A stretch of 64,000 nucleotides of DNA from Candidatus Woesearchaeota archaeon (GTDB taxonomy: Archaea; Nanobdellota; Nanobdellia; SCGC-AAA011-G17; VGLX01): positions 20,985 through 84,984 of the forward strand of contig CAYSAF010000002.1 of assembly GCA_964428965.1 (NCBI GenBank), read 5' to 3'. This document shows positions 1-64,000 of the stretch, piece after piece. Numbering within the stretch: the stretch's first letter is position 1; each line of letters starts with the position of its first letter. Both the position numbers and the translations under genes were made by a program. Under the pieces are notes generated by a model, which saw only the letters and a program-made list of their open reading frames with translations, did no database searches and was not told where the DNA came from.

Positions 1-1
1 C

Positions 2-664
2 GTTGTTTACCTACCCCACTTCATAGACCTAGAATTCTGGAAACCGACAAAAAAGAAAAGAGAAGAGGGCCTGATTCTTTACGTAGGAGCCATAACGCCA
101 AACAAAGGGGTAGAATACCTAATAAAAGCGATGTCCGAAATACAGAAAGAGGTAAAAGAAGCAAAGCTTAGAGTAATAGGTGAGGGAAGCGAAAGAAAAA
201 AACTAGAGAAAAAAGCAAAAGAACTCAGAATAAGAGTAGAATTCACTGGAAAGCTGAAGCCAGAACAGGTTAGGGACGAATATGGCAAGGCACAAGTTCT
301 GGTAATGCCAAGCATATGGATGGAACAATTCGGAATGGTGGGAATAGAAGCCATGGCAACAGGACTGCCGGTAGTAGGAAGCAACATAGGAGGCATACCA
401 GACTGGTTAATCGATGGAGAAACAGGCTTCCTGGTAAAACCAAAAGACAGCAGGGACATAGCGGAAAAAACAATAAAGATACTAAAGGACAAAGAGCTGT
501 GGGGCGAGCTTTCAAAGAACGCTACAAGAAAAGCTCAGAGATATAACGAAGAGGACTTCAAAGCAGACATAGAAAACATATACAAAGAAGCTATAAATCA
601 GTCACGAAAAAAGAGAAGTACGAATACACAACCTATCAATGTTATAAGGGTCACGATAAGGTAA
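2..664 (+). CDS. Glycosyltransferase family 4 (GT1 fold), C-terminal part; the 5' end lies outside the window
   Basis: The frame is open from base 2 (VVYLPHFIDLEFWKP...). The EX7E-type C-terminal GT4 motifs are present: 'GMVGIEAMATGLPVVGSNIGGIPDWLIDGETGFLVKP'. Confidence 0.75.
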   Translation, partial: VVYLPHFIDLEFWKPTKKKREEGLILYVGAITPNKGVEYLIKAMSEIQKEVKEAKLRVIGEGSERKKLEKKAKELRIRVEFTGKLKPEQVRDEYGKAQVLVMPSIWMEQFGMVGIEAMATGLPVVGSNIGGIPDWLIDGETGFLVKPKDSRDIAEKTIKILKDKELWGELSKNATRKAQRYNEEDFKADIENIYKEAINQSRKKRSTNTQPINVIRVTIR

Positions 665-2688
665 TAAAGCTTTATGGGGTTGTAAGTCAAAAGCAGGGTA
701 TGAGTGCCTTCAGGAACGTAAACTGTAATCATCTCATAAGAATTTCTCACTACAGGAAGATTATTACCGTCCACGTAAGCTTTCCAGTAAGGATGATAAG
801 CGAACTTAACAAAAACCTCGTTGTTAGGAACAGGGCTGTCAAATGAAACAAAAATGTTCCAGTCATCAACTATTGTTGTATTATGATTGGAAGGAACGTT
901 GAAATCAACCCAGTCAGGTGTATAATCTTTCAAAGAATAAACAGAAAGATCACCCTTTGAATATTCTTCAACAAAAAGGCTGCCAGAAAACCTTTTCTCA
1001 AGACCAGGTTCAACAACCAAAGCGTATTTTGCGTTGAAGGCAACCATGTTATTCCTCAACTCCTCTGCAGAGATATCATTAACATCCTTATCAAAAATAC
1101 GCATGCCAAAAGAAGAGGCCAACCTATCTATGGGGTAAGATGAAGAATCATACCAACCACCCACAGAAGGAACGCCAGTATAATAGCTGAATAAAGAGGG
1201 AAGATGCGAGGAACCAAGGTAAGGATCATCAACGTTGTGATAAAAATCTTGCAAAATAATCCTCGAATCAATAATGTTCAAAGAAATCCAGGATAAAGTG
1301 TCGTTGATATCCTCATAAAGAGGAGTCTCGGGAAGCGTAGCAACCTCATATTTTGAGGGAGTGAAATAGCCAAAATTTACCACCAAAAATATGAAGAATA
1401 CAACAAGCAGATAATTTTTTACAGAAAAAAGAGTGTTCAAAAAATAAGACTCTGAAAAAAACCTGTAGAGGTAAGAATCCCTTGAGAAAAGTGAGCTGAG
1501 CGCATAACAAGCAAAAACTACCAAGCTTATGTTAGCAAAAATCATGAAGCGGTAAAACTGGAAATTACTCAGGACAGGCAGAGACTTTATGCTGGGGAAC
1601 AAAAACCAGAAGCCGCTACCGAGGATTAAAGAGATTAGACCAAAAAACAGGAAAGATGTTAGGAAAACATTTTTAGATCTGGACCTAAAGAGCGAAAATA
1701 TGCCCAGAACAGCCATCAAGAAAATAAAAAATTGCGGCAGGGAAGAAACGAAATAGGAAAAAGCCATTTTTGATGACAGTAAAAAGTTGCCAGATGATAA
1801 CGCGCTAAAAAAATCCTGGGTTATAACCCCTTTCGGAACTGAAAATACGAGGGGCATAAAAGTCTTATAAGGAAGCTCATAAAGGTTATAGGTAGGGGGC
1901 CAACCGATATCCGTATCCAACCAACCAGCCATATCAAAAGCTGGAAAAACAAAAAAAGCAAGCTGCAGAACAGAGAGGACCACTAAAAAAACTGTGAAAA
2001 AAACCTTCCTGTTAAAATCCCTGCTGAAAACCCTCACCTTCTTAACAAATACGTGAACCAGAAAATACACCAAGATGAAATAAAAAACTGTGAAAGCAGC
2101 ATAAAGATGACCCAAAGCTATGAGAGAAAACAAAAAGGAAAGGAAGGCAGCCCTGCGAAACGTCAACCTTGAAAAGTAGACATCAAAATAGTGGATGAAG
2201 AGCAGAGCGAAACCCGCAGCCAGTATGCTGCCGAACATGCCGTTAAGAGACATAAGGACTACATCACGCCTTAGCATCATGAACAACAGGGAAAAAATGA
2301 AAGCAAAAATCTTGCTAAAACGGTAACTCAGAAGAAGATAAAGCATGCAGGCAACGAAGACATAAGAAAATAAAAGCACAATCTTAAACGATAACTCTAC
2401 AGAGATACCAAAAACAAAATGAACCAAAGCGATAAACCACTGATTGAGCTGGTATTTGGGGTAAAGCTGTATAGGGTAGCCTGCGAAAGCATCATTGGAC
2501 ATACCAGAAACCCAGCGGTGATTCTCAAGGGTTGAAATAAAGGCGTAAGACTGAGCCAAATGAATAGGGGTATCACCTGCTACTGGAGAGCCTAGTTTAA
2601 AAATAGGGTAGAACATCAAAAGGCCGAAAAGCATTAAAAATATGTAAGGAAGAGATTTTTTAAAAATATTAAAAAGAGAAGCTTTCAT
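598..2688 (-). CDS. Polytopic membrane protein of 696 aa with GT-C-like architecture: a multi-TM N-terminal half and a soluble C-terminal domain of about 250 aa. It may be an oligosaccharyl- or glycosyl-transferase.
   Basis: About 12-13 hydrophobic helices are followed by a hydrophilic C-terminal domain. It sits inside a glycosylation gene cluster. I did not see the AglB WWDYG motif, so the function is unassigned. Confidence 0.45.
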   Translation of the reverse strand: MKASLFNIFKKSLPYIFLMLFGLLMFYPIFKLGSPVAGDTPIHLAQSYAFISTLENHRWVSGMSNDAFAGYPIQLYPKYQLNQWFIALVHFVFGISVELSFKIVLLFSYVFVACMLYLLLSYRFSKIFAFIFSLLFMMLRRDVVLMSLNGMFGSILAAGFALLFIHYFDVYFSRLTFRRAAFLSFLFSLIALGHLYAAFTVFYFILVYFLVHVFVKKVRVFSRDFNRKVFFTVFLVVLSVLQLAFFVFPAFDMAGWLDTDIGWPPTYNLYELPYKTFMPLVFSVPKGVITQDFFSALSSGNFLLSSKMAFSYFVSSLPQFFIFLMAVLGIFSLFRSRSKNVFLTSFLFFGLISLILGSGFWFLFPSIKSLPVLSNFQFYRFMIFANISLVVFACYALSSLFSRDSYLYRFFSESYFLNTLFSVKNYLLVVFFIFLVVNFGYFTPSKYEVATLPETPLYEDINDTLSWISLNIIDSRIILQDFYHNVDDPYLGSSHLPSLFSYYTGVPSVGGWYDSSSYPIDRLASSFGMRIFDKDVNDISAEELRNNMVAFNAKYALVVEPGLEKRFSGSLFVEEYSKGDLSVYSLKDYTPDWVDFNVPSNHNTTIVDDWNIFVSFDSPVPNNEVFVKFAYHPYWKAYVDGNNLPVVRNSYEMITVYVPEGTHTLLLTYNPIKLYYLIVTLITLIGCVFVLLFFRD

Positions 2689-2769
2689 GCCGCTAATTAA
2701 CAGAGGAACTGTTTATAAACTTTCTTTTAATGTTAAGTAAACTTTCTAAGTTTAATAGAGTATACAAAA

Positions 2770-3939
2770 ATGAATTCTTGGTTAATAGAAAATATTATAA
2801 ACAAACGCATACTTGAGGGCGTTATGAATATTTTATTCGTTACGCACAGCGGAAGCACACATCACAGATTCATGGAACTCTACTCTGAAATAGCAAACAA
2901 AGTGGTAATTCTCGGATATGAAAAATATAAAAAAAATCTTGAGTTTGAATATGAACAGATAAGGGACAAGAGCAAAATAAAAGTCTATTACACACCCACG
3001 TTAATGAAATACCCAATTATGACGTCGAGAATAATAAAAAAAGAAAACATAGACCTCATAATATCACACTGCCCGATATCAGGAACAGCGGCAACGCTTG
3101 CAAACATATTCAAGAAAAAGAGGCATGCACTAATCCTGTGCATGGATCCTGTAGCGTGTTACAGGGAAGGCACAAAAGAAAACATCATAATAAGAACAAT
3201 TAAGATAGGAATATTAAAATTGCTGTTAAATATATCCTTCAGGAATGCTGAACTGGCAGTTGCGAGCACAGAGTTAAAGAGGCAGTCAGAAAAATACGGA
3301 GCAAAAAATATACTGATCATACCGAGTTACGGTGTCAGCAAAATATTCAAACCGGCAAAAAAGGATGAGGGTATAATAAAAAAATATAACCTAAAAGGAA
3401 ATAAAACTCTGCTAAGCATAACAAGATTAACGCCTGAAAAAGGCACAAAATATGCTATACTTGCGCTAGGTGAAATAAAAAAAGACATACCAAACACTAA
3501 ACTGATAATACTAGGCAAAGGGCCTGAAGAAGAAGATTTAAAGAACCTTGCACGAAAACTTAACATAGAGAAAGATGTTATACTTCTAGGACATCTAAGA
3601 TTTAATGAAATGCCAAAATACTATAATACGGCAGACGTTTACGTACAACCAAGCTTAAGCGAAGGATTGGGGCTGGCACCTGGAGAAGCAATGGCCTGTA
3701 AAAAGCCAGTTGTAGCAACCAACGTAGGAGGGATACCGGATATAGTGATAGACGGAAAAACAGGACTTCTTGTAAAACCGAGGGATCACATAGCAATAGC
3801 AGAAGCTGTGAAAAGAATGCTCATGGATGAGAAACTCGCAAAAAATCTAAGCGAGAACGGCTATAAACACATAAAAGAAAACTTCGAAGAGGACCAAGCC
3901 CTAAAAAGATTTGTTAATTTCCTAAAACATGGAAATTAA
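2770..3939 (+). CDS. Glycosyltransferase family 4. The start may instead be the internal ATG at 2824 (MNILFVTH...).
   Basis: C-terminal motif 'EGLGLAPGEAMACKKPVVATNVGGIPDIVIDGKTGLLVKP'. N-terminal Rossmann-like 'ILFVTHSG'. Confidence 0.8.
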   Translation: MNSWLIENIINKRILEGVMNILFVTHSGSTHHRFMELYSEIANKVVILGYEKYKKNLEFEYEQIRDKSKIKVYYTPTLMKYPIMTSRIIKKENIDLIISHCPISGTAATLANIFKKKRHALILCMDPVACYREGTKENIIIRTIKIGILKLLLNISFRNAELAVASTELKRQSEKYGAKNILIIPSYGVSKIFKPAKKDEGIIKKYNLKGNKTLLSITRLTPEKGTKYAILALGEIKKDIPNTKLIILGKGPEEEDLKNLARKLNIEKDVILLGHLRFNEMPKYYNTADVYVQPSLSEGLGLAPGEAMACKKPVVATNVGGIPDIVIDGKTGLLVKPRDHIAIAEAVKRMLMDEKLAKNLSENGYKHIKENFEEDQALKRFVNFLKHGN

Positions 3940-4459
3940 AAAACTAAATCTAGGAAGCGGACTAAAACCGTTCAGAGGGTTCATCAACTTAGACATTAAA
4001 AAATACCCCGGCGTTGATGTGGTACACGACCTAGAAAAATTTCCATACCCATTCAAAGACAACACATTTGACTACGTACATGCGGAAGATGTCATAGAAC
4101 ACCTAACCAACATACCAGAAGTGATGAAAGAGATACACAGAATAAGCAAACCAGGTGCGGTGGTTGAAATAAAAGTGCCTTATTTCAGAAGCGAATCAGC
4201 ATTTGACGACCCCACACATAAAACCTTCTTCACATACAAAACCTTTGACCACTTCACAAACAAAATCCATCCAGAAGTACCCATGAAAATATACCTTTTT
4301 GATTATTTAAAAAAAGAATTTAAGTTCAGAAAAAGCTACAAGGTTATAGGCATAAGCCTGCTGGCAAAGAGATTCCCGCATTTTTACGAAACGCTTTTAT
4401 CCCACATATTCCCGGCAGGCGGTATGGACATAGTTTTAAGGGTGAGAAAACAAAAATAA
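3929..4459 (+). CDS. Small class I SAM-dependent methyltransferase-like protein. It is a paralogue of 14769..15281.
   Basis: 'LNLGSG' glycine-rich motif and a 'DYVHAEDVIEHL' post-motif. It overlaps the upstream GT4 stop by 11 nt. Confidence 0.5.
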   Translation: MEIKKLNLGSGLKPFRGFINLDIKKYPGVDVVHDLEKFPYPFKDNTFDYVHAEDVIEHLTNIPEVMKEIHRISKPGAVVEIKVPYFRSESAFDDPTHKTFFTYKTFDHFTNKIHPEVPMKIYLFDYLKKEFKFRKSYKVIGISLLAKRFPHFYETLLSHIFPAGGMDIVLRVRKQK

Positions 4460-4511
4460 ATCAAACGACTGTCTTGATAAAAAAACATCCAGCAAGAATA
4501 TACCTTTAAAT

Positions 4512-5435
4512 TCATTCGTGTTTTGTATCGTATTTAAGTTTCCAATCCACGTATTCTTTTAACAAACCATCAAAATCTGTATTTGGCTTCCAACCAAGTT
4601 CTAAAGCCTTAGTATTGTCACATAAAAATTCATGAACCTCTCCCGGTCTCGGTTCCGTGTGTACCGGCTTCATACTGTCTTTACCAAATAACCTGATCAT
4701 TTTCGTGGCAAGTTCATTTATAGATATATTTTTACCCAGCCCAACGTTAAACTCTTTCCCCCAATGATCCCCTTTTCTAAGCATCAGCATGTAAAAATTG
4801 ATAGCATCCCTGTAATCCATAAAATCCCTTTTTTGGGTCCCATCGCCAAATATTACAGGTGGTTTATCAGCGGCGAGCCTATCTGCGAATTTGGCAATAA
4901 CCGCTCCCCATTTATCATCGCTTTGGTATTTGCCAAAAGTATTAAAATTACGAACTATAACAACAGGTAGCCCGTATGAATAATGATAAGCTTTGCATAA
5001 ACCATCTGCACCCATTTTAGCAGCAGCATATGGGCTCTTTGGGTGCATAACGTGACTCTCATCCATTTTTCCATTACTTTTCTTATCGCCGTATATTTCT
5101 GTTGAAGATGCGAAAATAACGGGAATATCAAGCTTTCTTCCTATTTCCAAAACTCCCAAAGTTCCTATTGTATTGACCTGTACTGTGTCTTCAGGGTCTA
5201 TTAAAGATTTTTCAACATTTATTTGCGCAGCAAGGTGGACTATGTAATCACAATTTTGTATTATGTTATAGTGCTTACTTATATTTCTAACATCCTCTTT
5301 TATAAATTCCCCTTTTCTAAACCTGCACGGGTGGGATAAATTGTCAATACCTATGACACTATGCCCTTCGCTGATTAACTTTTCCTTTAGATGCGTACCA
5401 ATAAAACCCTCAGAACCTGTGATAAGAACATTCAT
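4512..5435 (-). CDS. NAD-dependent nucleotide-sugar epimerase/dehydratase of the SDR family
   Basis: N-terminal 'MNVLITGSEGFIGTHL' Rossmann motif. YxxxK is present as 'YAAAK'. This is the RmlB/GalE-like family. Confidence 0.8.
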   Translation of the reverse strand: MNVLITGSEGFIGTHLKEKLISEGHSVIGIDNLSHPCRFRKGEFIKEDVRNISKHYNIIQNCDYIVHLAAQINVEKSLIDPEDTVQVNTIGTLGVLEIGRKLDIPVIFASSTEIYGDKKSNGKMDESHVMHPKSPYAAAKMGADGLCKAYHYSYGLPVVIVRNFNTFGKYQSDDKWGAVIAKFADRLAADKPPVIFGDGTQKRDFMDYRDAINFYMLMLRKGDHWGKEFNVGLGKNISINELATKMIRLFGKDSMKPVHTEPRPGEVHEFLCDNTKALELGWKPNTDFDGLLKEYVDWKLKYDTKHE

Positions 5436-5613
5436 CCATTTGCCCCTCTTTTTATGCCTCTAAAAAATATACCGATGCCATTTCTTACTCTTAAATATGA
5501 AACCTTTCTCACACCCATTACCCTTACGTTATACTTATTTAAATTTTTTGGTAATTGAAAACTCAATTGCTCGTATCGTGTTTATTGCTAAATTTTATTC
5601 GCGCGTTAAGAAA

Positions 5614-7182
5614 TCATTTAGGCACGAACTTCTTCCCCCTCATTATCTTCCAGTAAATCCTGTTATTCCTAACAAACTCGTAAGGCTTTTCCACCATGTA
5701 ATGCTCGAATAAAGGGTGAACTTTATAGGCAGCTTTTGAAGAATACAACAATGCATACATGAAAATCCTTATCAAAGTAGCACGGAACTTGTCACCGCTA
5801 TCGCTAGACTTCCTGTCTATAAACTGCTTGTTAACAAACCTTTCAGCCTCCCTAATCTTCTTCTTAACACTCCTGTTGTAGTTAAAGAATCCTGACTTGT
5901 CCAACATGCCGTGATCGTTAAAGAAAATCTTCCTAAAAATTGGTTGTGGATAAACTCTATCATAACCAGTAAACCTGTCAAGTTTCAACCACCAGTTCTC
6001 AAAGCCATAATTATCTTTGTAAGTTTCATAAATTTCTGTACCGGGATAAGGAACTAGGATGCCGCCACGCATTATAAGGTAGACGTAAGGGCTCAACTCC
6101 TTCATGACCTTTATGGTCCTATCTATATGAGTAGGCGTCTCCCAAGGAAATCCATACATGAAGGTTACTGTGCAGGGAAGCCCCAAGTCATAAGTCATTT
6201 TAACCACTTCTCTTGCCTTCTCAACCGTAAACAAAGGACCTTTTTTAACAAGCTTCAACGTTTCATTATCACCGCTCTCGATACCGTAAGTAATCCTGGT
6301 GCAGCCAGCAGCCTTTATCTCCTCTAAAAGCTCCCTGGTTACGAAATCAAGACGAGAGTGACAAGCCCAAGTAACACCTTCAAGCTCAGGCTCTTTCTTC
6401 AAAAGCTTGCAAAACTCCTTAATCCTCGCTAGGTTAATAGAAAAAGAGTCATCGATAAAGTTAAAATGAGAAACCCCGTATTTGCGTTTAAGAGAAACCA
6501 TCTCTGCTATAACATTCTTAGGACTCCTGAACCTGTAATGACGACCACCTATGATGTTACAACAAAAAGTACAGCTGTAAGGGCAACCCCTGCTTGTCAG
6601 GATTTGACCTGCGAAACAATCAACCTCCTCCTTTGTGCGAGCGTAGTCATCGATATTAAAAAGGTCACGAGCAGGAAAGGGTATCTTATCGAGGTTTGTG
6701 ACCAGTTTAGCAGGATTTGTAAAAACAACCTTACCTTCATTCTTGAAAGCAATTCCGTCAACATCCTTAAGCTTCTTCTTTCCCTCATAGAACTTAGCCA
6801 GTTCAAGAACCGTGTTTTCAGCCTCCCCCAAAGCAACTATATCAACGCCGTTATCAAGAACCTCTTTAGGAACTATGGTTGGGTGTGGCCCTCCTGCTAA
6901 AATCTTTATGCTTGGAAATCTTTGCTTGACCTTCTTTATCATATCATAGCTCAAAATAACCCTGTAACTCATCATGATAAAACCAACAAATGAGGGTTTG
7001 AACTTTTCAATCATATCAAGAATCTGATCATCGGTATAAGAAGCATGGAATGCGGAACCGTCAAAAAGCTTGACATCATACCCATTTTTCCTCAAAACAG
7101 CAGCAAGATAACCTACACCTAAAACAGGCGAGTTACTCTTAGCAGGAGAGTTGCTGTGTATGAAAAAAAACTTAGGCTTCAT
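5614..7182 (-). CDS. B12-binding domain radical SAM protein (class B rSAM)
   Basis: The N-terminal cobalamin-binding-like domain reads 'FFIHSNSPAKS...LAGGPHPT'. The radical SAM cluster motif is 'SRGCPYSCTFCCN'. Confidence 0.75.
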   Translation of the reverse strand: MKPKFFFIHSNSPAKSNSPVLGVGYLAAVLRKNGYDVKLFDGSAFHASYTDDQILDMIEKFKPSFVGFIMMSYRVILSYDMIKKVKQRFPSIKILAGGPHPTIVPKEVLDNGVDIVALGEAENTVLELAKFYEGKKKLKDVDGIAFKNEGKVVFTNPAKLVTNLDKIPFPARDLFNIDDYARTKEEVDCFAGQILTSRGCPYSCTFCCNIIGGRHYRFRSPKNVIAEMVSLKRKYGVSHFNFIDDSFSINLARIKEFCKLLKKEPELEGVTWACHSRLDFVTRELLEEIKAAGCTRITYGIESGDNETLKLVKKGPLFTVEKAREVVKMTYDLGLPCTVTFMYGFPWETPTHIDRTIKVMKELSPYVYLIMRGGILVPYPGTEIYETYKDNYGFENWWLKLDRFTGYDRVYPQPIFRKIFFNDHGMLDKSGFFNYNRSVKKKIREAERFVNKQFIDRKSSDSGDKFRATLIRIFMYALLYSSKAAYKVHPLFEHYMVEKPYEFVRNNRIYWKIMRGKKFVPK

Positions 7183-7234
7183 AAGTTACCACCTACAAAC
7201 TGATATTTTTAGATTTAAATAACTTTTTATGGTG

Positions 7235-8803
7235 TTAAGGTTCTAAGAACCTCCTGAAAAACTTTATACGACCAAGTAAGTTATAGCCGAACTTCTTCTG
7301 TATAGCATCTACAATCATCAGGTCCTCTTTTGAAAATGCCTTTGTGAAAAAGAGGAATAAGAGGTAAAGCAATGAGGCAACAAGTGAGAGTATGACAATT
7401 ATGTAGATGCTAACTGTATTAACAAAGAAATTAAGCACCAAGAACGTAACCAGGATTGCAACACCACTTCCAACCAGACTCTTTAAGAAATAATGCAACT
7501 TGAAGAATTTAACATGAGCAAAACGGTAACTCTCAACAAGGATAAGGATGCTCAATAAGATGTAAGAAAGGGAAGTGACGAACGCAGCACCGTTAACACC
7601 GTATCTGGGAATAAGGAATATGTTTAGGATGGCAGCAAAGACGGTTACAACCAGATAATTAAAGAAAATGAGCTTAGTCTTCCCCACAACCATCAGAATA
7701 TTCTGAAAAGCCATGGCAGCGGAGTAAACGAAAAAACCTATGGAAAGCATGATTAGGGCTAAGTAACCAGCAGAGTACACCTGACCGAAAAAAACCCCGA
7801 GAAAGTCTTTAGAGAAAAAGAGGATCAGACTCAGGGGCAACAAGGTAAGGATAAATATCCATTTAGTTGTTATCTGACAGATCGATTCAAAGGATGATTT
7901 CTCACCTCTTGCGTAAAGCTCTGTTAGTATAGGTAGGAACAAAGCCAAAAAGGCATAAGGGATTAACAAAATAAGCTGGGCTGTGGGGTAGGCAGCATTA
8001 TACACCCCCACATCAGAAGCGTTCTTGAAGTAACCAAGCATCCAGGTATCGATAGAGCCGAGAATTATTATGAAAAAACTGCTAAGAACAAGGGGCCAGG
8101 AGTAAGAAAGGAGCTCTTTGTTGATGTAAAGAGGAACCACCTTACCCCTGAATATAGGATAAACCTTCTTCTCAAGAAAATACAAAGTGAATATGAAGGC
8201 TAAGAACACTGCAAAGACATAAGCAACCGTGAGGCCTATAACGCTGACACCAAGGTAAATGAGAACAGCGCTGAGAATTAACTTGGAAGATGTTTCGATT
8301 ATGTTTCGAGTGTAAACTTCGTACTGCAGCTTCTGAAACGCCTCGAAGGCTGCATAGAAAATGAAGTTAAGAGCTGCAAGAGGTATTACCAAAGCAACCA
8401 ACTTGAATATCAAGCTTAGCTTATCGTAATCTATATGAGGAAAAAAGGTTTGACTAATCCAACCAGAAAAGACAAAGAACAGGAAAGCAATCAGCAAACC
8501 AAGGAACAAGGTGACTCTTGAAGCAAAAAGCACAACCCCCCTTATGTGAGAATCGTCTTCTTTACCCCGATAATATGAAACGTACCGCAAAACACCGTTG
8601 TTCATTCCAAGGGTTGCAAAAATCGCTAGAAACCCGATAAAGGAAAGACCCAAGCTGAGTATACCGTACTGCTCTGTACCGGTCCTAGCAATCATCAACC
8701 TATAAAAATAAGTAAAAAGCTTAGAAATAATCAAGCCAGCTAGATAGATACCAGCTCCCTTCACCAACTCCTTCAGAGGCCTTTCGATGGTTTTCATATT
8801 CAA
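7235..8803 (-). CDS. Polysaccharide/oligosaccharide flippase of the MOP/Wzx-like family
   Basis: About 12-14 TM helices over 522 aa. The typical Wzx N-terminus 'LKELVKGAGIYLAGLIISKL' is present. Confidence 0.65.
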   Translation of the reverse strand: MNMKTIERPLKELVKGAGIYLAGLIISKLFTYFYRLMIARTGTEQYGILSLGLSFIGFLAIFATLGMNNGVLRYVSYYRGKEDDSHIRGVVLFASRVTLFLGLLIAFLFFVFSGWISQTFFPHIDYDKLSLIFKLVALVIPLAALNFIFYAAFEAFQKLQYEVYTRNIIETSSKLILSAVLIYLGVSVIGLTVAYVFAVFLAFIFTLYFLEKKVYPIFRGKVVPLYINKELLSYSWPLVLSSFFIIILGSIDTWMLGYFKNASDVGVYNAAYPTAQLILLIPYAFLALFLPILTELYARGEKSSFESICQITTKWIFILTLLPLSLILFFSKDFLGVFFGQVYSAGYLALIMLSIGFFVYSAAMAFQNILMVVGKTKLIFFNYLVVTVFAAILNIFLIPRYGVNGAAFVTSLSYILLSILILVESYRFAHVKFFKLHYFLKSLVGSGVAILVTFLVLNFFVNTVSIYIIVILSLVASLLYLLFLFFTKAFSKEDLMIVDAIQKKFGYNLLGRIKFFRRFLEP

Positions 8804-9855
8804 AACCTACTGTAAGACTTTTTACCCTTCAACCTAGAAGAAAATACCCTCCCAAGTTTCCTAGAAAGATAGTAAGAAAGCTTAACAGGCTCATTAAAAC
8901 CCGGCCAACCATAACCCTCATTACATTTGGCACACATCTCATTGTTTCCAAACTTATTGGTTATGTGTTGGTGCCTTAGCGTTCTCATGTTCAAGTTATT
9001 CCAAACATCCTCTAAAGACTCCCTTTTCAAATCACCAACGACATACTTACCGTCATAGTCGTAACAGCAAGGAACAACGCGACCGTCCCAGAGTACAGTT
9101 AAGTAATGCCAAGGGGTGAAACAGGGATATATGCTCTTCTCCTTAATCATCTTCGAAGTAGACTCGTCAGCTAGACTGAGCAATGGGTTGATACCAAAAC
9201 TGGAAAACTGCTTTATGACAGTGCCATCAACCCCTGGAATTTGCCATTTCTTCCTAAAGGTGTCAACTTGATTCTTTGTCAACTCCATGTAAATCAGACC
9301 AACTTCTATGTGTGGCTTGTCTGATTTCCTCTTAACCTTTAAATCTGCCAGGTACTCTATGTTAGAAATAGCTTTGCTGTAGTTTGCGCCAGCACCCCTA
9401 ACCTTTTTGTAAGACTCGTCATCAACAGAGTCAAGAGCTATGTAGAGATAATCAACCCCAGAGCCTATCACCTTCTCAGATATTTTTGGGGTGAGGAGTG
9501 TAGGGTTAACAGAAAAATAAACTTTGATGCCCTTCTTGTGGCAGTAATCAACAAAGTCAAAAATTTGGGGGTGCATCAACGGATCACCAAAATGAAGCAA
9601 CTCTATATACTTATGATAAACCTTAACCTGGTCGATTATCTTTTTGAACAACTCAAAGCCCATATTACCCACCTTCCTTTTCATGTACTGGCGAGGGCAC
9701 ATCACACACTTCATAGGGCAATTGTTTGTAGGCTCAAGATTAAGGATTAGTGGCTTGGAGTGAACCCTTTCAGACCTGCTAAAATAGGACAAAGCCTGGG
9801 CCAAGAAAGTGTAACCAACCTTTACTTTATTCCCTAAAAAAGATATTTTTTTCAT
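8800..9855 (-). CDS. Radical SAM protein with a C-terminal SPASM-like Cys-rich domain
   Basis: 'LEPTNNCPMKCVMCP' carries CxxxCxxC. C-terminal cysteines occur in 'VVPCCYDYDG...CAKCNEGYGW'. Confidence 0.7.
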   Translation of the reverse strand: MKKISFLGNKVKVGYTFLAQALSYFSRSERVHSKPLILNLEPTNNCPMKCVMCPRQYMKRKVGNMGFELFKKIIDQVKVYHKYIELLHFGDPLMHPQIFDFVDYCHKKGIKVYFSVNPTLLTPKISEKVIGSGVDYLYIALDSVDDESYKKVRGAGANYSKAISNIEYLADLKVKRKSDKPHIEVGLIYMELTKNQVDTFRKKWQIPGVDGTVIKQFSSFGINPLLSLADESTSKMIKEKSIYPCFTPWHYLTVLWDGRVVPCCYDYDGKYVVGDLKRESLEDVWNNLNMRTLRHQHITNKFGNNEMCAKCNEGYGWPGFNEPVKLSYYLSRKLGRVFSSRLKGKKSYSRF

Positions 9856-9930
9856 ACAGAGGATAGAAAAAATATTAAGTATTTAAATAACCTTCTATTC
9901 AAATTTGGAAAGATTAATATAAGTGGTGTA

Positions 9931-10704
9931 ATGAAAAATAAAGAGATTTTTATGAAAAACATTATGATAGTGGCAGCCCATCCAGATGACGAAGCGATAG
10001 GATGCGCAGCTAAAATAATCAGGACGGTAGCGGAAAAAGGGAAAGTAACAGTCGTTTACATAACAGACGGGGAATTCTACGAACAGAGTGAAGCAAGGAG
10101 GGAGGAAGCAAAAGAAGCGATGAAGATAGTCAGAGTAAAAAATCTTGTATTCCTCAAACACAAGGGTTCAGACTTAACAGATAAAACGTCTGTGGATAAC
10201 CTAATTGAAACAGTAAAAATGCTAATAGAAAAAAACAAAGCAGGCGAGGTTTACGTACCAGCATTCGAAGGCGGAAACTATGAGCATGACATAACAAACT
10301 ACATAGTCAGCCAAGCAGCAGAAGGGTTGAAAGAAAAAATCTTAGTCTACGAGTTCCCGATGTACAACAACAAGCTGAAGATGTTCCTAAAAAGATGCAC
10401 GAGAAGGGCAAGGCGGCTAAGCGGATTAGGATTCTACACATTCCCGCCAGAATTCCCAAACAAAAAAGGAGAAACGATAATTCTTAATATGAGTCCGGAA
10501 GAAATGCAAATAAAAAAACAAATGCTAGAAACATATAAGTCACAAAACGGGAACAAAATCCTGCTAAAATGTTACATGTACCCTGACAAGTACAGGGTAT
10601 GCCCAAAACATGATTACAGAAAAAAACCGCACGGTATAATACCATTGATCTACGAAACAAACACAAAGTTGAGATTCAAAGACTTCAAGAAGGTGCTGAG
10701 ATGA
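9931..10704 (+). CDS. PIG-L/LmbE family N-acetylglucosaminyl deacetylase
   Basis: 'IMIVAAHPDDEAIGCAAKI' is the LmbE signature 'AHPDDE'. Confidence 0.8.
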   Translation: MKNKEIFMKNIMIVAAHPDDEAIGCAAKIIRTVAEKGKVTVVYITDGEFYEQSEARREEAKEAMKIVRVKNLVFLKHKGSDLTDKTSVDNLIETVKMLIEKNKAGEVYVPAFEGGNYEHDITNYIVSQAAEGLKEKILVYEFPMYNNKLKMFLKRCTRRARRLSGLGFYTFPPEFPNKKGETIILNMSPEEMQIKKQMLETYKSQNGNKILLKCYMYPDKYRVCPKHDYRKKPHGIIPLIYETNTKLRFKDFKKVLR

Positions 10705-11855
10705 ACATCCTGCTGATGGTTAATGACATGATGTGGCCCAACAGGGGAGGTGGGGCTCCAAGAGTTGACTCTGTTGCAAAAGCATTCAAGAGGGCAGGAC
10801 ACAAAGTCGTGATGTTTGCACCTATAGGAACTGACAAAAAGGAAGCTGAAGAGGCTTTGGGATATGAAGTTATACCTATGAAATACATAAACAGGAATGA
10901 CCCCAAGAAGATAATAAAATATGGCATTAACAACCCCTTCTTAACAATAAAAGCGATAGGCATAATGAGAGATAAGAACATAGACTTGGTGTTTGCGCAT
11001 AACGCAATTTGCGGCTTCCCAGCACTCGTAGCAGCAAAGTTGCTGAAGAAAAAAATGGTTTTCGACCCAACAGACTTTGTGGCTGAATTCGTAAGCGACA
11101 GCATGGGGAACAAAGGATTCAAAAAAGGTTTGCTGAATATTGTAGGCCAGCTTGAAGCGTGGACCATTAAAAATGCAGACAGGGTGATAACAAACACAAA
11201 AACAATAGCTGAAATACTTGAAAAGAAATACGGAAGGAAAGTTGATGTTGTTTATGACTGCGTAAACTTTGATGTATTCCACCCAATTAAAACAAAAAAA
11301 GAAAAAGAGTTCACATACATACTTCAAGGAGGGATGGATCCTCAAGACGGCTTAGAAATACTCATACCAGTTGCAAAAGAGCTGAAAAAAGAAAAAATCA
11401 AATTCAAAATACTTCTTGTTGGCGACGGCAAAGTAGTGCCTATATTAAAGCAAAAGATAGAGCAAGAAAAGATGGACGAACATTTCAAATTCACGGGATG
11501 GGTCACACAAAAAGAGGTTAATGAACTGACAGCAAAGTCTGACGTCGGCTTGGTTATACTCCCAAACAAACTTTCAGGAAGGGTAAGACTCACGCTGAGG
11601 GCGCTAGAGTACTGGGCTTGCGGAAAACCAATAATAGCAGCAGACCTAGATGCCGTCAGAGAGGTGGTAAAACATGAAGAGAACGGATTACTGTACAAAG
11701 CGGAAAACACCTATAGTTTAACACAACAAATGATAAAAATAAACAAGGACAAAAAACTATACAACAAAATAGCCAGAAATGGAAAGGAAAAAGTAAAAGA
11801 ATTCGAAAGCAAAAGGTTGGGGGACCAAATAGCAAACATAATTCTGGAACGATGA
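10701..11855 (+). CDS. Glycosyltransferase family 4
   Basis: GT1 two-domain pattern, with the C-terminal domain 'LEYWACGKPIIAADLDAVREVVKHEENGLLYK'. The start overlaps the upstream stop in an ATGA arrangement. Confidence 0.7.
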   Translation: MNILLMVNDMMWPNRGGGAPRVDSVAKAFKRAGHKVVMFAPIGTDKKEAEEALGYEVIPMKYINRNDPKKIIKYGINNPFLTIKAIGIMRDKNIDLVFAHNAICGFPALVAAKLLKKKMVFDPTDFVAEFVSDSMGNKGFKKGLLNIVGQLEAWTIKNADRVITNTKTIAEILEKKYGRKVDVVYDCVNFDVFHPIKTKKEKEFTYILQGGMDPQDGLEILIPVAKELKKEKIKFKILLVGDGKVVPILKQKIEQEKMDEHFKFTGWVTQKEVNELTAKSDVGLVILPNKLSGRVRLTLRALEYWACGKPIIAADLDAVREVVKHEENGLLYKAENTYSLTQQMIKINKDKKLYNKIARNGKEKVKEFESKRLGDQIANIILER

Positions 11856-13249
11856 AAATAGTGTTGCTGTATCCGAGAATGGAGAACATAAAGGAGATTA
11901 TGACAACTAGGCCTCCCCTAGGTCTGGCTTACTTAGCAGCATCGCTTGAAAGAGAAGGCCATGAAGTAAGAATAATAGATTTAAACATAGAAAAAGTGGA
12001 CATGGGAGAAGAAATCAAAAAATACGACCTGATAGGAATATCCGTGTTAACCGTGTTCTACAATGAAGTAAAAAACTTAATAAAAAAAATAAGGGAAGCA
12101 GACAAAAAAATTCCGATAGTTCTAGGCGGGCCACACATAACCATGATGACAAAACAAGTTATGGAAGAGAACGACGTAAACTTCGCAGTAAGATACGAGG
12201 GGGAAGAAACGATAGTGGAACTTGCAAGAGAACTGGAACAGAAAAAGGACTTCTCAAAAATAAAAGGACTTGCCTACAAGGACAAAGACCGTGTGATAAT
12301 AAACCAAGACAGGGAGTTCAACAAAAATCTCGACGGGATACCAATGCCAGCAAGACACCTTCTAAAGATAAACGAATACGTAAGTTACATGGAAAATGAA
12401 AAATCAACAACCATTCTCACCAGCAGGGGTTGCCCTTATGCCTGTGTCTACTGCTGTAAAACAGAAGGCAGAATGTGGAGGGCTATGAGCGCAAAAAGAG
12501 TAGTCGACGAAATGGAAGAAATATACAAACAATACAACATAAAAGTAATCTACATAGAAGACGACCTTTTCACGTTGGACAAGAAGAGGGTTATAGAAAT
12601 ATGCGGAGAGATAAAAAAAAGAGAACTAAACATAAAATGGATATGCATATCAAGAGTTGACAACGTGGACATAGAAACCCTAAAAGCGATGAAAGGGGCA
12701 GGGTGCATAGAGATAAATTACGGGGTTGAGAGTGGAGACGAGGATGTACTAAAAAAGGTAGGGAAGGGAATAACCTTAGAACAGGCAGAAAACGCATTCA
12801 GGACAACAAAGGAAGCAGGGATAAAAACAAAAGGATACTTCATAATAGGCCTACCATGGGACACTAAGGAAACCGTAGAAAAAACAATAGAATTTGCTAC
12901 AAAGCTCAACGCAGACGAGATACAGTTCAGCATATGCACACCACTACCAGGAACCCCGCTCTGGGAACTGGCTATAAAAGAAGATGCATTGAATCCAAAC
13001 GAAGTGAACTGGGACAACTTCGCATTGATGAGCGCAGACATCGACGGCAAGGTGTATTTCACAAAAAACCTCACAGCAGAAGAGATAATAAAGCTGAGAA
13101 AAAAAGCATACAGAAAACTGATAACTAGAACTTTTTTAAGAAAAATAAAGGAGGGGGATATAAAAACCATCTTAGGCATAATAAATCAGAAGAGAAGGGT
13201 AGGCCTTGGCAAATTCGTAAGGAAAGTGTTTTTACCCTTGGTATGCTAA
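11852..13249 (+). CDS. B12-binding domain radical SAM protein, paralogue 2
   Basis: 'MKIVLLYPRMEN...VLGGPHITM' is the B12-like domain. 'SRGCPYACVYCC' is the rSAM motif. The start overlaps the upstream stop by 4 nt. Confidence 0.75.
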   Translation: MKIVLLYPRMENIKEIMTTRPPLGLAYLAASLEREGHEVRIIDLNIEKVDMGEEIKKYDLIGISVLTVFYNEVKNLIKKIREADKKIPIVLGGPHITMMTKQVMEENDVNFAVRYEGEETIVELARELEQKKDFSKIKGLAYKDKDRVIINQDREFNKNLDGIPMPARHLLKINEYVSYMENEKSTTILTSRGCPYACVYCCKTEGRMWRAMSAKRVVDEMEEIYKQYNIKVIYIEDDLFTLDKKRVIEICGEIKKRELNIKWICISRVDNVDIETLKAMKGAGCIEINYGVESGDEDVLKKVGKGITLEQAENAFRTTKEAGIKTKGYFIIGLPWDTKETVEKTIEFATKLNADEIQFSICTPLPGTPLWELAIKEDALNPNEVNWDNFALMSADIDGKVYFTKNLTAEEIIKLRKKAYRKLITRTFLRKIKEGDIKTILGIINQKRRVGLGKFVRKVFLPLVC

Positions 13250-13298
13250 AAGAAACGTTTTTAAACAAAGGAGTGATTTCAAGAATCTGACTTTTTAG

Positions 13299-14768
13299 GT
13301 GACACTTATGATTAAAACTATGCTCGTATACCCAAGTCCGACAAGGCATGCCATACCCCCATTAGGTATAGCTTACCTAGCATCGATCATCAGGAGTAAA
13401 AGATATGAAGTCAGCATCCTTGATTCCAACGTAGTTAAAGATGAGGAAGATTTTTCTAGGAGAGTCAAAGATTATAACCCTAATTTGATTGGGTTTTCTG
13501 TACAAACCATGTTTATCGATCACGCATTTAAGTATGCAAAAATAGCCAAAGAGAGTGTTCCTAATGCAGTCGTGATTTTCGGGGGGCCACATGCAAGTGT
13601 GATGCCAAAAGAAGTTTTAAATGAACCTTATGTGGACATGTGCATGATAGGCGAGTCAGACATCAGCTTCTTACAACTGATTGAAGCCTTGGACAATGGA
13701 AGAGGCCTTGAAGAAGTTGGCAATCTTTACTACAAAGACAAAAAAGGCCAGATAAAGTTTACAAAAAGACTTCCTTTCATAGAAAACCTTGACAGTATAC
13801 CCCCACCAGCAAGGGATTTATTGCCTATGCAGCACTACTTAAAAAACATCCAACCACCCCCTCTAATGATGCCTTACACACACGTAATAGTAAACAGGGG
13901 ATGCCCGTTCAACTGCAAATTCTGCCAACCCACTTCAGACGTTATGTGGGGGAAGAGGATAAGATACAGGAGTCCGAAGTTGATATGCGATGAAATAGAG
14001 TACCTGCTAAAGAATTATAAGCTCAACATGATAGACATAACAGCTGATACTTTTACAGCGAACAAGGAGTGGGTAAAAGAACTTTGTGGAGAGATTATAA
14101 GGAGGAAGATAAAAATACCATGGATTGCGACAGCTAGGGTGGGTACGGTAAACTACGAGACATTAAGCGAAATGAAAAAGGCTGGATGCATATCAATATT
14201 TGTTGGTGTAGAGTCTGGCTCGCAAAAAATACTCGACGAACTGGGGAAGGGTATAAAAGTTGAACAGATAATACAATACTTCAAATGGTGCAACCAGCTC
14301 GGTATAATAACTAACACTTCGTTTATGGTTGGAAGCCCTGGAGAAACAAAAGAAACCATCAAGGAAACAATAGACCTGATAAAAAAAATAAGGCCGGATT
14401 ACCTAACAGCCTACATTACAACACCTATGCCCGGGACAGACCTTTACAGTTATGCATTCGAGCATGGCATGCTAGAATATCAGAGCATGACTGAAATGGA
14501 CAAGCATCATAGCACCCTAAAAATCGAGGGACTTACAAAAGAAGAGATAATCTATTACAGGGATAAGATTTACATGGAATATGCAAAGCTGAGACTGAAG
14601 TACCTTTTTGACCCCAGGAAAGCATACCTCCACAAATCGATGTTCAAAAGAATTTTAACCCTGAGACATGCAAATTTAAAATCCGCAAAGAAATCTTATC
14701 AGTTATTACATACACCTCACAAGAATCCTGCAAAAAAAATAATAGAGATGGTTATAAAGGCGGTTTAG
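13299..14768 (+). CDS. B12-binding domain radical SAM protein, paralogue 3
   Basis: 'FGGPHASVMP' is the B12-like domain. 'NRGCPFNCKFCQ' is the rSAM motif. Confidence 0.75.
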   Translation: MTLMIKTMLVYPSPTRHAIPPLGIAYLASIIRSKRYEVSILDSNVVKDEEDFSRRVKDYNPNLIGFSVQTMFIDHAFKYAKIAKESVPNAVVIFGGPHASVMPKEVLNEPYVDMCMIGESDISFLQLIEALDNGRGLEEVGNLYYKDKKGQIKFTKRLPFIENLDSIPPPARDLLPMQHYLKNIQPPPLMMPYTHVIVNRGCPFNCKFCQPTSDVMWGKRIRYRSPKLICDEIEYLLKNYKLNMIDITADTFTANKEWVKELCGEIIRRKIKIPWIATARVGTVNYETLSEMKKAGCISIFVGVESGSQKILDELGKGIKVEQIIQYFKWCNQLGIITNTSFMVGSPGETKETIKETIDLIKKIRPDYLTAYITTPMPGTDLYSYAFEHGMLEYQSMTEMDKHHSTLKIEGLTKEEIIYYRDKIYMEYAKLRLKYLFDPRKAYLHKSMFKRILTLRHANLKSAKKSYQLLHTPHKNPAKKIIEMVIKAV

Positions 14769-15281
14769 ATGAAAAAAATAAAACTAGAAACAAAACCAGG
14801 AGAAAAAAAGATAGTTGAATTCGGACCTGGAAGGAACCCTAGAGAGGATGCAAACATTTTTGTAGACCTAGACCCTAAACTCATAAAAGGGCTGAGAAAC
14901 CCCATAGTCTGGGACCTAAATAAGCTACCGCTACCCTTTGAAAATGATTCCATAGACAAGATATACTTGGACAGCGTTGTAGAACACCTTGATGTACCAC
15001 TGGCATTATTCATGAAGGAAATCTGGAGAATACTCAAATATGGAGGGGAGGCAGAACTTTTGCTACCAAACACCTACTTCTTAACCAAAAGAGTTATGTT
15101 CATGATAGGGATACTACACAACAACTTCAGGCCACAACATAGAAAATACGTCAATTACAGCTTTGTCTGGCACACAATAAAGGAAGCAGGGTTCTGGGTA
15201 GAAAAAGAACCATACAAGTTCCTGCCATTCAAAAACCTGCTGCTTCCAAGGATAGAGATGATCCTAAAAAAAGAGCCCTGA
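14769..15281 (+). CDS. Small methyltransferase-like protein. It is a paralogue of 3929..4459.
   Basis: It shares 'E(F/L)GPG', '(F/L)P(Y/L)PF(K/E)(D/N)(N/D)' and 'EHL' blocks with the 3929..4459 product. It starts immediately after the B12-rSAM stop. Confidence 0.45.
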   Translation: MKKIKLETKPGEKKIVEFGPGRNPREDANIFVDLDPKLIKGLRNPIVWDLNKLPLPFENDSIDKIYLDSVVEHLDVPLALFMKEIWRILKYGGEAELLLPNTYFLTKRVMFMIGILHNNFRPQHRKYVNYSFVWHTIKEAGFWVEKEPYKFLPFKNLLLPRIEMILKKEP

Positions 15282-15284
15282 AAA

Positions 15285-16511
15285 ATGGAAACCTTAAAGA
15301 TTTTAATGGCCACCATGGAATACCCCCCATATCCTCTTGGGGGGACTGGAAGGTTTGCAGTAAACCTAATAGAGGACTTCAAAAAAAAACACGAGGTCAC
15401 GGTACTCACAAACTGGGTAAAGGATTCCGAATCAAAGCTGAGTGAAGAAGAAGGAAATGTCGTTATAAAAAGACTGAAGCTAGATTCTGTCAGCTTCTTA
15501 CACAAATCAGCTTCACAAAAGCAAAACAGAACTGTAGTGGACCAAAGGATTATTTTCGGATTAGCTGTTAGGAAATACTTAAAAAAAGCAGAACTGAAAC
15601 AATATGATATCCTGCACAACATAGACGTAAACAGCGCTTCTTTCATAGACTACAAGACCTTAAACAAAAATATAAAAACCATTGCCACGTTGCACGACTA
15701 CTACACACTAACTGCGTCATGGAATCCCTCAAAATTCCCTTACAAATCCTCTGATTTTATCTACAGGTATCCCCACCACAACATAACAAAATACTTTAAT
15801 GTTAGAACGATAAGGAACTCTTCAAAATTAACCTCAAACAGCAACTATGTAAAAAACATTGCTGTGAAAGAAGCAAAAATTCCTGAAGAGAAAGTAAGTG
15901 TGATACACCACGGTATAGACTACAAGAAATTCAACGTAAAACCAGCTAAAGACAAATACACAAACCACACTGTTTTATTCATAGGCGGAAATATGGAAAG
16001 GAAAGGGGCTAAAGACGTTATAATGTCAGCACCACAAACCTTGAAGTATTATCCAGACACAAAGTACATAATGGTTGGAGACGCGCCGAAAAAATATATG
16101 ACAGAGATAAAAAGCTTCATAAAAACACACAACGCCGAGGACAACTTCCAATTCGTGAAACGCATACCAGAAACAGACCTGGTACCTTCTTACCAAAAAG
16201 CAAACGTGTTTATCATGCCATCTATGGTCGAAGCGCTTGGTCTTGTCTACATGGAAGCTATGACCACAAAGACGCCTGTTATAGGGCCCAACGTCGGTGG
16301 CGTACCAGAGGTAGTAACAGAGGATACAGGCTTCTTGGTCAGTCCAAAAAACCCAGAGGAGATACACAAGGCCATAAAGGCCATATTTGATAACCCTGAA
16401 AAATCCAAGGAGATGGGCAAGAAGGGTAATGAGAGGGTAAAAAACTGTTTCAGAAAGGAGCTGATGAGCAAGAAAATGCTTGAAGTGTACAAAGAAACGA
16501 TAAACTCTTAA
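15285..16511 (+). CDS. Glycosyltransferase family 4
   Basis: C-terminal 'MPSMVEALGLVYMEAMTTKTPVIGPNVGGVPEVVTEDTGFLV'. Confidence 0.8.
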   Translation: METLKILMATMEYPPYPLGGTGRFAVNLIEDFKKKHEVTVLTNWVKDSESKLSEEEGNVVIKRLKLDSVSFLHKSASQKQNRTVVDQRIIFGLAVRKYLKKAELKQYDILHNIDVNSASFIDYKTLNKNIKTIATLHDYYTLTASWNPSKFPYKSSDFIYRYPHHNITKYFNVRTIRNSSKLTSNSNYVKNIAVKEAKIPEEKVSVIHHGIDYKKFNVKPAKDKYTNHTVLFIGGNMERKGAKDVIMSAPQTLKYYPDTKYIMVGDAPKKYMTEIKSFIKTHNAEDNFQFVKRIPETDLVPSYQKANVFIMPSMVEALGLVYMEAMTTKTPVIGPNVGGVPEVVTEDTGFLVSPKNPEEIHKAIKAIFDNPEKSKEMGKKGNERVKNCFRKELMSKKMLEVYKETINS

Positions 16512-16513
16512 GT

Positions 16514-17491
16514 TTATACCTTAAATTCCTCTTTAAACACCTTCTTAACGTACTTGAACTCTTCTATGAAAACCACCAATACCAGAAGAAGGAAAGCATA
16601 TGGTATAGGTACGACTATAAGGTCCTGACTTAGAATAACCTCTTTGGGAACGTTTAGCTTACTATAAAAAAACAGTATGGACAGTTCAACGAAACCGAGA
16701 CCGTTAAAAGTAATGGGAATTAGGGTGACCACAGCACAAAAATTTGTAATCAAAAATATGTAAAGGGGGTTAACGTAAACGCCAAGGCCCAGGAAAATGA
16801 AGTAACTCATGAAGGCGAGGGAAAACCACTTGGTTACTGACACAAAAAAGTTGATAAGCAATACCTGAGGCTTATTCTTTAAAAGGAAAAATAAAAGCTT
16901 TGAAAAACCTTCAAAATGGATTGAGTAAGACCTCAACAGGTACCGACGTATCAGATAGCGCCCCTTTTCAGAGAAGAAAAAGAAGACCGCAACAAAAAAG
17001 ACGAATGATAAAACAAGGACCAAACCTAAGATTAAGTTCTTGGGTATAACGAAAATAAAGAGGGCCACCAAAGCAGCTATTGAAACAGCGATAAAAGAGA
17101 TGAACTTATCCAAAAAAGAAATGGCAGCGCCTTGGCCTAGGGGGATACTTTCTTTTCTCAAGAAATAAAGCATAGAGAACTCACCTATCCTGCCAGGGGT
17201 CAACATGCCCGTGGCCAAACTGAGGAGGTAATACTTGAAAAGATTCCAAAAACCTAATCCGAAACCGGAAGCCCTTACCAGTATATACAAACTGTAAACT
17301 CCCCCTAAGTAGGATAAAAAAACAAATGGAGGTATAGCCAAAAGATATATCAACTTGAAGTTTTTAAAAGCGCTAAAAATCTTATCAAAACCTACGTAAT
17401 AAAATATGACCAGTACAAACAACAAACCAAAAATAAGCTTAAAGATGTTCTTAGCCTTCATTTTACCTCTTTTTATAAAATTTGACAGCAT
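16514..17491 (-). CDS. UPF0104/LPG-synthase-TM-like integral membrane protein. It is flippase-like and is often partnered with polyprenol-phosphate GT2 genes.
   Basis: About 8 TM helices. It lies adjacent to a DPM-synthase-like GT2 on the same strand. Confidence 0.45.
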   Translation of the reverse strand: MLSNFIKRGKMKAKNIFKLIFGLLFVLVIFYYVGFDKIFSAFKNFKLIYLLAIPPFVFLSYLGGVYSLYILVRASGFGLGFWNLFKYYLLSLATGMLTPGRIGEFSMLYFLRKESIPLGQGAAISFLDKFISFIAVSIAALVALFIFVIPKNLILGLVLVLSFVFFVAVFFFFSEKGRYLIRRYLLRSYSIHFEGFSKLLFFLLKNKPQVLLINFFVSVTKWFSLAFMSYFIFLGLGVYVNPLYIFLITNFCAVVTLIPITFNGLGFVELSILFFYSKLNVPKEVILSQDLIVVPIPYAFLLLVLVVFIEEFKYVKKVFKEEFKV

Positions 17492-17509
17492 TTAAATTTT
17501 ATCAAAAAG

Positions 17510-18397
17510 CTACTTCCTGTTCATGTCAGCCAAAAATCCGAACAAGACTATCTGGACACCGGTAATTATGAGGAGCATAGTGAGGATAGTAGAAGGAAGG
17601 TGACCGACAACGCCTGTTGTCAAAAAAAGATAAACAAGCCAGAGGCCAAGCAAAAACCCCGTGAGAATAAAAAAAGCACCAACCCAACCAAAAAACTTCA
17701 AAGGCTCATAGTCACGGTAAATCCTCAGGATGTTTATCCAAGCACGGAAGGCATACTCAAAGGGGCCCTTCATCAACCTGCTCTTACCATACCTCTTAGC
17801 AAAATAGACAGGCACCTCAACCACCCTAAACTTCTGGCGCACAGCCTTTATTATCTGCTCCTGGGTGTAAGTATGACTTGAAGTCAAAACTATAGACTCG
17901 GCAACCCTCCTCGTGAAAGCCCTAAAACCGGTCTGACAATCACTTATCCTCATACGAATTATTCTTGATATCACATTAGAAAAAGCAACGTTGCCAAGAC
18001 GCTTGATCCAGGGCATATACTCTATTTTGCCCCTAAACCTCGAGCCGAGAACAAGGTCGTAGCCAAGCCCTATAGGTTCTAATAATCTCGGCATGTCAGA
18101 AGCGAGATACTGGCCATCAGCATCTGTGTGAAGAATAACGTCAGCACCTATCTTCAAGCAAGCCTGAATCTCTGTCCTGAAGGTCTCGGCAAGACCGTAG
18201 TTGATAGGATGAGAAACAACCATTGCACCAGCCTCTCGAGCAACTCTGGCAGTAGCATCCCTGCTGCCATCATCAACCACCAAAACCTTGTAATCGTACT
18301 TGGTTCTGTCCATGACCTGCTTTATATCAGACACCAATCTACCAATAGTCCTCTGCTCGTTGTAAGCCGGAATCGTAATCATAACCTTCATGGCCAC
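17510..18397 (-). CDS. GT2 polyprenol/dolichol-phosphate sugar synthase (DPM1/AglD-like) with a C-terminal TM anchor
   Basis: 'VMITIPAYNEQRTIGRLV', 'VLVVDDGSRD', a DAD motif 'HTDADGQY', and two C-terminal TM helices. Confidence 0.75.
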   Translation of the reverse strand: MAMKVMITIPAYNEQRTIGRLVSDIKQVMDRTKYDYKVLVVDDGSRDATARVAREAGAMVVSHPINYGLAETFRTEIQACLKIGADVILHTDADGQYLASDMPRLLEPIGLGYDLVLGSRFRGKIEYMPWIKRLGNVAFSNVISRIIRMRISDCQTGFRAFTRRVAESIVLTSSHTYTQEQIIKAVRQKFRVVEVPVYFAKRYGKSRLMKGPFEYAFRAWINILRIYRDYEPLKFFGWVGAFFILTGFLLGLWLVYLFLTTGVVGHLPSTILTMLLIITGVQIVLFGFLADMNRK

Positions 18398-18403
18398 TCT
18401 ACC

Positions 18404-20134
18404 TCAAACAACCCTGTATAAATAAATTTCGCCTCTCTGATAAACAATGGGCAAATCAAGCACCTTCTTAGTAACCAAATAATCAAAACCTTCGCGGTTT
18501 GAAACATCCCCTATAAACACGTCATGATCCATCCAAAAATCTATCACGCTCACAGAAGAACCGTCGGAAAAACCCTCATATACACACACTTCTCCCAACT
18601 TTTCAATCTTACAGCTGTCATCCCAGTCAAACAGGAAAACAGAGTGCTGCTTAACATTGTCATTTATCCAAAGCCCAAGCTGCATGCCCTCATTCCTGTA
18701 CCAAAACATTTCAGAGTTGTAATAATTGACTGCAAAAACCAGTATTGAAGAAGATAAAAACAAGATTAAGAAAAGCAAAAAAAGCTTTTTTAAATTAAAC
18801 CCCAGAACATACAGAATTATTAAAGAGATAAGAGGCAGTAGTACGAATAGAAGTATAAAAAAGACAAGGGAAACAGGGGAGAATACAGGGGTGAAGGTAG
18901 AAACACCGTAAACAAGGTAGTCAAAAGCGTAAACAAAAAAGCCGAAATGCGTCAAAGACGGATTGTTAACTGGAAAGAGAGGGAAGAAGACAATCTGAGA
19001 GGCAAAAAACAAAAATAACATCGTAAGAAGTGAATAGAAAATCAGAGATTTCTTCTTGTAAAGCTGCAAACCAACAAAACCAGCTATTAAAACAAGTGGC
19101 AAAACAAAATCTATGTAACGACCCATAACCCTACCAGTAAGCCAGCTAAAGATGGTGGTGTATATAACATAATCCCTGTTGCCACTCGAGCTGTGATTTG
19201 CCACGACTAAAACAGACAAAATGACTGAAATAACAAGTAGCAACGAAAACAAAAACAACTTGTCATTAGCTTTACGCTTAAAAACCATAAATGAAAGGAT
19301 AAAAAAAACTACACCAGAGGCAAGAGCGATATAACCAAGATAAACAAGCGACCAAGTAACGAGAGGCCAAAAAGCTGACCAAGCCTCACCAACCCTGCTA
19401 TCAGACAATTCAGAGGCATAGCTACCCAAAATTCCATCTGTTGTAAAGCCAAACAAAAGACCGTTCCTGACAAGCCAAGGAGAAACCACTAGAAAAGAAA
19501 CAAGGCCTATAACAAGTATCTTCCTAACAAGCAAAGCATCTCTTTTCTGGAAAAGCCTTGCACAAAACAAAAGAAAAGTTATTGGAACCAGAACAATGCC
19601 TATGCTCCTGGAAAGAAAAGTCAAGCCGATAAACAAACCAGCAAATACATCGTTAAGGTAAGCAGTGCCTGTAAATGACTTGTAGACAAAATACATTGAG
19701 AACATGAAGAGGGGGTAGAAGAGATTCTCTGCCATTATGTAGCCAGAGAAAGAAAAGTTAGAAGGCAAAACAGAAACCAAGACAGCGACGAGCAAAGACT
19801 TTTTATCAGAGAGGAACTCACGAGCAAGCAAAAAAACAGGAAAGATTATCAAAGAAGATAATAAAACGTTAACCAACTTCATAACAAAGTAAACATACCT
19901 CATATCGTCAAGGATATAGGAAAATGATAAAACAATAGGGTACAGCGGTGGGTACTGATGGGTTGGAACGCCGTGAATGGAAAATGTCAGAGAGTCATAA
20001 AAGCTCTGTGCCATCTTAACATACACGTAGTCGTCACTAAACGCAGAGGGGGCTGGAATGAAAGAAACTAAAAGAAGCTTAACTAAAACAAACATAAAGT
20101 ATAACAAAATAAGCCTTTTAAAACCCGAATCCAT
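18404..20134 (-). CDS. GT-C membrane glycosyltransferase, like the GT39/GT83 (ArnT/PMT) families
   Basis: 576 aa with about 12 or more TM helices and an early loop Asp pair 'FSDDYVY'. It is co-oriented with the Dol-P-sugar synthase. Confidence 0.5.
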   Translation of the reverse strand: MDSGFKRLILLYFMFVLVKLLLVSFIPAPSAFSDDYVYVKMAQSFYDSLTFSIHGVPTHQYPPLYPIVLSFSYILDDMRYVYFVMKLVNVLLSSLIIFPVFLLAREFLSDKKSLLVAVLVSVLPSNFSFSGYIMAENLFYPLFMFSMYFVYKSFTGTAYLNDVFAGLFIGLTFLSRSIGIVLVPITFLLFCARLFQKRDALLVRKILVIGLVSFLVVSPWLVRNGLLFGFTTDGILGSYASELSDSRVGEAWSAFWPLVTWSLVYLGYIALASGVVFFILSFMVFKRKANDKLFLFSLLLVISVILSVLVVANHSSSGNRDYVIYTTIFSWLTGRVMGRYIDFVLPLVLIAGFVGLQLYKKKSLIFYSLLTMLFLFFASQIVFFPLFPVNNPSLTHFGFFVYAFDYLVYGVSTFTPVFSPVSLVFFILLFVLLPLISLIILYVLGFNLKKLFLLFLILFLSSSILVFAVNYYNSEMFWYRNEGMQLGLWINDNVKQHSVFLFDWDDSCKIEKLGEVCVYEGFSDGSSVSVIDFWMDHDVFIGDVSNREGFDYLVTKKVLDLPIVYQRGEIYLYRVV

Positions 20135-20225
20135 CTTTACACGGTGCTAAAAATTAGTTTAAAAGCTTTGTTGTCATAAATAAGAATATAGTAATTTATT
20201 TAAATTTCAAAGAGTTAGAAACTTT

Positions 20226-21005
20226 ATGGTAAAAGTAGGAATCATAGGCGGGTCAGGGGTATACGACCCCAACCTATTCGAGGATGCAAAAAAGATAAAG
20301 GTGCACACACCCTACGGAAAGACCTCCAGCCTTGTGACAGCGGGAAAATTCAAAGGGGTGGACATGGTAGTCATAGCAAGGCATGAAGAGGGGCACAGGA
20401 TAAACCCAACAGACGTGAACTACAGGGCAAACATATGGGCTATGAAAGAATTGGGGGTTACACACATAATAGCAACAGGAGCAGTAGGTTCTTTAAAGGA
20501 AGAGATAAAACCGGGTGACTTAGTGTTTACTGACCAATTCATAGACAGAACAACAAAAAGAAAATCAACGTTCTACGAAGGCAACCAGGTTTGCCACATA
20601 AGCATAGCAGACCCAACATGCAATAAACTAAGGGATATCCTAATAAAAGGGGCAAAAAAGCTTGGAATACCCCATCACGAAAATGGAACTTGTGTGGTGA
20701 TAGAAGGGCCGAGGTTCTCAACAAAAGCAGAGAGCGCAATGCACAAAATTTGGGGAGCGGACATAGTGGGCATGACCATGGTGCCAGAGTGCGTGCTGGC
20801 AAGAGAAGCTGGAATTTGTTATGCTACCGTATCCCTAGTAACAGACTATGACGTGTGGAAAGAACAACACGTTAGTATAGACGGGATAATAAGGGTCATG
20901 GGCCAAAACCTAGACAAGTTTAAAAAACTCATGGCAGAGGTAATACCCCAAATAGACTTTGAGGAGTGCGGGTGCAAGCACGCCATGGACACAGCAATGG
21001 TCTAG
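20226..21005 (+). CDS. mtnP: 5'-methylthioadenosine (purine nucleoside) phosphorylase
   Basis: 'MVKVGIIGGSGVYDP...HTPYGK' and 'NIWAMKELGVTHIIATGAVGSL', plus a C-terminal Cys-rich tail typical of archaeal MTAP. Confidence 0.85.
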   Translation: MVKVGIIGGSGVYDPNLFEDAKKIKVHTPYGKTSSLVTAGKFKGVDMVVIARHEEGHRINPTDVNYRANIWAMKELGVTHIIATGAVGSLKEEIKPGDLVFTDQFIDRTTKRKSTFYEGNQVCHISIADPTCNKLRDILIKGAKKLGIPHHENGTCVVIEGPRFSTKAESAMHKIWGADIVGMTMVPECVLAREAGICYATVSLVTDYDVWKEQHVSIDGIIRVMGQNLDKFKKLMAEVIPQIDFEECGCKHAMDTAMV

Positions 21006-21179
21006 TCGTCATCGATACCATAGAAAGGTTTAAATATGAAAAATTTCTTTTAAATATAAGGTTATTACGGTAAAAAAATAAAAAAGGAGGCGGTTAAAAT
21101 ATCAAAAAAGAAACAACTATTCCAACCTTCTAGCCAGAAAACGATAATAGTAAGCCTGGTTATAATTCTTGTTGCACTT

Positions 21180-21560
21180 GTGATAGCCTTCAACTTTGAA
21201 AAATTCACAGGACAAGCAACAAAGAAAGTTGTTGGCGTAACAAAGGTGTACCTGTCAGCAGACCCTAGCATAGCAGACCAAGGAGAGGTCACGCTGAACA
21301 AAGGCGAAACGCTATACGTAACAGTAGACGCAGGAAGCCAGGGAAGCAGGGGAATAATAACGCTATATGACATGAACTCTGCCAAGGCAAGAAGAGTAAA
21401 AACTGTAGAGCTAACAGGATGTGGATCACAACAATGCAAACCGGGAGTTATAGGAACAGCTAAAATAAACATCTACTACAACTGGGAAGGAAGATACTGC
21501 GTAACTGTAAAGGATTTAGGTACAAACAAAGACGTACAGAGCTGCTTCACAGTAAGATAA
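21180..21560 (+). CDS. Small secreted protein, family member A, sharing the 'FN(L/F)EKFTG ... C(F)TV' pattern. The in-frame upstream TM segment has no ATG/GTG/TTG start.
   Basis: Paralogous to 21570..22010 and 28718..29143. The frame is open back to 21099 and encodes 'TIIVSLVIILVALVIAFNFEKFTG', which matches the signal-anchor of the paralogues. Confidence 0.55.
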   Translation: MIAFNFEKFTGQATKKVVGVTKVYLSADPSIADQGEVTLNKGETLYVTVDAGSQGSRGIITLYDMNSAKARRVKTVELTGCGSQQCKPGVIGTAKINIYYNWEGRYCVTVKDLGTNKDVQSCFTVR

Positions 21561-21569
21561 GAGGAAGGG

Positions 21570-22010
21570 ATGATTCAAGACAAAAAGACTGTGATAATAG
21601 CGGTAGTTCTGCTATTTGTAGCGGTAATTGTAGCATTTAACCTGGAGAAATTCACAGGCGGAGCAACAAACGTAAAATCAGAAATGCCCAAAGTCTATGT
21701 GTCAGCAAGCCCAAAGATAACAGACCAGCCCAACTGTCTGGTAAAAGCAGGGAGCAAGGTTTACATAACAGCAGAGACTGGAACAAGGGGTATAAGAAGA
21801 AGTGGTTATCTATACGACAACAACGGAAAGGCAGCACTGAGGAAGGCTGATTTCGAATTTGACCAGAACTGCGGAGGAGGGACCTGCAGACCTAACAAGA
21901 TAACATGGGCAGACTACAGGCTGTCTGCAGAATGGAAGGGAAGCTACTGCATAAAGGTTGTAGAACTGTACACCAACAGACAGGTAAGCAAGTGCTTCAC
22001 TGTTCAATAA
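21570..22010 (+). CDS. Small secreted protein, family member B
   Basis: N-terminal TM 'VIIAVVLLFVAVIVAFNLEKFTG'. C-terminal '...YCIKVVELYTNRQVSKCFTVQ'. It has 4 Cys. Confidence 0.65.
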   Translation: MIQDKKTVIIAVVLLFVAVIVAFNLEKFTGGATNVKSEMPKVYVSASPKITDQPNCLVKAGSKVYITAETGTRGIRRSGYLYDNNGKAALRKADFEFDQNCGGGTCRPNKITWADYRLSAEWKGSYCIKVVELYTNRQVSKCFTVQ

Positions 22011-22044
22011 TTTTTTATTCTTTTTAACAAAAAAGGGATATAAC

Positions 22045-23034
22045 ATGAAAATAATAAAAGCAGGCATCATAATAATACTAATCCTAACTCTTGGAGTAAA
22101 CGCATTAGAAATATATGACAAGGAGTGCAAGAACGACGGAAGCCTAAGAGTGGTAGTAAAAGGAGACAGCAAGGCAAAGGTGTACACAAGCGAAATAGAA
22201 GTTAAAGTAGGCCAGATAGCCATGCCTGGAAGCTGGGACACGAACTACGTAACCAGGTCTACAACGGCAGCCAGGGAGTACTCAACATACCAATCAGAAG
22301 CGAACATACTAACAGCAAAGAGGTCATACCCGATAAACGTAGAATACAAAGAAACACAGGAAGACGGAAGCAAAACCATAGGGACAGCACCATTCGAAAT
22401 AGAATGTCCTGGATTGGTTTTCAGCTGCAAAAACCTCAACATAACCATCCTAAGCTGTGAAAACCAAGAAGACGGGCTTTTCAGATCAAGCATTCACATA
22501 AGTGGCCTTGAACAATCAGAGATAGCAAAGATGGACGTCATGCAAGTTGTAGACTTCATAATAGAAGCAGAAAACAAGTACAAAGACATGACAGGAAAAG
22601 AAACAGCAAGAGGAACGCTACCATACAAAGCGCAAGTAATAAGAATAGAGAAGGACGAATATGTGGTAAGGTACGAGTTCAGCAGCAAAAACAACAACAC
22701 AGTAAAAACCCTCTGGGCAGGCTACAACAACAACCTGAAATATACCTGCAAACAAGTCCAATACCCAGAAGTGAAGTTCTACGACAAGGTTGAATGCGTG
22801 AAACAAGAAACAGCACAACAAACAGAGCCAGAAGAAGAAAAGGTTGATACCCAAACAGAGACAGAAAAAGAACAGCCGAAGGAAACACAGAAACCAACAA
22901 AAAAAGCAGAACAGATAATTCAAGAACAGCCAAAGAACTACAAGCCCTTGGCGATAGTAAGCATAATCCTCATTGTAGTGCTAAGCGTTGGCGGGATAAT
23001 ATTAAGCTACCTTTACAAGAGAGGATATTTATAA
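22045..23034 (+). CDS. Cell-surface protein with a signal peptide, a globular domain, an acidic Glu/Lys/Thr-rich stalk and a C-terminal TM anchor
   Basis: N-terminal 'MKIIKAGIIIILILTLGVNA'. The stalk is 'TEPEEEKVDTQTETEKEQPKETQKPTKK'. The C-terminal anchor is 'LAIVSIILIVVLSVGGIILSYLYKRGYL'. Confidence 0.6.
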   Translation: MKIIKAGIIIILILTLGVNALEIYDKECKNDGSLRVVVKGDSKAKVYTSEIEVKVGQIAMPGSWDTNYVTRSTTAAREYSTYQSEANILTAKRSYPINVEYKETQEDGSKTIGTAPFEIECPGLVFSCKNLNITILSCENQEDGLFRSSIHISGLEQSEIAKMDVMQVVDFIIEAENKYKDMTGKETARGTLPYKAQVIRIEKDEYVVRYEFSSKNNNTVKTLWAGYNNNLKYTCKQVQYPEVKFYDKVECVKQETAQQTEPEEEKVDTQTETEKEQPKETQKPTKKAEQIIQEQPKNYKPLAIVSIILIVVLSVGGIILSYLYKRGYL

Positions 23035-23068
23035 AAAGATTTAAAAAATTCTAAGACAGCCTAAAATC

Positions 23069-23761
23069 ATGAAAGAACCACCCAAAGTGCTAGTCGGATG
23101 CCCAACATCACACCACAAAGGATACTGCCTCAAAGAGTATGCAGAAGCGGTAAAAAGCCTGACTTACAAAAACTACGACGTACTACTGGTAGACAACTCA
23201 GAAAACTATGAATACGTGGAGAAAATAAGGAAAGAAGGGCTGCCTGTGATAAAGGGACCATACTTCGAGGGAGCAAGGGACAGAATAATAGAATCGAGAA
23301 ACATGCTAAGAGAAAAAACCATTAAAAGCTATGACTACTTCTTAAGCCTTGAGCAGGATGTGATACCCCCAAAGGATATAATAGAAAAACTCATCAGACA
23401 TGGCAAGGAGATTACAACAGGAGTTTACTTTGCCTACAACCAAGTCCCAGACGGTAGGGTGGTTTTAATACCGCTGGTATACAAACTGGTTGATGAAAAG
23501 ACACTGACCATGAGAAACCTCAGTGAAGATGAGGTATTCCAGGATCAGGTAATTCAAGTAGTATCGTGCGGACTTGGTTGCGTGTTGATAGGCAAAAAAG
23601 TACTTGAAAAAATAAAATTCAGATACGAGTTAAACACATTCGACGACAGGTGGTTCTGCAAAGACGCTTACAACCTGAAAATACCGATATACGCGGACAC
23701 AAGCGTGAGATGCAAACACCTCATATCAAAACACCAAAGATGGAGCGATATAAGGAAATGA
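23069..23761 (+). CDS. Minimal GT-A fold (GT2-like) glycosyltransferase, tandem copy 1
   Basis: 'VLVGCPTSHHKGYC...YDVLLVDNSEN' resembles GT2 'IPTYN...VIVVDDGS'. 'LEQDVIPP' is a DxD-like motif. 'GLGCVLIGKKVLEKIKFRYE...FDDRWFC' resembles the GT2 C-terminal region. Confidence 0.55.
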   Translation: MKEPPKVLVGCPTSHHKGYCLKEYAEAVKSLTYKNYDVLLVDNSENYEYVEKIRKEGLPVIKGPYFEGARDRIIESRNMLREKTIKSYDYFLSLEQDVIPPKDIIEKLIRHGKEITTGVYFAYNQVPDGRVVLIPLVYKLVDEKTLTMRNLSEDEVFQDQVIQVVSCGLGCVLIGKKVLEKIKFRYELNTFDDRWFCKDAYNLKIPIYADTSVRCKHLISKHQRWSDIRK

Positions 23762-24453
23762 AAGTGCTCGTAGGGGGGCCTGTTTCGGATATGCACGAAT
23801 ACTGCTTTGAAGAGTTGGTGAGGTCAAGAAAGAGCCTGATATACAAAAACCATCACGTAATGCTTGTAGACAACTCAGAAAAAGACGAATTCTACAAAAG
23901 ACTTAAAAAAGAAGGTTTTCACGTCGAGAAAGTAGGTTACAGAAAAAAAGCAAGAGACAGATTAGTTGACAGCAGAAACCTTCTAAGGAAATACGCGATA
24001 GAAAATAATTACGACTACTTCCTAAACCTAGACCAAGACATAATACCGCCAAAAGACATAATAGAAAGACTGCTGAAACACAAAGAAAAAATAGTTACCG
24101 CAATATACTTCAACCCGATAAGACTGCCACTAACAGGAGAGGTTAAGTTAAGACCTGTAGTAGGAGTTATGGAAGGGACAAAGATAAGATTCCTCAAACC
24201 AGAAGAGATGAACAAAGGATTAAGGGAAGTTGACGTGTGCGGATCAGGATGCATAATAATGCACAGGGAAGTGCTTGAAAAAGTAGAATTCAGATACAAC
24301 AAGGAAAGTGACGGATTTGACGACGTTATGTTCGTTTACGACGCAAAACAGAACGGATACAAGGTTTATGCTGATACCTCACTTTTAGTAAAGCATTTAG
24401 TTATAAGCAGACCGTGGAGCTGGAAGGAACTTCAAAAGAAGAACGAAATGTAA
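23758..24453 (+). CDS. Minimal GT-A fold glycosyltransferase, tandem copy 2. The start is placed at the ATG that overlaps the upstream TGA as ATGA.
   Basis: 'MKVLVGGPVSDMHEYC...HVMLVDNSEKD', 'LDQDIIPPKDIIERL', 'GSGCIIMHREVLEKVEFRY...FDDVMF'. Confidence 0.55.
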   Translation: MKVLVGGPVSDMHEYCFEELVRSRKSLIYKNHHVMLVDNSEKDEFYKRLKKEGFHVEKVGYRKKARDRLVDSRNLLRKYAIENNYDYFLNLDQDIIPPKDIIERLLKHKEKIVTAIYFNPIRLPLTGEVKLRPVVGVMEGTKIRFLKPEEMNKGLREVDVCGSGCIIMHREVLEKVEFRYNKESDGFDDVMFVYDAKQNGYKVYADTSLLVKHLVISRPWSWKELQKKNEM

Positions 24454-24455
24454 AA

Positions 24456-25133
24456 ATGAAAGCAAAAATACTGGTAGGGTGCCCTACCTCTGACCATAAA
24501 TCTTACTGCCTGAAACAGTACGCAGAAGCGGTAAAGAAGTTAACTTACAAAAATCACAGCTTATTAATCGTCGATAATTCAAAAAGCCAGGCATACTCAA
24601 AAAAGATGAGAAGCATGGGATTAAAGGTGCTAAAAGACGAGTACAAAGAAAATGCGAGAGAGAGAATAGTCAGCTCCAGAAACATAGTAAGGGAAGAAGC
24701 GATAAAGAACTATGACTACTTACTAAGCCTGGAACAAGACGTGATACCGCCAAAAGACATAATAGAAAGACTGCTGAAACACAAAAAAGAGATAACCACA
24801 GGATTGTACTTCACTTACAAAACGGAAGATGAAACAAAAAAAATAATACCGCTACTATGGACTCTCGACGATAAAGAACCGAGAAACCTCACAGAAGAAG
24901 AAGTCATGCAAGACAGAGTAATAGAGGTAGAAGCAGCAGGACTGGGGTGCATGCTGATAGCAAAAGAGGTTCTCAAAAAAATAAAATTCAGGTACGAAAA
25001 GAAGAGCCAAGCTTTTGACGACATGTGGTTCTGCAAAGACACAAAGGAGAAAGGTTACAGCATAGTAGCGGACACAAGCGTTAAGTGCAAGCACCTGATA
25101 GAAAAATGGAGCTGGGAGGGGATAAAGAAATAG
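24456..25133 (+). CDS. Minimal GT-A fold glycosyltransferase, tandem copy 3. Alternative start at 24414.
   Basis: 'MKAKILVGCPTSDHKSYC...SLLIVDNSKS', 'LEQDVIPPKDIIERL', 'GLGCMLIAKEVLKKIKFRYE...FDDMWFCKD'. Confidence 0.55.
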   Translation: MKAKILVGCPTSDHKSYCLKQYAEAVKKLTYKNHSLLIVDNSKSQAYSKKMRSMGLKVLKDEYKENARERIVSSRNIVREEAIKNYDYLLSLEQDVIPPKDIIERLLKHKKEITTGLYFTYKTEDETKKIIPLLWTLDDKEPRNLTEEEVMQDRVIEVEAAGLGCMLIAKEVLKKIKFRYEKKSQAFDDMWFCKDTKEKGYSIVADTSVKCKHLIEKWSWEGIKK

Positions 25134-25144
25134 AAATGGCAAAA

Positions 25145-25226
25145 GCCGGGGTCGCATAACGGTATTGCGCAGGTCCCGAAAACCTGTTTCCTCACGGATA
25201 TCTGGGTTCGAATCCCAGCCCCGGCG
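25145..25226 (+). tRNA. Class II-type tRNA of 82 nt without CCA. It has a 3-bp D-stem and a 15-nt variable arm. The anticodon loop as folded reads CCCGAAA, giving anticodon CGA, probably Ser.
   Basis: Acceptor GCCGGGG pairs with CCCCGGC, and the discriminator is G. T-arm is CUGGG-UUCGAAU-CCCAG. D-loop is UAACGGUAU. Anticodon stem is CAGGU/ACCUG. Variable arm is UCC-UCAC-GGA. Confidence 0.6.
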
Positions 25227-25279
25227 AGATTATTACCAAACAAGTTTAACCAATAGAAAGCGTTATAAATCAAAATTCT

Positions 25280-25465
25280 ATGAAAAATATCATGAAGGAC
25301 CCATTGCCAAAAGAGCTGTTAGACATACTAGCATGCCCTATCTGCAAAGCAGACTTGAAGTACGGCAAGGAAAAGAAAACTCTTGCATGTACCAAGTGCA
25401 AGCACGAATACGAGATAAGAGACGGGATACCAATACTGTTACCACCCAAAGCCGGGGTCGCATAA
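25280..25465 (+). CDS. Trm112-like (DUF343/YcaR) small zinc-ribbon protein
   Basis: 'LLDILACPICKADLKY...LACTKCKHEYEIRDGIPILLP' matches the Trm112 family pattern. Its last 15 nt, including the TAA stop, overlap the 5' end of the downstream tRNA. Confidence 0.7.
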   Translation: MKNIMKDPLPKELLDILACPICKADLKYGKEKKTLACTKCKHEYEIRDGIPILLPPKAGVA

Positions 25466-25567
25466 CCTGGTATTGCGCAGATTCTAGGAATAGAAGCGTA
25501 AGCCTTGAGAGATGCCAGGTAAGCCTGTTTCCTTCGGGATATCTGGGTTCGAATCCCAGCCCCGGCG
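25451..25567 (+). tRNA. Intron-containing class II-type tRNA of 117 nt. Its acceptor, D and T arms match the upstream tRNA, with an insertion of about 33-40 nt in the anticodon arm. If the intron sits at the canonical 37/38 position, the anticodon is possibly UAG (Leu).
   Basis: The acceptor stem and T-arm are identical to tRNA 25145..25226. The variable arm is CC-UUCG-GG. The extra segment is 'AAUAGAAGCGUAAGCCUUGAGAGAUGCCAGGUA', between the 5' half 'CAGAU UCUAGG' and the 3' half 'AGCCUG'. Confidence 0.55.
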
Positions 25568-25668
25568 AGATTATATTCTTTTAATAAAAGAAGTAAAAGA
25601 CTATACAAGGCTAATGTCAGTTCTGCCGCATTACTTAGTGTCAATTCTCGGCTGTTGCTTAGAAGAAA

Positions 25669-26238
25669 TCAACCAATCACCATAGACCTTCTAAACCTTC
25701 TGTACTTGCGCCTGACAAACCTGCTGGAAAAAATGAATACAAGTATGAGAATGATAACCAGGGCGTACAAAGCAAGGTTGTAATAAACGTTACTGAAAGG
25801 CCAAACAGAAAAGAAGCCGGTAAAGTTGGGCCACAACTGCTCAGCTTCCTCAACGACCTCTGGCTCACTAACCTTCTCAAAAAACAAAACAACAGTCTTG
25901 TCGTCAACAAACTTGATAAGAGAAACCTTCATATCCTTGACATCATCCCTCTCAAAATCAAGCTCCAAAAAAGTCTTGGGGGTAATGGAAGTGTAATAAG
26001 GGACAGGAGAGCCCTCGATGAAATTGGTGATCTCAACACGCTGCTCATCTTTGTTGACGGCCCCAATAACCATCTTATGATTCTTGTCAGCCCAATCAAA
26101 CCTAACTCCATCGCCAACGCCTATCTGAACTAACAAAGAGCTGGAGTTAGAAAAATCTAGGGTGCGCATCTCGCCTTCAGAAACAACGATGCAAGAAAAC
26201 AAAACTAGAAATGCAAAAATGAGTAGGGAGGGTTTCAT
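25669..26238 (-). CDS. Secreted protein with a C-terminal TM anchor; hypothetical
   Basis: N-terminal signal 'MKPSLLIFAFLVLFSCIVVS'. C-terminal 'LALYALVIILILVFIFSSRFVRRKYRR'. Confidence 0.5.
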   Translation of the reverse strand: MKPSLLIFAFLVLFSCIVVSEGEMRTLDFSNSSSLLVQIGVGDGVRFDWADKNHKMVIGAVNKDEQRVEITNFIEGSPVPYYTSITPKTFLELDFERDDVKDMKVSLIKFVDDKTVVLFFEKVSEPEVVEEAEQLWPNFTGFFSVWPFSNVYYNLALYALVIILILVFIFSSRFVRRKYRRFRRSMVIG

Positions 26239-26312
26239 AGATGTTAGAATTAGAAATTTTGTTTATAAAGTTTTATGTTAGAAAAAATATATAATAAAAA
26301 AGAAAAGAAGCC

Positions 26313-28571
26313 TTACTGCTTCTTCTTCCTCAACAAGAAGTAACCAACCACGATCACCGCAATGATCACGATGACTGTTATCCAGATCCAAGCAGTTCCA
26401 CCTTCACCTTCAACTTCCGGAGGTGTTATTCCCTCTGCCGGAGGCTGTTCTCCTGAAGGGGGCTGCTCTCCTGTCGGAGCTTCTTGCTGAACGATCAAGT
26501 CAGCACCTTCCTTAACCTTGGTGAAGGTAACGTCTGCTTTACTGTTGGTTATACCGTTAAGCTTAACCACCAAATCGTTCACGCCGTCACCATTTATGTC
26601 CACGCTCTTTGCCTCTCCGATAACAAGGGTTACTGTCACAGGGGTTGATGCAATCTCCAAGGTAACTGTGGTTGAGGTAACCTCCTTGAATGTTATCGTG
26701 TGCTCAGTACTACCGTCGAACGAGAATGTCTTGATGGTGCCTTGCGGAACCTTCAAAGTTGCCTCGTCGCTTGTTGAGAAGTCGATGTCAAACGTAACTC
26801 CTGCTGCACCGCCTTCACCACCACCAGCTTCGCCGGATATCGAATAAAACGCCTGGAAGGTCTCCGAGCTTGAAGAGGTGTGCGAAGCCTCTCTGCCCAC
26901 ATTATCTAAGGCAGTACACTTAACCGTGTAAGTACCGCTTAATGAGGTGTCATCACCCGTGAAGGTTACTGAGTGCTTGTTTGAAGTGGTGTCAGCAAAC
27001 TTTTTAGTCACCGTTGTTCCGTCAGGCTTTGTCAACTCCCACTTGATCTTAGCAGTTGCTGACTTAGCATCACTGCTCTCACAAGTGTAGGTTATTGAGT
27101 CTCTCGGGCCTATCGACCTGTCAGTAGGCACGGTCATAGTCGGTTCGCCAGGTCCTGATACGTCCAACTCAAACCTATAAGGACCTGCTACAGCAGTGTA
27201 GTTGTCGTCTGTGTTGTTCGCAATTATGTAAAACTCAAAAGATGCGTTGTCAGAATAGCTACCAAAGTCAACAGAGTTTTCAAGAATAGCTATTTCTATC
27301 CCAGTGCTGTCGTTATAACCACCCGTTACGTTATACATTAAAATTGTGTCGTTAACAGATGCCGGGTCAAACTGTCCGTTATACAAATACTTCAACGGAG
27401 TTGAATCGTTCTTAAACACCAGGGCAACAGAATCGGACTTCTGATGACCGCTGACCTCAACATTGAAGGTAGAGTTCCTAGCACCCATGTAATAACCGCC
27501 ATTCAAGTTGGTACCGCTCGTACGGGTTACCGTATAACTTGTTCCCTCAGAATCCACATAGGACTGGGTTACGTTGATAACTGCAATCTTGGGGTTTATC
27601 GTGTTGTTAATGGTCAATGCGAATGGTATACCCCCACTAGCTAATGCTGATTCATTAAACTCTATATTCTGATTGAATGAGTCGTTAGCAAACACAAAGA
27701 AGGTTGCTGTGTCACCATCACTAATACACACGCTTGGCACGTTTACTGAGAAGTTTGATGTATTACCGCTTAGAGTAATAGTTGATATCTGCTCATAATC
27801 CTGGCGTGATGCTGTAATGTTAGAGGCACAGTAGAGGTAAGCCCCAGTCTCATCAAGTTTTTGATCAGTGATAATACCAGTAACAGTTATGATATTAGAG
27901 CTGTCAAGATAGGTGCTACTCATGTTAGTACCGTTAAGCAGCGTTTGGTTACCATCAGTAACGTTCAACTCAATCAGCCTTGGCTGCTGGTTGTCACTGT
28001 TCAAGTAGAAGGTGGAGCTATTTGCAACGCCATTACTTTCAGCATCACACACATCAGTACCGCAAGCATACGCTGTCCAGTTGACGTCAAGGGATTCCAA
28101 GCCGTCTGCAATACCTGTTATGTTAAGCATAATTATTATAGAGTTATTTGTTGGGTTACCACCGTCAATAGTGTTAGTAGAGGAGTTACATGAGAATATG
28201 TTCCCTGTTGCGTTCCTACATTCCCAACTGGTCAAGTTACCGCCAGTAGCATCCAACACAGAAGTCGAGCTGTAATTCCACTCATCAACCCCGTCTAAGA
28301 CTACACTCCCACCGCTTTGGCCGGCAAAATTCCATGAATAGTTGCCAGCGACAGTGTCGATGACAACTGTAACGTTTGATAAGTTCGCGGTGGAAGCAGC
28401 AGTTACGGTCAAGTTGACTAGAGCTTCAACACCACCGGTAGTCCAACCTGCAACCTCAAACCCGTCACCTCTCGGAGTGCTTATGGTGAATGAACTGAGA
28501 TCACCCGCACTCAAAACAACACCCAATAACAATAGAAAACTTGCAAATAAGATCACACTCTTTTTATTCAT
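26313..28571 (-). CDS. Large sequon-rich surface glycoprotein-like protein of 752 aa with a signal peptide, a Pro/Glu linker and a C-terminal TM anchor
   Basis: N-terminal 'MNKKSVILFASFLLLLGVVLSAG'. There are dozens of N-x-S/T sequons (NLTV, NLSN, NVTV, NYSW, NGTN...). The C-terminal reads 'PTGEQPPSGEQPPAEGITPPEVEGEGGTAWIWITVIVIIAVIVVGYFLLRKKKQ'. Confidence 0.65.
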   Translation of the reverse strand: MNKKSVILFASFLLLLGVVLSAGDLSSFTISTPRGDGFEVAGWTTGGVEALVNLTVTAASTANLSNVTVVIDTVAGNYSWNFAGQSGGSVVLDGVDEWNYSSTSVLDATGGNLTSWECRNATGNIFSCNSSTNTIDGGNPTNNSIIIMLNITGIADGLESLDVNWTAYACGTDVCDAESNGVANSSTFYLNSDNQQPRLIELNVTDGNQTLLNGTNMSSTYLDSSNIITVTGIITDQKLDETGAYLYCASNITASRQDYEQISTITLSGNTSNFSVNVPSVCISDGDTATFFVFANDSFNQNIEFNESALASGGIPFALTINNTINPKIAVINVTQSYVDSEGTSYTVTRTSGTNLNGGYYMGARNSTFNVEVSGHQKSDSVALVFKNDSTPLKYLYNGQFDPASVNDTILMYNVTGGYNDSTGIEIAILENSVDFGSYSDNASFEFYIIANNTDDNYTAVAGPYRFELDVSGPGEPTMTVPTDRSIGPRDSITYTCESSDAKSATAKIKWELTKPDGTTVTKKFADTTSNKHSVTFTGDDTSLSGTYTVKCTALDNVGREASHTSSSSETFQAFYSISGEAGGGEGGAAGVTFDIDFSTSDEATLKVPQGTIKTFSFDGSTEHTITFKEVTSTTVTLEIASTPVTVTLVIGEAKSVDINGDGVNDLVVKLNGITNSKADVTFTKVKEGADLIVQQEAPTGEQPPSGEQPPAEGITPPEVEGEGGTAWIWITVIVIIAVIVVGYFLLRKKKQ

Positions 28572-28717
28572 GACAATCTGCCTCCTCTTTTGTTTATCAT
28601 AATGATTTTAATATCTACAATTGAAAAATATAAAAACAAGGTGATATATAAAGTTTTCGAATACAAAAAATAACAACTAAAAAAATAAGTTTAGTAATTT
28701 AAAAGTGATAAAAAAAA

Positions 28718-29143
28718 TTATTCAACAAAAAAGGCAACTTTAACGTCCTTGTTCGTCAATAAGTCCCTAACCAGAACGTAATAGTTTCCGTGCCAAGAGT
28801 TCCAACTCCTGTAGCTAGCAACTACAGGCCTGCAGAAACGATAACCACCGAACAGAGCTGCTTCTTTCCTCTCAAAAGAAACGACAAACCTATTATCCTT
28901 AGCCCTGTAAATACTTATTTTCTTATCGGTACACTTAGAACCGGGAGTTATGTGGACGTTGATGTACTCACCTGCCTTTATCCTGTTAGGAATAACCTCA
29001 GCAGATGTCACAGCGTTAGACTTGCTTACTGATGAGAGAGCCCTGCCAGCCTCACCCGTAAACATGTCCAAGTTGAAAACAACAACCAAAGCCAACAATA
29101 AAAGAACAGAACCTATGATTATGTTCTTCTTACTAAAATCCAT
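28718..29143 (-). CDS. Small secreted protein, family member C
   Basis: 'IIIGSVLLLLALVVVFNLDMFTGEAG' and the C-terminal 'YYVLVRDLLTNKDVKVAFFVE' parallel members A and B. Confidence 0.6.
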   Translation of the reverse strand: MDFSKKNIIIGSVLLLLALVVVFNLDMFTGEAGRALSSVSKSNAVTSAEVIPNRIKAGEYINVHITPGSKCTDKKISIYRAKDNRFVVSFERKEAALFGGYRFCRPVVASYRSWNSWHGNYYVLVRDLLTNKDVKVAFFVE

Positions 29144-29244
29144 TTTACAAACCTCCTTTTTTCTGGGGAATAAGAATTGGAACTAATATATAAACTTTCT
29201 GAGAAGTTTTGAAAAAAGAAAAAGAAAAAAAAAGGCTTATGCCT

Positions 29245-31530
29245 TTATTCCACAGTTATGTCGGTCAGGCTTGTTCCCTTGACGAGTGCTTCTGTGCCTG
29301 ATAAGGTATAGTCCTTGTAGTTGGCTAAAACCTTAGCAGCCCTTCTGGTGTCTAAGGCATTGGTACCGGCTATCAGCAGAGCAACCTTGTTGCCGTTCGC
29401 TGCCAGCTTGATTAAACCTTCGCCTTCCTTCAAACTCCAGCCTTCGCACGTCATTCCAAATCCGGGAACAGCTGTAACAGCATCGTTTGCGCAAGGTCCA
29501 CCCACGACGATCAAGTTGTACATGGCCTCTGAACCTTTTATTTCAGAGTCCAACTTTGTCACAGGCGTAATGCTTGCGACAGTACATGTCTCGCCGGCTG
29601 CGCTTGTTGTAGCAGCACTGCCCTTTATGACGATGTTGGCCTGCACCTGGTCCGCAGGTATGTCAAACACAACCTCATCTGAGGCACCGTGAGCCTTCGG
29701 ATCCCTTATTATGATCCCGTACCTTGACAGGTGGTCCTCGTCCTTCGTACCTATAGACATCTCTGTGTAGCCGTCACCAGCTGTGTTTCCATCAGTGGTT
29801 TCGTTGTAACCAAACCATCTCAACTCTCCAGCCTCTTCTGAGGAAACTGTGCTTCCCAAAGCTGCAAAGGAGTAATCAGCTGCTGCATGCGTCCACCACA
29901 TAGATACGTTGTCGTTGTAATACGGCATGTCCGAACTTATGTAAGGCGATAAGGTTACGTTGATTCCGTTTTCTGCAGTTGTACCCTCAACAAGTATAGG
30001 CATGTCAGTACTCTTTGTGTTGTCGTAGTTAACCTCAGCTATGGTGTTAGAGGTTCCTGATACATTACCTATACAACCTGCCATCTGAGTCTTACTGTTG
30101 GTATCCTTGTAGTAAACCCCTAGTGATGCTGCTTCACCGTTAGTTGCGTTCATACATCTCCACAGCCAAATCTTATCCGACTTGGGGTTGGATATTGTGC
30201 CGTTGGCATCAAGATATCCACTACCAGTCTTGATCTGGAATCCTTCAGCCTGGTTCGTGTGGGCGTACACAGCAGATACTGATGTGGATGAACCACCGTC
30301 AGCTTGACTCAAGTCTGCGTTGGTGTCCAACTCAAACGTGTACGTCTTGTAGGCTGTGTCCTTAACAGTCAGACTGTCAAGACATATACTAACGTAGCTG
30401 TTTGGCAGTTCGATGCACTCACCAACACCTGGCGGGTTATCCGAATCGTCGTTATAGACGAAATCGTTCTCGATACTTAGGTAAGGACCTGTGAACTCGC
30501 CTGTGGTGTTTGTCGTGGTCGAAGAGTAGTCGTGTAAGCTACCTATGTTCCATACCCAGTTAGGGTCGTCCTTATTCTCACCGATGTAGGCGTCTCCATC
30601 CTTGTAGGTCTGCTGGGCTTCCTTACCCAAGATCAAGGATGCTGACCTCTGAGCCTTAACGGTTTCATAGAACGTTTGATCTACTTTTACTTCAATGCCG
30701 TTAACGACTTTTGCGGTGGAAGACACTACCTCTACAACACCATCAACGTCAACAACGATAGAGCCCCCTTCACCTACGTTCGTCAAGGTAACTTTCTTAC
30801 CCTCTACTTCTACAGAATCTCCTACATCCATGAAGTATTCTGTACCCACATAGGCTGAGAACTTGTTATCGACTGATGTGTCGATCTCGGTTATCTTCAA
30901 GGTCTTACCCAAGAACTTAATCTCCAACGGGTTGGTTGATGTCGTCTTGTTTAACTGGATGGTCTCATCAAATACATAGTAGTACTTGATTGAATCCACG
31001 TCAGCTTCCAGTACAACATCTGTCTGGTAGTCGTCATCGTTACTTGTCAAACTGGTCTGCACTCTTGGGAATTTGCTCGCTTGACCCAGTTCGAGAATTT
31101 CCCTGGTGTCATAAGTTCCACTTTGGAAAGCGATCTCCCCATCCCAGAGAGAATCTATGTCGTCGTCTTCCAGCTCCTGGTCGAAAGTCCTTGAAGCCGC
31201 GTTAGCTATAGGTTCACCAAGAGGGATATCATCGGTATCTCCTCCTGTGACGCTAACAGTTCCACCAGACGCTTTACACTCCTTGGATTCGTATTGCAAG
31301 TTCGTTGCAATATCTACCATACCGAGTGTATCAGATGCTGCTGCGTTGGCACCTACGACTAGCACGTTGCTAGAGTCGTACTTACCGCTTACAACGAATG
31401 GCGACGGATAGTCCTTCAAGTCAAGAGCCATCGCACCGGTCATGGTAGCCCCCAACATTGCCATTCCTGTACCAATAGCAGCAGCCGTCTTAACGGCTTT
31501 CTTAGCTTTCAGTACAAAGCTTTTTTGCAT
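29245..31530 (-). CDS. Large secreted surface protein of 761 aa, S-layer-like, with no C-terminal TM
   Basis: Signal 'MQKSFVLKAKKAVKTAAAIGTGMAMLGATMTGAMA'. Composition is Thr/Ser/Gly/Asp/Asn-rich. A strong SD 'GGAGGTG' lies 8 nt upstream of the ATG, and the gene has its own promoter region. Confidence 0.6.
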   Translation of the reverse strand: MQKSFVLKAKKAVKTAAAIGTGMAMLGATMTGAMALDLKDYPSPFVVSGKYDSSNVLVVGANAAASDTLGMVDIATNLQYESKECKASGGTVSVTGGDTDDIPLGEPIANAASRTFDQELEDDDIDSLWDGEIAFQSGTYDTREILELGQASKFPRVQTSLTSNDDDYQTDVVLEADVDSIKYYYVFDETIQLNKTTSTNPLEIKFLGKTLKITEIDTSVDNKFSAYVGTEYFMDVGDSVEVEGKKVTLTNVGEGGSIVVDVDGVVEVVSSTAKVVNGIEVKVDQTFYETVKAQRSASLILGKEAQQTYKDGDAYIGENKDDPNWVWNIGSLHDYSSTTTNTTGEFTGPYLSIENDFVYNDDSDNPPGVGECIELPNSYVSICLDSLTVKDTAYKTYTFELDTNADLSQADGGSSTSVSAVYAHTNQAEGFQIKTGSGYLDANGTISNPKSDKIWLWRCMNATNGEAASLGVYYKDTNSKTQMAGCIGNVSGTSNTIAEVNYDNTKSTDMPILVEGTTAENGINVTLSPYISSDMPYYNDNVSMWWTHAAADYSFAALGSTVSSEEAGELRWFGYNETTDGNTAGDGYTEMSIGTKDEDHLSRYGIIIRDPKAHGASDEVVFDIPADQVQANIVIKGSAATTSAAGETCTVASITPVTKLDSEIKGSEAMYNLIVVGGPCANDAVTAVPGFGMTCEGWSLKEGEGLIKLAANGNKVALLIAGTNALDTRRAAKVLANYKDYTLSGTEALVKGTSLTDITVE

Positions 31531-31538
31531 TTATAACA

Positions 31539-31545
31539 CACCTCC
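31539..31545 (-). promoter_or_regulatory. Shine-Dalgarno sequence GGAGGTG for the S-layer-like gene
   Basis: On the minus strand the sequence reads 'CATGGAGGTGTGTTATAA-ATG'. Confidence 0.6.
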
Positions 31546-31740
31546 ATGTGTTTTTTTCCTGATTATCAGGTTATCTACACATCTATTCTAGAAATCACTC
31601 ACCGTCTTTTTTATCAAAGTCACTAGTCATCAACTAATAGATATGGCATAAATGAAATTTTATTGGTTTATAAATTTTTTGTCACTAAAATCAACAAAAA
31701 ACGGCTGGAAACGAAAAAAATAAGGGTTTTAGGGCTTAAA

Positions 31741-31770
31741 AAGGCAAAAGGGGGTCGAAAAAACCCCGGT
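31741..31770 (-). terminator. Hairpin plus T-tract terminator-like element downstream of the pilin-like operon
   Basis: The minus-strand RNA reads 'GGGG-UUUUUUCGA-CCCCC' followed by UUUUGCCUUUUUAAG... It sits between the operon's last stop (31812) and the S-layer-like gene's promoter. Confidence 0.4.
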
Positions 31771-31811
31771 TTATGTTATAACTCCCTGATGGTGTAAGTT
31801 TTTAAAGTGTT

Positions 31812-32273
31812 TTACTTTAGACAGACCAAAAGGTTGATCAGCAGGGAGGTCTTACCAAACCTGACGTTAGCATGAGCAGCCATCCTCTTAGGCAGGCTGC
31901 AGGAGCCGTCGGAAAGGAAGAGAGAGCTGCCTTCCTTAATCTCAAAAGAGTACTGCCAGCCAGAGTTGTAAGACCTGGTAACGTTGGCAACCACCTCTTT
32001 TATGTAAGCTTTACAGTCAGGATTACCGCAGTAATCCCTGTTTCCAGAAAACATGTAACAAGTAACAATAACATCTTCCAGGGTATCAGACAAATCCTCA
32101 CAAGGGGTAACCTTCATCATGGTGTTAAGAAGATTCGAAACCTCAGCGCTCTGCCTAAGATCAGGCAGAGAGGTATCAACAGGTTTCTGCAAGAAAAAAA
32201 GATAGATAAGACCGCCAAAAATGAACAACACAACTATTACCAAAAGACCTAACATCTCCATCTGAGCCCTCAC
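31812..32273 (-). CDS. Small membrane-anchored exported protein of 153 aa; last gene of the surface operon
   Basis: N-terminal hydrophobic segment 'MLGLLVIVVLFIFGGLIYLFFL'. It is coupled by ATGA overlap to the upstream gene. Confidence 0.5.
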   Translation of the reverse strand: MRAQMEMLGLLVIVVLFIFGGLIYLFFLQKPVDTSLPDLRQSAEVSNLLNTMMKVTPCEDLSDTLEDVIVTCYMFSGNRDYCGNPDCKAYIKEVVANVTRSYNSGWQYSFEIKEGSSLFLSDGSCSLPKRMAAHANVRFGKTSLLINLLVCLK

Positions 32274-32836
32274 GAGTACACCTCCACCGACAACACACCA
32301 ACAGCAAACCTCCTAGTAAGAGGGTGATAAAGAGAGACGGGAGTCTTAACTATGTCCTTGGCAGCGTAGCTTGGCTTGGGATGATGATAAACAGTCCAGT
32401 TACTACAAGTCTCAGGATAGTCAATGTGATTAAAAGCATCAAGGTCACACTCGCCGCTATTATTGGCATTCTCACTAAGCTTACCAGGCAAGGGATATAT
32501 CTGCTCAAAACGAATAACCTTAAAACCATAAGTACCCACATAGGCAGCCTTGTTAGAGCTGACCAACTTCTTGAAAGCCTGAAGCTTAACAACATCAACA
32601 TAATCCTTGGAATCACCCTTAATGCTGTACTGAACCTCAGGCAACGAATCTATTATGTTAACAAAAACAGTAGCCTTAACATCAGAAATACGCTTACCTG
32701 CTTCCCCAATACCAGCCAGGGACACATTATAATATATAGCGAGACCTATGACAATAAGGACAACTATAACAACAACCACCATAATAGCTTCTATGAATTC
32801 AAGATCACCCCTCTTAGAAGAGAACCACGCAGGCAC
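32270..32836 (-). CDS. Pilin-like protein with a putative class III signal (KRGD/hydrophobic). The start is tentatively the GTG at 32836; the ORF extends to 32965, and an internal ATG at 32782 is an alternative.
   Basis: 'SSKRGDLEFIEAIMVVVVIVVLIVIGLAIYY' has a basic-Gly motif followed by a hydrophobic helix, as in archaeal prepilins. Confidence 0.4.
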   Translation of the reverse strand: MPAWFSSKRGDLEFIEAIMVVVVIVVLIVIGLAIYYNVSLAGIGEAGKRISDVKATVFVNIIDSLPEVQYSIKGDSKDYVDVVKLQAFKKLVSSNKAAYVGTYGFKVIRFEQIYPLPGKLSENANNSGECDLDAFNHIDYPETCSNWTVYHHPKPSYAAKDIVKTPVSLYHPLTRRFAVGVLSVEVYS

Positions 32837-33899
32837 CTTTACCTCCCAACTTTTTATTACTCTCAACAATAAAATCTTTGAACGAATCAAACTTGGCATG
32901 ATCCACATAACCGGGATCAGACTTGGCTGAATCAACCTCGAGCTTGAAACCATCAAGGTTGGCAAGCCGGATCATGTTATAGGAGCAGTCGTTAGTAGAA
33001 TCAAGCAGGTCCTTGGTGTAAAGCATGTTAGCCTTCTCACCATAAAGATTAAGCATAAGGCTTAGACGCTTATAGATCCTTGAAAGCTGACAGTTATAAC
33101 TGTCAAAATCCTCAGCGAGTACTGCACCAAAAAGCATGGGCTTACCCACAAAAAAAGAGTTATCGTCAGGAAAGTCAACAGAGCCGTGACATTCATCATC
33201 TTCCTTATCAGGCTCACAGTCAACATAATCAATTATTACATAACGACCGCTGAAGCCAGAGGGGGGATTGGTCTTGAAAAAAGCAAACTTAACAAAGTCA
33301 TACCTGCCCGAAGCATAAGAAAGCCTGGCCACAACCTGATCCTTTGAAATGCTCTCAACCTCAAAAGACTTTGGAAAGTTCTCATAATGATGCTCGGCAG
33401 GAGTTGTCAAGCTGTCGATGCCCTTAACGAAATCAGCAACATCACCGTCAGAAGGATAGACAAGGTAATACTTAGAACGCCTGTTTGTTAGGAAAAAGAA
33501 GTTGTCAACCTTGAAAGGATAGTACCAGCTCTGAGTCCAAGAGAGAATCTGATTATCCTCAAGCTTGGAAGGAGAAAAAATAACCTTCTTGGCATCAAAG
33601 TTATAAGTGCCTGAAGAAAACTTACCACAGGTAGGACCCTTGCCAAAACTCATCTTAACAGGAGAAGGCCAAGCCTCATTGGGAATTGGCTGGCTCTGAT
33701 CTTCAGAAACCATCAAAGCATTAAGTGAATCGTCAATCATGAAACCCAGCTCTGTAGTAGAAACCTCCTCCTTAGACTTACCCATGTCCATAGCAAACTT
33801 CACAAAAAAAAGAAGTATTATAGCGCCGACAACTAAAGAAAATATGTACTTGAATACAGGAGCAGCCAAGCCCTTACGAAGCTTTAGAAACCTCAACAT
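32814..33899 (-). CDS. Pilin-like or class III signal protein of 361 aa
   Basis: N-terminal 'MLRFLKLRKGLAAPVFKYIFSLVVGAIILLFFV', an RKG motif followed by a hydrophobic segment. Confidence 0.45.
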   Translation of the reverse strand: MLRFLKLRKGLAAPVFKYIFSLVVGAIILLFFVKFAMDMGKSKEEVSTTELGFMIDDSLNALMVSEDQSQPIPNEAWPSPVKMSFGKGPTCGKFSSGTYNFDAKKVIFSPSKLEDNQILSWTQSWYYPFKVDNFFFLTNRRSKYYLVYPSDGDVADFVKGIDSLTTPAEHHYENFPKSFEVESISKDQVVARLSYASGRYDFVKFAFFKTNPPSGFSGRYVIIDYVDCEPDKEDDECHGSVDFPDDNSFFVGKPMLFGAVLAEDFDSYNCQLSRIYKRLSLMLNLYGEKANMLYTKDLLDSTNDCSYNMIRLANLDGFKLEVDSAKSDPGYVDHAKFDSFKDFIVESNKKLGGKGACVVLF

Positions 33900-34359
33900 A
33901 ATTACCCCTAGAAGTCAAAACTATAGGCATGTTATTCCTAACACACAAAGGATTCTGAGAGGCAGGAGCTCTCAGGCAAGGAACGTAATAAGCCAAAACG
34001 CTCTTTGAAGAGTAAACAAAAACGTTGGAATTATTCCTCAAAGCAACAAAAGTGGGATTGTAATTTGACGGCTTATCAGTAGAACCAAAAAAGGGAATCT
34101 CGTGACTTGCGAAACAGACGTAGTTGAAGTCACAGGGAAGGTTAACAATAAACCTGTTACTGCTACCGACTTCGAAATAACAATAACGCTGAACATCCTT
34201 CTTCAAACCTGTCACGTAGTCAGCAACCTCGACATCACAAGAAACCTTCACAAGCTTGTAAACCTGGTAGACCCCCCAAGTGAGAATCAAAGCGCCAACA
34301 ACCAAAGCAAAAATCATCACCAAAGGCTGACCGAGCAACTGACCTCTTTTTTTCATCAA
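33874..34359 (-). CDS. Pilin-like protein of 161 aa with a class III (prepilin-type) signal
   Basis: N-terminal 'MMKKRGQLLGQPLVMIFALVVGALILTW'. The KRGQ motif followed by a hydrophobic helix is characteristic of archaeal type IV pilins. Confidence 0.55.
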   Translation of the reverse strand: MMKKRGQLLGQPLVMIFALVVGALILTWGVYQVYKLVKVSCDVEVADYVTGLKKDVQRYCYFEVGSSNRFIVNLPCDFNYVCFASHEIPFFGSTDKPSNYNPTFVALRNNSNVFVYSSKSVLAYYVPCLRAPASQNPLCVRNNMPIVLTSRGNYVEVSKAS

Positions 34360-34395
34360 AGAAAAAGAGAAGAAGGGAACTTATAAAATTTTTGA

Positions 34396-37300
34396 TTACA
34401 CGTAGACAGTGAACTTGGCCTCGTTCTTGAAAACATCGATGCAACTTATGTAATAAACAGGATTTGCTATGCTCAACTCGTGGATTAGCGAGTCTGTACC
34501 TGTCATCTGTGTGCCAGAGTCATAACTTATCGTTGAGTTCGTTGAATACTGACAGTTCGAAGGCTCGTTAAGCTCGAGATGCAACACAGTGCCTTCAGAA
34601 TATATGTAGATAATCTTCGGAGAGTCCAAGTCAATATCAACCTTGAACGTCATGTTTGAATAAGCCTCGTTACCTGCAATGTCACGACACATAACATAGT
34701 AGAAGTAGTCGCCCTTATCCAAAATAAGAGGCTGCCTGTGAATTGTTGAATTGGTCTCGAAGAACTCAATCATGCTCAGGAAAGGAACGTCAGAGTTAGC
34801 ATATCCACACCTTGCTTCACCCTCCTTAGCCCCACCACTGGTGATAACCCTCAACTCGGCATCGGACTGGTACAAAGTACCTGAAGGACCTGTGCTATCA
34901 ATCATCAAGATCTTGGTTGAACGCAAGCTGAACAAATAACTCTCTGTGTTAACGTTACCCTTCCTGTCCTTACACTTGAAGTAATAATCAGTAACACCTT
35001 CAGAATTGATCAATAGGTCTGTCTTGCACTCGTACAAACCATAATAAATTGAGGACAGGCTGAAGCCTGAATCAGCACAGGTAAACTTGCGGTCCATCAA
35101 ATCAAACTCGGTGTCGTTGAAATTCCAACGACAGTCTGCAGGCTCGTTAGTGTAAACGCTGAATGAAGTTGAATTAACATTGTAAGGAGCGTAAGCGCCG
35201 TTCTCAACACTTGTACGCTCAATAACAGGAGCTGTCAGGTCAGGAGCAGGCTCGATGCTGAACCTGATGAAATAATCACGGCTGTTCTTATTGCCAGAGG
35301 CATCCTTGCACCTTATGTAAATGTTGTAATTGCCGCCGTTTGTCAGCTTCAAGGCTTCAGGAGTTGTCAAGTCAGAGGGCAGAGTTAAAGTAATCTGGTG
35401 GTCATAAGTGTAGACTGCTTCTCCGAAGAAAGCTGTCTTCTGCTCAAAGTCAACAGAATGTTCAGAGCCGAACTTGCACTGAGCAGGCTCGTCAGTTTTT
35501 AAACCCAAAGTGATTGCCTGGAACGGCTTCAGCTTCTGATTAAGTTTGAAACCCTTATTACCCTCATCTGTAATCTCTGTGATTGTGAAACCTTTAGCGA
35601 GGACATCCTTCCAAGGGGTTATGATAGGAGAGTTAACATCATTCGGGTGCATGTTGATACACTTCTCCTCAGAAGTACCCAGATTGACCAAAGAACAGAG
35701 CTTGCCGAGAGACTTACACCTGTACTCGGAACAGGGCTTGTTGTTATTATCTTCATTACACTTCTCACAATCCTTACCACCCGCGGGAGCCTGCCAGACA
35801 TCACAAGTCATATGATAAGTCTCTGATTTGTCCTGAGCGAGGAAAACATCAACGAACTGGTAGATTGTGTAGAGCCACATCAATGTGTTGAGGGCGCCCA
35901 TAACATTGGACATAGCACTACTACTTTGAGTGGTTATTGTCTGGCCTTCAGGTACTTTCATCCCTTTTTCTGTAACAACTTTATACATACCTTCATCGGT
36001 GGTACTTGGGACAATATCTTTTGATTTAGCAAGAAGTTCTTTGTCGCCTTTAAAAAATTTCAATGCTTCTCCCTCAGTTAAAGGTGTATTCTTACCTACA
36101 GTACTTCCACTTGAAAAAGTCCTTACGCCATAAGTAGCACCCCAATTAGAAATTATATTGCCAGCAGGTTCCTTGCCAAGCTTGAACAACCAACCAAAAG
36201 CATTACCTATAGTTGATAGCCCTCCAAACATACCTTCTGTAAACTTACCCTTAGTCCAGCCAGTAGCAAAACCAGTATAAACACCGGTAGCAACCATCAC
36301 ACCAAGAGGAAGACCTGCCTGCTTGAAAAACTCGGTAAACTTACCACCGCCCAAGATACCAGAAGACTCTTCATCCTTCTCCTTCTTAGAAGGCTGGGAG
36401 AGAGTTTTCCAATCACCAACCTCTGACTCCTTCAACTTGCTACCCTTAAACCACTTCCTCTCAGCAGAAGCAGTGTTAGCATAACCATCAGTTGTTATCT
36501 TACCCAATATGTTGAAATAGGCACCACAGTCACCCATCGACTTACAAAGGGTGTTACCAGCAACGATCCAAGAATGCTCGGTACAATGACAGTTCTTCAC
36601 ACACTCCCAATCATCAACTGCAAAAATCCTTGACATACCACCCCGATGCCAGCTAACAGTGCACTCCTGATTAGCCTGGGTGCAAACGCTGGAACCAGAA
36701 CCGCCGCCAACACCAGTAATAGTGCTTGTGCCAGCAGCTGTAGAAACAGCAGCACCTGTAGGTGTAGTAGTCTTTGAAGAGGTCTCCTCAGACGAGAGCT
36801 TGGTTGCAAGCTTCTGCCCTGTACCAGTCTTTGTGGTTGAGGAAAGCTGCTCAGGCTCCCTATTCCAGAAAGCAAAACCAGGGGGAACGTCAGGAACACA
36901 AACTCCGGTAATGCCAACAGCAATACCTGCCTTCAAAAAGAAACAATCACGAACAGCAACGTCTTCACAGCACTTCTTAACACAACAATCAGCGCCCTTG
37001 CCAGAGCAATCACCTCCGCAAGACCTTTGAGAGTTACAAGCAAAACAATCCTCCCATCTGCTATCACGACAGGCAGCCTCAACATAATCACCGGTAACGC
37101 CGAAAGACTCGAAGGCAGTCTTAGCAGGCTCGTTATGCATTATGCCCTGAACACAAATCTCTTCCCTGAAATCACGACAGGGCTCAACCATCTCCTCACC
37201 GTTAACACAGATGTGACGGAAATGCCTTGAGCCGACAGCATCACGAGCATGGCCTGGAAAGGTATCATAAATACACCAGGATTCGCCATTCTTCTTTTTT

Positions 37301-38211
37301 GTACCTGAGTTAGAGCTGACATCATCCTTGTAAACAGTATTGCAGTTAACATCACGACAGGTAAATTCGCCAAACTTCATGTTGACGTTCTTGGCAGGAC
37401 CGCAAAGGGTTCCGGTGCTGTAATCACAATTACCGCAGTTAGGATCGTTAACAGTCTTGGACTTACAACTCTGCTCCTTGGAAAGAACATAGCCGTTGTT
37501 GTAAGAAGAAACCTTATCAGCGTTGTAAATATTCTCTTGGTTGCCGCAACTGTCAAACCAGAAAACCTCATCCTGACCTGGCAGACAACCAGTCTTCTGC
37601 TGCTTGGCACAGTCACACTTCAACTTGTCGTTACTGCACAGCATTCCGGGATAGAAGCCGTCGCCAGTCTCGTTGCCCACCTGAACAGCGGCAGCAGTTG
37701 TGCAAGAACCTCTCATAGTAAAGCTGCACTCAGTACCTGAAACACAACAACCCTTGTCCTCAGCCCTTGACTTGGCTATGCACTCCTGCTCTGTAAGAAT
37801 GTTCTCGTCAAAAGTCATGGTAACGTTAGGGTATAAAGAAGTTTCAGCCTTGCAACGAACTTGGGTGACGAAAAAAGCCTCGTTACCTATTATGCAACAG
37901 CCCTTGCTGCATTGCTGAATGCCACAGTTCTCATCAGTATCCCAGGTGTTGCCATACATGGAGTTACACTCAGCCTTGGGAACGTTCTTAAAACATCTTC
38001 CCTCATCGCTGCTATAACAGCAGCCTACCTTGCAGAAAGAGGTCTGCTCACAGGTGATAGAAGCAACCTTTGAACCTGCAGCGCAGTTAGACTCATCGGT
38101 GTAAAGGCAATACTCATTCGCTTTTGTTTTCTCACAACAAACGTTGAAAGCGGAAACAAAACTAATCAAAATAAGAAATACTAAAGGGATGATACACTTC
38201 TTAAAATTCAT
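34396..38211 (-). CDS. Giant Cys-rich secreted protein 1 of 1271 aa. It has a signal peptide, an N-terminal Cys-rich module, Gly/Thr-rich linkers, a central hydrophobic segment and C-terminal repeated beta-type domains.
   Basis: 'MNFKKCIIPLVFLILISFVSAFNVCCEKTKANEYCLYTD'. Conserved blocks are 'CRDFREEICVQG', 'KSMGDCGAYFNILG', 'YHMTCDVWQAPAGGKDCEKCN', 'CSEYRCKSLGKLCS', 'NDVNSPIITPW' and 'YNIYIRCKDASGNKN'. The start overlaps the upstream pilin-like stop in an ATGA arrangement. Confidence 0.7.
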   Translation of the reverse strand: MNFKKCIIPLVFLILISFVSAFNVCCEKTKANEYCLYTDESNCAAGSKVASITCEQTSFCKVGCCYSSDEGRCFKNVPKAECNSMYGNTWDTDENCGIQQCSKGCCIIGNEAFFVTQVRCKAETSLYPNVTMTFDENILTEQECIAKSRAEDKGCCVSGTECSFTMRGSCTTAAAVQVGNETGDGFYPGMLCSNDKLKCDCAKQQKTGCLPGQDEVFWFDSCGNQENIYNADKVSSYNNGYVLSKEQSCKSKTVNDPNCGNCDYSTGTLCGPAKNVNMKFGEFTCRDVNCNTVYKDDVSSNSGTKKKNGESWCIYDTFPGHARDAVGSRHFRHICVNGEEMVEPCRDFREEICVQGIMHNEPAKTAFESFGVTGDYVEAACRDSRWEDCFACNSQRSCGGDCSGKGADCCVKKCCEDVAVRDCFFLKAGIAVGITGVCVPDVPPGFAFWNREPEQLSSTTKTGTGQKLATKLSSEETSSKTTTPTGAAVSTAAGTSTITGVGGGSGSSVCTQANQECTVSWHRGGMSRIFAVDDWECVKNCHCTEHSWIVAGNTLCKSMGDCGAYFNILGKITTDGYANTASAERKWFKGSKLKESEVGDWKTLSQPSKKEKDEESSGILGGGKFTEFFKQAGLPLGVMVATGVYTGFATGWTKGKFTEGMFGGLSTIGNAFGWLFKLGKEPAGNIISNWGATYGVRTFSSGSTVGKNTPLTEGEALKFFKGDKELLAKSKDIVPSTTDEGMYKVVTEKGMKVPEGQTITTQSSSAMSNVMGALNTLMWLYTIYQFVDVFLAQDKSETYHMTCDVWQAPAGGKDCEKCNEDNNNKPCSEYRCKSLGKLCSLVNLGTSEEKCINMHPNDVNSPIITPWKDVLAKGFTITEITDEGNKGFKLNQKLKPFQAITLGLKTDEPAQCKFGSEHSVDFEQKTAFFGEAVYTYDHQITLTLPSDLTTPEALKLTNGGNYNIYIRCKDASGNKNSRDYFIRFSIEPAPDLTAPVIERTSVENGAYAPYNVNSTSFSVYTNEPADCRWNFNDTEFDLMDRKFTCADSGFSLSSIYYGLYECKTDLLINSEGVTDYYFKCKDRKGNVNTESYLFSLRSTKILMIDSTGPSGTLYQSDAELRVITSGGAKEGEARCGYANSDVPFLSMIEFFETNSTIHRQPLILDKGDYFYYVMCRDIAGNEAYSNMTFKVDIDLDSPKIIYIYSEGTVLHLELNEPSNCQYSTNSTISYDSGTQMTGTDSLIHELSIANPVYYISCIDVFKNEAKFTVYV

Positions 38212-38990
38212 GGTACCAAAGTTGATTCTCCTTGAACGAAAAACTGGAAGACGTAATCGCTATCATACTTGCTCAGTATGTACAGCTTGTCAGGATATGG
38301 TTTCTTCTTCTCAATCCTAACCTCACCCCTCTTAGCAAGCATGTAAATCATCTGATCAAACTCGCCGAATTCGGTTTCGTAATCTAAAATATTTTGCGAG
38401 GCATCGTACAAGTAACCTAGCGGGTATTCAAAAGTCTGGGTGAACTCCTGAGCAGAAACCTCAGCAGAAGATTTAGTAGACCTAAGCCTTATCGGGTAGG
38501 TAACCTTAACTATCACCATTTCAGAACCTATGCTGGTCTCAACTGTCCATTTCTTTGGTGTTATTATCTCAAAACTGCCGAACTTCTTGAAGCTCTGAAC
38601 GTCGATACAAGTCTGCAAACTGAAGTCTATGGCAGCGTTAAGCTGACGCTCCATGTCAGACCTTGTAAGCATGCGATTGATGCAACGAGGGGTTCCAGTC
38701 ATAGTGTAACAGAGGTAACTGATGGTAGTATCGTTGTAAAGCCTGAAAGTGTCAGGAGGGGTTGACAGATAACCGCCTTGTAAACCGATCTGCCTGATAG
38801 GTTGATCAGAAACCTTGCCTATGCACTTAAGCACGTGCTCATTGATATCATCAAGCTCAGAGTTCAAGTCACCAACGCTTGGGTTGAGAAGAAATATGTT
38901 TGTCCTAGAATAGAGCAACAAAAAAGCAAGAATAACTATAACAATACCGAGAATAACGAAAATAGTAACCTGACCCCTTTTTTCCATCAA
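38208..38990 (-). CDS. Pilin-like protein of 260 aa with a class III signal
   Basis: N-terminal 'MMEKRGQVTIFVILGIVIVILAFLLLYS'. Confidence 0.55.
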   Translation of the reverse strand: MMEKRGQVTIFVILGIVIVILAFLLLYSRTNIFLLNPSVGDLNSELDDINEHVLKCIGKVSDQPIRQIGLQGGYLSTPPDTFRLYNDTTISYLCYTMTGTPRCINRMLTRSDMERQLNAAIDFSLQTCIDVQSFKKFGSFEIITPKKWTVETSIGSEMVIVKVTYPIRLRSTKSSAEVSAQEFTQTFEYPLGYLYDASQNILDYETEFGEFDQMIYMLAKRGEVRIEKKKPYPDKLYILSKYDSDYVFQFFVQGESTLVP

Positions 38991-39032
38991 ACCACCTTCC
39001 TAAATTTTAGTAACCTAATTATATAAAACTTT

Positions 39033-42000
39033 CTACAAATAAACAACTATCTCACCCATCGTATTGTTAAAATTATCAACGCAGTTTATGTAATAATGAT
39101 CAGCGTAGGCAGGGGCGGTAAGCTCTGCAGTACCAGAATTACCCATCTTAGTTCCGTTACCGTAAGTGAACGAAGAGCTTGAATGCTCGCAGATTGAGGG
39201 CTCATCGAGAGTTAGGTGCAAGGTTGAGCCGTCAGAGTAGATGTAAACTATATTAGGAGGGGTGGTGTCAGCATCGATTCTGAAGTTTATCGTTGTTGAA
39301 GCCTCGTTACTAGCAGAATCTCTACACTTAACATAGTAAGTGTAATCTCCCATCGCAAGATTGAGCAATGGCTGCTTGTGGCTAGCTGAATTAGTGTTAA
39401 AGAACTCAATCATTTGCTCAAACCCAACCTGGGAGGTGCTGAAACTGCAAACAGCAACGCCGTCCTGAGAGCCGCCAGCGGTAGTAACCTCAAGAGTAGG
39501 GCTGTTGGTAGTGTACAAAGTACCTGAAGGGGCAGCATAAACAATGCCCAACTCATTACTAACTATCAAGCTGTAAGGGGTGCTCTCCTGATTCTTGTTA
39601 TCCTTCAAGTCCATGCACCTGAAATAATAAGTATTAGTACCTTTTGAAACGTTCAACATGGCATAACAATCGTAATGGGTTATGAAAGTTGTGTTGTGGT
39701 ATTCCAAGTCGCAAGAAGCAGTCTCTTTCATGCTGTCGTAACCCTCATCCCGGGCTGACCACTTACAAGTTGCAGGCTCGTTCAGCAAAATATTAACTGT
39801 AGCCAGGGTCATATTCGATGCTATGTAAGAACCGTCCTCGGGATTGAAGCCATCAATCACTGGAGGGGTGATGTCAGGAAGATTCTCAGTTGAAAGCTTA
39901 ATGGTGTACTCACGAGTGTTAGCGTTACCAGAAGCGTCCTTACACCTGACATAAAACTCGTAATCTACACCACCAATTAAATTCAAGGTGATGTTGTGTT
40001 CAGTATCAAAGTAACCCTCACCAAGGTAGTTAGACATCTCATCAAATGTTTTAGTGTGCTCCTCAGATATCTTGCACTGAGCAAGCTCATCAGTCTTGAT
40101 ACCGAAGCTGATCAAGGTGAATGGCTTTATTTTCTGAGATATGGAAAAGCCGTACTCCAAACTGCTTAGAGAATAACCAGGGGTAAGAGCCTCAGGCCAA
40201 GGGGTGATAACAGGAGAGTTGACGTCGTGAGTGGTCTTGCTGAAACAAGAAACTCTTGAAGAACCCTCATTCTCTGGAATGAACTCGCAAAGCTTGCCGA
40301 GAGACTTGCACTTGTACTCTGTGCAGTCATCAAAGCTTAAAACATTTAACTTCTCATCACTCCTGCACTTGTCACAATCCTTGCCACCCTCTGGTGCTTG
40401 CCAAGGCCTGCATTGAGTATTCACATAATAAGTTTTTGTTTCTGCGGAAAAGATGAAGTATAAAACTACAGCTATAACTACAACAGCAACGGCAGCTATG
40501 GCAAATACACCTGCTGTTGTTAAACCTAAACTTGTAGTTGGAATTGCAGTCCCAGTAGTAGATGTTACTGTACCCACCCCTGTAAGAGCACTAAGTGCAG
40601 AACCAACTCCTGTGCCTGCAACAGCTCCTGCAACTCCGGCAACAGTAGCACCAAGTAAACCTGCGTTAATAGCCATAATAGCAACTATTCCAACAACCCC
40701 TGCATACATAGCATAATTCTGTATCGGACTTTTATACTCACTATCAATAGCTTGCATCATCTTTTCAAAATTTTCTTTCAGCATTTGCATACCACCGAAG
40801 ACACCGTACTTAGCATAGTCAGTCCAAGCACCTTTGCTTATCTTCCTGGGAGCTTTCTTGCTGCTTCCAGTAACAGAAAAACCTGCTTCGCTCTTCACAC
40901 CAAGAATGTTGATGTTAGCACCACAGTCACCCATAGACTTACACAGCTTATTCATATCATCGATGTACTTAGAAGTCTCGCAATGACAGTTTTGAACGCA
41001 CTTCCAACTTGAGAACTTAGAACTTTTAACGTAAACAACCTGACAAGACTGATCAGCACTCTCACAATTGCCCCGGTCTTCCCAAAACTTAAAACCGACT
41101 GGAACCGTTGAAATATTTGACTTAACAGGAGAATCATAAATCTCATTCTTAACGCACTGTGATTCAGAATAATCCTTAAGCTTCCCCTGGATGCAAACTT
41201 CTTCCCTGAAATCACGACAAGGCTCTACAATTTCCTCACCATTAACACACATGTGCTTGAAATGCCTAGTTCCAATCCTATCTATATAATCACCAGTGCC
41301 TGACTCGTAAACACACCAGGACTCGCCATTCTTTCTAAGGCTGCCCATGTCAGCATCGTGAACATTCTTTTCATCCTTGTAAGTGGAGTCGCAGTTAACG
41401 CTCTTGCAAACAAACTCATCGTTGATGTTCTTGCCGCACTTAGTGCCAGCAGCATAATCACAATCCTGGTCTTTATCCTCACGGTTGCCACAGCTGTCAA
41501 ACCAGTAAACATCATCATCATAACAACCCTTAGTGTAATGCCTATCACAATTACAGATGGAGATGTCAGAACAGAACTTGTTGTGGTTGAACTGACCGCT
41601 GTCAGCAGAGCACAAACCCCTTGTTGTAAATAAGCATGCATCACTCCTCTGACAACAACCCTCGTCGCCAGAACGACAGATGTCAGCACATTCCTTTTCA
41701 GAGGCAGCATCCCTGAAATCCTTAGTCAGGTCTGGAAAATCCTTAAGGAGATAATCACATTTCTTCTCGTTAACGTAGGAACAGGCACCAGCTATGATAC
41801 AACAACCGTTCCTGCAGTCAGAGTTCCCACAATCAGCGTCGGGGGTGAACTTACCAGCCATAGCGTTGCATTTAGCAAGAGGTGTATTCTTGTAACAGTT
41901 ACCCTCAACCTGATTCTGACAACAACCAAGCTGACAGTAAGAGGTCTGATCGCAAGAGGTTGCAGCGTTGTCAGACCTGATATTCAAGTCACACTTAGAA

Positions 42001-42155
42001 GCATCTGTGTAAAGACAATACTCGCCTGTGTTAGTTTTTTCACAGCAACGTTTATCAGCAGCAGAGACCGGGTTGATCAAGTAAATAGAGAAGATAGCAC
42101 AAATGAGAACGGAAATCATAAAACTAGCTTTACCTCTCAAAAACCTCTTTTTCAT
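39033..42155 (-). CDS. Giant Cys-rich secreted protein 2, about 1040 aa from the internal ATG at 42155. The ORF extends to 42431, but the extension looks non-coding. Paralogue of 34396..38211.
   Basis: 'MKKRFLRGKASFMISVLICAIFSIYLINPVSAADKRCCEKTNTGEYCLYTD'. It shares the blocks 'CRDFREEVCIQG', 'KSMGDCGANINILG', 'CRPWQAPEGGKDCDKC', 'CTEYKCKSLGKLCE', 'HDVNSPVITPW' and 'YEFYVRCKDASGNAN'. There is a central TM hairpin 'AGVVGIVAIMAINAGLLGATVAGVAGAVAG...AGVFAIAAVAVVVIAVVLYFIF'. Confidence 0.7.
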   Translation of the reverse strand: MKKRFLRGKASFMISVLICAIFSIYLINPVSAADKRCCEKTNTGEYCLYTDASKCDLNIRSDNAATSCDQTSYCQLGCCQNQVEGNCYKNTPLAKCNAMAGKFTPDADCGNSDCRNGCCIIAGACSYVNEKKCDYLLKDFPDLTKDFRDAASEKECADICRSGDEGCCQRSDACLFTTRGLCSADSGQFNHNKFCSDISICNCDRHYTKGCYDDDVYWFDSCGNREDKDQDCDYAAGTKCGKNINDEFVCKSVNCDSTYKDEKNVHDADMGSLRKNGESWCVYESGTGDYIDRIGTRHFKHMCVNGEEIVEPCRDFREEVCIQGKLKDYSESQCVKNEIYDSPVKSNISTVPVGFKFWEDRGNCESADQSCQVVYVKSSKFSSWKCVQNCHCETSKYIDDMNKLCKSMGDCGANINILGVKSEAGFSVTGSSKKAPRKISKGAWTDYAKYGVFGGMQMLKENFEKMMQAIDSEYKSPIQNYAMYAGVVGIVAIMAINAGLLGATVAGVAGAVAGTGVGSALSALTGVGTVTSTTGTAIPTTSLGLTTAGVFAIAAVAVVVIAVVLYFIFSAETKTYYVNTQCRPWQAPEGGKDCDKCRSDEKLNVLSFDDCTEYKCKSLGKLCEFIPENEGSSRVSCFSKTTHDVNSPVITPWPEALTPGYSLSSLEYGFSISQKIKPFTLISFGIKTDELAQCKISEEHTKTFDEMSNYLGEGYFDTEHNITLNLIGGVDYEFYVRCKDASGNANTREYTIKLSTENLPDITPPVIDGFNPEDGSYIASNMTLATVNILLNEPATCKWSARDEGYDSMKETASCDLEYHNTTFITHYDCYAMLNVSKGTNTYYFRCMDLKDNKNQESTPYSLIVSNELGIVYAAPSGTLYTTNSPTLEVTTAGGSQDGVAVCSFSTSQVGFEQMIEFFNTNSASHKQPLLNLAMGDYTYYVKCRDSASNEASTTINFRIDADTTPPNIVYIYSDGSTLHLTLDEPSICEHSSSSFTYGNGTKMGNSGTAELTAPAYADHYYINCVDNFNNTMGEIVVYL

Positions 42156-42171
42156 ATCACAAAAAGGGGAA

Positions 42172-42196
42172 GGGAGATATAAAAAACTTTCTACAA
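42172..42196 (-). promoter_or_regulatory. Putative BRE/TATA promoter of giant gene 2. It contains a motif shared with the region upstream of the 38990 gene.
   Basis: The minus strand reads 'TTTGTAGAAAGTTTTTTATATC' about 20-40 nt upstream of the ATG at 42155. A near-identical 'TTTGTAGAAAGTTTTATATAAT' lies at 39008-39032, upstream of the pilin-like gene starting at 38990. Confidence 0.4.
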
Positions 42197-42301
42197 AGAA
42201 AATAAAAGAAAAAATTTCAAACGGTTCACCTTCGATAAAAAAAGTAAAAGCGAAACGTTTAAAAATAATGGGAGCGATTAATAACAGTCTAATAAAAAAA
42301 A

Positions 42302-43426
42302 TTGAAAATGGAATTGGAATCAAACAACGAAGAACCTCCGCCTTCAGAGGCACAAACCATAGTTGAAGAGTACAGCGGAAAGGTGGTGGACAAGAATTCT
42401 TGGCAATACCTTCTGAAAAACAGTTTGGCAACAGCTAGGCAGATAGCGGAAAAAGCAGGGCTGAAAGAAGAGGAAGTAAGAGCCGTGATCAAGAAATATC
42501 CCGCAAAGATAAACCCTTACTATCTCTCATTGATCAAAGAAAAAGATGACCCCATATGGAAGCAATGCGTACCAACAATAGCCGAGCTTGAAGACGAGGT
42601 CGGCCTTGAAGACCCGTTAAGAGAGGAGGGAGAGGTTCCAGGAATAACACACAAGTATTCTGATAGGGTTTTATTCATAATATCAAACCAGTGCGCGATG
42701 TACTGCAGGTTCTGCACAAGAAAAAGGAAGGTTGGGGACCCGAACAAGGAGATAAAGTGGAGCGACCTGCAAAAAGGAATAGACTACATAAAAACACACA
42801 CGGAAATAAGAGACGTGATACTGTCAGGAGGAGACCCCCTGCTGATAGAAACAAAAAAGCTGGAAAAAATAATAAAGCTCGTCAGGGCAGTAAAGCATGT
42901 TGAGATAATAAGGATAGGAACAAGAGTTCCTTGCGTGCTGCCACAGAGGATAGACCAAGAGCTTTGCGAGATGCTAAAAAAGTACCACCCAGTATACCTT
43001 AATACACATTTCAACCATCCCAATGAGATAACAGAAGAATCAAAAAAGGCTTGCGAAATGTTAGCAGATGCGGGAATACAGCTGGGCAATCAAACAGTTC
43101 TGCTTAAAGGGGTTAACGACAATCCTGAAATCCTGAAAGAATTATTCAGAAAACTCCTCACAATAAGAGTGAAGCCTTATTACCTGTACCAAGCTGACAT
43201 GACAAAGGGAACGAACCACTTCAGGACAAAGGTGGAAGAAGGAATAAAAATAATAGGAGAGGTAGTGGGTTATACATCAGGGCTTTGCGTGCCCCACTAT
43301 GTCGTGGACGGAGCAGGAGGAAAAACTCCATTACTACCACAATACTTACAATACATAGACGATGAAATTGTGATACTAAAGAACTATCAAGGAAAGAAGT
43401 ACGTATACAAGCAGCCACAAGACTAA
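42302..43426 (+). CDS. kamA: Lysine 2,3-aminomutase (radical SAM, KamA/AblA family)
   Basis: 'ISNQCAMYCRFCTRKR' carries CxxxCxxC. 'DVILSGGDPL' and 'PYYLYQADMTKGTNHFR' are characteristic KamA blocks. Confidence 0.85.
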   Translation: MKMELESNNEEPPPSEAQTIVEEYSGKVVDKNSWQYLLKNSLATARQIAEKAGLKEEEVRAVIKKYPAKINPYYLSLIKEKDDPIWKQCVPTIAELEDEVGLEDPLREEGEVPGITHKYSDRVLFIISNQCAMYCRFCTRKRKVGDPNKEIKWSDLQKGIDYIKTHTEIRDVILSGGDPLLIETKKLEKIIKLVRAVKHVEIIRIGTRVPCVLPQRIDQELCEMLKKYHPVYLNTHFNHPNEITEESKKACEMLADAGIQLGNQTVLLKGVNDNPEILKELFRKLLTIRVKPYYLYQADMTKGTNHFRTKVEEGIKIIGEVVGYTSGLCVPHYVVDGAGGKTPLLPQYLQYIDDEIVILKNYQGKKYVYKQPQD

Positions 43427-43917
43427 ATCCTTTCTAACTTAAAGATTATATCTTTGCCTTTCCTTTTACTCTCTTTAAAACCAAGCTTCTTGTGCACTGC
43501 TATTGAAGGCTCGTTAAAGTAGAGGATTGGAGCAGTAACTTTCTTCAAATCAAAATTCTTGAATCCGTAATCTAGCAAAAGTTCCAAAGCTTCAGTGGCA
43601 TAACCTTTATTTCTGTATTCAGACTCACCAATCATGATAGCACACTCAGCAGTCTTGCCGGGCTTAATATCACGGAGATCAGCATCGCCAATAGGCTTAG
43701 AAGTCTTCTTATCAAAAATTAAGTAGTGAGCCATGTCATCAGCTTCCTCAATCTCGTCACGGATTTTGGCAACATCATCAAGAGTTAAGCCTCTATCTGT
43801 TTCAGTCATCCTGAGAAGGTATTCATCCTGCAACCATCCATGATATTTACTAACATATTCAGGAGTGAAACACCCCATTTTTACAAGTTTGCCCTCGAGA
43901 TTAGGAAGGTTTTTCAT
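43423..43917 (-). CDS. GNAT family N-acetyltransferase
   Basis: 'YRNKGYATEALELLLDYGFKNFDLKKVTAPILYFNEPSIAVHKKLGFK' is acetyl-CoA-binding motif A/B-like. Confidence 0.65.
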   Translation of the reverse strand: MKNLPNLEGKLVKMGCFTPEYVSKYHGWLQDEYLLRMTETDRGLTLDDVAKIRDEIEEADDMAHYLIFDKKTSKPIGDADLRDIKPGKTAECAIMIGESEYRNKGYATEALELLLDYGFKNFDLKKVTAPILYFNEPSIAVHKKLGFKESKRKGKDIIFKLERI

Positions 43918-44127
43918 ACATACTATTAGGGTAAAACAAGTATATAAATCTTTCCATTTGTAACTATTAATTAGTAGTTACATAAAATAGTTTTTACTGA
44001 CAGAAGAACAAAAAACAGGATTAGTCGTATTCAAGGCTATACCCACAAAAAAGGGCAGCCTTAACAACTGAATTAACACTTTATCTTACTGCATTACCAA
44101 ATTAACCAACAGGATATTTATGCTTCT

Positions 44128-45627
44128 GTGCCATTCCTTTATTGGAAGATGGTAAGAGCAATACAATTTATCGAAGGTTCAAAGACCGACAAAGTATTTA
44201 AGTTTTTCTTAAATGCGAAATCAGCTACGAGTAAAGAGGTATGCAGTTCATTAGGAATTAAGAAAGAGCATATCAATGGCTATTTGCGTGAACTTTTAAG
44301 GAAGGGTCTTATTAAGAGGGGTGCTAAGCGTGTCCAATCTAAAACACGCAAGTGCTCGTCATTAGTGATATATGGCTTGTCCGAGTTGGACATTGAGCAG
44401 AAAAGACACCAATTGAATGGGGAGATAAACCAAGCTGAGTTCTTGACAGGCATAAAGAAGCATATCCGTGACTATTTCCAAACCATACAGAAAGGATATA
44501 CCCTTGCAGAGATAATGTTCTACCTGAGGACAATCAAAGGGTTGGAGAACTATGAGAATTGGGACTATGTAGGCACAACAATAAGAGAGATGGTCCAAGA
44601 GGGCATCATAAGAAGGTCACCTTACCGCATCCCTGCAAACCAAATGATATATGGGCATAAGCCAGGCTTCGTGTATGGCATTAGTGACGAAGCAATAAAT
44701 GATAAGATAATTTCAATGATGCCTAAAGAGGTAAAGAAAGCATATTTTGAGATAATACAAAGCAACGAGATATTCCCCGTTGATGTCCTGCAAAGACGCT
44801 TTGGTGTAGACGAACAAACTGCAAAATCGTGGTTTGCTTACCGACTTATCCCCATCGGGAAAGTTAAATGTTTTTCTTACAAACAGAGAAGATACTATTA
44901 CAACCCTTCCCTGCCTATTGAACACGTTCAAGAGAGAGTTCCGAGGATACACGAGGAAGAGGTTAAGAACGCTATTTTGGAAAACTCTACATTAGGAAAT
45001 GCCTTTGAAAAGCAGGCAATTTTTTACTTTGTATGGTATCTCATCCTGAAACGTAATAGGACGATACGTTTGAATAAAAATTTCCCAAAAAAGATACCCT
45101 CTTTCTTTTCAAGAGAAGACCTGAACAATCCCGAATTCGTTTTATTGGACGAAAATGGCAAAAACACAGATAACAAACCACTCGTCGATGTTTGGAGTTT
45201 CGACAACGAACCTTTTGACTACATCGTCAACACCTACGACGACGTTTTGGAAAGCCCATCAGAAAGTTATATAATAAGCATCAAAAGAGATAACAACGGC
45301 AAATACTTAGGTGTTGCAGGCAAACGATATATAGCATCAATGTATGGCTGCCTGTCAGCAGGGATTAGCCTTGACGGCAGAAGGCTGCCAAAAAGACAAA
45401 TGGTGCCTGTATTAATTGCTAGCAGCATAAACAGCAGCAGGCTATTTGAGTTTGCCCGACAACTAGGATGCGAAGTTTTCTACAGGTCTCGCTTCCAAAA
45501 GATAGTTGATTTCTGCAACAAGCATGGTGCTGTATACTCTGACGATAGAGTTCTCCAACAGATGCAGGAAGAATTCAATCTGCTTGAAAAATACAAAAAC
45601 CACGAAGCAGTTATCTTAGGCAGGTGA
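44128..45627 (+). CDS. Multi-winged-helix DNA-binding protein of 499 aa with an uncharacterised C-terminal domain. It may be a regulator or replication protein of a mobile island.
   Basis: HTH-like segments are 'KEVCSSLGIKKEHINGYLRELLRKGLIKRG', 'GYTLAEIMFYLRTIKGL...MVQEGIIRR' and 'VDVLQRRFGVDEQTAKSWFAYRLI'. Confidence 0.4.
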   Translation: MPFLYWKMVRAIQFIEGSKTDKVFKFFLNAKSATSKEVCSSLGIKKEHINGYLRELLRKGLIKRGAKRVQSKTRKCSSLVIYGLSELDIEQKRHQLNGEINQAEFLTGIKKHIRDYFQTIQKGYTLAEIMFYLRTIKGLENYENWDYVGTTIREMVQEGIIRRSPYRIPANQMIYGHKPGFVYGISDEAINDKIISMMPKEVKKAYFEIIQSNEIFPVDVLQRRFGVDEQTAKSWFAYRLIPIGKVKCFSYKQRRYYYNPSLPIEHVQERVPRIHEEEVKNAILENSTLGNAFEKQAIFYFVWYLILKRNRTIRLNKNFPKKIPSFFSREDLNNPEFVLLDENGKNTDNKPLVDVWSFDNEPFDYIVNTYDDVLESPSESYIISIKRDNNGKYLGVAGKRYIASMYGCLSAGISLDGRRLPKRQMVPVLIASSINSSRLFEFARQLGCEVFYRSRFQKIVDFCNKHGAVYSDDRVLQQMQEEFNLLEKYKNHEAVILGR

Positions 45628-45651
45628 CCCCTGAACAACTCGTAAGATTAG

Positions 45652-46026
45652 GTGAGAAATATGGCACTAAAACCTAAATCCCAACTACAATACGAGAGAA
45701 ACTTTTGCGACCTTATCTCTTCAAAAGGATTTCACGCAGAGAGGGTTGCTTCGTCAGGAAGGAGGCAGAACAGCGTGTGCGATGCAGTATGTTTTACACT
45801 TGCTGCTGTTTATTTGACAGAAGTAAAAGCGACCCGTGCCAAAAAATATGTGTATAAAGACACAAAAGACCTTATCGTAACAGCAGGTAAAGTGAATGTA
45901 AAGGCATTATTAGCAGTCTATTTCAAAAGCACCCACTCAAGCCAAGGGAAAGGCAAGTGGGTGTATAAGATATTAGATAACAAACAAATGGTGGTGAGAA
46001 AATATGATAGACCTGACAACATTTAA
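45652..46026 (+). CDS. Holliday junction resolvase Hjc-like PD-(D/E)xK nuclease
   Basis: 'YERNFCDLISSKGFHAERVASSGRR...DAVCF...AVYLTEVKATR...LLAVYFKS..KWVYKIL' parallels the Hjc pattern 'ERELV..L...GF.A.RSAGSG...PDIVA....YAIEVKST...LAVRF...W.F'. Confidence 0.6.
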   Translation: MRNMALKPKSQLQYERNFCDLISSKGFHAERVASSGRRQNSVCDAVCFTLAAVYLTEVKATRAKKYVYKDTKDLIVTAGKVNVKALLAVYFKSTHSSQGKGKWVYKILDNKQMVVRKYDRPDNI

Positions 46027-46798
46027 AGCGCAATTAGTAGGAGAAGGAAACCCTGAATACTTCCTTTACAACAATGAGGTAATTTGCATAGAGCCAAAAA
46101 TAGATGGAATACGCATTATGCTCAGCAAGAAGGGGCAGGAAATAAGGTTGCATTCAAGGAATGGGAAGGAATGGACAAACAAATTCCCCTCTATCATTAA
46201 AGCCTTAGGAGACGAAATAAGGGCAAATAATGTGATGTTGGATGGAGAGCTTGCTGTGATGCGTGGAAGAGAGTTTACGTGCTCAAAAGACGTGCTTAAA
46301 GGCACGTTAGAAGAAGGTGAGCGATACATATACTTTGTCTTTGATGTGTTGGAGTTAGAAGACCAACCACTCACAGACGAACCGTTACTAACGAGAAAGC
46401 AAACCCTACAACTGATACTAAACCCCTTGAAGGTAATTGCACCCGTGCCTTACACCTTTGTCAATAATATGGAAGACGTCAACATTTATCTTAGGAAGAT
46501 AATAAAGGGTGGGATGGAAGGCGTGGTTCTGAAAAACTTGGGAAAATACTCCCAGAACTCACGCTACAATTGGCTAAAACTGAAGCCGATTAAAACCTTA
46601 GACTTAGTAGTGGTTGGCAGAGAGACAAGAAAAGATGGCAAGGGTTGGATATACCATTTTGAAGGTGAAGAGGTTAAAACAAAAGCCTGCTCCACCTTGG
46701 AGATACCTAACGGGGCTATAGTAGAAGTGAAATACCAAACAAGGTTTGAAAACACCCTGAGGTTCCCACAAATTTTAAGGGTAAGGGACGACTTATAA
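46004..46798 (+). CDS. Minimal ATP-dependent DNA (or RNA) ligase of 264 aa, containing only a nucleotidyltransferase domain plus a short OB
   Basis: Motif I 'EPKIDGIRI' (KxDG), motif III 'MLDGELAV', motif IV 'YIYFVFDVLEL' and motif V 'MEGVVLKNL'. Confidence 0.7.
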   Translation: MIDLTTFKAQLVGEGNPEYFLYNNEVICIEPKIDGIRIMLSKKGQEIRLHSRNGKEWTNKFPSIIKALGDEIRANNVMLDGELAVMRGREFTCSKDVLKGTLEEGERYIYFVFDVLELEDQPLTDEPLLTRKQTLQLILNPLKVIAPVPYTFVNNMEDVNIYLRKIIKGGMEGVVLKNLGKYSQNSRYNWLKLKPIKTLDLVVVGRETRKDGKGWIYHFEGEEVKTKACSTLEIPNGAIVEVKYQTRFENTLRFPQILRVRDDL

Positions 46799-46799
46799 C

Positions 46800-47040
46800 T
46801 TTATGTAAAACTCGTGTATGGTATTTCCTTGAAAATACGTATCAGTATGTATTTTTGTTACACCCCTCCTATACATACCATTACCAAACCTTTACACCAA
46901 CCTTCACATATACATACCCTTAAACAACGCCCAAAACCCTATATTTATGTATACATACTTGGCGGTGAGTGAACAAGAGGAGTAATTAAACACTTTAAAC
47001 AATTTTTAATTATTTATGAATTGTAGCGTTTCAGGTAAGG
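46800..47040. repeat. AT-rich non-coding region with iteron-like repeats (ATACATAC core) downstream of the ligase
   Basis: 'cctatacataccatt', 'cacatatacataccctt' and 'tatgtatacatacttgg' recur at about 38-40 nt spacing. 'gtatgtattt' also occurs. There is no ORF. Confidence 0.4.
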
Positions 47041-48190
47041 CATAATATTTTTTCTTGTTGGAGTTGAACAGGTATGCCCGTATTAGTTTCTTTTGTTGCA
47101 ATACCTTTAAGTTTATGCAGGCTGTAGCAGGGTCAAGATTGAGTTGTTTTGCAATACCCCTCACGTGCCTTACACTATCTTTTCCTGTTGTATTTGCTAG
47201 GTATAAAAGGATTTTAGTTTGAACGTCAGATAGACCTTTTGAATTCCTTCTCTAAGCCTTCAGACTGCCTTATAAGTTCTTGGTTCCAACGATGTTTCTG
47301 CCACCTAAAATTCCAATCCTTTAAGGTTTCATTCTCTTTCTGAAGCGTATTTAACTGCTCTTTCAATCGAATAAGTTCCTTATCTTTCATTCCCAACATT
47401 TGTCTGAGTTCATACGAACTCATAAGCCTAGACGTGTCCATAAAACAAGATAGGTCCTAAGAACTATAAAAGAATTGTTATAATAGAATGGAATATACCC
47501 AAAAAGAATAAAAACTCAACAACCTTCTAAAAACAAAATAAAAGAGTAGGAGGTTTTAAAATGGCATATAAAGACCCTAAGACATTTAGAGGTGAATTCA
47601 GAAAACAAATGAGTGGGGATGGAAGGAAGAATTTTGACACTTCCTTGCGTGAAACTCTATTTGGTAAGAAGGGTAAAGGGAAGAGAAGTAAGAAAGAAGA
47701 TTGATAAAAAGATTAGTTAGAGGGGCATAACGTTTTTTATCTTACTGACATTATTAATCTTATTAATTGTGTGAAAAATAATAAAGTCCCGATTGTTCCT
47801 GCTACACCCAAAATAAACCACGCAACTTTTATGTATTCGTCTCTTGCCCTTATACCTGAAATCCAACCAAGTATTCCAGCAGACATAGAAATAACCAACA
47901 AAAACGCTTTTTCATATATTAAATCATTCATTTGTTGTGTAGTTAGTTGGACAACTGCTTGTTCTATGCTCATATATTATCAATGTATTAGAAGAAGGGC
48001 TTTGTTAAAAAGCCTTCCTTTTTTACACTTAAATTGTTAAGATAAACATATAGAGCCACAGCTATAGTTTTAGCAATTTTTGGACTTATAGTGCTTCTTA
48101 TAGCAATAAGGCAAAAGTTATAATAAAATACTTACTAGAATCGAGATTGACAACAGACAAAAACTAAAAACCGAAAAGTTTATAAATAAT

Positions 48191-48448
48191 GTGTGTGTAT
48201 CTAATTACACACAAAATAAAATGAAACCTACAAAAAATGAAATTTTAGAACGTTTAGGAAGAATAAATGAAGAAATTAGTTCTTTAAACAAGCTACTCAA
48301 AAAATATGCCAAAGGGAATAATGAAAGTTTTAGATGCGAAAAATGTAATTCTTCATTTGTTTATATTAGAAGAAAAGATAAAAAACTTCTTTGTAGAAAA
48401 TGTGGGAGTATACAGGATATTAAGATAGATGAGATAGAAAATGATTGA
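48191..48448 (+). CDS. Small zinc-ribbon protein
   Basis: 'FRCEKCNSSFVY...LLCRKCGSIQD' has two CxxC pairs. It lies just upstream of the Mrr-like gene. Confidence 0.45.
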   Translation: MCVSNYTQNKMKPTKNEILERLGRINEEISSLNKLLKKYAKGNNESFRCEKCNSSFVYIRRKDKKLLCRKCGSIQDIKIDEIEND

Positions 48449-49526
48449 TGAAGATAGAGATAGGAGAGGGAATTCTCTTGAAAATGAGATAAATGATATG
48501 TTTAGGAGAATTGGTTTTAATACCGAAGTGCGTTCTAAAAAATTTGAATTTCAAGGTATCCCCGAAGCAGACGTTATTGCAACTAGAGGGGACTTTATGA
48601 TTCTGATACAAGCAAAAAGATATGACGAAAGTCAAATAGATATAGACAAGCTTATAGATGAATGGAAAAATAAAGGCGAAAAAGTTGGAGCAGATAGAGT
48701 TTTAATTATTATTACAGGACATAAGAATATTAAGGAAGATTATATAAGAAAGGCAAAACAGAAAGGAGTTTATTTATGGAATGAGAATTATTGGAGACAC
48801 CTTCAAAGTCTAGACTCTATAAATTTATCTCTTGAAGTAGGAAAAACCCTAAAAATCGAAGAGGTTTTGGATTATATTACAAAAAAAGAGAAAAATGAAT
48901 TAAAAGAAGTTAAGGAGCAAATTAAAGAAATAAAAAATTCAAGAATAAAAGACGAAATATATGCTGAATTAGAAAAGATTGATTTTAGCGAGGATACAAA
49001 GAGAGATATTCAACTTAGAAAAATAGAAAATAAAATAATTTTGTATAAGGAGAAAGAAATAGAGAACGAGGTTAAAGACAAAACAGAGGATATTGAGTTA
49101 GAAGAAATATTTAGAAAAATTAATGATGCTAAACTAGATAATCATAAGAAATATGCAGTCTTGGATAAAATCAGTAAAAAGATAAATTTGTCTACAAAAT
49201 CTAAAAGTATTATTGATTGGGAAGAAATAGGGACTTGGATAAAAAAGCTTCAGGAAGAAGCAGATACTGAAAATTGGGGGGATGATAAATACATCTCTAT
49301 AGAAAAATTAATGACTGAAGGAAAACTTTCGGAAAAAGATAAAGAACAAATCCAAGAAAAAATTAAGGGGTTAGGATTGAGTAAAAAAGGATACACCGAA
49401 GCAGAAAAAATAAAAATTGACGATATAATAAAAAGAGCAATTTTTAAGAAGAAACTATATAAACTTTTAATCAGAGTTGGTATTTTAGTTATAATCGCTT
49501 TTATTCTTTGGAGGATTTTATTTTAA
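48441..49526 (+). CDS. Mrr-like PD-(D/E)xK restriction-endonuclease catalytic domain fused to a long Lys/Glu-rich coiled-coil region and a C-terminal TM anchor
   Basis: 'GIPEADVIATRGDFMILIQAKRYDES' resembles the Mrr_cat pattern 'DG(V/I)...IYVQAKRW'. The middle is KE-rich. The C-terminus is 'LLIRVGILVIIAFILWRILF'. Confidence 0.5.
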   Translation: MIDEDRDRRGNSLENEINDMFRRIGFNTEVRSKKFEFQGIPEADVIATRGDFMILIQAKRYDESQIDIDKLIDEWKNKGEKVGADRVLIIITGHKNIKEDYIRKAKQKGVYLWNENYWRHLQSLDSINLSLEVGKTLKIEEVLDYITKKEKNELKEVKEQIKEIKNSRIKDEIYAELEKIDFSEDTKRDIQLRKIENKIILYKEKEIENEVKDKTEDIELEEIFRKINDAKLDNHKKYAVLDKISKKINLSTKSKSIIDWEEIGTWIKKLQEEADTENWGDDKYISIEKLMTEGKLSEKDKEQIQEKIKGLGLSKKGYTEAEKIKIDDIIKRAIFKKKLYKLLIRVGILVIIAFILWRILF

Positions 49527-49529
49527 AAA

Positions 49530-50411
49530 ATGAAAATTTTCAATTTTATTTTACTTGTTTTTTTAATATCCTCTCTTACTAGTTTAGTTTCAGCTCAAAA
49601 TGCTCTAAATTGCCAATATAAAGATAAACAAGATACTGGTCAAACTATTACATATTTGCAAGATAATGAAGGGAATAACTACACTAATCCTATAGAGGTC
49701 AGAGATTTTGTTTCAACACAAAGATGCCCCTATACAGCTGGTTGTGCTGGTGGTGTCCCTTGTAGTTGTAAAATTTCCTTTGTAGTCAGAAATTTAATCA
49801 ACAAACAGGTTACTTTAAAAATACAATATACGATTACACACAGCAGAATAAATGGGTATAGTGTGCAAAGCACTGTAATCCATAACGATGCTAAAGAAAT
49901 AAACATAGACCCTTTATCTAATTATCTCGTTCAAGGGGAGTATTCTGATGATACAATAGGATGTAACGACCAAGAATGTTCTGTGAATACAGATTCGATA
50001 AGGTATTCTTTTATATCAAATGACGAAACTACAAGCAAAACAGACAAAGTCTACCAAGACATTTGTAAAATGTGCGGAGACAAAATATGCTTAAATGATG
50101 GGGAGAAATGTGCAAATGATTATGAATGTGGCTCTGCCACCTGTAACATTGCAGGACTTTGCGGTAAAGAGAAAGTTATTGATTGTCCTATTGGATTGAA
50201 AAATTGCAATAACCAAAGTTGTTTAAAACCTTCTACTATAAGAAACGGGGAGAAATATCTTTGTGAATGGGAATGTAAAGGTGGTGTTGGAGAAGCAGGG
50301 CTTTGTAAACAATCTTTAAAAGAACTAATCTTAAAAGGATTATTTATCCTTACTTTTTTAATATTGCTTATAGGAATTACTTATTATACATTAAGAAAAC
50401 AAACGCAGTAG
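49530..50411 (+). CDS. Secreted Cys-rich protein with a signal peptide and a C-terminal TM anchor; hypothetical
   Basis: 'MKIFNFILLVFLISSLTSLVSA'. There are about 26 Cys, including 'CGDKICLNDGEKCANDYECGSATCNIAGLCG'. The C-terminus is 'LFILTFLILLIGITYY'. Confidence 0.5.
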   Translation: MKIFNFILLVFLISSLTSLVSAQNALNCQYKDKQDTGQTITYLQDNEGNNYTNPIEVRDFVSTQRCPYTAGCAGGVPCSCKISFVVRNLINKQVTLKIQYTITHSRINGYSVQSTVIHNDAKEINIDPLSNYLVQGEYSDDTIGCNDQECSVNTDSIRYSFISNDETTSKTDKVYQDICKMCGDKICLNDGEKCANDYECGSATCNIAGLCGKEKVIDCPIGLKNCNNQSCLKPSTIRNGEKYLCEWECKGGVGEAGLCKQSLKELILKGLFILTFLILLIGITYYTLRKQTQ

Positions 50412-50433
50412 GTAAAAATTGATTACAGAATAA

Positions 50434-50874
50434 TTATTTAATTGCCATAATATACATCTCAATTATTTTCTTTTCATTCTTCATTGCTTGTAATAATATC
50501 GTAGCTTCCTCACCAAGAAGGTGTGCAAATACAGCCTGTATGTGAGTAACTTCCTCTAACCCATATTTTGATGGTATTTTGACACCAACAATTACCCCTC
50601 TTGTTGTGCTCAACTCCATTTTAACAAGTTTTTTAATTAGCCCCACTAAATTACTTGCCCTTATAAAAACAAGAGTGCCTATCCTATCCTCGACCAAGTG
50701 ATACGCATCGCTATTATCGAAACCTAAAAGACCCCAACTGAACACGTTTTTTAACCACCCCTGAAAGTGCTTATGCCTGTAAAGTTCATTGAAATTCTTT
50801 AAACGTTTCAGGTGGTCAAGTATTATTTCAGGTGGAGCTGTTAGGTTATACTTACCCTGTCTCATTCTTTTCAC
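50434..50874 (-). CDS. Hypothetical protein of 146 aa
   Basis: It is an ORF in an operon-like arrangement with 50852..51745. I recognise no motif. Confidence 0.35.
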   Translation of the reverse strand: MKRMRQGKYNLTAPPEIILDHLKRLKNFNELYRHKHFQGWLKNVFSWGLLGFDNSDAYHLVEDRIGTLVFIRASNLVGLIKKLVKMELSTTRGVIVGVKIPSKYGLEEVTHIQAVFAHLLGEEATILLQAMKNEKKIIEMYIMAIK

Positions 50875-51745
50875 CTCGGAATTTAGTTATTTTTTCCTTG
50901 CAAAATCCTTCTACTTCCTTAGCATCCTTGAATGAACATTCGTCCTCACGCCTTAGAAACTCTTTAATGAGATAAAGCAGTTCGTCATGCCCCCCAGCAG
51001 TAATCTCCAATGATGGAGCAGGCGGAGAAAAGTCAATGCTCACATAATCCCCTTTAAATTTATCCTGCCTTTTAAAGTGCTCAAGAGCAATCCTGTGGTT
51101 AATAAATGTGAATTCTTTGAAACCTATCCGCCCAATAAGGCGGAAATTTTGTGAATGTTGGTTTATATTTGTGTAATCTACACCTATTGGGGCATCAAAC
51201 TCCCTTTCCATAAATGATATTATCTCCTCTAGTATATTCAGAACGTGGCATAGACCTGCTCCTTCCAACTCAATAAAGCGGGGGAAGTATACACCAAAGC
51301 ATTTAGGAGAGAAAACAACTATCTTAAGTGATGGAAAATTTACTTTAGTAAATGCAAAAATCCTATTTTTAAATTCCTCATATTTGCACCTACGCAGCAC
51401 ATCTCTAGTTAGTATAGTGGCATAATAACCCTCAAAGTGTATGTATTTCAATTGACCTTTTTCCGCTAATGACAACACCAACCCTGCTTTCTTTGCCATT
51501 TCAGGAGATGTAAAAACATTATATCTATCGATTATATCCCCCTTCTTTAGTTTTTGTAAGTAATACCTTGTTGTCCTTTCTCTCCATCCTAATTCCAAGG
51601 CAAGTTCCTTAGATGTCACTTTCCTAGTGTCCTTGACATTGTAATACCACTTAAATAGAGCCTGTAACAGACCCACTAACCTAGTAGGAGAACGGCAATG
51701 ATTTATGGCAAAGTCCACTAAGTCCCCAGGCTTACTTTTTCTCAT
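50852..51745 (-). CDS. wHTH-containing protein of 297 aa. It may be a replication or regulatory protein of the island.
   Basis: 'SKELALELGWRERTTRYYLQKLKKGDIIDRY' is a winged-helix-like segment. Confidence 0.35.
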   Translation of the reverse strand: MRKSKPGDLVDFAINHCRSPTRLVGLLQALFKWYYNVKDTRKVTSKELALELGWRERTTRYYLQKLKKGDIIDRYNVFTSPEMAKKAGLVLSLAEKGQLKYIHFEGYYATILTRDVLRRCKYEEFKNRIFAFTKVNFPSLKIVVFSPKCFGVYFPRFIELEGAGLCHVLNILEEIISFMEREFDAPIGVDYTNINQHSQNFRLIGRIGFKEFTFINHRIALEHFKRQDKFKGDYVSIDFSPPAPSLEITAGGHDELLYLIKEFLRREDECSFKDAKEVEGFCKEKITKFRGEKNETG

Positions 51746-51746
51746 T

Positions 51747-52139
51747 TTACGAAGCCTTCTCCAAGAATATTACATTCCTGTTGTTGCCATCCTTACAGAT
51801 TGAATACTTTACTAGCACCCTACCTTTCTGACCTACCACTATCCTCGTAAGAAGCTTCGGAATGGGTATATAAGAACACATACACCCATTTTTCTTGATA
51901 TGATACACTTTGTAGGGTTTAAGTTCATAATTCTCAGGTGGAGTAAAATAGAAAGCCAAACCCTCTCTGCCATCCCAATTTGCTACAACAGGGAACACCT
52001 GCTTTGGTTTATTCAGAACCTCGCTCATAATGATTTGTGGCACATACAACGTATAGTTGTTGCCTGAACGATACAACTTTGCTATCTCCCCTTCTACCGC
52101 ATCAACGAAAAGATATACATCTCGCATATTACCTTCCAC
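51747..52139 (-). CDS. Hypothetical protein of 130 aa
   Basis: It is an ORF directly upstream of 50852..51745 and co-oriented with it. Confidence 0.35.
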   Translation of the reverse strand: MEGNMRDVYLFVDAVEGEIAKLYRSGNNYTLYVPQIIMSEVLNKPKQVFPVVANWDGREGLAFYFTPPENYELKPYKVYHIKKNGCMCSYIPIPKLLTRIVVGQKGRVLVKYSICKDGNNRNVIFLEKAS

Positions 52140-52451
52140 AAGGGTGCTCGTAGAATTAGCAAATAAGCCAACTCCTCGTGATGTTCGGCAAAATGCGTGC
52201 CCAATTGTATTACCTGAGTAACCCTAATTGTGTTTTTTACTATTTTTATTACAAGCTACACTACTATTTAAAATTTATCAAAGTGTAGTATCTACCAAGT
52301 AATGAAACAACAACAATATTTTCAGGACAAGTCAAAAGGCATTTGTCAACAAAGTTTAAATACAACCACTAACTTATATAACTCCATTACTAACAAAACA
52401 GGAAAAAAGGCACAGAATAAGCAACCTTTATCTTGGCAGTAAGGAGTAGTA

Positions 52452-53201
52452 TTAGTCAGAATCCACCCTCGGAGCGAGAATGAAGGAAAGAAGAAGCTTA
52501 TCCATAACCTTGTAGTCAACTCTTAATGGGTATTCTTCGCTGAACTGGATAACAGCCGTGTCAGAAAGCTTAGCCCCCTTAACAATCTTCTTCAAATACT
52601 CTATGCTGTACTTAGCCAAGATTTTTTCCTTCTTATTCGTATTTATAACAGCACCCTCTCCCCTCGGAATCTCCACGTTAGCAGCATTGAACCTTCCCTC
52701 AGAGGTTATAGTGAGCTTGTCAGGCTCGGCAAGCAGGGCAACAGACTCTGCAACGATGTCCATGTCCTCGATATACTCGTTAAACATAGCTGAAGGAATC
52801 TCAGCCTTGACGTTAAACTTCAGGTCAGGAATCTTCTGCTCAGACTCATCGATGTCAATCAAGGAAAGGTTAAATGTTTTGTTGCTCTCACCCCTTATGT
52901 TAATCTTGAGCTTGTTGTTCTTAGAATCAAGCTCCAAATGCAAAGTATCGTTAGGCTTAACCCTCTTAAGAATCTGATCTAGGTTATCAAGGTTAACTGA
53001 AAACGAAACTGGCTTATCAACCTTGTAGTCAACAAAAGCAGAAGACACAATCTTAAACATCACCATAGCAACGTTGGCAGGATCCATAGCAATCAACTCC
53101 ATCTTATCAGCGTCAGCCTTAAAAGTAACCTCGTTAACCAAATCGGAAATTATAGAAACACTCTCTTTTAACAACCTAGGTTCTGCCAACACAAACTTCA
53201 T
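52452..53201 (-). CDS. pcn: DNA polymerase sliding clamp PCNA
   Basis: It is 249 aa. 'MKFVLAEPRLLKESVSIISDLVNEVTFKADADKMELIAMDPANVAMV' and 'AKYSIEYLKKIVKGAKLSDTAVIQFSEEYPLRVDYKV' are classic archaeal PCNA blocks. Confidence 0.85.
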   Translation of the reverse strand: MKFVLAEPRLLKESVSIISDLVNEVTFKADADKMELIAMDPANVAMVMFKIVSSAFVDYKVDKPVSFSVNLDNLDQILKRVKPNDTLHLELDSKNNKLKINIRGESNKTFNLSLIDIDESEQKIPDLKFNVKAEIPSAMFNEYIEDMDIVAESVALLAEPDKLTITSEGRFNAANVEIPRGEGAVINTNKKEKILAKYSIEYLKKIVKGAKLSDTAVIQFSEEYPLRVDYKVMDKLLLSFILAPRVDSD

Positions 53202-53257
53202 ACTAAATCACCAAACTCCAGCTGATATATAATGTTTTTGGTAGTAAAACACAATAA

Positions 53258-53698
53258 TTAAAACATCCTCGTACTACGAACAAGGAAAGCATCAACAATC
53301 AAATAAATTCCGTAAAAAACGAGAAGGCCGTACAACACAACAGAGGGTATGTTGAGAGCAACTATAAAAGGAAGGAAATTCAACAGCTTAAGATGGATTG
53401 CGAGGGGGATAGCACCTATAACGGCAAGCAAGAACCCTGCAAGGACAGAAGTCCCCTTAACACGGCCGGTCATCATGCTGCGAATAGCAAAGGAGTCATA
53501 AAGAAGGAAAATACCTCCGATGAAAAGGGCCACCTTTACGATTAAATCATAAACCCCCAAGTCAATGGTATCCAAACCAGGGATAACTATGTTAACAAAT
53601 TTCAGCAAAGGCAAAACTCCGATCAGTATGCAAATAGCGCCGATAAACAAAGAAATCTTGCTGCGTGAAGAAGAGTAAGCCCAACCCCTTTTATTCAT
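53258..53698 (-). CDS. Small integral membrane protein with 4 TM; hypothetical
   Basis: Four hydrophobic helices. I recognise no motif. Confidence 0.4.
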   Translation of the reverse strand: MNKRGWAYSSSRSKISLFIGAICILIGVLPLLKFVNIVIPGLDTIDLGVYDLIVKVALFIGGIFLLYDSFAIRSMMTGRVKGTSVLAGFLLAVIGAIPLAIHLKLLNFLPFIVALNIPSVVLYGLLVFYGIYLIVDAFLVRSTRMF

Positions 53699-53702
53699 GT
53701 AA

Positions 53703-53999
53703 TCACCTGTTCATTAAGTCTTTAACTTTCTTATATAAAAGCTTATCGATTTTAGAAATATCCTGAAAAAAATCAGCCTGCAAACGCAAACCATCCTCGT
53801 AAAGCAGAATCCTGCCAAAAACACGAACGTACTCAGGCAAAGAATCTGCTTCGAGCAAAACAACTATCTCGCCAGAGCCGTCATCAAGAACGAAAGAGCC
53901 ATCAGCCTTAGAAACAACAACTCCAGAAAGGGAAACAAAAGTATCAGCTTCAGACAGGTCCTTGATGTACTTATCAACAAAAGGCTGCCTGGCTACCAT
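53703..53999 (-). CDS. Small OB-fold-like protein; hypothetical. The start is placed at the internal ATG that overlaps the TFS stop; the ORF extends to 54038.
   Basis: 'VSKADGSFVLDDGSGEIVVLLEADSLPEYVRVFGRILLYEDG' resembles OB-fold nucleic-acid-binding domains. Confidence 0.35.
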   Translation of the reverse strand: MVARQPFVDKYIKDLSEADTFVSLSGVVVSKADGSFVLDDGSGEIVVLLEADSLPEYVRVFGRILLYEDGLRLQADFFQDISKIDKLLYKKVKDLMNR

Positions 54000-54322
54000 C
54001 AGTTGTAAGCCCTCCACCTGTGCCTGCACTTGGTGCACTCAAAGAACCTTGTTTCTGCCTCGTCACCAGCCCTGGTCTGGACAGTCCAGAAATATGCCTC
54101 CATGTTACTACAATTCGGACACTCTTCACGAGTCTTCGGCAGTGTCTCTATCTTCCTGTCAACTATCTCAATCTGATCCTTCTTGTCGATGTTTACTTTC
54201 TCCTTGATAATTAAATCCTTACCCTTGGTCTTATAATCACAGTTGCTACAGACAAGGACAGCACCCTTCTTGCCGCTCTTTTTAGGCACCATAATAGCCT
54301 TACACTTCGGACAAAACATCAT
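53999..54322 (-). CDS. tfs: Transcription factor S / RNA polymerase subunit M (TFIIS-type zinc ribbon)
   Basis: N-terminal ribbon 'FCPKCKAIM...VCSNCDY'. C-terminal ribbon 'CPNCSNMEAYFWTVQTRAGDEAETRFFECTKCRHRW' carries the acidic DE loop. Confidence 0.85.
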   Translation of the reverse strand: MMFCPKCKAIMVPKKSGKKGAVLVCSNCDYKTKGKDLIIKEKVNIDKKDQIEIVDRKIETLPKTREECPNCSNMEAYFWTVQTRAGDEAETRFFECTKCRHRWRAYN

Positions 54323-54326
54323 ATAG

Positions 54327-54917
54327 TTAACCTCCCTTTATGGCGTTAATAAAATCGGTAAACCAAATCTTAACCCAACCAAGCAACGGAATCCTGAAGA
54401 CAGCCCTGCCAACAACGGTATCTTCTGAAACAGGCTGGGGATCAGGAACCCTGTTGGTCCTGTAGTTATCACCCTTAGTCGTAAAAAATAACTTGTTATT
54501 AACCTTTTCCTTCTTAACAACTCGGTGGATGATTGGCGGAACATTTGTGTTGGTGGAGTAAACAAGTATCTCACCAACGTCCAAGTCCTCTGGTTTAGTA
54601 CCTACTAAAAGCATTATGTCACCCTTGTCGAATCCGTTACGGAAATCAAAACCTTCAAAATTGGAAAGCTGAACACCGTTCTGCTCATACCAAGAATAGG
54701 CATTAGACCACCAGGAATTGAAACTGCCGTCATGCTCCATGCTACTTGAGACAACGGCAACAACAGGATAATTTGTACCGAGAACCAAACCGAGACCAGG
54801 ATAGATAACGAACTTGACGAGAATAAAGGCAAGGATTATGTTAACAATCCAAGAAAGAAGGGAATCCTCTTCCCAGAGAAAGTGCCAAACTCTCCTAACA
54901 GTCTTAGCAAAACTCAT
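54327..54917 (-). CDS. Signal peptidase I of the archaeal Sec11/S26 family
   Basis: N-terminal TM, then 'VVAVVSSSMEHDG' (SxSMEP-like catalytic Ser box) and 'GDIMLLVGTKPEDLDVGEILVY'. Confidence 0.7.
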   Translation of the reverse strand: MSFAKTVRRVWHFLWEEDSLLSWIVNIILAFILVKFVIYPGLGLVLGTNYPVVAVVSSSMEHDGSFNSWWSNAYSWYEQNGVQLSNFEGFDFRNGFDKGDIMLLVGTKPEDLDVGEILVYSTNTNVPPIIHRVVKKEKVNNKLFFTTKGDNYRTNRVPDPQPVSEDTVVGRAVFRIPLLGWVKIWFTDFINAIKGG

Positions 54918-54960
54918 CTCAACAAACTTAAAAACTTTAGGTTATAAATGTTTTGGTTTT

Positions 54961-55617
54961 TTAAACATAAACATAGGAAACAACGTTCTTAACGCTTGAA
55001 AAAGTAACTTCACCAAAACTACAGCTCTTGCAAGTAGGGTCAACAAAAACCCAATCACCCTCAGACTTGTAAAACTTAATTGCGTCAGGAAGATAAACCT
55101 GAACATAAGAGTGATCATTAGTAAGAGCAATTCTTGGGGTTATACCGACGGACTTAAGAAGCATGGCAAGCAAAACAGCCTGACCATCACAGTCAGAACT
55201 GCTGTCAAGCAGGACAGCCTCAGGGCTTTCTATGTAATCATACTTGGGGTCTGGAACGTAAACTATGTTGTCACGAACAAAATAGAAAAGAGCCTTGCTG
55301 TAACAAACATCGGAAACCTCAGAACAGGAAGAGGCAACCTTAGAAGAGACATGCTTAAGGAAAGGGGAAACTGACAATGACCTAACATCACCTATGCTCT
55401 GCAACTTCAAGGTATAATTACCAGAAGGAGCATCTGCCAAAACAGAAGACAAAGAAGGAACGTTAGAAGGCTTTGGATCTGACTTAAAACCGTAATAAGG
55501 GACCACCCAAAGAACCAGGATGAGCACTAAAAAAACCGCAACTATGTACCACAAAGGGCTGCGCTTCTTCTCAGATTCTTCAACCTTAATGTCATCAGGA
55601 ATAACGTATTCTTCCAT
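54961..55617 (-). CDS. Membrane-anchored transglutaminase-like (Cys protease fold) domain protein
   Basis: N-terminal TM 'LWYIVAVFLVLILVLWVVPYY'. Core 'SSSDCDGQAVLLAMLLKSVGI...HSYVQVYLPD...WVFVDP' shows the C/H/D triad order of transglutaminase-like domains. Confidence 0.45.
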   Translation of the reverse strand: MEEYVIPDDIKVEESEKKRSPLWYIVAVFLVLILVLWVVPYYGFKSDPKPSNVPSLSSVLADAPSGNYTLKLQSIGDVRSLSVSPFLKHVSSKVASSCSEVSDVCYSKALFYFVRDNIVYVPDPKYDYIESPEAVLLDSSSDCDGQAVLLAMLLKSVGITPRIALTNDHSYVQVYLPDAIKFYKSEGDWVFVDPTCKSCSFGEVTFSSVKNVVSYVYV

Positions 55618-55680
55618 AAAAGAATAAGCATGACAATATTAATATAAGGTTTTCCTTTAAACAACACCCGGCTTCTTCTA

Positions 55681-56157
55681 TTATGAAAGGTTTAAGTCAA
55701 GCTTATACCAAAGCATTTTAAGGTTGTTAGTTATCTTTTCTTTTTTTATTAGAACAAAACCCGCTTCTTTAAAGACTTTATTGTTTTCCATAAATTCGAA
55801 TGTATCTGTTTTTATGGATACAATACCTTTTTTCTTGCATTCATCTATAAAAATTTTAAGTAAAAGCTTTTTGTTTTTAATGTTACCCCCATTAATGTAT
55901 TGTATCATTGATGTTTTCGAGTCTTCTTTATATCCTACAATGAAACCTACCAATACTCCATTATGTATTGCTACAAAAGCTATCAAATTTGGATTTTCCA
56001 ACTCGTTCAGGATGTTCTCTTCTTTAGCATGTTCCCTAAATTGTAATATCATCTTTTGGGGAAATAAAGGATTTGGTTTTTCTAATTCAGTAAGCATCAA
56101 TCTTGATATTTCTTTTACATAATCTTTGTTGGGGGGTATTATCTTCATTTTTGACAC
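55681..56157 (-). CDS. GNAT-like acetyltransferase; putative
   Basis: 'LIAFVAIHNGVLVGFIVGY...KKGIVSIKTDTFEFMENNKVFKEAGF'. Confidence 0.4.
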   Translation of the reverse strand: MSKMKIIPPNKDYVKEISRLMLTELEKPNPLFPQKMILQFREHAKEENILNELENPNLIAFVAIHNGVLVGFIVGYKEDSKTSMIQYINGGNIKNKKLLLKIFIDECKKKGIVSIKTDTFEFMENNKVFKEAGFVLIKKEKITNNLKMLWYKLDLNLS

Positions 56158-56245
56158 CTTACCCTATCCTTCGTAATTTTATTTAGCTCTTCAGTTCCAA
56201 ATAAACTATAACATACACCTACACAAATAAATATAAGCCTTTCCC

Positions 56246-56818
56246 TTAAACAACACCAGGCTTCTCCTCAGAAAAAACCTGAGCCTGAAATTTATACACC
56301 TTGCAATTCTCCGTATCCTTCCAGGAATCCTCAGGCAGGTAAGCCTTCAAACAGGTGTGCCGAAGAAACTGCTCAGCACTCCAGCTATACTCAGAGGCAA
56401 CCACAGGAAGAAGCAAACCCCTGCTGGAACCGTCATCAACAATCAAGCCATCCTCCCCAACCTTTATCCTCTTAAGATAGTCGTCACAACTCCTGACCTT
56501 AACAAGTTCTGGATTCGTCAAGACTGAAACTTCAAACACAACCTTTCCAAGCTCATCCTTACTCAGGGGAGCAAACCTCGGATCTTGGAAGGCTGCAGCA
56601 AGAGCAGCTCTCTGCAATCCTTCGTTGAGAGAAAAAAAGGGTTCTGGAAAACCTATACAGCCACGAAGATCGTGAGAGGGATAAGAATGGATGGTTACAA
56701 AAACGCCACGCTTATCAGGAAAACCCTCAAGCCTGAAATTTTTATGTTCAAAATGAGCCGTTACAGAATCACGAGCAGCCCTCACGAGCTTCTTACCGTC
56801 TTTTTCAGAAAGCAGCAT
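56246..56818 (-). CDS. AMMECR1 domain protein
   Basis: The 'LRGCIGFPEP' signature is present. Length is 190 aa. Confidence 0.7.
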   Translation of the reverse strand: MLLSEKDGKKLVRAARDSVTAHFEHKNFRLEGFPDKRGVFVTIHSYPSHDLRGCIGFPEPFFSLNEGLQRAALAAAFQDPRFAPLSKDELGKVVFEVSVLTNPELVKVRSCDDYLKRIKVGEDGLIVDDGSSRGLLLPVVASEYSWSAEQFLRHTCLKAYLPEDSWKDTENCKVYKFQAQVFSEEKPGVV

Positions 56819-56819
56819 C

Positions 56820-57092
56820 TTACTTTAACTTCTTGAATTTTTCGCGCATCTCATCGTTAGAATCTTTCAAACGCTTAACAGCTTCGTTGAGAGCGGTCTT
56901 CGGATTCTTTGAAGAGGTCTCAACAACCAGGACTGGCTTGCTAACCAGAGAGTGAGACAACTCATAGCCAGAAATCTTAACATCCTTATCGTTCCATAAT
57001 TCCTTCCTCAAAGCGTTAACAAAGGTGTGGTCCTCACCCACAATTTCCAGCTTAAGGAAGTTTTTACTCTTCTCAAGAACCTTAATTTCCAT
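56820..57092 (-). CDS. rpoL: DNA-directed RNA polymerase subunit L (Rpb11 homologue)
   Basis: 'LKLEIVGEDHTFVNALRKEL...GYELSHSLVSKPVLVVET' is the Rpb11/RpoL motif 'GEDHTLGN'. Confidence 0.75.
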   Translation of the reverse strand: MEIKVLEKSKNFLKLEIVGEDHTFVNALRKELWNDKDVKISGYELSHSLVSKPVLVVETSSKNPKTALNEAVKRLKDSNDEMREKFKKLK

Positions 57093-57275
57093 GCAATAAA
57101 CCTTAAAGAAAACGGTTTTTAAACCTTTCTATTCTTTAAACCTAATTTCGAAAGAAACGCGTAAGTTCTTTCTTGCTAAAGTAATCATGCTACGATATTT
57201 AATAAAATAGTAAAACCTAGAAACTGCGGGTTTTAGCCAGAAAGATTTAAATAAGGTTTTGAATAGAGTATCATT

Positions 57276-58520
57276 ATGGACCTGTTCATACTACTTACTT
57301 ATGTAGCAGCTTTTTTTGGTATATTTTGTAGTTCTGTATATTTACTAACATTTTATGAAAATAAGGAAAAAATATCCAATCCAAAACCAAAAAAACTGTT
57401 AAGTGTTAGTATAATAGTACCCGCCTTTAATGAAGAAGGTAGAATCAAAAGAAGTGTAGAGTCTTTGTTAAATTTAAATTATCCAAAGGAATTGATTGAA
57501 ATAATATTGGTTGATGATGGGTCTACTGACAACACTTTAAATGAGATGAAAATGTTTGCTTCAGACAATGTAAGTGTGCTACACAAAAAGAATGGTGGAA
57601 AGGGAAGCGCCTTAAATTTAGGTATAGCAAATGCAAAAGGTGAGATAATAGTTTCATTGGATGCAGACTCCTTTGTTGATAAGGATGCATTAATCAACAT
57701 GATAGGCTATTTCGGAGATGAACGTTGTATGGCTGTAACCCCTTCGATGAAAATTTGGAAGCCAAAAACTATATTACAGAAAATACAATTTATTGAATAT
57801 TTGTTTGGCCTATTCTTGAGAAAGATGTCTGCATTCCTTGGTTGCATTAATGTAACCCCAGGTCCTTTTAGCGCTTACAGAAAGTCATTTTTCAAAAAAT
57901 ACGGGGGTTATGACGAAAACAATCTAACGGAAGATATCGAAGTTGCATTGAGGATCCAAGCTAATAACTTCATAATAGAGAATTCACATGATGCATATTC
58001 ATACACAGTAGGCCCATCAAAATTCAAGCCTTTGTTCAAACAAAGAGTCAGATGGTACTTAGGATTCATAAATAACACATTGAGGTATAGACGATTATTT
58101 AGCAAAAAATATGGTAATTTAGGGCTATTTTTTATGCCAAGTGCTTTTATATTCGCAGGATTTAATATAGTTTTTGTAGCTTACATGATGAGTAAATTAG
58201 TAGATAGTGTTTATAAAGCTCTTTTCAATTTATGGTCAATAAACTTTGATTTCTTTAAAACCATAACATTCAAAGTTGATACGTTCTACCTACTACCAAA
58301 CATGATAACTATCATAACGCTCGTTACATTAGCAGTAGTTATATTGGAAATTTGTATAGCAAGAAAAATATCTGATGACAAAAGGAGGGTAGTATTGCCA
58401 TTTATTCTATCAACAATATTTTACGCTCCACTTTTTGCCATTTGGTGGTTTACTTCATTTTTATTTAAAATTAGTGGGAAAACCATAAGATGGTCTGGCA
58501 CGTCATGGAAGAAAGATTAA
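57276..58520 (+). CDS. Processive family-2 glycosyltransferase of the cellulose/chitin/hyaluronan synthase type, with flanking TM helices
   Basis: Motifs are 'LVDDGSTD', 'SLDADS' (DxD), 'LTEDIEVAL' (TED) and 'KQRVRWYLG' (Q(R/Q)xRW). There is one N-terminal TM and about four C-terminal TM helices. Confidence 0.75.
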   Translation: MDLFILLTYVAAFFGIFCSSVYLLTFYENKEKISNPKPKKLLSVSIIVPAFNEEGRIKRSVESLLNLNYPKELIEIILVDDGSTDNTLNEMKMFASDNVSVLHKKNGGKGSALNLGIANAKGEIIVSLDADSFVDKDALINMIGYFGDERCMAVTPSMKIWKPKTILQKIQFIEYLFGLFLRKMSAFLGCINVTPGPFSAYRKSFFKKYGGYDENNLTEDIEVALRIQANNFIIENSHDAYSYTVGPSKFKPLFKQRVRWYLGFINNTLRYRRLFSKKYGNLGLFFMPSAFIFAGFNIVFVAYMMSKLVDSVYKALFNLWSINFDFFKTITFKVDTFYLLPNMITIITLVTLAVVILEICIARKISDDKRRVVLPFILSTIFYAPLFAIWWFTSFLFKISGKTIRWSGTSWKKD

Positions 58521-58521
58521 A

Positions 58522-59157
58522 ATGGATCAGAGAAACATTCCAAAAATCAGGTTTTTAACTGCATTTTTTCTAGCGGCTTTCATATTTTTGTTAATAATAT
58601 TAGTCAATAATTATTTCAGTGAAGCTAAACTGAGCAGATTAAACTCAATATACAATGATGCAAGAATAGATGTCATGGATGCGGATGTACAGTACAGCAT
58701 TCTCTCTGAAAATCCCTGTCAGGCATTAAATTTTGAACCTATGACCAATGAACTTTTTGAATTGGGAAATAAATTAACAACAATGGAAGAGAGGTTAGGG
58801 AAAAACAACAAAGAAGTCCTTGACTTGAAAAAATATTATTCTATTCTGGAAGCAAGACAGTGGTTGTTTCTGAAAAAGGCCTCAAAGGAATGTAAGATAA
58901 ACACAAAACCAATACTGTTTTTTTACTCTAATGAGGAGGACTGCGGAGACTGCGAACAACAGGGATTTGTGCTAAGTTATATAAGAAAAGCCTTGCCAGA
59001 CGTTTATGTTTATTCCTTTGATACAAACCTTAACATATCAGCAATAAGGGCATTAAAATTGAATTATAATATAACCCAAGTACCATCATTAGTAATCAAT
59101 GACAAAACATACATAGGATATATGGATACAGATATTTTGATTAGTACTATGTCTTAA
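58522..59157 (+). CDS. Membrane-anchored thioredoxin-like-fold protein. It may be a partner of the processive GT2.
   Basis: N-terminal TM 'FLTAFFLAAFIFLLIILV'. 'YSNEEDCGDCEQQGFVLSYIRK' is a CxxC-type motif in a Trx-like context. Its start abuts the GT2 stop. Confidence 0.4.
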   Translation: MDQRNIPKIRFLTAFFLAAFIFLLIILVNNYFSEAKLSRLNSIYNDARIDVMDADVQYSILSENPCQALNFEPMTNELFELGNKLTTMEERLGKNNKEVLDLKKYYSILEARQWLFLKKASKECKINTKPILFFYSNEEDCGDCEQQGFVLSYIRKALPDVYVYSFDTNLNISAIRALKLNYNITQVPSLVINDKTYIGYMDTDILISTMS

Positions 59158-59260
59158 GAATTATGGAACTGTCTACAGAGAATTTCTTAACAGAAATCAG
59201 TGTTAAACAAAGTTCCTTAAAAACAGAAAGTTTTAAATCATAAAAAAATATTTTTAAATC

Positions 59261-60331
59261 ATGGTTAGAATACTTTACGGTGTCTGCGGCGAGGGCATGG
59301 GCCACGCAACCAGGTCAAAAGTGGTGATAAAACACCTGCTAGACAAGAAACACGACGTTCACATCGTTGCGAGCCACAGGGCATACGAATTTCTAGCAAA
59401 AACATTCCCAAAAGTAACGCAGATACCGGGATTCACTATGTACTACGAAGAAAACACCATGAAAACACTCAAAACCATATGGAGGAACATAAAATACCCC
59501 GGAAGTGGAAAACAAGCACTAAGAACAGTGCACAGCATAATAAAAAAAGAAAAACCTGACATAATAATAACAGACTACGAACCAAGCGTGGCATACCTAT
59601 CAAAAATAGTGGAGGGAAAAAACAAGAAAGGCACACCGCTGATAAGCATAGACAACCAGCACATATACACAAACTGCGAAATAAAATTCCCAAAAAAATT
59701 CATGAGCGATTACATAATGGCAAAGATATGCAACAGGTTCATAGTACCCAAAAAGAATGTGGACAGGTTCATAGTAAACACGTTCTTCTACCCAAAAATA
59801 AAGAACAAAAAAACAAAACTGATACCAGCCTTAATAAGAGAAGACGTGATAAAAATGAAACCAAAAAAGGGAAAACACATACTCATTTACCAAACATCAA
59901 AAAGCTACACAGCGATGTTTGACATACTGAAAAAATTCAAGAAAGAAAAATTCATAGTATACGGTTTTGGGATATACAAAAAAGACCAAAACCTAACCTT
60001 CAAGGGATTCGACGAGAAGGGATTCATAAAAGACCTGGCAACAAGCAAGGCAGCCATAACAAACGGGGGCTTTACGATGATGTCAGAAGCGCTGTTCCTA
60101 AACAAACCGGTTCTAAGCGTGCCAGTAAAGAAGCAATTCGAACAGGTATGTAACGCAGTATACCTAAACAGGGAAGGTTACGGAAAATTCATCGAAGAGA
60201 TTACAGAAGAAAACCTGTCAGAATTCATAAACAACCTTGAGCATTACCACAACAACCTGAAAAGGTACAAACAGAAAGACAACAAGAAGGGGCTAAGCGT
60301 AATAGACAAAACGATACAAGAGCTATGCTGA
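59261..60331 (+). CDS. GT-B glycosyltransferase of the MJ1255/TIGR00661-like UDP-glycosyltransferase/MGT family
   Basis: 'MVRILYGVCGEGMGHATRSKVV' is the Gx(G)HxxR N-terminal motif of this family. C-terminal 'NGGFTMMSEALFLNKPVLSVP'. Confidence 0.5.
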   Translation: MVRILYGVCGEGMGHATRSKVVIKHLLDKKHDVHIVASHRAYEFLAKTFPKVTQIPGFTMYYEENTMKTLKTIWRNIKYPGSGKQALRTVHSIIKKEKPDIIITDYEPSVAYLSKIVEGKNKKGTPLISIDNQHIYTNCEIKFPKKFMSDYIMAKICNRFIVPKKNVDRFIVNTFFYPKIKNKKTKLIPALIREDVIKMKPKKGKHILIYQTSKSYTAMFDILKKFKKEKFIVYGFGIYKKDQNLTFKGFDEKGFIKDLATSKAAITNGGFTMMSEALFLNKPVLSVPVKKQFEQVCNAVYLNREGYGKFIEEITEENLSEFINNLEHYHNNLKRYKQKDNKKGLSVIDKTIQELC

Positions 60332-60946
60332 ACTTATTCTCCAAAAACCAACCTTAAACTTGTGAAACCTCTTCCTATGAAAAGGCATGGTCATCCTTAT
60401 AGGGAAATCAAAAACCAAACAACGCTTGGCAATAAAACTGTTGTCGCTAGAAAATTTTGCTATGAAAGAATCAGACTCCAGCTTGTGAAAACTGTAAATA
60501 AGAGGCGAAACACTAATAGCCTTCGACAAAAACAAGCGGTCAGCATGAGGTTTCTGAATCCCAAAAGGAGGGTTCTGAACAACGATGTCAACCTTATCAG
60601 AAAAAAGACCAACATCCTTGTTAACAAAAACAGCTTTGAACTTTTTTCCAAGCCCGTTCTCTAACAACTTAAGGTTCTGCTTTGCCAGGGTTATGGCATT
60701 CTTATCAACGTCAACAAAAAAAACCTTTTTGGCATTCAAGGCAAGAGCACCCAAACCAATAATGCCGTTACCGCAACCAAAGTCAGCAACCAACCTGCCC
60801 TTAAAACCGTCATTCATGTGAATAAACCACAAGGCATCGGCAGCCATCTCGGCATCGGTAGTATACTGCTCAAGAGAAGAAGAAGGCTTGTCAAAAAGCT
60901 TAAACTTAGAAAGCAGAATGGCAAGGTCTTTCTTTTTCATAATCAA
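60323..60946 (-). CDS. Class I SAM-dependent N6-adenine/HemK-like methyltransferase (METTL5-like putative rRNA methylase)
   Basis: 'VADFGCGNGIIGLGALALNAKKVFFVDVD' is motif I. 'IVVQNPPFG' is motif IV (NPPF). Confidence 0.65.
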   Translation of the reverse strand: MIMKKKDLAILLSKFKLFDKPSSSLEQYTTDAEMAADALWFIHMNDGFKGRLVADFGCGNGIIGLGALALNAKKVFFVDVDKNAITLAKQNLKLLENGLGKKFKAVFVNKDVGLFSDKVDIVVQNPPFGIQKPHADRLFLSKAISVSPLIYSFHKLESDSFIAKFSSDNSFIAKRCLVFDFPIRMTMPFHRKRFHKFKVGFWRISSA

Positions 60947-61419
60947 AACTTCCTGAACCTTATCAAATCCCCTATGGTTAAGGTATTATCCTTAAAATCA
61001 AGCCTCTTAGGCTTAGAATCATCCTTCTTAATCTCTTCCAATAACTTAATCTTAAGGAAAAGCTCAAGCTTCCTAGCAACGTTAACAGGAGGCTCCAACT
61101 GTGAAGATTCAATCTTTTGGATAACTGAAACCTTCTCAGCAACAGCCTTGGCCAACTCTTCCTGGTTGTAAAGCATCTTCTCACGAGCAGACCTAACCCT
61201 AGCAGCATAATCCTGCACAACAATTAGCAGGGGTTGAGGCTCAGGTTTCCTAACGGGAATTACTTGCCTCTGCTTAGGCTGCTCTTTAACCTCAAACTTG
61301 GGAGCTATCTCGATAACATTACCAAACTTAGAACACCTACTGCAAACATCCATCATAGAACCGTCAACAATCGCTTTGACTGTAGGTCCCTCCCTTCCGC
61401 ACATATCACAGGTTGGCAT
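60943..61419 (-). CDS. mbf1: Archaeal multiprotein bridging factor 1 (zinc ribbon plus HTH-XRE)
   Basis: N-terminal 'CDMCGREG...CSRCSKFG' zinc ribbon. The C-terminal 'LYNQEELAKAVAEKVSVIQKIESSQLEPPVNVARKLELFLKIKLLE' is XRE-type HTH. Confidence 0.7.
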   Translation of the reverse strand: MPTCDMCGREGPTVKAIVDGSMMDVCSRCSKFGNVIEIAPKFEVKEQPKQRQVIPVRKPEPQPLLIVVQDYAARVRSAREKMLYNQEELAKAVAEKVSVIQKIESSQLEPPVNVARKLELFLKIKLLEEIKKDDSKPKRLDFKDNTLTIGDLIRFRKF

Positions 61420-61504
61420 AGCCGCTAAAAGACTGTAAAAGTTTAAATAATTTTTGATAACGAATAGTTATCATTCAAGCGAATGCACTTCCCATAATCA
61501 AAAA

Positions 61505-62824
61505 CTAAAAAATCCCAGATTCTTCCAAAGGTCTCTTGTTAAACTTCCAAATTCCAACGTAATCATTCGAATAAACAAGCTCGAAACTTTCGCTGTATTT
61601 AAGTAGGAATAATAAATCCTGATCCTCCTCAACCCATACCCTAGACCTCATATCCTCATCAACCCAGACGTAAGAAATGCCTCCAGACTTTATCAAGTTA
61701 GTTGCCCTTTCTATATCCCTTGTGTATAGCAGAGCATTATTTGCAACGAAAGGCTTTTTGGCAAAGTCAATCCAGTACTCCCTTGAAACGTGGGAGAAAA
61801 CAGCCCCTTCAGGAAGATCTCTCAGAGCGTACAAACCATCGACCACATCCCTGTTGGGAAGTCCGTTAATTACCCAGCTCATGTAAGAAAAGCTAGAGAT
61901 AAACAAACCAAGAATCATTATTAACAGAGTCAAATACTTTATTGACTTACTCCTCCAATGACGCTCAAAAAGAACCTCCAAACCAAGAGCAGAAAGCAAA
62001 ACGAGTATGAAGTTAAGATAAGACAGGGCCCTGAGGTTGAAAAAAGAAAAAACAATCAAGAGAATCATAGACAAGTAAAGGTAAAGGTAAACATATTTAT
62101 CCTTCCAGAAGAACTTCAAACCGAAAAAAGATAAAATCATCAAGAAAACGCCCAAACCAAAAGGACCCCCAAAATCTGAAACAAAGCTGCCGAAAGAGAA
62201 GAGATTCTCGGCAGGGAAAAACAGCAGAATAATAAGGGAAGGTAGGGCGTAGAGGAACAACCTGAACCTCTTGACTTTAAAAGAATAAAACAAGAGAAGG
62301 AACAAAGCAAGAACGAGATTGAACAAGCCGAAAAAGGCTACCAGATAAAACATCGCAAGAGCCGGAATATTTTTCTTATTCAACAAGAGATAAAAAGCAA
62401 ACAAAAGCAGGAAGGCAACAAAACCAAAATCTGTAAGGGTGCTGAAAAGAAAAACAAAACTTGGGGAAAAAATAAGCAGCAGGGAAGAAAGTATGACAAT
62501 CCAGTACCTGAAGCCGAGATTCTTCAGTATGGAGAAAAAAAGCAGCAGGGAAAAAACACCCAGCAAGATAGGCAGCACTTTAGCAACAAGAAAAACGTCA
62601 AGCCTAAAAACATAAGAAAAGAAAGAAAGTATGTAGCTTACACTGCCGTGACCGAGATGAAAGTAAGCCTCAAAACCGTAAAGAAGGTTAAACCTTGGCC
62701 TAAGAAAAACAGGCAGGACCAAAGTCAAGGCACAAATAATCACAAGCAGCGCCCTAACAGCGAACCTTGTAGAGGGATACCTCTCCAGCTTTTCTATACT
62801 CGACAAAACATTTTTCATCTTCAA
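61505..62824 (-). CDS. Polytopic membrane protein of 439 aa, possibly a GT-C-like glycosyltransferase
   Basis: About 11-12 TM helices with a C-terminal soluble segment of about 90 aa. It sits next to another similar membrane protein. Confidence 0.35.
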   Translation of the reverse strand: MKMKNVLSSIEKLERYPSTRFAVRALLVIICALTLVLPVFLRPRFNLLYGFEAYFHLGHGSVSYILSFFSYVFRLDVFLVAKVLPILLGVFSLLLFFSILKNLGFRYWIVILSSLLLIFSPSFVFLFSTLTDFGFVAFLLLFAFYLLLNKKNIPALAMFYLVAFFGLFNLVLALFLLLFYSFKVKRFRLFLYALPSLIILLFFPAENLFSFGSFVSDFGGPFGLGVFLMILSFFGLKFFWKDKYVYLYLYLSMILLIVFSFFNLRALSYLNFILVLLSALGLEVLFERHWRSKSIKYLTLLIMILGLFISSFSYMSWVINGLPNRDVVDGLYALRDLPEGAVFSHVSREYWIDFAKKPFVANNALLYTRDIERATNLIKSGGISYVWVDEDMRSRVWVEEDQDLLFLLKYSESFELVYSNDYVGIWKFNKRPLEESGIF

Positions 62825-63980
62825 CGTAACTCAAATTTTGAACGTTATAAAACTTTTTAGCCCTAGGTGAGAAATAAATGTAATCGATATCATACTTCTC
62901 CAAGAGCTGTAAAGCCTTAACCTCTGAAACAGAGGTGTAAATCTCCTGAACATCACTGTACCGCGTGTTAACGAAAGGAGCACCCAAAAAGTCAGAATCC
63001 ATGACATCCTTCCTTTCACAAATTGAGGTGATGTAATGACCCTCGGAGAACAACGAAAGTACTGTTGCATCATTCTCGGCACCGTCCTTAACCGACTGCA
63101 AAACAAGGTATTCGTCTTTCGTAAGCGTGTTACTTATAACCTGCTGAGCATTTATGAAAGAGGGGAAAGTCAGAGTAAAGAGAACAAGCAAAACAAGCAG
63201 TATTTTGAATACATTATCAAACCTTGAAAACTTGGTAATCTTCAAGTACTCAAAAAACCTCAAAATGATAAGCGAAGAAGCAACAACAAGAGTGAAGCCC
63301 AAAAACATCAAGCCAACAGAAAAATTAACAAACTTAAAAGAAAGCAAGATAAGCGCAGAAAAAGCTGCGGATAGAGAAAGGAAAAAACCGATATTCTTCT
63401 CCCTGAAAAAACCTATTATAAAACCTAGTATGCCAAAAACTAGTGGAACAACACCCAACTGCAAGATAACTTCGATAAGGTTTAAATCTTTAAAGTAGCT
63501 GGCCAACATATCAGAGGGGGTGTTCTGCCACATAAACCTAAAACCGAGGGAGAGGAAAGCCCTCTTAAAAAACAAGAACTCAACTATCAAAGCCAAAAAA
63601 ACAGAAAAAACAAGCGCTTCCTTACTCAGATGGTTAAGCTCGAGGTTCTCAGCAAGGACTAAAACATAGAAGATTATGAAAGAAAGCGCAACGAAAACAG
63701 CAATGGGATGCAGCAACGGAACAACAAAACTCAAAACAAGAAACAGATAGAAGTAGGGCTTACTCCTGATGTTGACGAAGCTGTAAAACATCAACGCAAC
63801 CAATGGAATAACAAGAGAAAAGATTGAGATGTTATTCAAAGTCGAAGAAACAAGAACAGGGATAAAGGAAGACATGAGAGCAGCAACCAGTGCGGTAAAC
63901 TTATCGTTCGTAAACTTGAGAGCCAGAAGATAAACTATGAACACGAGAGAAGAAATGAAGATCGCTGGAACTACCTTCAA
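62754..63980 (-). CDS. Polytopic membrane protein of 408 aa, possibly a GT-C-like glycosyltransferase
   Basis: About 10-11 TM helices with a C-terminal soluble segment of about 110 aa. Confidence 0.35.
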   Translation of the reverse strand: MKVVPAIFISSLVFIVYLLALKFTNDKFTALVAALMSSFIPVLVSSTLNNISIFSLVIPLVALMFYSFVNIRSKPYFYLFLVLSFVVPLLHPIAVFVALSFIIFYVLVLAENLELNHLSKEALVFSVFLALIVEFLFFKRAFLSLGFRFMWQNTPSDMLASYFKDLNLIEVILQLGVVPLVFGILGFIIGFFREKNIGFFLSLSAAFSALILLSFKFVNFSVGLMFLGFTLVVASSLIILRFFEYLKITKFSRFDNVFKILLVLLVLFTLTFPSFINAQQVISNTLTKDEYLVLQSVKDGAENDATVLSLFSEGHYITSICERKDVMDSDFLGAPFVNTRYSDVQEIYTSVSEVKALQLLEKYDIDYIYFSPRAKKFYNVQNLSYVEDEKCFVEYRKAGEVSLYKVRC

Positions 63981-64000
63981 CCCGTATGGAACAAAGCTGA

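Follow-up and report, generated by a model that had tools for sequence, protein, structure and literature searches.

Four radical SAM genes, three of them with a B12-binding domain, lie among glycosyltransferase genes in the window, the stretch of 64,000 nucleotides analyzed here, which raises the question of whether they belong to a glycan pathway and what they would do in it. By its sequence relationships, the host of the locus is a DPANN archaeon of the Nanoarchaeia/Woesearchaeota type: its PCNA shares 83% identity with the PCNA of a 'Ca. Nanoarchaeia archaeon' MAG, and Woesearchaeota/Nanoarchaeota supply further matches. Positions ~600 to 20,100 form a 20-kb glycan assembly locus of five transcription units. 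The genes of this region and the one next to it are listed below (PF accessions and domain names refer to Pfam).

598..2688, minus strand: PTPS_related/YfhO C-terminus GT-C-like polytopic membrane protein, 696 aa (PF10131, 38 bits versus a cut-off of 26.4; PF09586 weaker)
2770..3939, plus strand: GT4, BshA/MshA-like retaining glycosyltransferase (Glycos_transf_1, E=1.6e-50; NCBIfam BshA, 119 bits, under cut-off)
3929..4459, plus strand: small class I SAM methyltransferase (MT), 176 aa (Methyltransf_11/23)
4512..5435, minus strand: SDR NDP-sugar epimerase/4,6-dehydratase, last gene of the leftward operon (GDP_Man_Dehyd/Epimerase, E~1e-58; NCBIfam dTDP-glucose 4,6-dehydratase, 175 bits, and LegB, 170 bits, both under cut-off)
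5614..7182, minus strand: rSAM1, B12-binding-domain radical SAM protein, 522 aa (PF02310, 75.8 bits; PF04055, 85.4 bits)
7235..8803, minus strand: Wzx/MOP-family lipid-linked oligosaccharide flippase (Polysacc_synt, MatE, MurJ)
8800..9855, minus strand: Twitch radical SAM enzyme, BtrN type, 351 aa, first gene of the leftward operon (Radical_SAM and SPASM)
9931..10704, plus strand: PIG-L/LmbE N-acetylhexosamine deacetylase, first gene of the rightward operon (PIG-L, 72.6 bits; weak NCBIfam matches to BshB1/Mca/MshB)
10701..11855, plus strand: GT4, conserved partner of rSAM2 (Glycos_transf_1 and Glyco_transf_4)
11852..13249, plus strand: rSAM2, B12-binding-domain radical SAM protein, 465 aa (PF02310, 87 bits; PF04055, 86.8 bits)
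13299..14768, plus strand: rSAM3, B12-binding-domain radical SAM protein, 489 aa from GTG (PF04055, 98.7 bits; PF02310, 75.1 bits)
14769..15281, plus strand: small class I SAM methyltransferase, 170 aa (Methyltransf_11, 26.5 bits)
15285..16511, plus strand: GT4, last gene of the rightward operon (Glycos_transf_1, 114 bits, and Glyco_transf_4; every NCBIfam match under cut-off)
16514..17491, minus strand: LPG_synthase_TM flippase-like membrane protein (PF03706, 88.9 bits; TIGR00374, 82.5 bits, over the cut-off of 43.2)
17510..18397, minus strand: GT2, AglJ/DPM1-like polyprenyl-phosphate hexose (or HexNAc) synthase (Glycos_transf_2; NCBIfam AglJ, 173 bits versus a cut-off of 325, dolichyl-P hexose transferase, 121, PpgS, 115, and ArnC, 83)
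18404..20134, minus strand: GT-C, PMT_2/ArnT-like, predicted outer-face user of polyprenyl-P-sugar (PMT_2, 38 bits versus 26.1)
20226..21005, plus strand: S-methyl-5'-thioadenosine phosphorylase, MTAP (TIGR01694, 330.6 bits versus a cut-off of 274.85)

The earlier note had described three paralogous B12-binding radical SAM enzymes, and this was borne out. All three proteins match PF02310 (75 to 87 bits, cut-off 32) and PF04055 (85 to 99 bits) and carry a single CX3CX2C motif, at residue 200 in rSAM1 (CPYSCTFC), 194 in rSAM2, and 202 in rSAM3. Their pairwise BLASTP identities of 36%, 29%, and 35% (E values of 1e-82 to 4e-62) indicate that they are real but old, divergent paralogues. The N-terminal B12-binding fold, which the earlier note had left open to doubt, is upheld by the strong HMM matches and by the AlphaFold (AF2) model of rSAM2 (pLDDT 91), which can be superposed along its entire length on class B enzymes that bind Cbl; its full-length matches are MgmA, TsrM, AprD4, OxsB, CysS, and TokK. 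All three enzymes are thus predicted to bind cobalamin, a cofactor whose synthesis is not expected of DPANN archaea. For rSAM3, the ATG at 13308 is the probable start; this gives 486 aa, the length of the ENA contig gene call. None of the four radical SAM proteins has a strongly hydrophobic segment (maximum KD19 ≤1.24).

The fourth protein (8800..9855) had been taken for a SPASM enzyme, an identity that we rejected. Besides its single CX3CX2C motif at residue 46, it has just five C-terminal cysteines (245, 263, 264, 308, and 311) and no 7-Cys SPASM pattern. All five are invariant across 24 homologues, and four of them align gap-free to BtrN Cys169/187/232/235. The protein is therefore a Twitch enzyme of the BtrN type, with a single auxiliary cluster. 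The best Foldseek matches of its AF2 model (pLDDT 92) are BtrN, DesII, SuiB, anSME, and BlsE, of which BtrN, DesII, and BlsE act on carbohydrates. Elsewhere, members of the family carry fused hexapeptide acyltransferase or FkbM methyltransferase domains, and a bacterial O-antigen-like locus (L033) has a member as well.

The surrounding genes reported earlier, namely GT4s (three here), the PIG-L/LmbE protein, the Wzx-like flippase, and the SDR, were all recovered by Pfam and NCBIfam, and the two small methyltransferases are indeed paralogues (37% identity across 90 aa). Regarding the proposed coupling of two radical SAM genes to GT4 genes, only that of rSAM2 holds. The GT4 gene 10701..11855 has a 4-nt overlap at each end, with PIG-L and with rSAM2 (ATGA at 11852-11855), and rSAM2 is the sole B12-rSAM gene overlapping a GT4 gene. 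The stop of rSAM3 ends at 14768 and the ATG of the small methyltransferase starts at 14769, as checked in the junction sequence, with the next GT4 gene following that methyltransferase after 3 nt. rSAM1 is uncoupled, with flanking gaps of 52 and 178 nt, and Twitch and Wzx share a 4-nt overlap only if Wzx starts at a TTG. The first methyltransferase gene (3929..4459) shares 11 nt with the GT4 gene just 5' of it.

Comparative genomics, as the earlier note had proposed, supported the radical SAM genes as a functional part of the glycan cluster. Orthologues were found in more than 10 independent loci, operon-coupled to GT4 or GT2, Wzx, and a GT2/flippase-like/GT-C triad. Those of rSAM2 and Twitch recur in glycan loci, both in related archaea and on metagenome contigs, with PIG-L also among their operon partners. 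The rSAM2 orthologues (47 to 78% identity) all lie in glycan loci (L002, L003, L028/29, and L030), sharing a 4-nt overlap with a GT4, GT2, or MT gene. The pair of rSAM2 and GT4 10701..11855 stays together in L002, L003, and L031 as in the window, although gene order has changed, the GT4 orthologues adjoining rSAM2-type genes being 76%, 62%, and 50% identical in L002, L003, and L031, respectively. Close orthologues of rSAM1 (85%) and rSAM3 (73%) were found only in L002. The PIG-L gene has orthologues in L002 (65%) and L031 (43%), in the latter directly 3' of a B12-rSAM gene. Syntenic L031 holds three B12-rSAM genes, two coupled to GT4 (one GT4 being a 43% orthologue of 2770..3939) and one to PIG-L, and further holds Twitch, Wzx, a YfhO-like orthologue of 598..2688 (41%), and a GT2-Radical_SAM fusion protein.

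The Twitch gene keeps similar company. Of 15 metagenome loci that span 8 kb or more and encode a Twitch homologue at least 39% identical, 11 have B12-rSAM genes (1 to 5), a raw count from neighborhoods labelled by BLAST in which divergent genes are understated. One operon runs Twitch, GT2, B12, B12 (L043); another runs GT2 (a 62% orthologue of 17510..18397), B12, Twitch, beside PMT_2 (L054). Wzx orthologues adjoin the Twitch gene in L002, L031, L039, L047, and L071, and homologues of the methyltransferase 3929..4459 occur in L002, L026, L039, and L104. The LPG_synthase_TM/GT2/PMT_2 triad is conserved in L003, L028, and L029, and the PMT_2 protein has orthologues in L003, L028/L029, and L054. 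Genes for MTAP homologues are likewise found close to B12-rSAM genes in L006 and L054.

The family to which rSAM1-3 belong is less readily named. In NCBIfam they miss the cut-offs of HpnJ, BchE, TsrM, PhpK, and AprD4, and by this measure they are outside every characterized family. The best matches of rSAM1 are ApyD (182 bits), BchE (174), and HpnJ (171), all under cut-off; rSAM2 reaches 235 bits with HpnJ (cut-off 577.6), and rSAM3 reaches 225 with HpnJ and 197 with BchE, both under cut-off. Any chemistry ascribed to them is thus extrapolated, and a step from class B to C-methylation does not follow, since no methylase cut-off is reached and the best NCBIfam matches (HpnJ and BchE) are non-methylases. 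Class B methylating and non-methylating members are inseparable by sequence or fold (PMC12931638). It had also been considered that the closest characterized homologues might act on non-glycan substrates in unrelated contexts. Their substrates are indeed unrelated (porphyrin, RiPP peptides, and hopanoid sugar), but the orthologues lie in glycan contexts, and the assignment is therefore made from context, not homology.

That context leaves it extremely improbable that the radical SAM genes, for example RiPP maturases, sit by chance inside a glycosyltransferase island. ApyD, a RiPP enzyme, tops the rSAM1 matches, and the top plasmid-borne rSAM2 homologue (33%, 213 bits) lies in a PqqD/S8-peptidase/ABC-transporter RiPP-type cluster (L036). 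However, Pfam finds no gene in the window cluster for a precursor peptide, PqqD/RRE, a protease, or an exporter, and the 4-nt overlaps (GT, PIG-L, and MT) and conserved synteny at 40 to 60% protein identity point to co-function. It is very unlikely that an isoprenoid core or polyprenol carrier, rather than sugars, receives the rings, methyls, or cross-links, after the model of the archaeal GDGT enzymes GrsA/B and the methylase Gmm (both B12-binding) and Gms (SPASM/Twitch). DPANN archaea generally lack lipid biosynthesis. B12-binding and SPASM/Twitch radical SAMs do cluster in archaeal GDGT-modification loci, and membrane-lipid-type genes are nearby (LPG_synthase_TM here and CDP-OH_P_transf in L003), but what is conserved alongside the radical SAM genes is a set of glycosyltransferases, Wzx, and sugar-nucleotide enzymes, and radical SAM proteins also occur fused to GT2 and, elsewhere, to tailoring domains of the sugar type. 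Tes (tetraether synthase) is absent from the 25 top NCBIfam families listed for each radical SAM protein of the window, in a library apparently without a Grs or Gmm model, and TIGR04190 (Ta0216 family) gives at most 119 bits versus a cut-off of 500. Gms and Gmm homologues are reported in a few DPANN genomes, and Gms is defined by a COG4001 domain (PMC11214058). In the 351-aa Twitch protein, the Pfam search finds only Radical_SAM and SPASM.

Two other sugar chemistries have more in their favor. It is unlikely, but conceivable, that GT4 10701..11855 adds GlcNAc to an acceptor, either lipid or glycan, PIG-L deacetylates it, and a class B enzyme contracts the pyranose to an aminocyclitol ether, a five-membered carbasugar. 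This would parallel the HpnI/HpnK/HpnJ pathway to bacteriohopanetetrol cyclitol ether and the proposal for Sulfolobus calditol synthase, Cds (summarized in PMC13459092). The operon order PIG-L, GT4, rSAM2, rSAM3 fits, HpnJ is the top NCBIfam match of rSAM2 and rSAM3 over nearly their full length, and all four hpnIJKL families (GT, PIG-L/LmbE, B12-rSAM, and LPG_synthase_TM protein) are in the window. The scores are nevertheless well under cut-off, and rSAM2 is less like true HpnJ (27 to 29% identity, 141 bits) than BchE (168) or the RiPP-cluster radical SAM protein (213). Moreover, HpnI is a GT2 and not a GT4, and the orthologous loci L003, L028, and L030 have no PIG-L. An LPG_synthase_TM gene follows a genuine hpnJ-hpnI in L034, but here it lies in the GT2/GT-C triad and not in the radical SAM operon. 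That the acceptor may be a lipid is hinted at in L003, where a CDP-alcohol phosphatidyltransferase gene lies directly 5' of the GT4 orthologue and ~2 kb 5' of that of rSAM2. Quite unlikely, too, is a cobalamin-free dehydration of a sugar 1,2-diol by at least one 'B12' enzyme, with the SDR, in the role of AprD3, reducing the ketone to a deoxy sugar. The sugar diol-dehydratase AprD4 (6fd2) is the top PDB sequence match of rSAM1-3 (E values of 6e-33, 1e-21, and 1e-19) and gives the best TM-score and rmsd with the rSAM2 model (0.74/0.75, 4.1 Å over 464 columns). It is cobalamin independent, a precedent for this architecture without cobalamin binding (PMC12931638). However, the similarity is limited to the radical SAM core (residues ~160 to 400), and the N-terminal domains give no alignment with AprD4 (domain score -1.0), being instead strongly Pfam B12-binding and alignable to HpnJ/BchE N termini. 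The NCBIfam AprD4 model gives 83 to 141 bits versus a cut-off of 500. An SDR gene lies directly 3' of rSAM1, and SDRs join the cassette in L030, L054, L064, L066, and L071, although such genes are common in any glycan locus.

Because the glycan linkage is conserved and no characterized family applies, the locus is best read as tailoring lipid-linked sugars for a surface glycan. That the radical SAM enzymes tailor glycans is quite probable, as the earlier note had suggested; the type of modification is not readable from sequence. C-methylation ranks as the most likely chemistry, over ring contraction and AprD4-like dehydration, and yet is proposed tentatively. The glycan itself would be unusually modified and still undescribed. 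Its contrast to a plain N-glycan was unjustified: AglB adjoins the cluster in one related locus, and the window encodes, 6 to 10 kb away, two likely glycan targets, one S-layer-like and the other a surface protein rich in sequons (31 observed versus 12.8 expected). Neither AglB nor an initiating phosphoglycosyltransferase was found in the window, and the acceptor may be protein, lipid, or polymer.

On balance we favor the following pathway, whose sites, order, substrates, and chemistry we infer from protein families, operon organization, and the linkage conserved between loci. At the cytoplasmic face, the three GT4s and the AglJ-like GT2 would build polyprenyl-phosphate-linked sugars. Before export, these would be tailored by the three soluble class B enzymes, operon-linked to the transferases, and by the Twitch enzyme, while PIG-L would convert HexNAc to HexN and the two methyltransferases and the SDR would add to the tailoring. 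MTAP is a possible accessory, clearing 5'-deoxyadenosine and MTA. Wzx would flip the oligosaccharide, and the YfhO/PTPS-like GT-C protein, a candidate outer-face glycan transferase or polymerase, would then transfer it. In a side branch following ArnC/ArnT-like logic, a tailored polyprenyl-P-monosaccharide would pass through the LPG_synthase_TM protein, a candidate polyprenyl-P-sugar flippase, to the PMT_2 GT-C. The Twitch enzyme would oxidize a secondary alcohol of the sugar to a ketone, as does BtrN, or act on an amino-deoxy sugar in a DesII-like reaction. The class B enzymes would abstract hydrogen with a 5'-dA radical and transfer the methyl group of methylcobalamin to an unactivated sugar carbon, for which MoeK5 and GenK serve as models. 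Indeed, lipid-carried sugars are known class B substrates, methylated by MoeK5 and ring contracted by HpnJ, and the similarity network of class B groups these two enzymes together (PMC9204698).

Pfam and NCBIfam searches recovered the neighboring genes listed by the earlier note and several others besides. The features of the glycan locus on which the analysis bears are the following (rSAM, radical SAM protein; GT, glycosyltransferase; MT, methyltransferase):

598-2688: YfhO/PTPS-like GT-C membrane protein
3929-4459 and 14769-15281: small MTs, paralogous to each other (37% identity over 90 amino acids by BLASTP)
5614-7182, minus strand: rSAM1, 522 amino acids; B12-binding domain PF02310, 75.8 bits; CPYSCTFC at residue 200
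8800-9855, minus strand: radical SAM protein of 351 amino acids, here called the Twitch protein; Radical_SAM and Pfam SPASM domains; one CX3CX2C motif
11852-13249, plus strand: rSAM2, 465 amino acids; PF02310, 87.0 bits; CPYACVYC at residue 194
13299-14768, plus strand: rSAM3, 489 amino acids; PF02310, 75.1 bits; CPFNCKFC at residue 202
16514-20134: triad of an LPG_synthase_TM flippase-like protein, an AglJ/DPM1-like GT2, and a PMT_2 GT-C
20226-21005, plus strand: MTAP, TIGR01694 above cut-off

The cluster also holds three GT4s, an SDR epimerase/dehydratase, a Wzx-type flippase, and a PIG-L deacetylase. According to the gene junctions, two divergent operons flank a spacer of 75 bp (9856-9930): leftward, the order is Twitch, Wzx, rSAM1, SDR, and rightward, it is PIG-L, GT4, rSAM2, rSAM3, MT, GT4. 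Translational coupling to flanking GT4 genes had been proposed for two of the radical SAM genes; this held for rSAM2, the only one to overlap a GT4 gene. rSAM3 abuts the small MT gene. rSAM1 is coupled to neither neighbor, and the overlap between the Twitch and Wzx genes depends on a TTG start for Wzx. The GT2 gene at 17510-18397 (GT2-17510) scored 173 bits against the AglJ model of NCBIfam (cut-off, 325) and had ArnC and PpgS among its matches, while no window ORF scanned matched STT3/AglB or Glycos_transf_4. The MTAP gene lies directly beside the cluster, and its product may clear the 5'-deoxyadenosine/MTA made by the many radical SAM enzymes.

The presence of three B12-binding radical SAM proteins was confirmed by the ORF listing and by Pfam. 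The earlier note had considered that their N termini might lack a cobalamin-type fold; instead, PF02310 scored well over its cut-off (32.1 bits in the Pfam scan of window ORFs) in all three, with PF04055 downstream of it at 85 to 99 bits, and the structural model of rSAM2 agrees. The CX3CX2C motif occurs once in each of rSAM1, rSAM2, rSAM3, and the Twitch protein; for the class B enzymes, it is invariant in alignment A3. With pairwise identities of 36%, 35%, and 29% (BLASTP E values of 1e-82 to 4e-62), rSAM1 to rSAM3 are, as judged from their sequences, old paralogs. No DxHxxG motif was found in rSAM1 to rSAM3. In class B enzymes, no motif is known to be diagnostic of cobalamin, since binding there is base-off, without DxHxxG. 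From the B12-binding domain, we infer that the three proteins probably use cobalamin; a B12-type fold can also occur without it, as in AprD4 and ArsL (PMC12931638).

None of the three proteins reached a curated NCBIfam cut-off. Their best matches were HpnJ, BchE, and ApyD, all below cut-off; for BchE, rSAM2, rSAM3, and rSAM1 scored 207, 197, and 174 bits, respectively (cut-off, 481). All three also stayed below the cut-offs for TsrM (51 to 75 bits against 500), PhpK (119 to 167 against 600), HpnR (102 to 132 against 650), MgmA (111 to 132 against 360), the ladderane type (109 to 170 against 360), and AprD4 (83 to 141 against 500), and likewise missed those for BzaD and ArsL. Among solved structures, AprD4 was the best sequence match for each, over the radical SAM core only, followed by MgmA (9ccb), OxsB, TsrM, CysS, and TokK. 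The AlphaFold model of rSAM2, the only class B protein modeled (pLDDT 91.4), superposed over its full length on these same six structures, and AprD4 gave the top TM-score (0.74/0.75). Structure was uninformative for telling methylases from other class B enzymes, Foldseek placing MgmA, TsrM, AprD4, OxsB, CysS, and TokK in a narrow band; non-methylating class B members and methylases are described as inseparable by sequence or structure (PMC12931638). HpnJ, BchE, and the ladderane enzyme belong to the largest, unexplored class B group (PMC9204698; PMC12931638). Because no cut-off was reached and HpnJ and BchE sit in this group, rSAM1 to rSAM3 are best regarded as predicted members of it, belonging to no characterized family.

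The fourth radical SAM protein of the cluster had been labeled SPASM, a label that our analysis does not support. The SPASM pattern CX9-15GX4C...CX2CX5CX3C...C was sought in the protein, and we found neither a CX2CX5CX3C block nor seven cysteines; the Pfam SPASM model matches Twitch domains too. After the radical SAM core, the only cysteines are at positions 245, 263, 264, 308, and 311, all five invariant across 24 homologs. In an ungapped alignment of residues 240 to 313 with BtrN residues 164 to 237, C245/C263/C308/C311 fall on C169/C187/C232/C235, which we take to be the auxiliary-cluster ligands of BtrN, and the spacing of 18/45/3 residues is identical in both proteins. Searching the PDB by Foldseek with the AlphaFold model (pLDDT 92.4) ranked BtrN first (E value of 3.5e-11; TM 0.72 on the target), followed by DesII, SuiB, anSME, and BlsE. 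Because four of the five C-terminal cysteines are in BtrN register and BtrN is the top structural match, the protein is predicted to be a BtrN-like Twitch enzyme with one auxiliary cluster, not two as in a true SPASM protein.

Its family is large: a profile search returned 6843 clusters at 50% identity (E ≤ 1e-30), although a word-indexed search had made it look narrow. Several relatives (P0398, P0403, P0435, P0482, P0405, P0492, P0504, and P0478) are domain fusions, with hexapeptide acyltransferase, FkbM methyltransferase, AMP-binding (acyl-adenylate), or histidine-phosphatase partners. Other members are encoded in glycan loci from Nanoarchaeota (L032) and, among gammaproteobacteria, in a cluster of O-antigen-like type in Oceanicoccus sagamiensis (L033). 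A search for a characterized member of the family found none, and it appears to be a widespread glycan-tailoring enzyme of archaea and bacteria without characterized function.

The case for the function of the cluster rests mainly on comparative genomics, which bore out the proposed association of these radical SAM genes with glycan clusters. Close relatives of rSAM2 are few (P0002 to P0009, 47 to 78% identity), and each locus that carries one is a glycan locus; beyond them lies a very large, mostly bacterial family at about 40% identity. The loci with close relatives are the following (B12-rSAM, B12-binding radical SAM protein; GT4-10701 and GT4-2770, window GT4 genes named by start coordinate):

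L002: syntenic with the window
L003: AglB, five GTs, LPG_synthase_TM, and PMT_2; a 62% ortholog of GT4-10701 adjoins the rSAM2 ortholog
L028/L029: B12-rSAM, GT2, rSAM2 ortholog in this order, with a 4-nt overlap, opposite an LPG_synthase_TM/GT2/PMT_2 triad
L030: MT followed by the rSAM2 ortholog; GT4, two SDRs, and two nucleotidyltransferases
L031 (Nanoarchaeia MAG): homologs of the YfhO-like protein (41%), GT4-2770 (43%), Wzx (44%), the Twitch protein (58%), PIG-L (43%), and GT4-10701 (50%)

The cluster in L031 is syntenic with that of the window and encodes six radical SAM proteins within 19 kb. Besides the Twitch homolog, these are three B12-rSAMs (two whose genes overlap those of GT4s, the third ahead of PIG-L), one further radical SAM protein, and a 685-residue fusion (9125-11182, minus strand) of a GT2 domain (residues 15 to 224) with a NirJ/SPASM-like Radical_SAM domain (residues 349 to 513).

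A metagenome scan with the Twitch protein gave 80 loci. Where the locus spanned at least 8 kb and its Twitch homolog was at least 39% identical, 11 of 15 loci contained one to five B12-rSAM genes, compared to 4 of 26 among more distant loci; these are raw counts without a formal background rate, with neighbors labeled by BLAST against window proteins. Gene orders included Twitch, GT2, B12-rSAM, B12-rSAM (L043), GT2, B12-rSAM (L047), and GT4, GT2, B12-rSAM (L039). In L054, a PMT_2 gene stands opposite a run of GT2 (a 62% ortholog of GT2-17510), B12-rSAM, and Twitch, with an intein-bearing 4,6-dehydratase-type SDR, a nucleotidyltransferase, a DegT aminotransferase, a GT2, and an MTAP-phosphoribosyltransferase fusion further on. 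No GTDB species representative carried an rSAM2 homolog above 38% identity, and the lineage carrying the cluster therefore lies outside these representatives. The distant homologs at 30 to 38% identity (L004 to L025, from Omnitrophota, Planctomycetia, Desulfobacterales, and others) often lie in tandem, with two or three B12-rSAM genes in a row, and in 9 of these 22 loci, a GT2 best matching GT2-17510 lies within 10 kb of the rSAM2 homolog.

Several further observations were made in these loci. MTAP homologs are also found close to B12-rSAM genes in L006 (7897-8658), an unrelated locus from Magasanikbacteria, and in L054, where the phosphoribosyltransferase fusion spans 13270-14574. In L026 (2979-5378), one ORF of 799 amino acids encodes RadA (Rad51/RecA) together with a B12-binding radical SAM protein; in L027 (2443-4980), next to the same neighboring gene, the two are separate genes. 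The single ORF may be a genuine fusion or may stem from read-through or from assembly. Intein-like inserts (LAGLIDADG_3, Intein_splicing) split SDR dehydratase/epimerase genes in L030 (5175-7208) and L054 (7252-9369). L003 encodes a 973-residue protein (13039-15960) with cytidylyltransferase-like, PPDK_N, and PEP-utilizer domains (PRK05849 in NCBIfam, 886 bits). Its gene follows the rSAM2 ortholog at a distance of about 1.6 kb, separated from it by two small genes, and a CDP-alcohol phosphatidyltransferase gene is nearby, a hint that the pathway of that lineage involves a phospho-linked substituent or a lipid acceptor.

The archaeal origin of the window is marked by a PCNA gene (52452-53201), whose nearest named relatives belong to 'Ca. 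Nanoarchaeia archaeon' (83%) and to Nanoarchaeota and Woesearchaeota MAGs. The organism is therefore placed among the DPANN archaea, in the Nanoarchaeota sensu GTDB; its contig comes from a metagenome. Rfam detected no rRNA in the window, its sole RNA gene being tRNA-Ser(CGA). Two adjoining genes encode surface proteins:

26313-28571, minus strand: sequon-rich protein of 752 amino acids with signal peptide and C-terminal TM anchor; 31 N-X-S/T sequons against 12.8 expected
29245-31530, minus strand: S-layer-like protein (PF05124); 8 sequons against 7.6 expected

Both are plausible glycoprotein targets of the cluster. Elsewhere, a fifth radical SAM gene, of the KamA family (42302-43426, plus strand), lies outside the glycan cluster and scored 448 bits for AblA (lysine 2,3-aminomutase; cut-off, 525). 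Positions 48000-50000 have a GC content of 28%, against about 40% elsewhere, and the ORFs at 48441-50411 had no Pfam matches; this stretch may be foreign or fast-evolving DNA. A second small GT group at 57276-60331 (plus strand) consists of a GT2 (414 amino acids), a 211-residue unknown protein, and a Glyco_trans_1_3 GT (E value of 1e-102).

Starting from the family assignments, operon structure, and conserved linkage observed here, we infer substrates, site, and order of the reactions as follows. The four radical SAM proteins of the cluster have no hydrophobic segments and are thus predicted to be soluble. On the cytoplasmic side of the membrane, they would modify the polyprenyl-phosphate-linked sugars that their partner GTs produce; Wzx or the LPG_synthase_TM protein would then flip the products, and the two GT-C enzymes would transfer them. 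The arrangements in L054 and L028 suggest that the rSAM2-type enzyme, at least, works on a polyprenyl-P-monosaccharide, much as ArnD tailors Und-P-Ara4FN between ArnC and ArnT. rSAM1 to rSAM3 would C-methylate sugars, and the Twitch protein would oxidize an alcohol in the manner of BtrN. We favor C-methylation because most characterized class B members are methylases and MoeK5 offers a precedent on a lipid-linked sugar, but we do so tentatively, as a choice that may well prove wrong.

Ring contraction of the HpnJ/Cds type is a live alternative. In the HpnK/HpnI/HpnJ route, GlcNAc transfer and deacetylation lead to ring contraction giving a cyclitol ether (PMC13459092), and the window resembles the HpnI/K/J/L module in combining a GT, a PIG-L/LmbE protein, a B12-binding radical SAM protein, and LPG_synthase_TM, with PIG-L, GT, and B12-rSAM in one operon. 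The hpnJ-hpnI pair is translationally coupled, as are GT4 and rSAM2, and a genuine pair in L034 is followed by an LPG_synthase_TM gene. HpnJ (TIGR03471) was moreover the top NCBIfam match for rSAM2 and rSAM3, but its cut-off of 577.6 bits was missed by both (235.2 and 225.2 bits) and by rSAM1 (170.8 bits). In BLASTP, the three proteins scored 122 to 141 bits against HpnJ of P. graminis, and rSAM2 matched true HpnJ (27 to 29% identity, 141 bits) less well than BchE (168 bits) or a radical SAM protein from a PqqD/peptidase RiPP-type cluster (213 bits). The window GT is a GT4, whereas HpnI is a GT2; the organism, being archaeal, has no hopanoid pathway; the rSAM2 orthogroup has no conserved association with PIG-L, which is absent from several orthologous loci; and the window LPG_synthase_TM belongs to the separate conserved triad. 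Because all-vs-all BLAST placed true HpnJ behind BchE and the RiPP-cluster homolog and PIG-L is missing from several loci, membership of rSAM1 to rSAM3 in the HpnJ family was rejected. AprD4-like dehydration, followed by reduction by an SDR, is likewise a live alternative. AprD4, the apramycin 1,2-diol dehydratase, has the same two-domain layout, and its target is a sugar ring within a pseudo-oligosaccharide; however, its N-terminal domain binds no cobalamin and does not align to that of the window proteins (alignment with rSAM3), which score far below its family cut-off.

Modification of the lipid core by Grs/Gmm/Gms-type enzymes is unlikely. The same pairing of enzyme classes is found in GDGT loci (PMC11214058), but the context of the cluster and its relatives is centered on sugars, not lipids. 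Moreover, Pfam found just Radical_SAM and SPASM in the 351-residue Twitch protein (the Gms-specific COG4001 lying outside that search), and the 25 top-ranking NCBIfam families listed per radical SAM protein of the cluster included no Tes match. RiPP maturation is also unlikely, given the conserved overlaps with GT genes and a cluster in which no precursor, RRE, protease, or exporter genes were found.

Class B radical SAM enzymes are one of the largest enzyme groups in which most functions have yet to be assigned, and neither structure nor function has been explored in their largest subgroup (PMC12931638). For the proteins studied here, the conserved context suggests a substrate class, namely lipid-linked sugars from the adjacent, often overlapping, transferase gene. 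The GT4-10701/rSAM2 pair and the GT2/B12-rSAM/Twitch set of L054 are compact and directly reconstitutable, and the GT2-radical SAM fusion is independent evidence of linkage. From the locus, we predict that DPANN archaea, whose cell surface mediates host attachment, make a surface glycan of a type not yet described. To our knowledge, DPANN archaea are not expected to synthesize cobalamin. A more far-reaching reading, which we regard as doubtful, is that Nanoarchaeia-type DPANN archaea add a sugar and then rewrite it by radical chemistry in a modular fashion, each GT being paired with its own radical SAM enzyme (fused in one lineage, with up to five or six such enzymes in related clusters), to give a protein- or lipid-linked glycan with several C-alkylated, deoxygenated, or carbocyclic sugars. 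If true, this would mean sugars of kinds never described in cell-envelope glycans and a surface, in a genome-reduced symbiont, dependent on cobalamin scavenged from the host or community.

The individual parts, class B and Twitch radical SAM enzymes and glycan assembly of the Agl/Wzx type, are already known. In our literature searches, no paper tied glycosylation clusters of archaea or DPANN to radical SAM enzymes of the B12-binding or Twitch kind, and none placed such enzymes in described Agl pathways; the conserved modular pairing of GTs with radical SAM enzymes, including a GT fusion, in the primary surface pathway of a genome-reduced archaeon appears undescribed. Like the Agl, ArnC/ArnD/ArnT, and PpgS-type systems, the window combines cytoplasmic GTs on a polyprenyl-P carrier with a Wzx-type flippase, and an AglJ/AglD-like GT2, the Dol-P-hexose synthase, with a GT-C and a flippase-like protein. 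As with ArnD, the lipid-linked sugar would be tailored ahead of flipping. AglB adjoins the related cluster L003, whereas no AglB or AglH-type initiating enzyme was found among the window ORFs scanned.

In both sequence and structure, the C-terminal domain of the Twitch protein is matched best by BtrN, the founding Twitch enzyme and 2-deoxy-scyllo-inosamine dehydrogenase of butirosin synthesis. BtrN has its four auxiliary cysteines in register and acts on a carbohydrate-like aminocyclitol. However, overall identity is 18%, the core of the Twitch protein is nearer to the NirJ/AhbD/tungsten-maturase type, and the protein is 100 amino acids longer, has an N-terminal helix, and is encoded in a glycan locus, not an aminoglycoside cluster. 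MoeK5 and GenK/GenD1, cobalamin-dependent C-methyltransferases of lipid-linked or oligosaccharide sugars, share with rSAM1 to rSAM3 the class B layout of an N-terminal B12-binding Rossmann domain and a CX3CX2C core. The substrate of MoeK5 is a phospho-lipid-linked monosaccharide and resembles the polyprenyl-P-sugar proposed for the window enzymes. MoeK5 and GenK/GenD1 act after a glycosyltransferase on the attached sugar (PMC9204698), as we propose for rSAM1 to rSAM3, but they belong to antibiotic clusters, whereas the window enzymes are three paralogs, each with its own transferase partner, in an archaeal primary cell-surface pathway.

Follow-up and report, generated by a model that had tools for sequence, protein, structure and literature searches.

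Introduction

Genes with several introns, introns of 11-129 nt, insertion at positions 29/30 and 37/38, and splicing motifs of the HBh' type are all established for archaeal tRNAs (PMC4090602). In Pyrobaculum islandicum, tRNA-Pro(UGG) carries introns at 25/26, 37/38 and 56/57 (Sugahara et al. 2007/2008, via PMC4090602), and DPANN lineages show increased disruption of their tRNA genes (PMC5829648). In other archaea the tRNA is encoded in pieces: the tRNA-Gly of Caldivirga maquilingensis is tri-split, and the Nanoarchaeum equitans tRNA-Glu(UUC/CUC) share a common 3' half (Fujishima 2009; Randau 2005; PMC4090602, PMC4033280).

Here we describe a locus from a 64,000-nt stretch of a Candidatus Woesearchaeota genome (the window) that very probably contains a gene of this already known kind, a multi-intron archaeal tRNA. 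The gene shows the same mix as the multi-intron tRNAs of Crenarchaeota/Thermoproteales, in which canonical introns and non-canonical BHB or HBh' introns occur together in one gene, 29/30 is a listed non-canonical site, and the introns are short (in the range of 11-25 nt). It differs from them in its host, a member of the Woesearchaeota (DPANN), and its identity, tRNA-Ser(UGA), in the 8-nt mini-exon that carries the anticodon between the two introns, and in the protein-coding gene that overlaps its 5' end. Like the tri-split tRNA-Gly, it places a short anticodon piece (positions 26-37 there, 30-37 here) between a non-canonical and a canonical BHB site. However, the known split tRNAs are separate transcripts joined in trans, whereas the three exons here lie contiguously within 117 nt on one strand, as one gene in cis, and the window holds a single anticodon piece. 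The resemblance to split and tri-split tRNAs is one of logic only.

Organization of the locus

The locus comprises the following features.

25145-25226, plus strand: tRNA-Ser(CGA) (tRNA 1), intronless, class II, G73, anticodon loop CCCGAAA (ARAGORN; Rfam RF00005, 52.9 bits; cloverleaf)
25176, plus strand: C33 of tRNA-Ser(CGA), read from the sequence, at a position where U is near-universal
25256-25270, plus strand: BRE/TATA-like element GAAAGCGTTATAAAT upstream of trm112, nearly invariant in eight related loci
25292-25465, plus strand: Trm112-family gene, 57 aa from the ATG at 25292 (61 aa from the alternative ATG at 25280), with its TAA at 25463-25465
25451-25465, plus strand: final 15 nt of trm112, shared with tRNA 2, codons A-G-V-A-stop lying in the 5' acceptor strand and D-stem
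25451-25567, plus strand: gene read as tRNA-Ser(UGA) (tRNA 2), with two introns; precursor of 117 nt, 84 nt once spliced
25568-25574, plus strand: 7-nt trailer AGATTAT, identical to the tRNA 1 trailer at 25227-25233

The order tRNA-Ser(CGA), promoter, trm112, tRNA-Ser(UGA) is a conserved locus of Woesearchaeota (DPANN). Both tRNAs are class II, lie on the plus strand and are spaced 224 nt apart, and the paralogy that a first-pass annotation of this DNA had described is borne out: acceptor stems, discriminator G73 and T-arms are identical, the D-arms differ only by a 2-nt indel in the D-loop, and tRNA 1 matches spliced tRNA 2 at 74 of 84 aligned positions. Each gene combines a long variable arm (~15 nt from the anticodon stem to the T-stem) with G73, and its 7-nt loop presents a serine anticodon, CGA in tRNA 1 and UGA in tRNA 2 once spliced. 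The variable arm and G73 are identity elements of serine tRNAs, and G73 fits serine and not leucine. The anticodon arm of tRNA 2 contains 33 extra nucleotides, and the Rfam tRNA model aligns to the gene with 35.1 bits and a 59-nt insert in place of that arm. We are highly confident that tRNA 2 is a tRNA-Ser(UGA) gene of three exons and two bulge-helix-bulge (BHB) introns, and that this reading accounts for the locus as a whole. The observation that drew attention to the locus is real, but the interpretation first placed on it was largely wrong.

Two introns flank an anticodon mini-exon

The proposed gene structure of tRNA-Ser(UGA) is as follows.

25451-25480, plus strand: exon 1 (tRNA positions 1-29), 30 nt
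25481-25501, plus strand: intron 1, 21 nt, at the non-canonical position 29/30, sequence ATTCTAGGAATAGAAGCGTAA, a relaxed BHB of the HBh' type
25502-25509, plus strand: exon 2, the 8-nt mini-exon GCCTTGAG (positions 30-37), with U33 at 25505 and the anticodon UGA at 25506-25508
25510-25521, plus strand: intron 2, 12 nt, at the canonical position 37/38, sequence AGATGCCAGGTA
25522-25567, plus strand: exon 3 (positions 38-73, comprising the long variable arm, the T-arm and G73), 46 nt

An archaeal intron in this gene had been rightly anticipated, but there are two: in place of a single intron of ~33-40 nt, the extra sequence divides into introns of 21 and 12 nt around the 8-nt exon. Intron 1 displays a central helix GCGC:GCGU, bulges AG/A and AA/G (strokes mark the splice sites) and an inner hairpin of 5 bp. 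This motif, for which a search in the folded precursor had been suggested, forms in the MFE structure predicted without constraints (z = -3.25). Intron 2 has a central helix formed by CUUG (positions 32-35) and CAGG, bulges AG/A and UA/A, and a minimal inner helix of 1 bp; its outer helix is the anticodon stem, which is not complete until intron 1 has been removed. Both introns thus contain the core BHB, a 4-bp central helix with 3-nt bulges on opposite strands that hold the splice sites, and neither is flanked on each outer side by the helix of 2 bp or more that a strict hBHBh' motif requires. Intron 1 lacks the outer helix, which makes it HBh'. Relaxed motifs such as these two are a form known from Crenarchaeota and DPANN, and the geometry is consistent with the review literature, which places anticodon bases 34-35 in the central helix.

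The motifs suggest how the precursor would mature. The archaeal splicing endonuclease would remove both introns at their BHB motifs, leaving exons of 30, 8 and 46 nt. At intron 1, exon bases G24-C27 (GCGC) would pair with the intron's GCGU, so that the splice sites fall in the 3-nt bulges and the 5-bp hairpin closes the intron; because this pairing uses G24-C25 of the D-stem, the precursor would have to refold. At intron 2, C32-G35 (CUUG) would pair with the intron's CAGG. Since intron 1 is without an outer helix and intron 2 nearly without an inner one, an endonuclease of relaxed specificity would be needed. Ligation of the exons would then yield a standard class II tRNA-Ser with the loop CUUGAGA, U33 and the anticodon UGA. 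Indeed, ARAGORN calls the product of double splicing in silico as tRNA-Ser(tga); its 5-bp anticodon stem is fully paired, and it has U33. That the gene is actually spliced in this way we infer from its sequence and from the comparisons below.

Standard tRNA finders miss or mis-call this gene. Default ARAGORN and Rfam at its gathering threshold found tRNA 1 and missed tRNA 2 in the window. The intron mode of ARAGORN, proposed earlier as a check, reported a 'tRNA-Pyl(cta)', a poorly paired single-intron model with a mismatched stem that we rejected, as we did its calls on the orthologues, which were inconsistent in isotype (Pyl, Ala or Ile). An essential Ser(UGA) decoder is therefore liable to be scored in DPANN genomes as missing or as a recoding tRNA.

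Relatives decide between splice models

When we enumerated all single and double excisions compatible with a 7-nt loop on a 5-bp stem, many qualified, including a UAG model at 40/41. Because structure alone permits so many excision patterns, the choice of splice model falls to the comparative data. A pattern scan of GTDB genomes returned 13 loci, all from Woesearchaeota/Nanoarchaeota. In six of them the 26-nt anticodon arm TGCGCAGGCCTTGAGAGCCTGTTTCC is uninterrupted and matches the spliced arm, and the remainder have the 37/38 intron only. Intron 1 is missing at the exact predicted junction in L002, a trm112-syntenic close relative that lacks this intron alone, and in six intronless orthologues, while a scan of metagenomes added 11 further genes that contain it. 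The mini-exon GCCTTGAG is unchanged in 23 of 23 distinct orthologous genes, and site 37/38 in the orthologues holds an intron of 12-29 nt or none.

The motif of intron 1 is conserved beyond this genome. Comparison of 14 distinct intron-1 sequences, 17-33 nt long, shows invariant bulges and a central helix of 4 bp in every case, together with inner hairpins of 3-12 bp whose sequences are unrelated. We derived a covariation mini-alignment from the ends of the introns; pairing fills 91.9% of its cells, compared with 27-57% with the partners slid. Double-sided changes occur in three pairs, and none of 500 shuffles reached the observed covariation score. Directly visible in these sequences are the gene structures, the exon junctions, the conserved motif and, as described below, the conserved overlap with trm112. 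Intron 1 is common to many lineages, and some relatives have a further intron at 59/60. The family thereby forms a natural series for intron gain and loss, from none, through 37/38 only and 29/30 plus 37/38, to the addition of 59/60. Of the 'intron gain' originally ascribed to this gene, the interruption itself is real, but it consists of two introns, the first of which is present in many lineages.

These comparisons bear directly on the anticodon. The first-pass annotation had placed one intron at 37/38, giving the loop UCUAGG/A, a Leu-type anticodon UAG and C33; on that view the gene is a copy of tRNA 1 that has diverged. A single excision of ~33 nt can indeed produce a perfect stem (CAGAT/ATCTG) and the loop TCTAGGA, but it does so only at 40/41 and fails at 37/38, and no BHB motif is found at its junctions. 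The TCTAGGA stretch is wholly absent from L002 and the six intronless orthologues and hypervariable in the others, and the stem breaks in L006 and L007; it is GCCTTGAG that stays invariant. In addition, tRNA 2 has neither a UAG that its orthologues conserve nor the A73 expected of a tRNA-Leu(UAG), its discriminator being G, a serine and not a leucine feature. We consider the UAG reading almost certainly incorrect and assign the anticodon as UGA, with a normal U33.

A second alternative is that tRNA 2 is a decaying pseudogene whose anticodon arm was broken by insertions and that yields no functional tRNA, as might be supposed from the weak flanking helices of both motifs and from the failure of the default ARAGORN and gathering-threshold Rfam searches. 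We regard this as highly improbable: none of the exons is damaged, each being identical to its counterpart in the intronless orthologues, at least 14 diverged lineages keep the motif geometry through compensatory changes, and the gene occupies the conserved syntenic site of tRNA-Ser(UGA), a tRNA needed to read UCA.

The trm112 reading frame ends inside tRNA-Ser(UGA)

Trm112 (PF03966), a small zinc-ribbon protein, activates methyltransferases that act on tRNA, rRNA and release factors. The product of the gene between the two tRNAs resembles other members of this family in its Pfam match above the cut-off (PF03966, 47.7 bits against 22, E 1.4e-12) and in having both CxxC pairs of the zinc ribbon (CPIC and CTKC). 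Its closest homologues have 57 aa and begin MKD. It departs from the family at its end, where the last five codons, including the stop, come from the tRNA gene. The overlap of 15 nt, with the TAA inside the tRNA, was correctly identified at the outset. The AAA (Lys) codon at 25448-25450 lies just outside tRNA 2, and the C-terminus KAGVA is kept in six relatives (P0001, P0002, P0004, P0005, P0006 and P0009), in which the DNA likewise continues directly into the tRNA. With no stop in trm112 ahead of tRNA 2, translation would run 15 nt into the tRNA sequence, to the TAA in the D-arm.

The arrangement of promoters suggests how the two genes may be expressed. GAAAGCGTTATAAAT, with its TATA part at 25263-25270, sits ~22-27 nt upstream of the trm112 ATG common to relatives, and its position and near-invariance point to it as the putative trm112 promoter. 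We searched the related loci for a conserved TATA element inside the trm112 3' end and found none. A weak TATA-like sequence, ATAAGAGA (25415-25422), lies within trm112, 29-36 nt upstream of tRNA 2, and could serve as an internal promoter for it; neither L034 nor L032 conserves this sequence. As no convincing separate promoter precedes tRNA 2, the gene probably shares a transcript with trm112, from which RNase P would cut the tRNA free. Such release would strip the stop codon from the mRNA, which raises the question of how the two products are balanced.

tRNA-Ser(CGA) carries C33

In tRNA 1, the loop CCCGAAA, the anticodon CGA and C33, as first described, hold up in both the sequence and the cloverleaf. 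C33 is also found in an independent assembly (L001), in which 3 of 6186 positions differ from the window, and the orthologues in L002 and L006 have T (U33). All stems are perfectly paired, and the gene has no other defect. UCG is the rarest serine codon in the window (4.5% of serine codons), and the CGA gene is missing from this site in L004, L007, L032, L033 and L034. Essentially all elongator tRNAs have U33, and the exceptions are confined to special cases (PMC5041475). One such exception, the eukaryotic initiator tRNA-Met, likewise has C in place of the U-turn uridine, whereas C33 here occurs in an archaeal elongator tRNA-Ser and in one lineage only.

We propose that tRNA 1 would act as an intronless isoacceptor for the rare UCG codon, with a lineage-specific change of U33 to C. 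Two circumstances most likely make the change tolerable: tRNA-Ser(UGA) can probably read UCG too, and relatives are often without a CGA gene in this position. On another reading, tRNA 1 may be an inactive or strongly impaired gene in the course of being lost. The near-universality of U33, its retention in orthologues, the absence of the gene from five related loci and the rarity of UCG speak for impairment, and the perfect stems, the high Rfam score, the fixation of C33 in two slightly different assemblies and the C33 of working eukaryotic initiator tRNAs speak against it. We think impairment unlikely, though it deserves serious consideration, and favor a working tRNA-Ser(CGA).

The gene pair is ancestral

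The order CGA, trm112, UGA also occurs in L002 and L006 and is therefore ancestral. This conflicts with the suggestion that the tRNA and the end of trm112 were copied as one block in a recent segmental duplication. Both tRNAs are preceded by AAA, and in this genome they are identical in the T-arm, the 3' acceptor strand and the AGATTAT trailer, as a duplication would predict. However, the tRNAs of L002 and L006 are clearly diverged despite the shared order, tRNA 1 has an anticodon arm (CAGGT.C.CGAAA.ACCTG) that matches the CGA orthologues in type, not the UGA ones, and upstream identity outside the tRNAs amounts to only 3 nt in an A-rich genome. Because the block common to both copies is the tRNA plus AAA, the 7-codon frame 'MAKAGVA*' before tRNA 1, taken earlier for a remnant of trm112, is dictated by the tRNA sequence and is no gene remnant. 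Nor is there an anticodon change after duplication to explain; the two genes are simply two isoacceptors. Trailer identity of the AGATTAT type between the two genes is not present in relatives. This suggests local homogenization by gene conversion between neighboring paralogues, particular to this genome, which explains the identical 3' parts better than a duplication does. We accordingly judge a recent duplication to be very improbable and favor the ancestral pair.

Tandem anticodon mini-exons in relatives

Outside the window, two relatives have a single gene in which mini-exons for two anticodons, UGA and CGA, stand in tandem. One, L007, is trm112-syntenic and has no separate CGA gene at this site; the other, L021, belongs to a species represented by at least eight assemblies, including GCA_035288605.1. 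In both, a unit of 15-16 nt, consisting of the 3' splice-site half and the mini-exon, is duplicated in tandem, so that the array reads GCGTAA, GCCTTGAG, (A)AGCGTAA, GCCTCGAG. The two cassette copies differ solely at wobble position 34 (UGA versus CGA).

This arrangement suggests alternative splicing into two isoacceptors. Exon 1 (GCGC) could pair with either GCGU copy and the last intron with either exon-2 copy, and mutually exclusive splicing of one precursor would then give tRNA-Ser(UGA) or tRNA-Ser(CGA). We know of no description of two isoacceptors produced from one gene by this route. A literature search of incomplete coverage for cis-encoded alternative anticodon exons found no report. 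A scan of viral contigs for further dual-cassette genes gave one match, a chance one in GC-rich coding DNA, and look-ups of methyltransferase neighbors for dual cassettes ended at a contig that breaks off inside the tRNA (L046) and at two loci where synteny is lost (L047 and L048). On a tentative view, which we would not yet back over its negation, the 8-nt mini-exon between BHB introns is a swappable cassette, and the gene in the window represents the single-cassette ground state. If confirmed, the dual-anticodon cassette would be of wider importance. As in the split tRNAs of C. maquilingensis and N. equitans, the UGA and CGA pieces of L007 and L021 could each combine with common 5' and 3' parts.

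Two tRNA-Ser genes flank trm112

tRNA-Ser(CGA), at 25145-25226 on the + strand (52.9 bits, Rfam), is the sole tRNA reported by default ARAGORN and at the Rfam gathering threshold, and both miss its neighbor. With permissive filters, 25451-25567 (+) matches the Rfam tRNA model at 35.1 bits, exceeding the family threshold of 29 bits; its acceptor, D and T arms align, and its anticodon arm is replaced by 59 nt. The two genes have in common the acceptor stem GCCGGGG/CCCCGGC, G73 and the T-arm, and their D-arms differ by a 2-nt loop indel. Rfam, Pfam and the sequence itself thus confirm the raw observation of the first-pass annotation, that is two tRNA-like genes built alike with a Trm112 stop codon inside the second; its fuller description of the genes is borne out in part, and the interpretation placed on it is partly supported. 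The locus is an ordinary but easily mis-annotated DPANN arrangement, in which a doubly interrupted tRNA-Ser(UGA) lies beside a C33-bearing tRNA-Ser(CGA) and a conserved trm112 overlap. Directly upstream of tRNA-Ser(CGA), 23069-25133 holds three tandem paralogous genes (~230-240 aa; weak Pfam Anp1/Glycos_transf_2 matches), the last ending 11 nt before the tRNA; the array also occurs in relatives, with variable copy number.

The second gene is a tRNA-Ser(UGA) with two introns

Exons and introns of tRNA-Ser(UGA)
25451-25480, +, exon 1, 3' end ...UUGCGCAG
25481-25501, +, intron 1, AUUCUAGGAAUAGAAGCGUAA
25502-25509, +, exon 2, GCCUUGAG
25510-25521, +, intron 2, AGAUGCCAGGUA
25522-25567, +, exon 3, AGCCUG...

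With both introns removed in silico, the 84 nt that remain are called tRNA-Ser(tga) by ARAGORN and have a perfect stem CAGGC/GCCUG and the loop CUUGAGA (U33, anticodon UGA and G37). Intron 2 interrupts the canonical 37/38 site and intron 1 the 29/30 site (standard numbering). Archaeal bulge-helix-bulge geometry is present at both junctions: the four bases preceding each 3-nt bulge on its 5' side form a 4-bp helix, and the cut (↓) falls after the second bulge base, in agreement with the reported placement of anticodon bases 34-35 in the central helix (PMC4090602). At intron 1, G24-C27 (GCGC) form the helix with GCGU, flanked by the bulges AG↓A and AA↓G, and the inner side is capped by the hairpin UUCUA-GGAA-UAGAA; the unconstrained minimum-energy fold contains precisely this structure (z = -3.25). 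At intron 2, C32-G35 (CUUG) pair with CAGG, with bulges AG↓A and UA↓A. Because intron 1 lacks an outer helix and intron 2 nearly lacks an inner one, both motifs are of the relaxed (HBh'/hBH-like) rather than the strict hBHBh' form. The gene structure is established at the sequence level, and from it we infer splicing of the transcript itself.

Multi-intron tRNA genes, HBh' motifs, introns of 11-129 nt and non-canonical intron positions including 29/30, 30/31 and 59/60 are documented in Archaea (PMC4090602), and in DPANN lineages tRNA genes are known to be disrupted more often, a trend tied to loop insertions in the endonuclease (PMC5829648). The structure of this gene is therefore of a known kind. 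Two further pairings involve intron 2: the D-loop CCUGGUAU (25466-25473) is complementary over 8 bp to AUGCCAGG (25512-25519), with which the minimum-energy fold pairs it, and CAGG could alternatively pair with CCUG of the anticodon stem.

Orthologues locate both introns

We reached related loci in three ways, through the contigs of Trm112 homologues, a GTDB pattern scan (one genome per GTDB species) and a metagenome scan. In the trm112-linked relative L002, GCGCAGGCCUUGAG is uninterrupted, so intron 1 is absent exactly at the predicted junction; a 15-nt intron occupies 37/38, and its CAAG is a perfect complement of CUUG. The relatives L004 and L033 have intron 1 in common and differ in intron 2. 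In L006, UCCU/AGGA replaces UUCU/AGAA and GCGC replaces GCGU in intron 1. The GTDB scan returned 13 loci, all from Woesearchaeota or Nanoarchaeota; six carry the spliced 26-nt arm TGCGCAGGCCTTGAGAGCCTGTTTCC without any intron, and the remainder have the 37/38 intron only. The metagenome scan contributed another 11 genes with intron 1, from lineages whose acceptor stems differ. Among the 14 distinct intron-1 sequences, which span 17-33 nt, the bulges do not vary, the central helix is always 4 bp, and an inner hairpin of 3-12 bp persists despite unrelated sequences. When the motif is aligned, 91.9% of cells are paired, compared to 27-57% with partners slid by 1-3 columns, and three pairs show both-sided changes. 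All 23 distinct genes have an identical exon 2 (GCCTTGAG).

The first-pass annotation had instead read this gene as carrying anticodon UAG and C33, with one intron at 37/38. By structural enumeration, single excision at 37/38 fails to produce that arm; it arises only from a 33-nt excision at 40/41 (stem CAGAU/AUCUG, loop UCUAGGA), which the orthologues contradict. What was read as the loop is intron 1's inner hairpin: L002 and the six intronless orthologues lack it, it is hypervariable in others, and the stem of the UAG model breaks in L006 and L007. In addition, G73 is a Ser-type, not a Leu-type, discriminator and fits serine. ARAGORN intron-mode calls in this family (Pyl(cta), Ala(tgc), Ile(aat)) were mutually inconsistent and poorly paired, and we rejected them.

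Some relatives display further disruption. In L022 (- strand), L029 and L031 (- strand), tRNA-Ser(UGA) has a third intron in the T-loop after GGTTCAAA (position 59/60, ~32-42 nt) besides those at 29/30 and 37/38, making these three-intron genes; L012 has one T-loop intron of ~107 nt. At L008:6060-6370, the 5' part of a tRNA-Ser(UGA) (acceptor GCCACCG) ends after the variable arm and is followed by a complete second tRNA-Ser(UGA) and, ~110 nt on, the matching 3' end AATCCGGGCGGTGGCG, which looks like insertion or integration into a tRNA gene, or a very long T-arm intron. Four contigs from independent assemblies (L042, L044, L045, L046) end inside the tRNA-Ser gene, at ...GGTACTG or ...TGCGCA. 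These breaks probably reflect repeats shared among tRNA-Ser genes, or a duplicated cassette; short-read assemblies may under-represent such genes.

Relatives carry two anticodon cassettes in one gene

Most of the interest of the locus, which is moderate overall, lies in a lead from relatives. In two diverged lineages, the unit GCGUAA↓GCCUUGAG is tandemly duplicated, giving two copies of the 8-nt anticodon mini-exon. The second lineage comprises at least 8 assemblies, including NCBI GCA_035288605.1.

Dual cassettes
L007:3160-3290, first lineage
L021, - strand, 106-237 in locus coordinates, pattern match 141-214, second lineage
L024:323-454, second lineage
L036-L041 and L043, downstream of a methyltransferase gene, second lineage

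The duplicated unit consists of the 3' splice-site half plus the mini-exon, ...GCGTAA↓GCCTTGAG↓(A)AGCGTAA↓GCCTCGAG↓..., and the copies differ only at wobble position 34 (U or C, that is UGA or CGA). Either cassette splices in silico into a valid tRNA-Ser(UGA) or tRNA-Ser(CGA), and constrained folds place the two exon 1:GCGU pairings 1 kcal/mol apart in L021 and 5 kcal/mol apart in L007. No separate CGA gene occupies the syntenic position in L007, and L032, which is closely related to L007, has just one cassette. If the lineages acquired the duplication independently, the chance of a lone U34-to-C change in both is ~(1/48)(1/45), or ~5e-4 by our own rough estimate; if it arose once, both copies have survived even as the introns around them diverged. 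Either origin would point to function, as mutually exclusive anticodon exons, and alternative splicing may generate two isoacceptors from one gene. Such a gene would be a cis counterpart of the tri-split tRNA 'jigsaw' (PMC4033280); we found no report of cis-encoded mutually exclusive anticodon exons in the literature searched.

tRNA-Ser(CGA) carries C33

The loop CCCGAAA of tRNA-Ser(CGA) bears out the anticodon CGA and the C at position 33 (25176) noted earlier. L001, an independent ENA contig with 3 differences to the window over 6186 positions, carries the same base; C33 is not an assembly slip. Both available orthologous CGA genes have U33: the intronless gene of L002 (loop CUCGAAA) and that of L006 (L006:2402-2514), with introns at 30/31 and 37/38 and a central helix re-matched as CGCC:GGCG. 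Both paralogues thus have the same intron site, which suggests that an intron moved from one to the other. Elongator tRNAs almost universally have U33; the exceptions cited are eukaryotic initiators, with C33, and Candida tRNA-Ser(CAG), with G33 (PMC5041475). C33 might impair the tRNA, which we consider rather unlikely; the gene shows no other flaw. Of the Ser codons, UCG is used least in the window (54 of 17,603 codons; 4.5% of Ser codons), and the CGA gene is absent at this site in L004, L007, L032, L033 and L034. We read C33 as a tolerated U33C change, specific to this lineage, in an isoacceptor that is dispensable.

The tRNA pair is old and probably homogenized by gene conversion

A segmental duplication including the end of trm112 had been proposed, with 'MAKAGVA*' at the first tRNA as a gene remnant. 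Neither idea held: on their upstream side the two tRNAs have nothing but AAA in common, and the peptide is dictated by the tRNA sequence itself. The order CGA - trm112 - UGA recurs in L002 and L006, where the two tRNAs have clearly diverged, so the arrangement is old and not a recent segmental duplication. In this genome, the T-arm, the 3' acceptor strand and a 7-nt trailer are identical between the genes, a T-arm/trailer identity not found in relatives.

Trailer AGATTAT
25227-25233, after tRNA-Ser(CGA)
25568-25574, after tRNA-Ser(UGA)

Together with an anticodon arm of tRNA-Ser(CGA) that remains of the CGA-orthologue type, the identical 3' parts suggest gene conversion between neighbors in this lineage.

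The end of trm112 overlaps tRNA-Ser(UGA)

The intervening ORF belongs to the Trm112 family (Pfam PF03966, 47.7 bits). Its stop codon TAA (25463-25465) lies 15 nt inside tRNA-Ser(UGA), as the first-pass annotation had it, and AAA together with the tRNA's first 15 nt encodes its C-terminus ...PPKAGVA*. This ending is common to six of the closest homologues, and in L004 a TAA abuts the tRNA with zero gap instead of overlapping it; the tight linkage is thus ancestral and the overlap a conserved by-product of stop-codon loss.

A BRE/TATA-like element, GAAAGCGTTATAAAT (25256-25270), precedes trm112 and is nearly invariant in all eight related loci. Since comparison across related loci showed no conserved TATA element upstream of tRNA-Ser(UGA), this tRNA is likely co-transcribed with trm112 and would be released by RNase P. 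The promoter position and the 57-aa length in relatives suggest that trm112 starts at ATG 25292 (57 aa) rather than at 25280, and the promoter position implies a very short mRNA leader or none.

What the first reader, a model, noticed from the sequence alone, without database searches (positions are those of the whole stretch)
31812..42431. Operon of about 10.6 kb alternating two giant paralogous Cys-rich secreted proteins with pilin-like (class III signal) proteins: a candidate undescribed surface or attachment apparatus
On the minus strand the gene order is giant2 (39033..42155), pilin-like (38208..38990), giant1 (34396..38211), pilin-like (33874..34359), pilin-like (32814..33899), pilin-like (32270..32836) and a small anchored protein (31812..32273). 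Several junctions are ATGA start/stop overlaps, for example 38211/38208 and 32273/32270, which implies co-translation. Three of the small proteins start with 'M(M)(K/E)KRGQ' or 'RKG' followed by a hydrophobic helix of about 20 aa. That is the hallmark of archaeal type IV pilin (class III) signal peptides processed by a PibD/FlaK-type peptidase. The giants have cleavable Sec-type signals, dozens of cysteines in CC/CxC arrangements, conserved blocks ('CRDFREE(I/V)C(V/I)QG', 'KSMGDCGA', 'W QAP(A/E)GGKDC(E/D)KC', 'C(S/T)EY(R/K)CKSLGKLC') and C-terminal tandem beta-rich repeats. No pilus ATPase, platform protein or prepilin peptidase is in the window. The arrangement therefore suggests accessory adhesin-pilin modules displayed on a pilus that is assembled elsewhere, or a self-contained filament. 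I cannot place the giants in any family I recognise.
Basis: partly seen in the sequence, partly recalled or inferred. Interest (0 to 1): 0.85.

Follow-up and report, generated by a model that had tools for sequence, protein, structure and literature searches.

The report
Conserved pilin-like operon with giant surface proteins
A seven-gene operon, conserved across hundreds of uncultured Woesearchaeota and Pacearchaeota (tiny, probably host-dependent DPANN archaea), encodes five pilin-like proteins and two giant cysteine-rich surface proteins that no database names, and it is probably an undescribed cell-surface or attachment apparatus.

Summary
On the minus strand, 31812-42155 holds seven tightly packed genes: giant2, pilA-like, giant1, then four small genes. 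The giants are paralogs (34-39% identity) with ordinary Sec signals, 61 and 71 cysteines and four C-terminal Ig-like domains. Their N-terminal domain matches no Pfam or NCBIfam model, no solved-structure sequence and no listed solved fold.

All five small proteins, not three, carry a short leader ending in [KR][GA]Q followed by a hydrophobic helix. This holds in 235 of 254 scored proteins (orthologs plus the window's own). The pilA-like model (pLDDT 87.7) weakly resembles minor pilins and pseudopilins.

The gene order is kept in about 80 species-level genomes of Woese-, Pace- and Nanoarchaeia. A homolog of the neighbouring S-layer gene lies downstream in 36 of 39 loci. No pilus ATPase, platform protein or peptidase was found in the window, and no pilus-type ATPase within 10 kb in any locus.

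Best reading (about 0.45): an envelope-embedded complex related to type IV filaments, made of pilin-like subunits holding two giant ectoproteins for contact with a host or substrate. It is a new variant of a known kind. Function is inferred, not shown.

The parts
39033..42155 (-). giant2: a 1040-aa Cys-rich surface protein. It has a Sec signal (cleavage about VSA|AD), an N-terminal beta-rich Cys domain (about 34-430), a central TM hairpin (about 481-513 and 540-576), a Cys-knot block (about 571-640) and four Ig-like domains (about 650-1037).
   Evidence: ORF. Paralogy. 61 Cys and hydrophobic segments. AF2 model with pLDDT 74.5. Only Ig-like fold matches. No strong Pfam or NCBIfam hit. Hairpin present in 15/15 giant2-type orthologs.
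38208..38990 (-). pilA-like: a 260-aa protein with a class-III-type signal (MMEKRG|QVTIFVILGIV...). It always sits immediately upstream of a giant gene and is translationally coupled to giant1 by an ATGA overlap.
34396..38211 (-). giant1: a 1271-aa Cys-rich paralog. It has a Sec signal (VSA|FN), the same domain plan as giant2 plus a Ser/Thr/Gly-rich linker (about 450-510). Its central segments are only moderately hydrophobic (628-652 and 772-792).
   Evidence: 292 relatives, all 'hypothetical' except one LysM-domain annotation. Sec-type N-termini across the family.
33874..34359 (-). pilB-like: a 161-aa protein with a class-III-type signal (MMKKRG|QLLGQPLVMIFALVVG).
   Evidence: Motif present in 39/42 scored sequences. 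N-terminal region homologous to pilC (hhalign 98%).
32814..33899 (-). pilC-like: a 361-aa protein with a class-III-type signal (..LRKG|LAAPVFKYIFSLVVGAIIL).
   Evidence: Motif present in 42/49 scored sequences. No significant match to any solved-structure sequence.
32270..32836 (-). pilD-like: a 188-aa protein (GTG start) with a class-III-type signal (..SSKRG|DLEFIEAIMVVVV) and a conserved Glu at +6.
   Evidence: Motif present in 40/45 scored sequences, with Glu at +6 in 39/40. Weak, non-significant profile matches to the N-terminal helices of bacterial type IV pilins. Homologous to 'small' (hhalign 95%).
31812..32273 (-). Gln at +1 and Glu at +3 are conserved.
   Evidence: Motif present in 29/30 scored sequences, Q at +1 in 29/29 and E at +3 in 26/29.
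42156..42200 (-). Probable operon promoter: an A/T-rich TATA-like element (TTTTTTATAT, about 42177-42186) roughly 25 nt upstream of the giant2 ATG. This would imply a leaderless or very short-leader mRNA.
   Evidence: Read directly from the sequence. Inference only; no archaeal promoter tool was available.
29245..31530 (-). Neighbouring S-layer protein gene (761 aa). It is a conserved downstream neighbour, separated by 281 bp with T-runs and an A/T-rich stretch that could serve as its own promoter. Probably functionally linked, but not part of the operon.
   Evidence: Pfam S_layer_C at 6.2e-17. An S-layer homolog lies downstream in 36/39 loci, with a median gap of about 300 bp. Intergenic sequence.

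Best explanation
The operon encodes a cell-envelope apparatus of the type IV filament kind that is specific to Woese-, Pace- and Nanoarchaeia.

**Shown**
- Five proteins carry conserved prepilin-type (class III) N-termini.
- Two paralogous giant proteins are exported by Sec. They carry a Cys-rich head domain of unknown fold and a four-domain Ig-like stalk.
- A pilA-like gene always precedes, and is translationally coupled to, a giant gene.
- The whole set is conserved and sits next to the S-layer gene.

**Inferred**
- The cell's class III signal peptidase, encoded elsewhere, cuts after the G or A.
- The five subunits pack through their N-terminal helices into a short filament, pseudopilus or tip-like bundle, driven by a pilus/archaellum-type ATPase and platform protein encoded elsewhere.
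- Each giant is held by its pilA-like partner. Giant2 is additionally held by its central membrane hairpin.
- The Ig stalks therefore carry the Cys-rich heads through or beyond the S-layer, where they contact a host cell or a substrate.

The count of four or five small pilin-like subunits plus a large non-pilin partner parallels the bacterial minor-pilin/PilY1 and GspH-K priming and tip complexes.
For: - **Class III motif.** [KR]-[GA]-Q followed by a hydrophobic helix at the extreme N-terminus in pilA 85/88, pilB 39/42, pilC 42/49, pilD 40/45 and small 29/30 scored sequences. Position -1 is only G or A.
- **Shared N-terminal module.** The five families share it while their C-terminal domains differ, as pilins do (hhalign 88-98% for several pairs).
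- **Giants.**
  - Sec signal peptides.
  - A tandem Ig array resembling cell-adhesion molecules, a grappling-hook protein and an S-layer protein.
  - The cysteines are invariant across the family.
- **Operon and synteny.**
  - Overlapping stops and starts.
  - The same gene order in about 80 species-level genomes down to about 30% identity.
  - The pilA-giant pair occurs as a repeated unit in Pacearchaeota.
- **Precedent.**
  - Archaeal type IV pilus loci with several minor pilins, two large adhesin-like proteins and S-layer-like proteins (PMC4858521).
  - DPANN pilins that escape sequence detection (PMC6393860).
  - Woesearchaeota transcribe archaellin genes, so a class III peptidase is plausible in the lineage (PMC11606122).
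Against: - No pilus-type ATPase (Walker-motif scan, with a Pfam check of the single hit) and no recurrent polytopic membrane protein were found within 10 kb of any of 81 loci. No ATPase, platform protein or prepilin peptidase was found in the 64-kb window either. A24 peptidases were screened in the loci only by a crude motif. Whether these genomes have them at all could not be checked here.
- None of 130 pilin-like orthologs hits a Pfam pilin family.
- The central TM hairpin of giant2-type proteins (15/15) does not fit a protein carried away on a pilus tip.
- The giants and pilA are fairly conserved (about 39-42% identity against 55% for PCNA in the same genomes). That is more than is usual for host-specific adhesins.
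- No major pilin can be named.
Confidence: 0.45

Rival explanations
1. A static envelope scaffold or S-layer anchoring complex. The pilin-like proteins, processed or not, stay in the membrane as N-terminal helix anchors, as proposed for the Sulfolobus class-III-signal solute-binding proteins (the 'bindosome'). Together with the membrane-embedded giants they form pillars that space, anchor or locally open the S-layer. Adhesion is not the primary role.
For: - A homolog of the S-layer gene lies directly downstream in 36/39 loci.
- The window's S-layer protein has no hydrophobic segment passing the TM threshold and so needs a partner to be anchored.
- Giant2-type proteins have a TM hairpin in 15/15 cases.
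- Giants and pilA are conserved and appear as one locus per contig, as expected for a core envelope part.
- A role for Ig-rich proteins in priming the S-layer for filaments has been proposed (bioRxiv 10.64898/2026.04.22.720090).
- One fold match is the Deinococcus HPI S-layer protein.
Against: - The S-layer gene appears to be a separate transcription unit, with a gap of about 300 bp containing T-runs.
- The wider neighbourhood is also conserved: PCNA lies in the 10-kb flanks of 36 loci. Adjacency may therefore partly reflect general synteny.
- Five different conserved prepilin-type leaders are hard to explain if no processing or assembly occurs.
- The giants show no match to S-layer families.
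Confidence: 0.27
2. A host-membrane contact or fusion device. The giants act like fusogens or penetration proteins. A disulfide-stabilised Cys-rich ectodomain and a central Gly-rich hydrophobic segment insert into the partner cell's membrane, and the pilin-like subunits supply extension or retraction force. The result would be the cytoplasmic bridges suspected for DPANN episymbionts.
For: - The central region is Gly-rich and variably hydrophobic (0-3 segments pass a TM threshold).
- It is predicted with low confidence (pLDDT 30-50).
- It is flanked by invariant Cys-rich blocks.
- The family is restricted to a lineage thought to depend on hosts.
Against: - In giant2 the hydrophobic segments look like an ordinary helical hairpin, with a conserved second helix.
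- There is no experimental hint, and no cultured Woesearchaeota.
Confidence: 0.1
3. Metal or redox function. The dozens of cysteines (CC and CxC) bind metals or Fe-S clusters for extracellular redox chemistry or metal scavenging, and the small proteins are unrelated membrane anchors.
For: 61 and 71 cysteines per protein, many invariant. The hosts are probably anaerobes, in which extracellular disulfides are less expected.
Against: - No haem-binding or ferredoxin-type domain was found by Pfam.
- The cysteines sit in beta-hairpin modules typical of disulfide-knotted ectodomains.
- This reading does not explain five conserved prepilin-type proteins.
Confidence: 0.05

Closest known systems
Archaeal Epd-type ('system 1') type IV pilus loci of Methanococcales, Thermococcales and DPANN (Makarova et al. 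2016, PMC4858521; bioRxiv 10.64898/2026.04.22.720090)
   Same: Several different class-III-signal minor pilins, with Gln at +1 as in EppA-type substrates (from my own knowledge). Two large secreted adhesin-like proteins. Frequent association with S-layer-like genes.
   Different: The Epd locus carries its own ATPase, two platform genes and a dedicated peptidase, and its large proteins contain DUF2341 (PilY-like). Here none of these is present. The giants are a different Cys-rich family with a TM hairpin, and the small proteins hit no known pilin family.
Bacterial minor-pilin/PilY1 operon (fimU-pilVWXY1E) and the T2SS pseudopilus tip complex GspH-I-J-K
   Same: Four to five small pilin-like subunits are co-transcribed with a large non-pilin partner. 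Some subunits carry a conserved Glu near the mature N-terminus (pilD, small) and others lack it (pilA, pilB, pilC). The pilA model weakly resembles PilX and GspK.
   Different: Different domain of life and no sequence homology. PilY1 has a beta-propeller and a vWA domain and no membrane hairpin. There are two giants, each paired with its own pilA-like gene.
Sulfolobus bindosome (solute-binding proteins with class III signals)
   Same: Class-III-signal proteins that may stay close to the cell surface under the S-layer rather than forming long pili.
   Different: No solute-binding domain and no ABC transporter are present here, and no Bas-type assembly genes are nearby.
DPANN 'dark matter' cluster cls.004306 (NEQ255) of Makarova et al. 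2019 (PMC6393860)
   Same: It is described as a secreted protein found in 43 of 67 DPANN genomes, often encoded next to S-layer-like Ig-domain proteins. The context is similar.
   Different: This is a lead only.

Membership tests
Archaeal type IV pilin-like (class III signal peptide) proteins | A short, positively charged leader ending in [KR]-[GA], immediately followed by a hydrophobic helix of about 20 residues | tested here: met
   Met in all five small protein families: 235 of 254 scored proteins (orthologs plus the window's own). Position -1 is only G or A, -2 only K or R, and +1 mostly Q.
Archaeal type IV pilin-like (class III signal peptide) proteins | Cleavage by an A24-family prepilin peptidase (PibD, FlaK or EppA) | not testable with these tools
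   No peptidase gene was found in the window, and a crude GxGD-type motif scan found none in the 10-kb flanks of the 81 loci. The rest of these genomes could not be read.
Archaeal type IV pilin-like (class III signal peptide) proteins | Pilin fold: an extended N-terminal helix packed on a beta-sheet | tested here: inconclusive
Archaeal type IV pilin-like (class III signal peptide) proteins | Sequence match to a curated pilin family (for example Pfam archaeal pilin N-terminal or class III signal families) | tested here: not met
   No archaeal pilin family among the Pfam hits for the window proteins or among the 25 families listed (of 55 with any hit) for 130 orthologs. The only pilus-named hits there, T4SS_pilin and TcpS, are single-member and weak. 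NCBIfam also gave none.
Complete type IV filament system | A secretion ATPase (T2SSE family) and a platform protein (T2SSF/TadC/ArlJ) in the genome | not testable with these tools
   Absent from the 64-kb window (Pfam). A Walker-motif scan of the 10-kb flanks of all 81 loci found no pilus-type ATPase: the single hit was SRP54/FtsY. No polytopic protein recurred there either. Whole genomes could not be searched.
PilY1-type pilus tip adhesins | DUF2341, a vWA domain or the C-terminal PilY1 beta-propeller | tested here: not met
   No such Pfam hit at E <= 0.1 for either giant. The giant2 model shows no propeller, and fold matches are to Ig-like domains only.
Archaeal S-layer proteins (S_layer_N / S_layer_C) | Match to S-layer family models | tested here: not met
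   The giants have no S-layer hit. The neighbouring gene 29245-31530 does (6.2e-17).
Bindosome-type class III solute-binding proteins | A solute-binding domain after the class III signal, with a linked ABC transporter | tested here: not met
   No solute-binding protein or ABC transporter domain was found in the operon or the window.

The most novel reading that the evidence does not exclude
The operon builds a lineage-specific organelle not yet seen in any archaeon. It would be a short pseudopilus-like shaft of five pilin-like subunits, rooted in the membrane together with the hairpin-anchored giants. The shaft pierces the S-layer and presents disulfide-knotted Cys-rich heads that recognise, and possibly breach, the envelope of the host cell. 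That would make it the long-sought attachment device of Woese- and Pacearchaeota.
Probability: 0.2. Interest if true: 0.85.

Novelty: new variant of a known kind. Interest (0 to 1): 0.66.

Why it matters
Woesearchaeota and Pacearchaeota are among the most widespread uncultured archaea. They are thought to live attached to other cells, but no attachment structure is known for them. This operon is a concrete and nearly universal candidate:

- seven co-transcribed surface genes next to the S-layer gene, all but one of whose listed database relatives are named only 'hypothetical';
- a new protein family of more than 1000 clusters;
- five pilin-like families that sequence models miss.

It gives targets for metaproteomics, cryo-ET labelling and complex prediction. 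It also adds a machinery-detached, membrane-rooted variant to the type IV filament repertoire.

Tried and rejected
- **Sequence family searches.** Pfam and NCBIfam scans of all seven proteins gave only sub-threshold Ig-like hits (Big_13, Y_Y_Y, DUF4625) in the C-termini of the giants.
- **Profile searches against solved-structure sequences.** Nothing significant for the giants, pilA, pilC or pilD. The 10lk 'lipoprotein' hit (E 0.027) is a low-complexity helix match and was rejected.
- **Contig look-up.** An exact look-up of the window's own giant1 (P0001) failed.
- **Viral origin.** No relative was found in IMG/VR contigs.
- **Nearby machinery.** Regex scans for Walker-type secretion ATPases, A24 motifs and polytopic membrane proteins in 81 loci found nothing recurrent. 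The single hit was SRP54/FtsY.
- **N-glycosylation.** Sequons are not enriched in the operon proteins.
- **Literature.** Seven full-text searches found no description of this operon or of the giant family.
- **Hevein-like reading.** I considered a hevein-like (chitin-binding) reading of the repeated 'GCC-x6-8-C-x7-9-C' modules. I dropped it because no chitin-binding family appeared among the Pfam hits at E <= 0.1. It is a pattern resemblance only.

Full report
**1. What is in the sequence**

The minus strand between 31812 and 42155 carries seven consecutive ORFs:

| Gene | Coordinates | Length |
|---|---|---|
| giant2 | 39033-42155 | 1040 aa from the ATG |
| pilA-like | 38208-38990 | 260 aa |
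| giant1 | 34396-38211 | 1271 aa |
| pilB-like | 33874-34359 | 161 aa |
| pilC-like | 32814-33899 | 361 aa |
| pilD-like | 32270-32836 | 188 aa |
| small | 31812-32273 | 153 aa |

The listed ORF 39033-42431 merely extends giant2 upstream to a TTG.

- **Junctions.** They are tight.
  - pilA/giant1 is an ATGA overlap.
  - pilD/small is a GTGA overlap.
  - pilB/pilC and pilC/pilD overlap by 26 and 23 nt.
  - The other two gaps are about 40 nt.
- **Flanking signals.**
  - An A/T-rich TATA-like element lies about 25 nt upstream of the giant2 ATG.
  - T-runs follow the last gene.
  - This fits a single seven-gene transcription unit.
- **Upstream neighbour.** A lysine-2,3-aminomutase-like gene is divergently transcribed there.
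- **Downstream neighbour.** After 281 bp comes an S-layer protein gene (Pfam S_layer_C, 6.2e-17).

**2. The giants**

- **Paralogy.** BLASTP gives 2e-127 over the C-terminal two thirds and 4e-72 over the N-terminal third, at 34-39% identity.
- **Cysteines.** They have 61 and 71 cysteines. Most are invariant in alignments of 26-38 family members.
- **Signal peptides.** The N-termini are ordinary Sec signals with AxA-type cleavage sites 2-5 residues before the first CC. None of the >=900-aa giants among the 120 listed relatives has a [KR][GA]Q leader.
- **AlphaFold2 model of giant2** (38-sequence alignment, pLDDT 74.5, pTM 0.40). In order it shows:
  - four beta-hairpin 'CC' modules and further beta structure (34-430);
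  - a low-confidence helical region (440-570);
  - a small Cys-knot block;
  - four well-predicted Ig-like domains (650-1037, pLDDT about 90).
- **Sequence searches.** Pfam, NCBIfam and a profile search of solved-structure sequences gave only sub-threshold Ig-like hits.
  - Giant2 has two strongly hydrophobic central segments (about 481-513 and 540-576).
  - All 15 analysable giant2-type orthologs have both. The second helix, just before the conserved 'C.PW.AP.GG' block, has a median Kyte-Doolittle score of 2.76.
  - In giant1-type proteins the equivalent segments are borderline: median 1.6, and 1.16-1.25 in this window.
  - Giant2 is therefore probably rooted in the producer's own membrane by a helical hairpin, with both large domains outside.

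**3. The small proteins**

Comparison with orthologs shows it in all five families. A leader of about 4-10 residues ends in [KR]-[GA] and is followed at once by a hydrophobic helix.

| Family | Sequences with the motif |
|---|---|
| pilA | 85/88 |
| pilB | 39/42 |
| pilC | 42/49 |
| pilD | 40/45 |
| small | 29/30 |

- **Motif positions.**
  - Position -1 is only G or A and -2 only K or R.
  - Position +1 is Q in 83/85, 25/39, 13/42, 28/40 and 29/29 respectively.
  - pilD has Glu at +6 in 39/40 and small has Glu at +3 in 26/29.
- **How well this fits.** It is the recognition pattern of archaeal prepilin peptidases. Gln at +1 is typical of EppA-type substrates (from my knowledge of Szabo et al. 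2007; not re-read here).
- **Shared module.** Profile-profile comparison shows the families share this N-terminal module and differ afterwards: pilB-pilC 98%, pilD-small 95%, pilA-pilD 88%. Pilin sets behave this way.
- **pilA model.**
  - The model (pLDDT 87.7) has an N-terminal helix broken at residues 34-37 (4-33 and 38-69), followed by an alpha/beta domain.
- **Counter-evidence.**
  - None of the five window proteins and none of 130 orthologs hits an archaeal pilin family in Pfam.
  - pilD's profile matches to geopilin and PilA helices are not significant.

**4. Distribution and synteny**

- **Family size.**
  - Giant1 has 292 relatives at E <= 1e-3 among the scored candidates. All but one of the named ones are 'hypothetical'. 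They come from Woesearchaeota, Nanoarchaeota/Nanoarchaeia or unclassified archaeal MAGs.
  - An exhaustive search with giant2 found 3324 clusters (50% identity) at E <= 1e-3 and 1300 at E <= 1e-30.
- **Species genomes.** In one-genome-per-species GTDB contigs, at least 504 stretches encode a relative. A genome holds two or more, so this is fewer species. The 79 loci kept are all Woese-, Pace- or Nanoarchaeia, apart from a few records titled only 'archaeon' and one titled 'bacterium'.
- **Gene order.**
  - Wherever the contig is long enough, the order giant2, pilA, giant1, pilB, pilC, pilD, small, S-layer recurs, down to about 30% identity.
  - pilB or small is sometimes missing or undetected.
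  - Pacearchaeota and some others have two or three pilA-giant units.
- **Junctions across loci.** The pilA-to-giant junction has a median of -4 nt.
- **S-layer link.** A homolog of the S-layer gene follows in 36 of 39 loci with enough downstream sequence, after a median of about 300 bp.
- **Caveat on the S-layer link.** PCNA also lies in the 10-kb flanks of 36 loci, so part of the S-layer linkage may reflect general conservation of this genome region.
- **Conservation** (median identity to the window):

| Protein | Median identity |
|---|---|
| PCNA | 55% |
| S-layer | 46% |
| pilA | 42% |
| giant1 | 39% |
| giant2 | 33% |
| other pilin-like proteins | 27-31% |

- **Viral contigs.** None encodes a relative.

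**5. What is missing**

- Pfam scans of most of the larger, non-overlapped ORFs in the window found glycosyltransferases, radical SAM enzymes, PCNA, a ligase and similar genes. They found no T2SSE ATPase, T2SSF/TadC platform protein or A24 peptidase.
- In the 10-kb flanks of 81 loci, motif scans found no secretion ATPase. The single Walker hit is SRP54/FtsY. No polytopic protein recurred there.
- I could not read the rest of these genomes.
- Literature shows that Woesearchaeota transcribe archaellin genes at high level (PMC11606122). It also shows that DPANN genomes carry type IV filament systems whose pilins often escape detection (PMC6393860; bioRxiv 10.64898/2026.04.22.720090). A peptidase and an ATPase elsewhere in the genome are therefore plausible, but not shown.

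**6. Mechanism**

*Shown*
- Five conserved prepilin-type N-termini.
- Two Sec-exported giants with Ig stalks.
- Coupling of pilA and giant genes.
- A membrane hairpin in giant2.
- Strong synteny, including the S-layer gene.

*Inferred best model (confidence about 0.45)*
- The five subunits are cut by a class III peptidase.
- They assemble through their N-terminal helices into a short filament, pseudopilus or tip-like bundle.
- The giants dock on it through their pilA-like partners and, for giant2, through the hairpin.
- The Cys-rich heads are thereby projected through the S-layer to contact a host or substrate.
- The parallel with bacterial minor-pilin/PilY1 and GspH-K complexes is an analogy of organisation, not homology: PilY1-defining domains are absent.

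*Rivals*

| Rival | Confidence | Basis |
|---|---|---|
| Static S-layer anchoring or spacing scaffold | 0.27 | Favoured by the hairpin, the conservation level and the S-layer linkage |
| Host-membrane fusion or penetration device | 0.10 | Rests on the Gly-rich hydrophobic centre; has no fold support |
| Metal or redox role for the cysteines | 0.05 | Cysteine count only |

**7. Comparison with known systems, and novelty**

- **Closest known arrangement.** It is the accessory part of archaeal Epd-type ('system 1') pilus loci: several minor pilins, two large adhesin-like proteins and S-layer-like proteins (PMC4858521).
- **How this locus differs.**
  - It is detached from any machinery genes.
  - Its giants are a new Cys-rich family with a TM hairpin rather than DUF2341 proteins.
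  - Its pilin-like families are unrecognised by curated models.
  - It sits next to the neighbouring S_layer_C-family S-layer gene.
- **Literature.** Seven full-text searches found no description of this operon or family. One untested lead is the DPANN cluster cls.004306/NEQ255, described as a secreted protein next to S-layer-like genes (PMC6393860).
- **Rating.** I rate it a new variant of a known kind.
- **Interest: 0.66.** It is a very widespread, unannotated, coherent surface gene set in a major uncultured lineage whose attachment biology is an open question. Its function remains inferred, and the type IV filament framework itself is well known.

Noticed in passing
window 29245-31530 (-): An S-layer protein gene (Pfam S_layer_C) with no segment passing the hydrophobicity threshold used for TM helices. 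A homolog is conserved directly downstream of the operon in 36/39 related loci. How this S-layer is tethered to the membrane is unknown.
   Followed up: partly
window 26313-28571 (-): A 752-aa protein with an N-terminal signal, a C-terminal TM helix and 31 N-glycosylation sequons (about 13 expected). It is a heavily glycosylated surface protein that could be an S-layer anchor. Homologs occur near the operon in only a few loci.
   Followed up: partly
window 600-24500: A large surface-glycan cluster. It holds four B12-binding radical SAM enzymes, a radical SAM/SPASM enzyme, many GT1, GT2 and GT4 glycosyltransferases, a Wzx/MurJ-like flippase, a PIG-L deacetylase, a PMT_2-type and a YfhO-like membrane protein, and three Anp1-like proteins.
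   Followed up: no
window 44100-50400: GC content falls to 0.28 at 48-50 kb. The region holds a 499-aa protein with no Pfam hit, an Hjc-like resolvase, an ATP-dependent DNA ligase domain protein and an Mrr-like restriction endonuclease. It may be an integrated element or a defence island.
   Followed up: no
window 52452-53201 (-) and loci L001-L080: PCNA lies about 10 kb from the operon here and in the 10-kb flanks of 36 related loci. A much larger neighbourhood than the operon is therefore syntenic in this lineage.
   Followed up: partly
window 42302-43917: A lysine-2,3-aminomutase-like radical SAM gene (LAM_C domain) converges on a GNAT acetyltransferase. This pairing is like the AblA/AblB route to N-epsilon-acetyl-beta-lysine, an osmolyte. 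The same gene sits upstream of the operon in the two closest relatives (L003, L004).
   Followed up: no
window 61505-63980 (-): Two adjacent ORFs of 439 and 408 aa with no Pfam match at E <= 1e-4.
   Followed up: no
loci L045, L046, L054, L058, L064, L065, L071 (Pace-type): In Pacearchaeota-type loci the unit 'pilA-like + giant' is repeated two or three times. The last giant often appears as two ORFs of about 520 and 700-880 aa, which is either a split gene or a frameshift in the assemblies.
   Followed up: no
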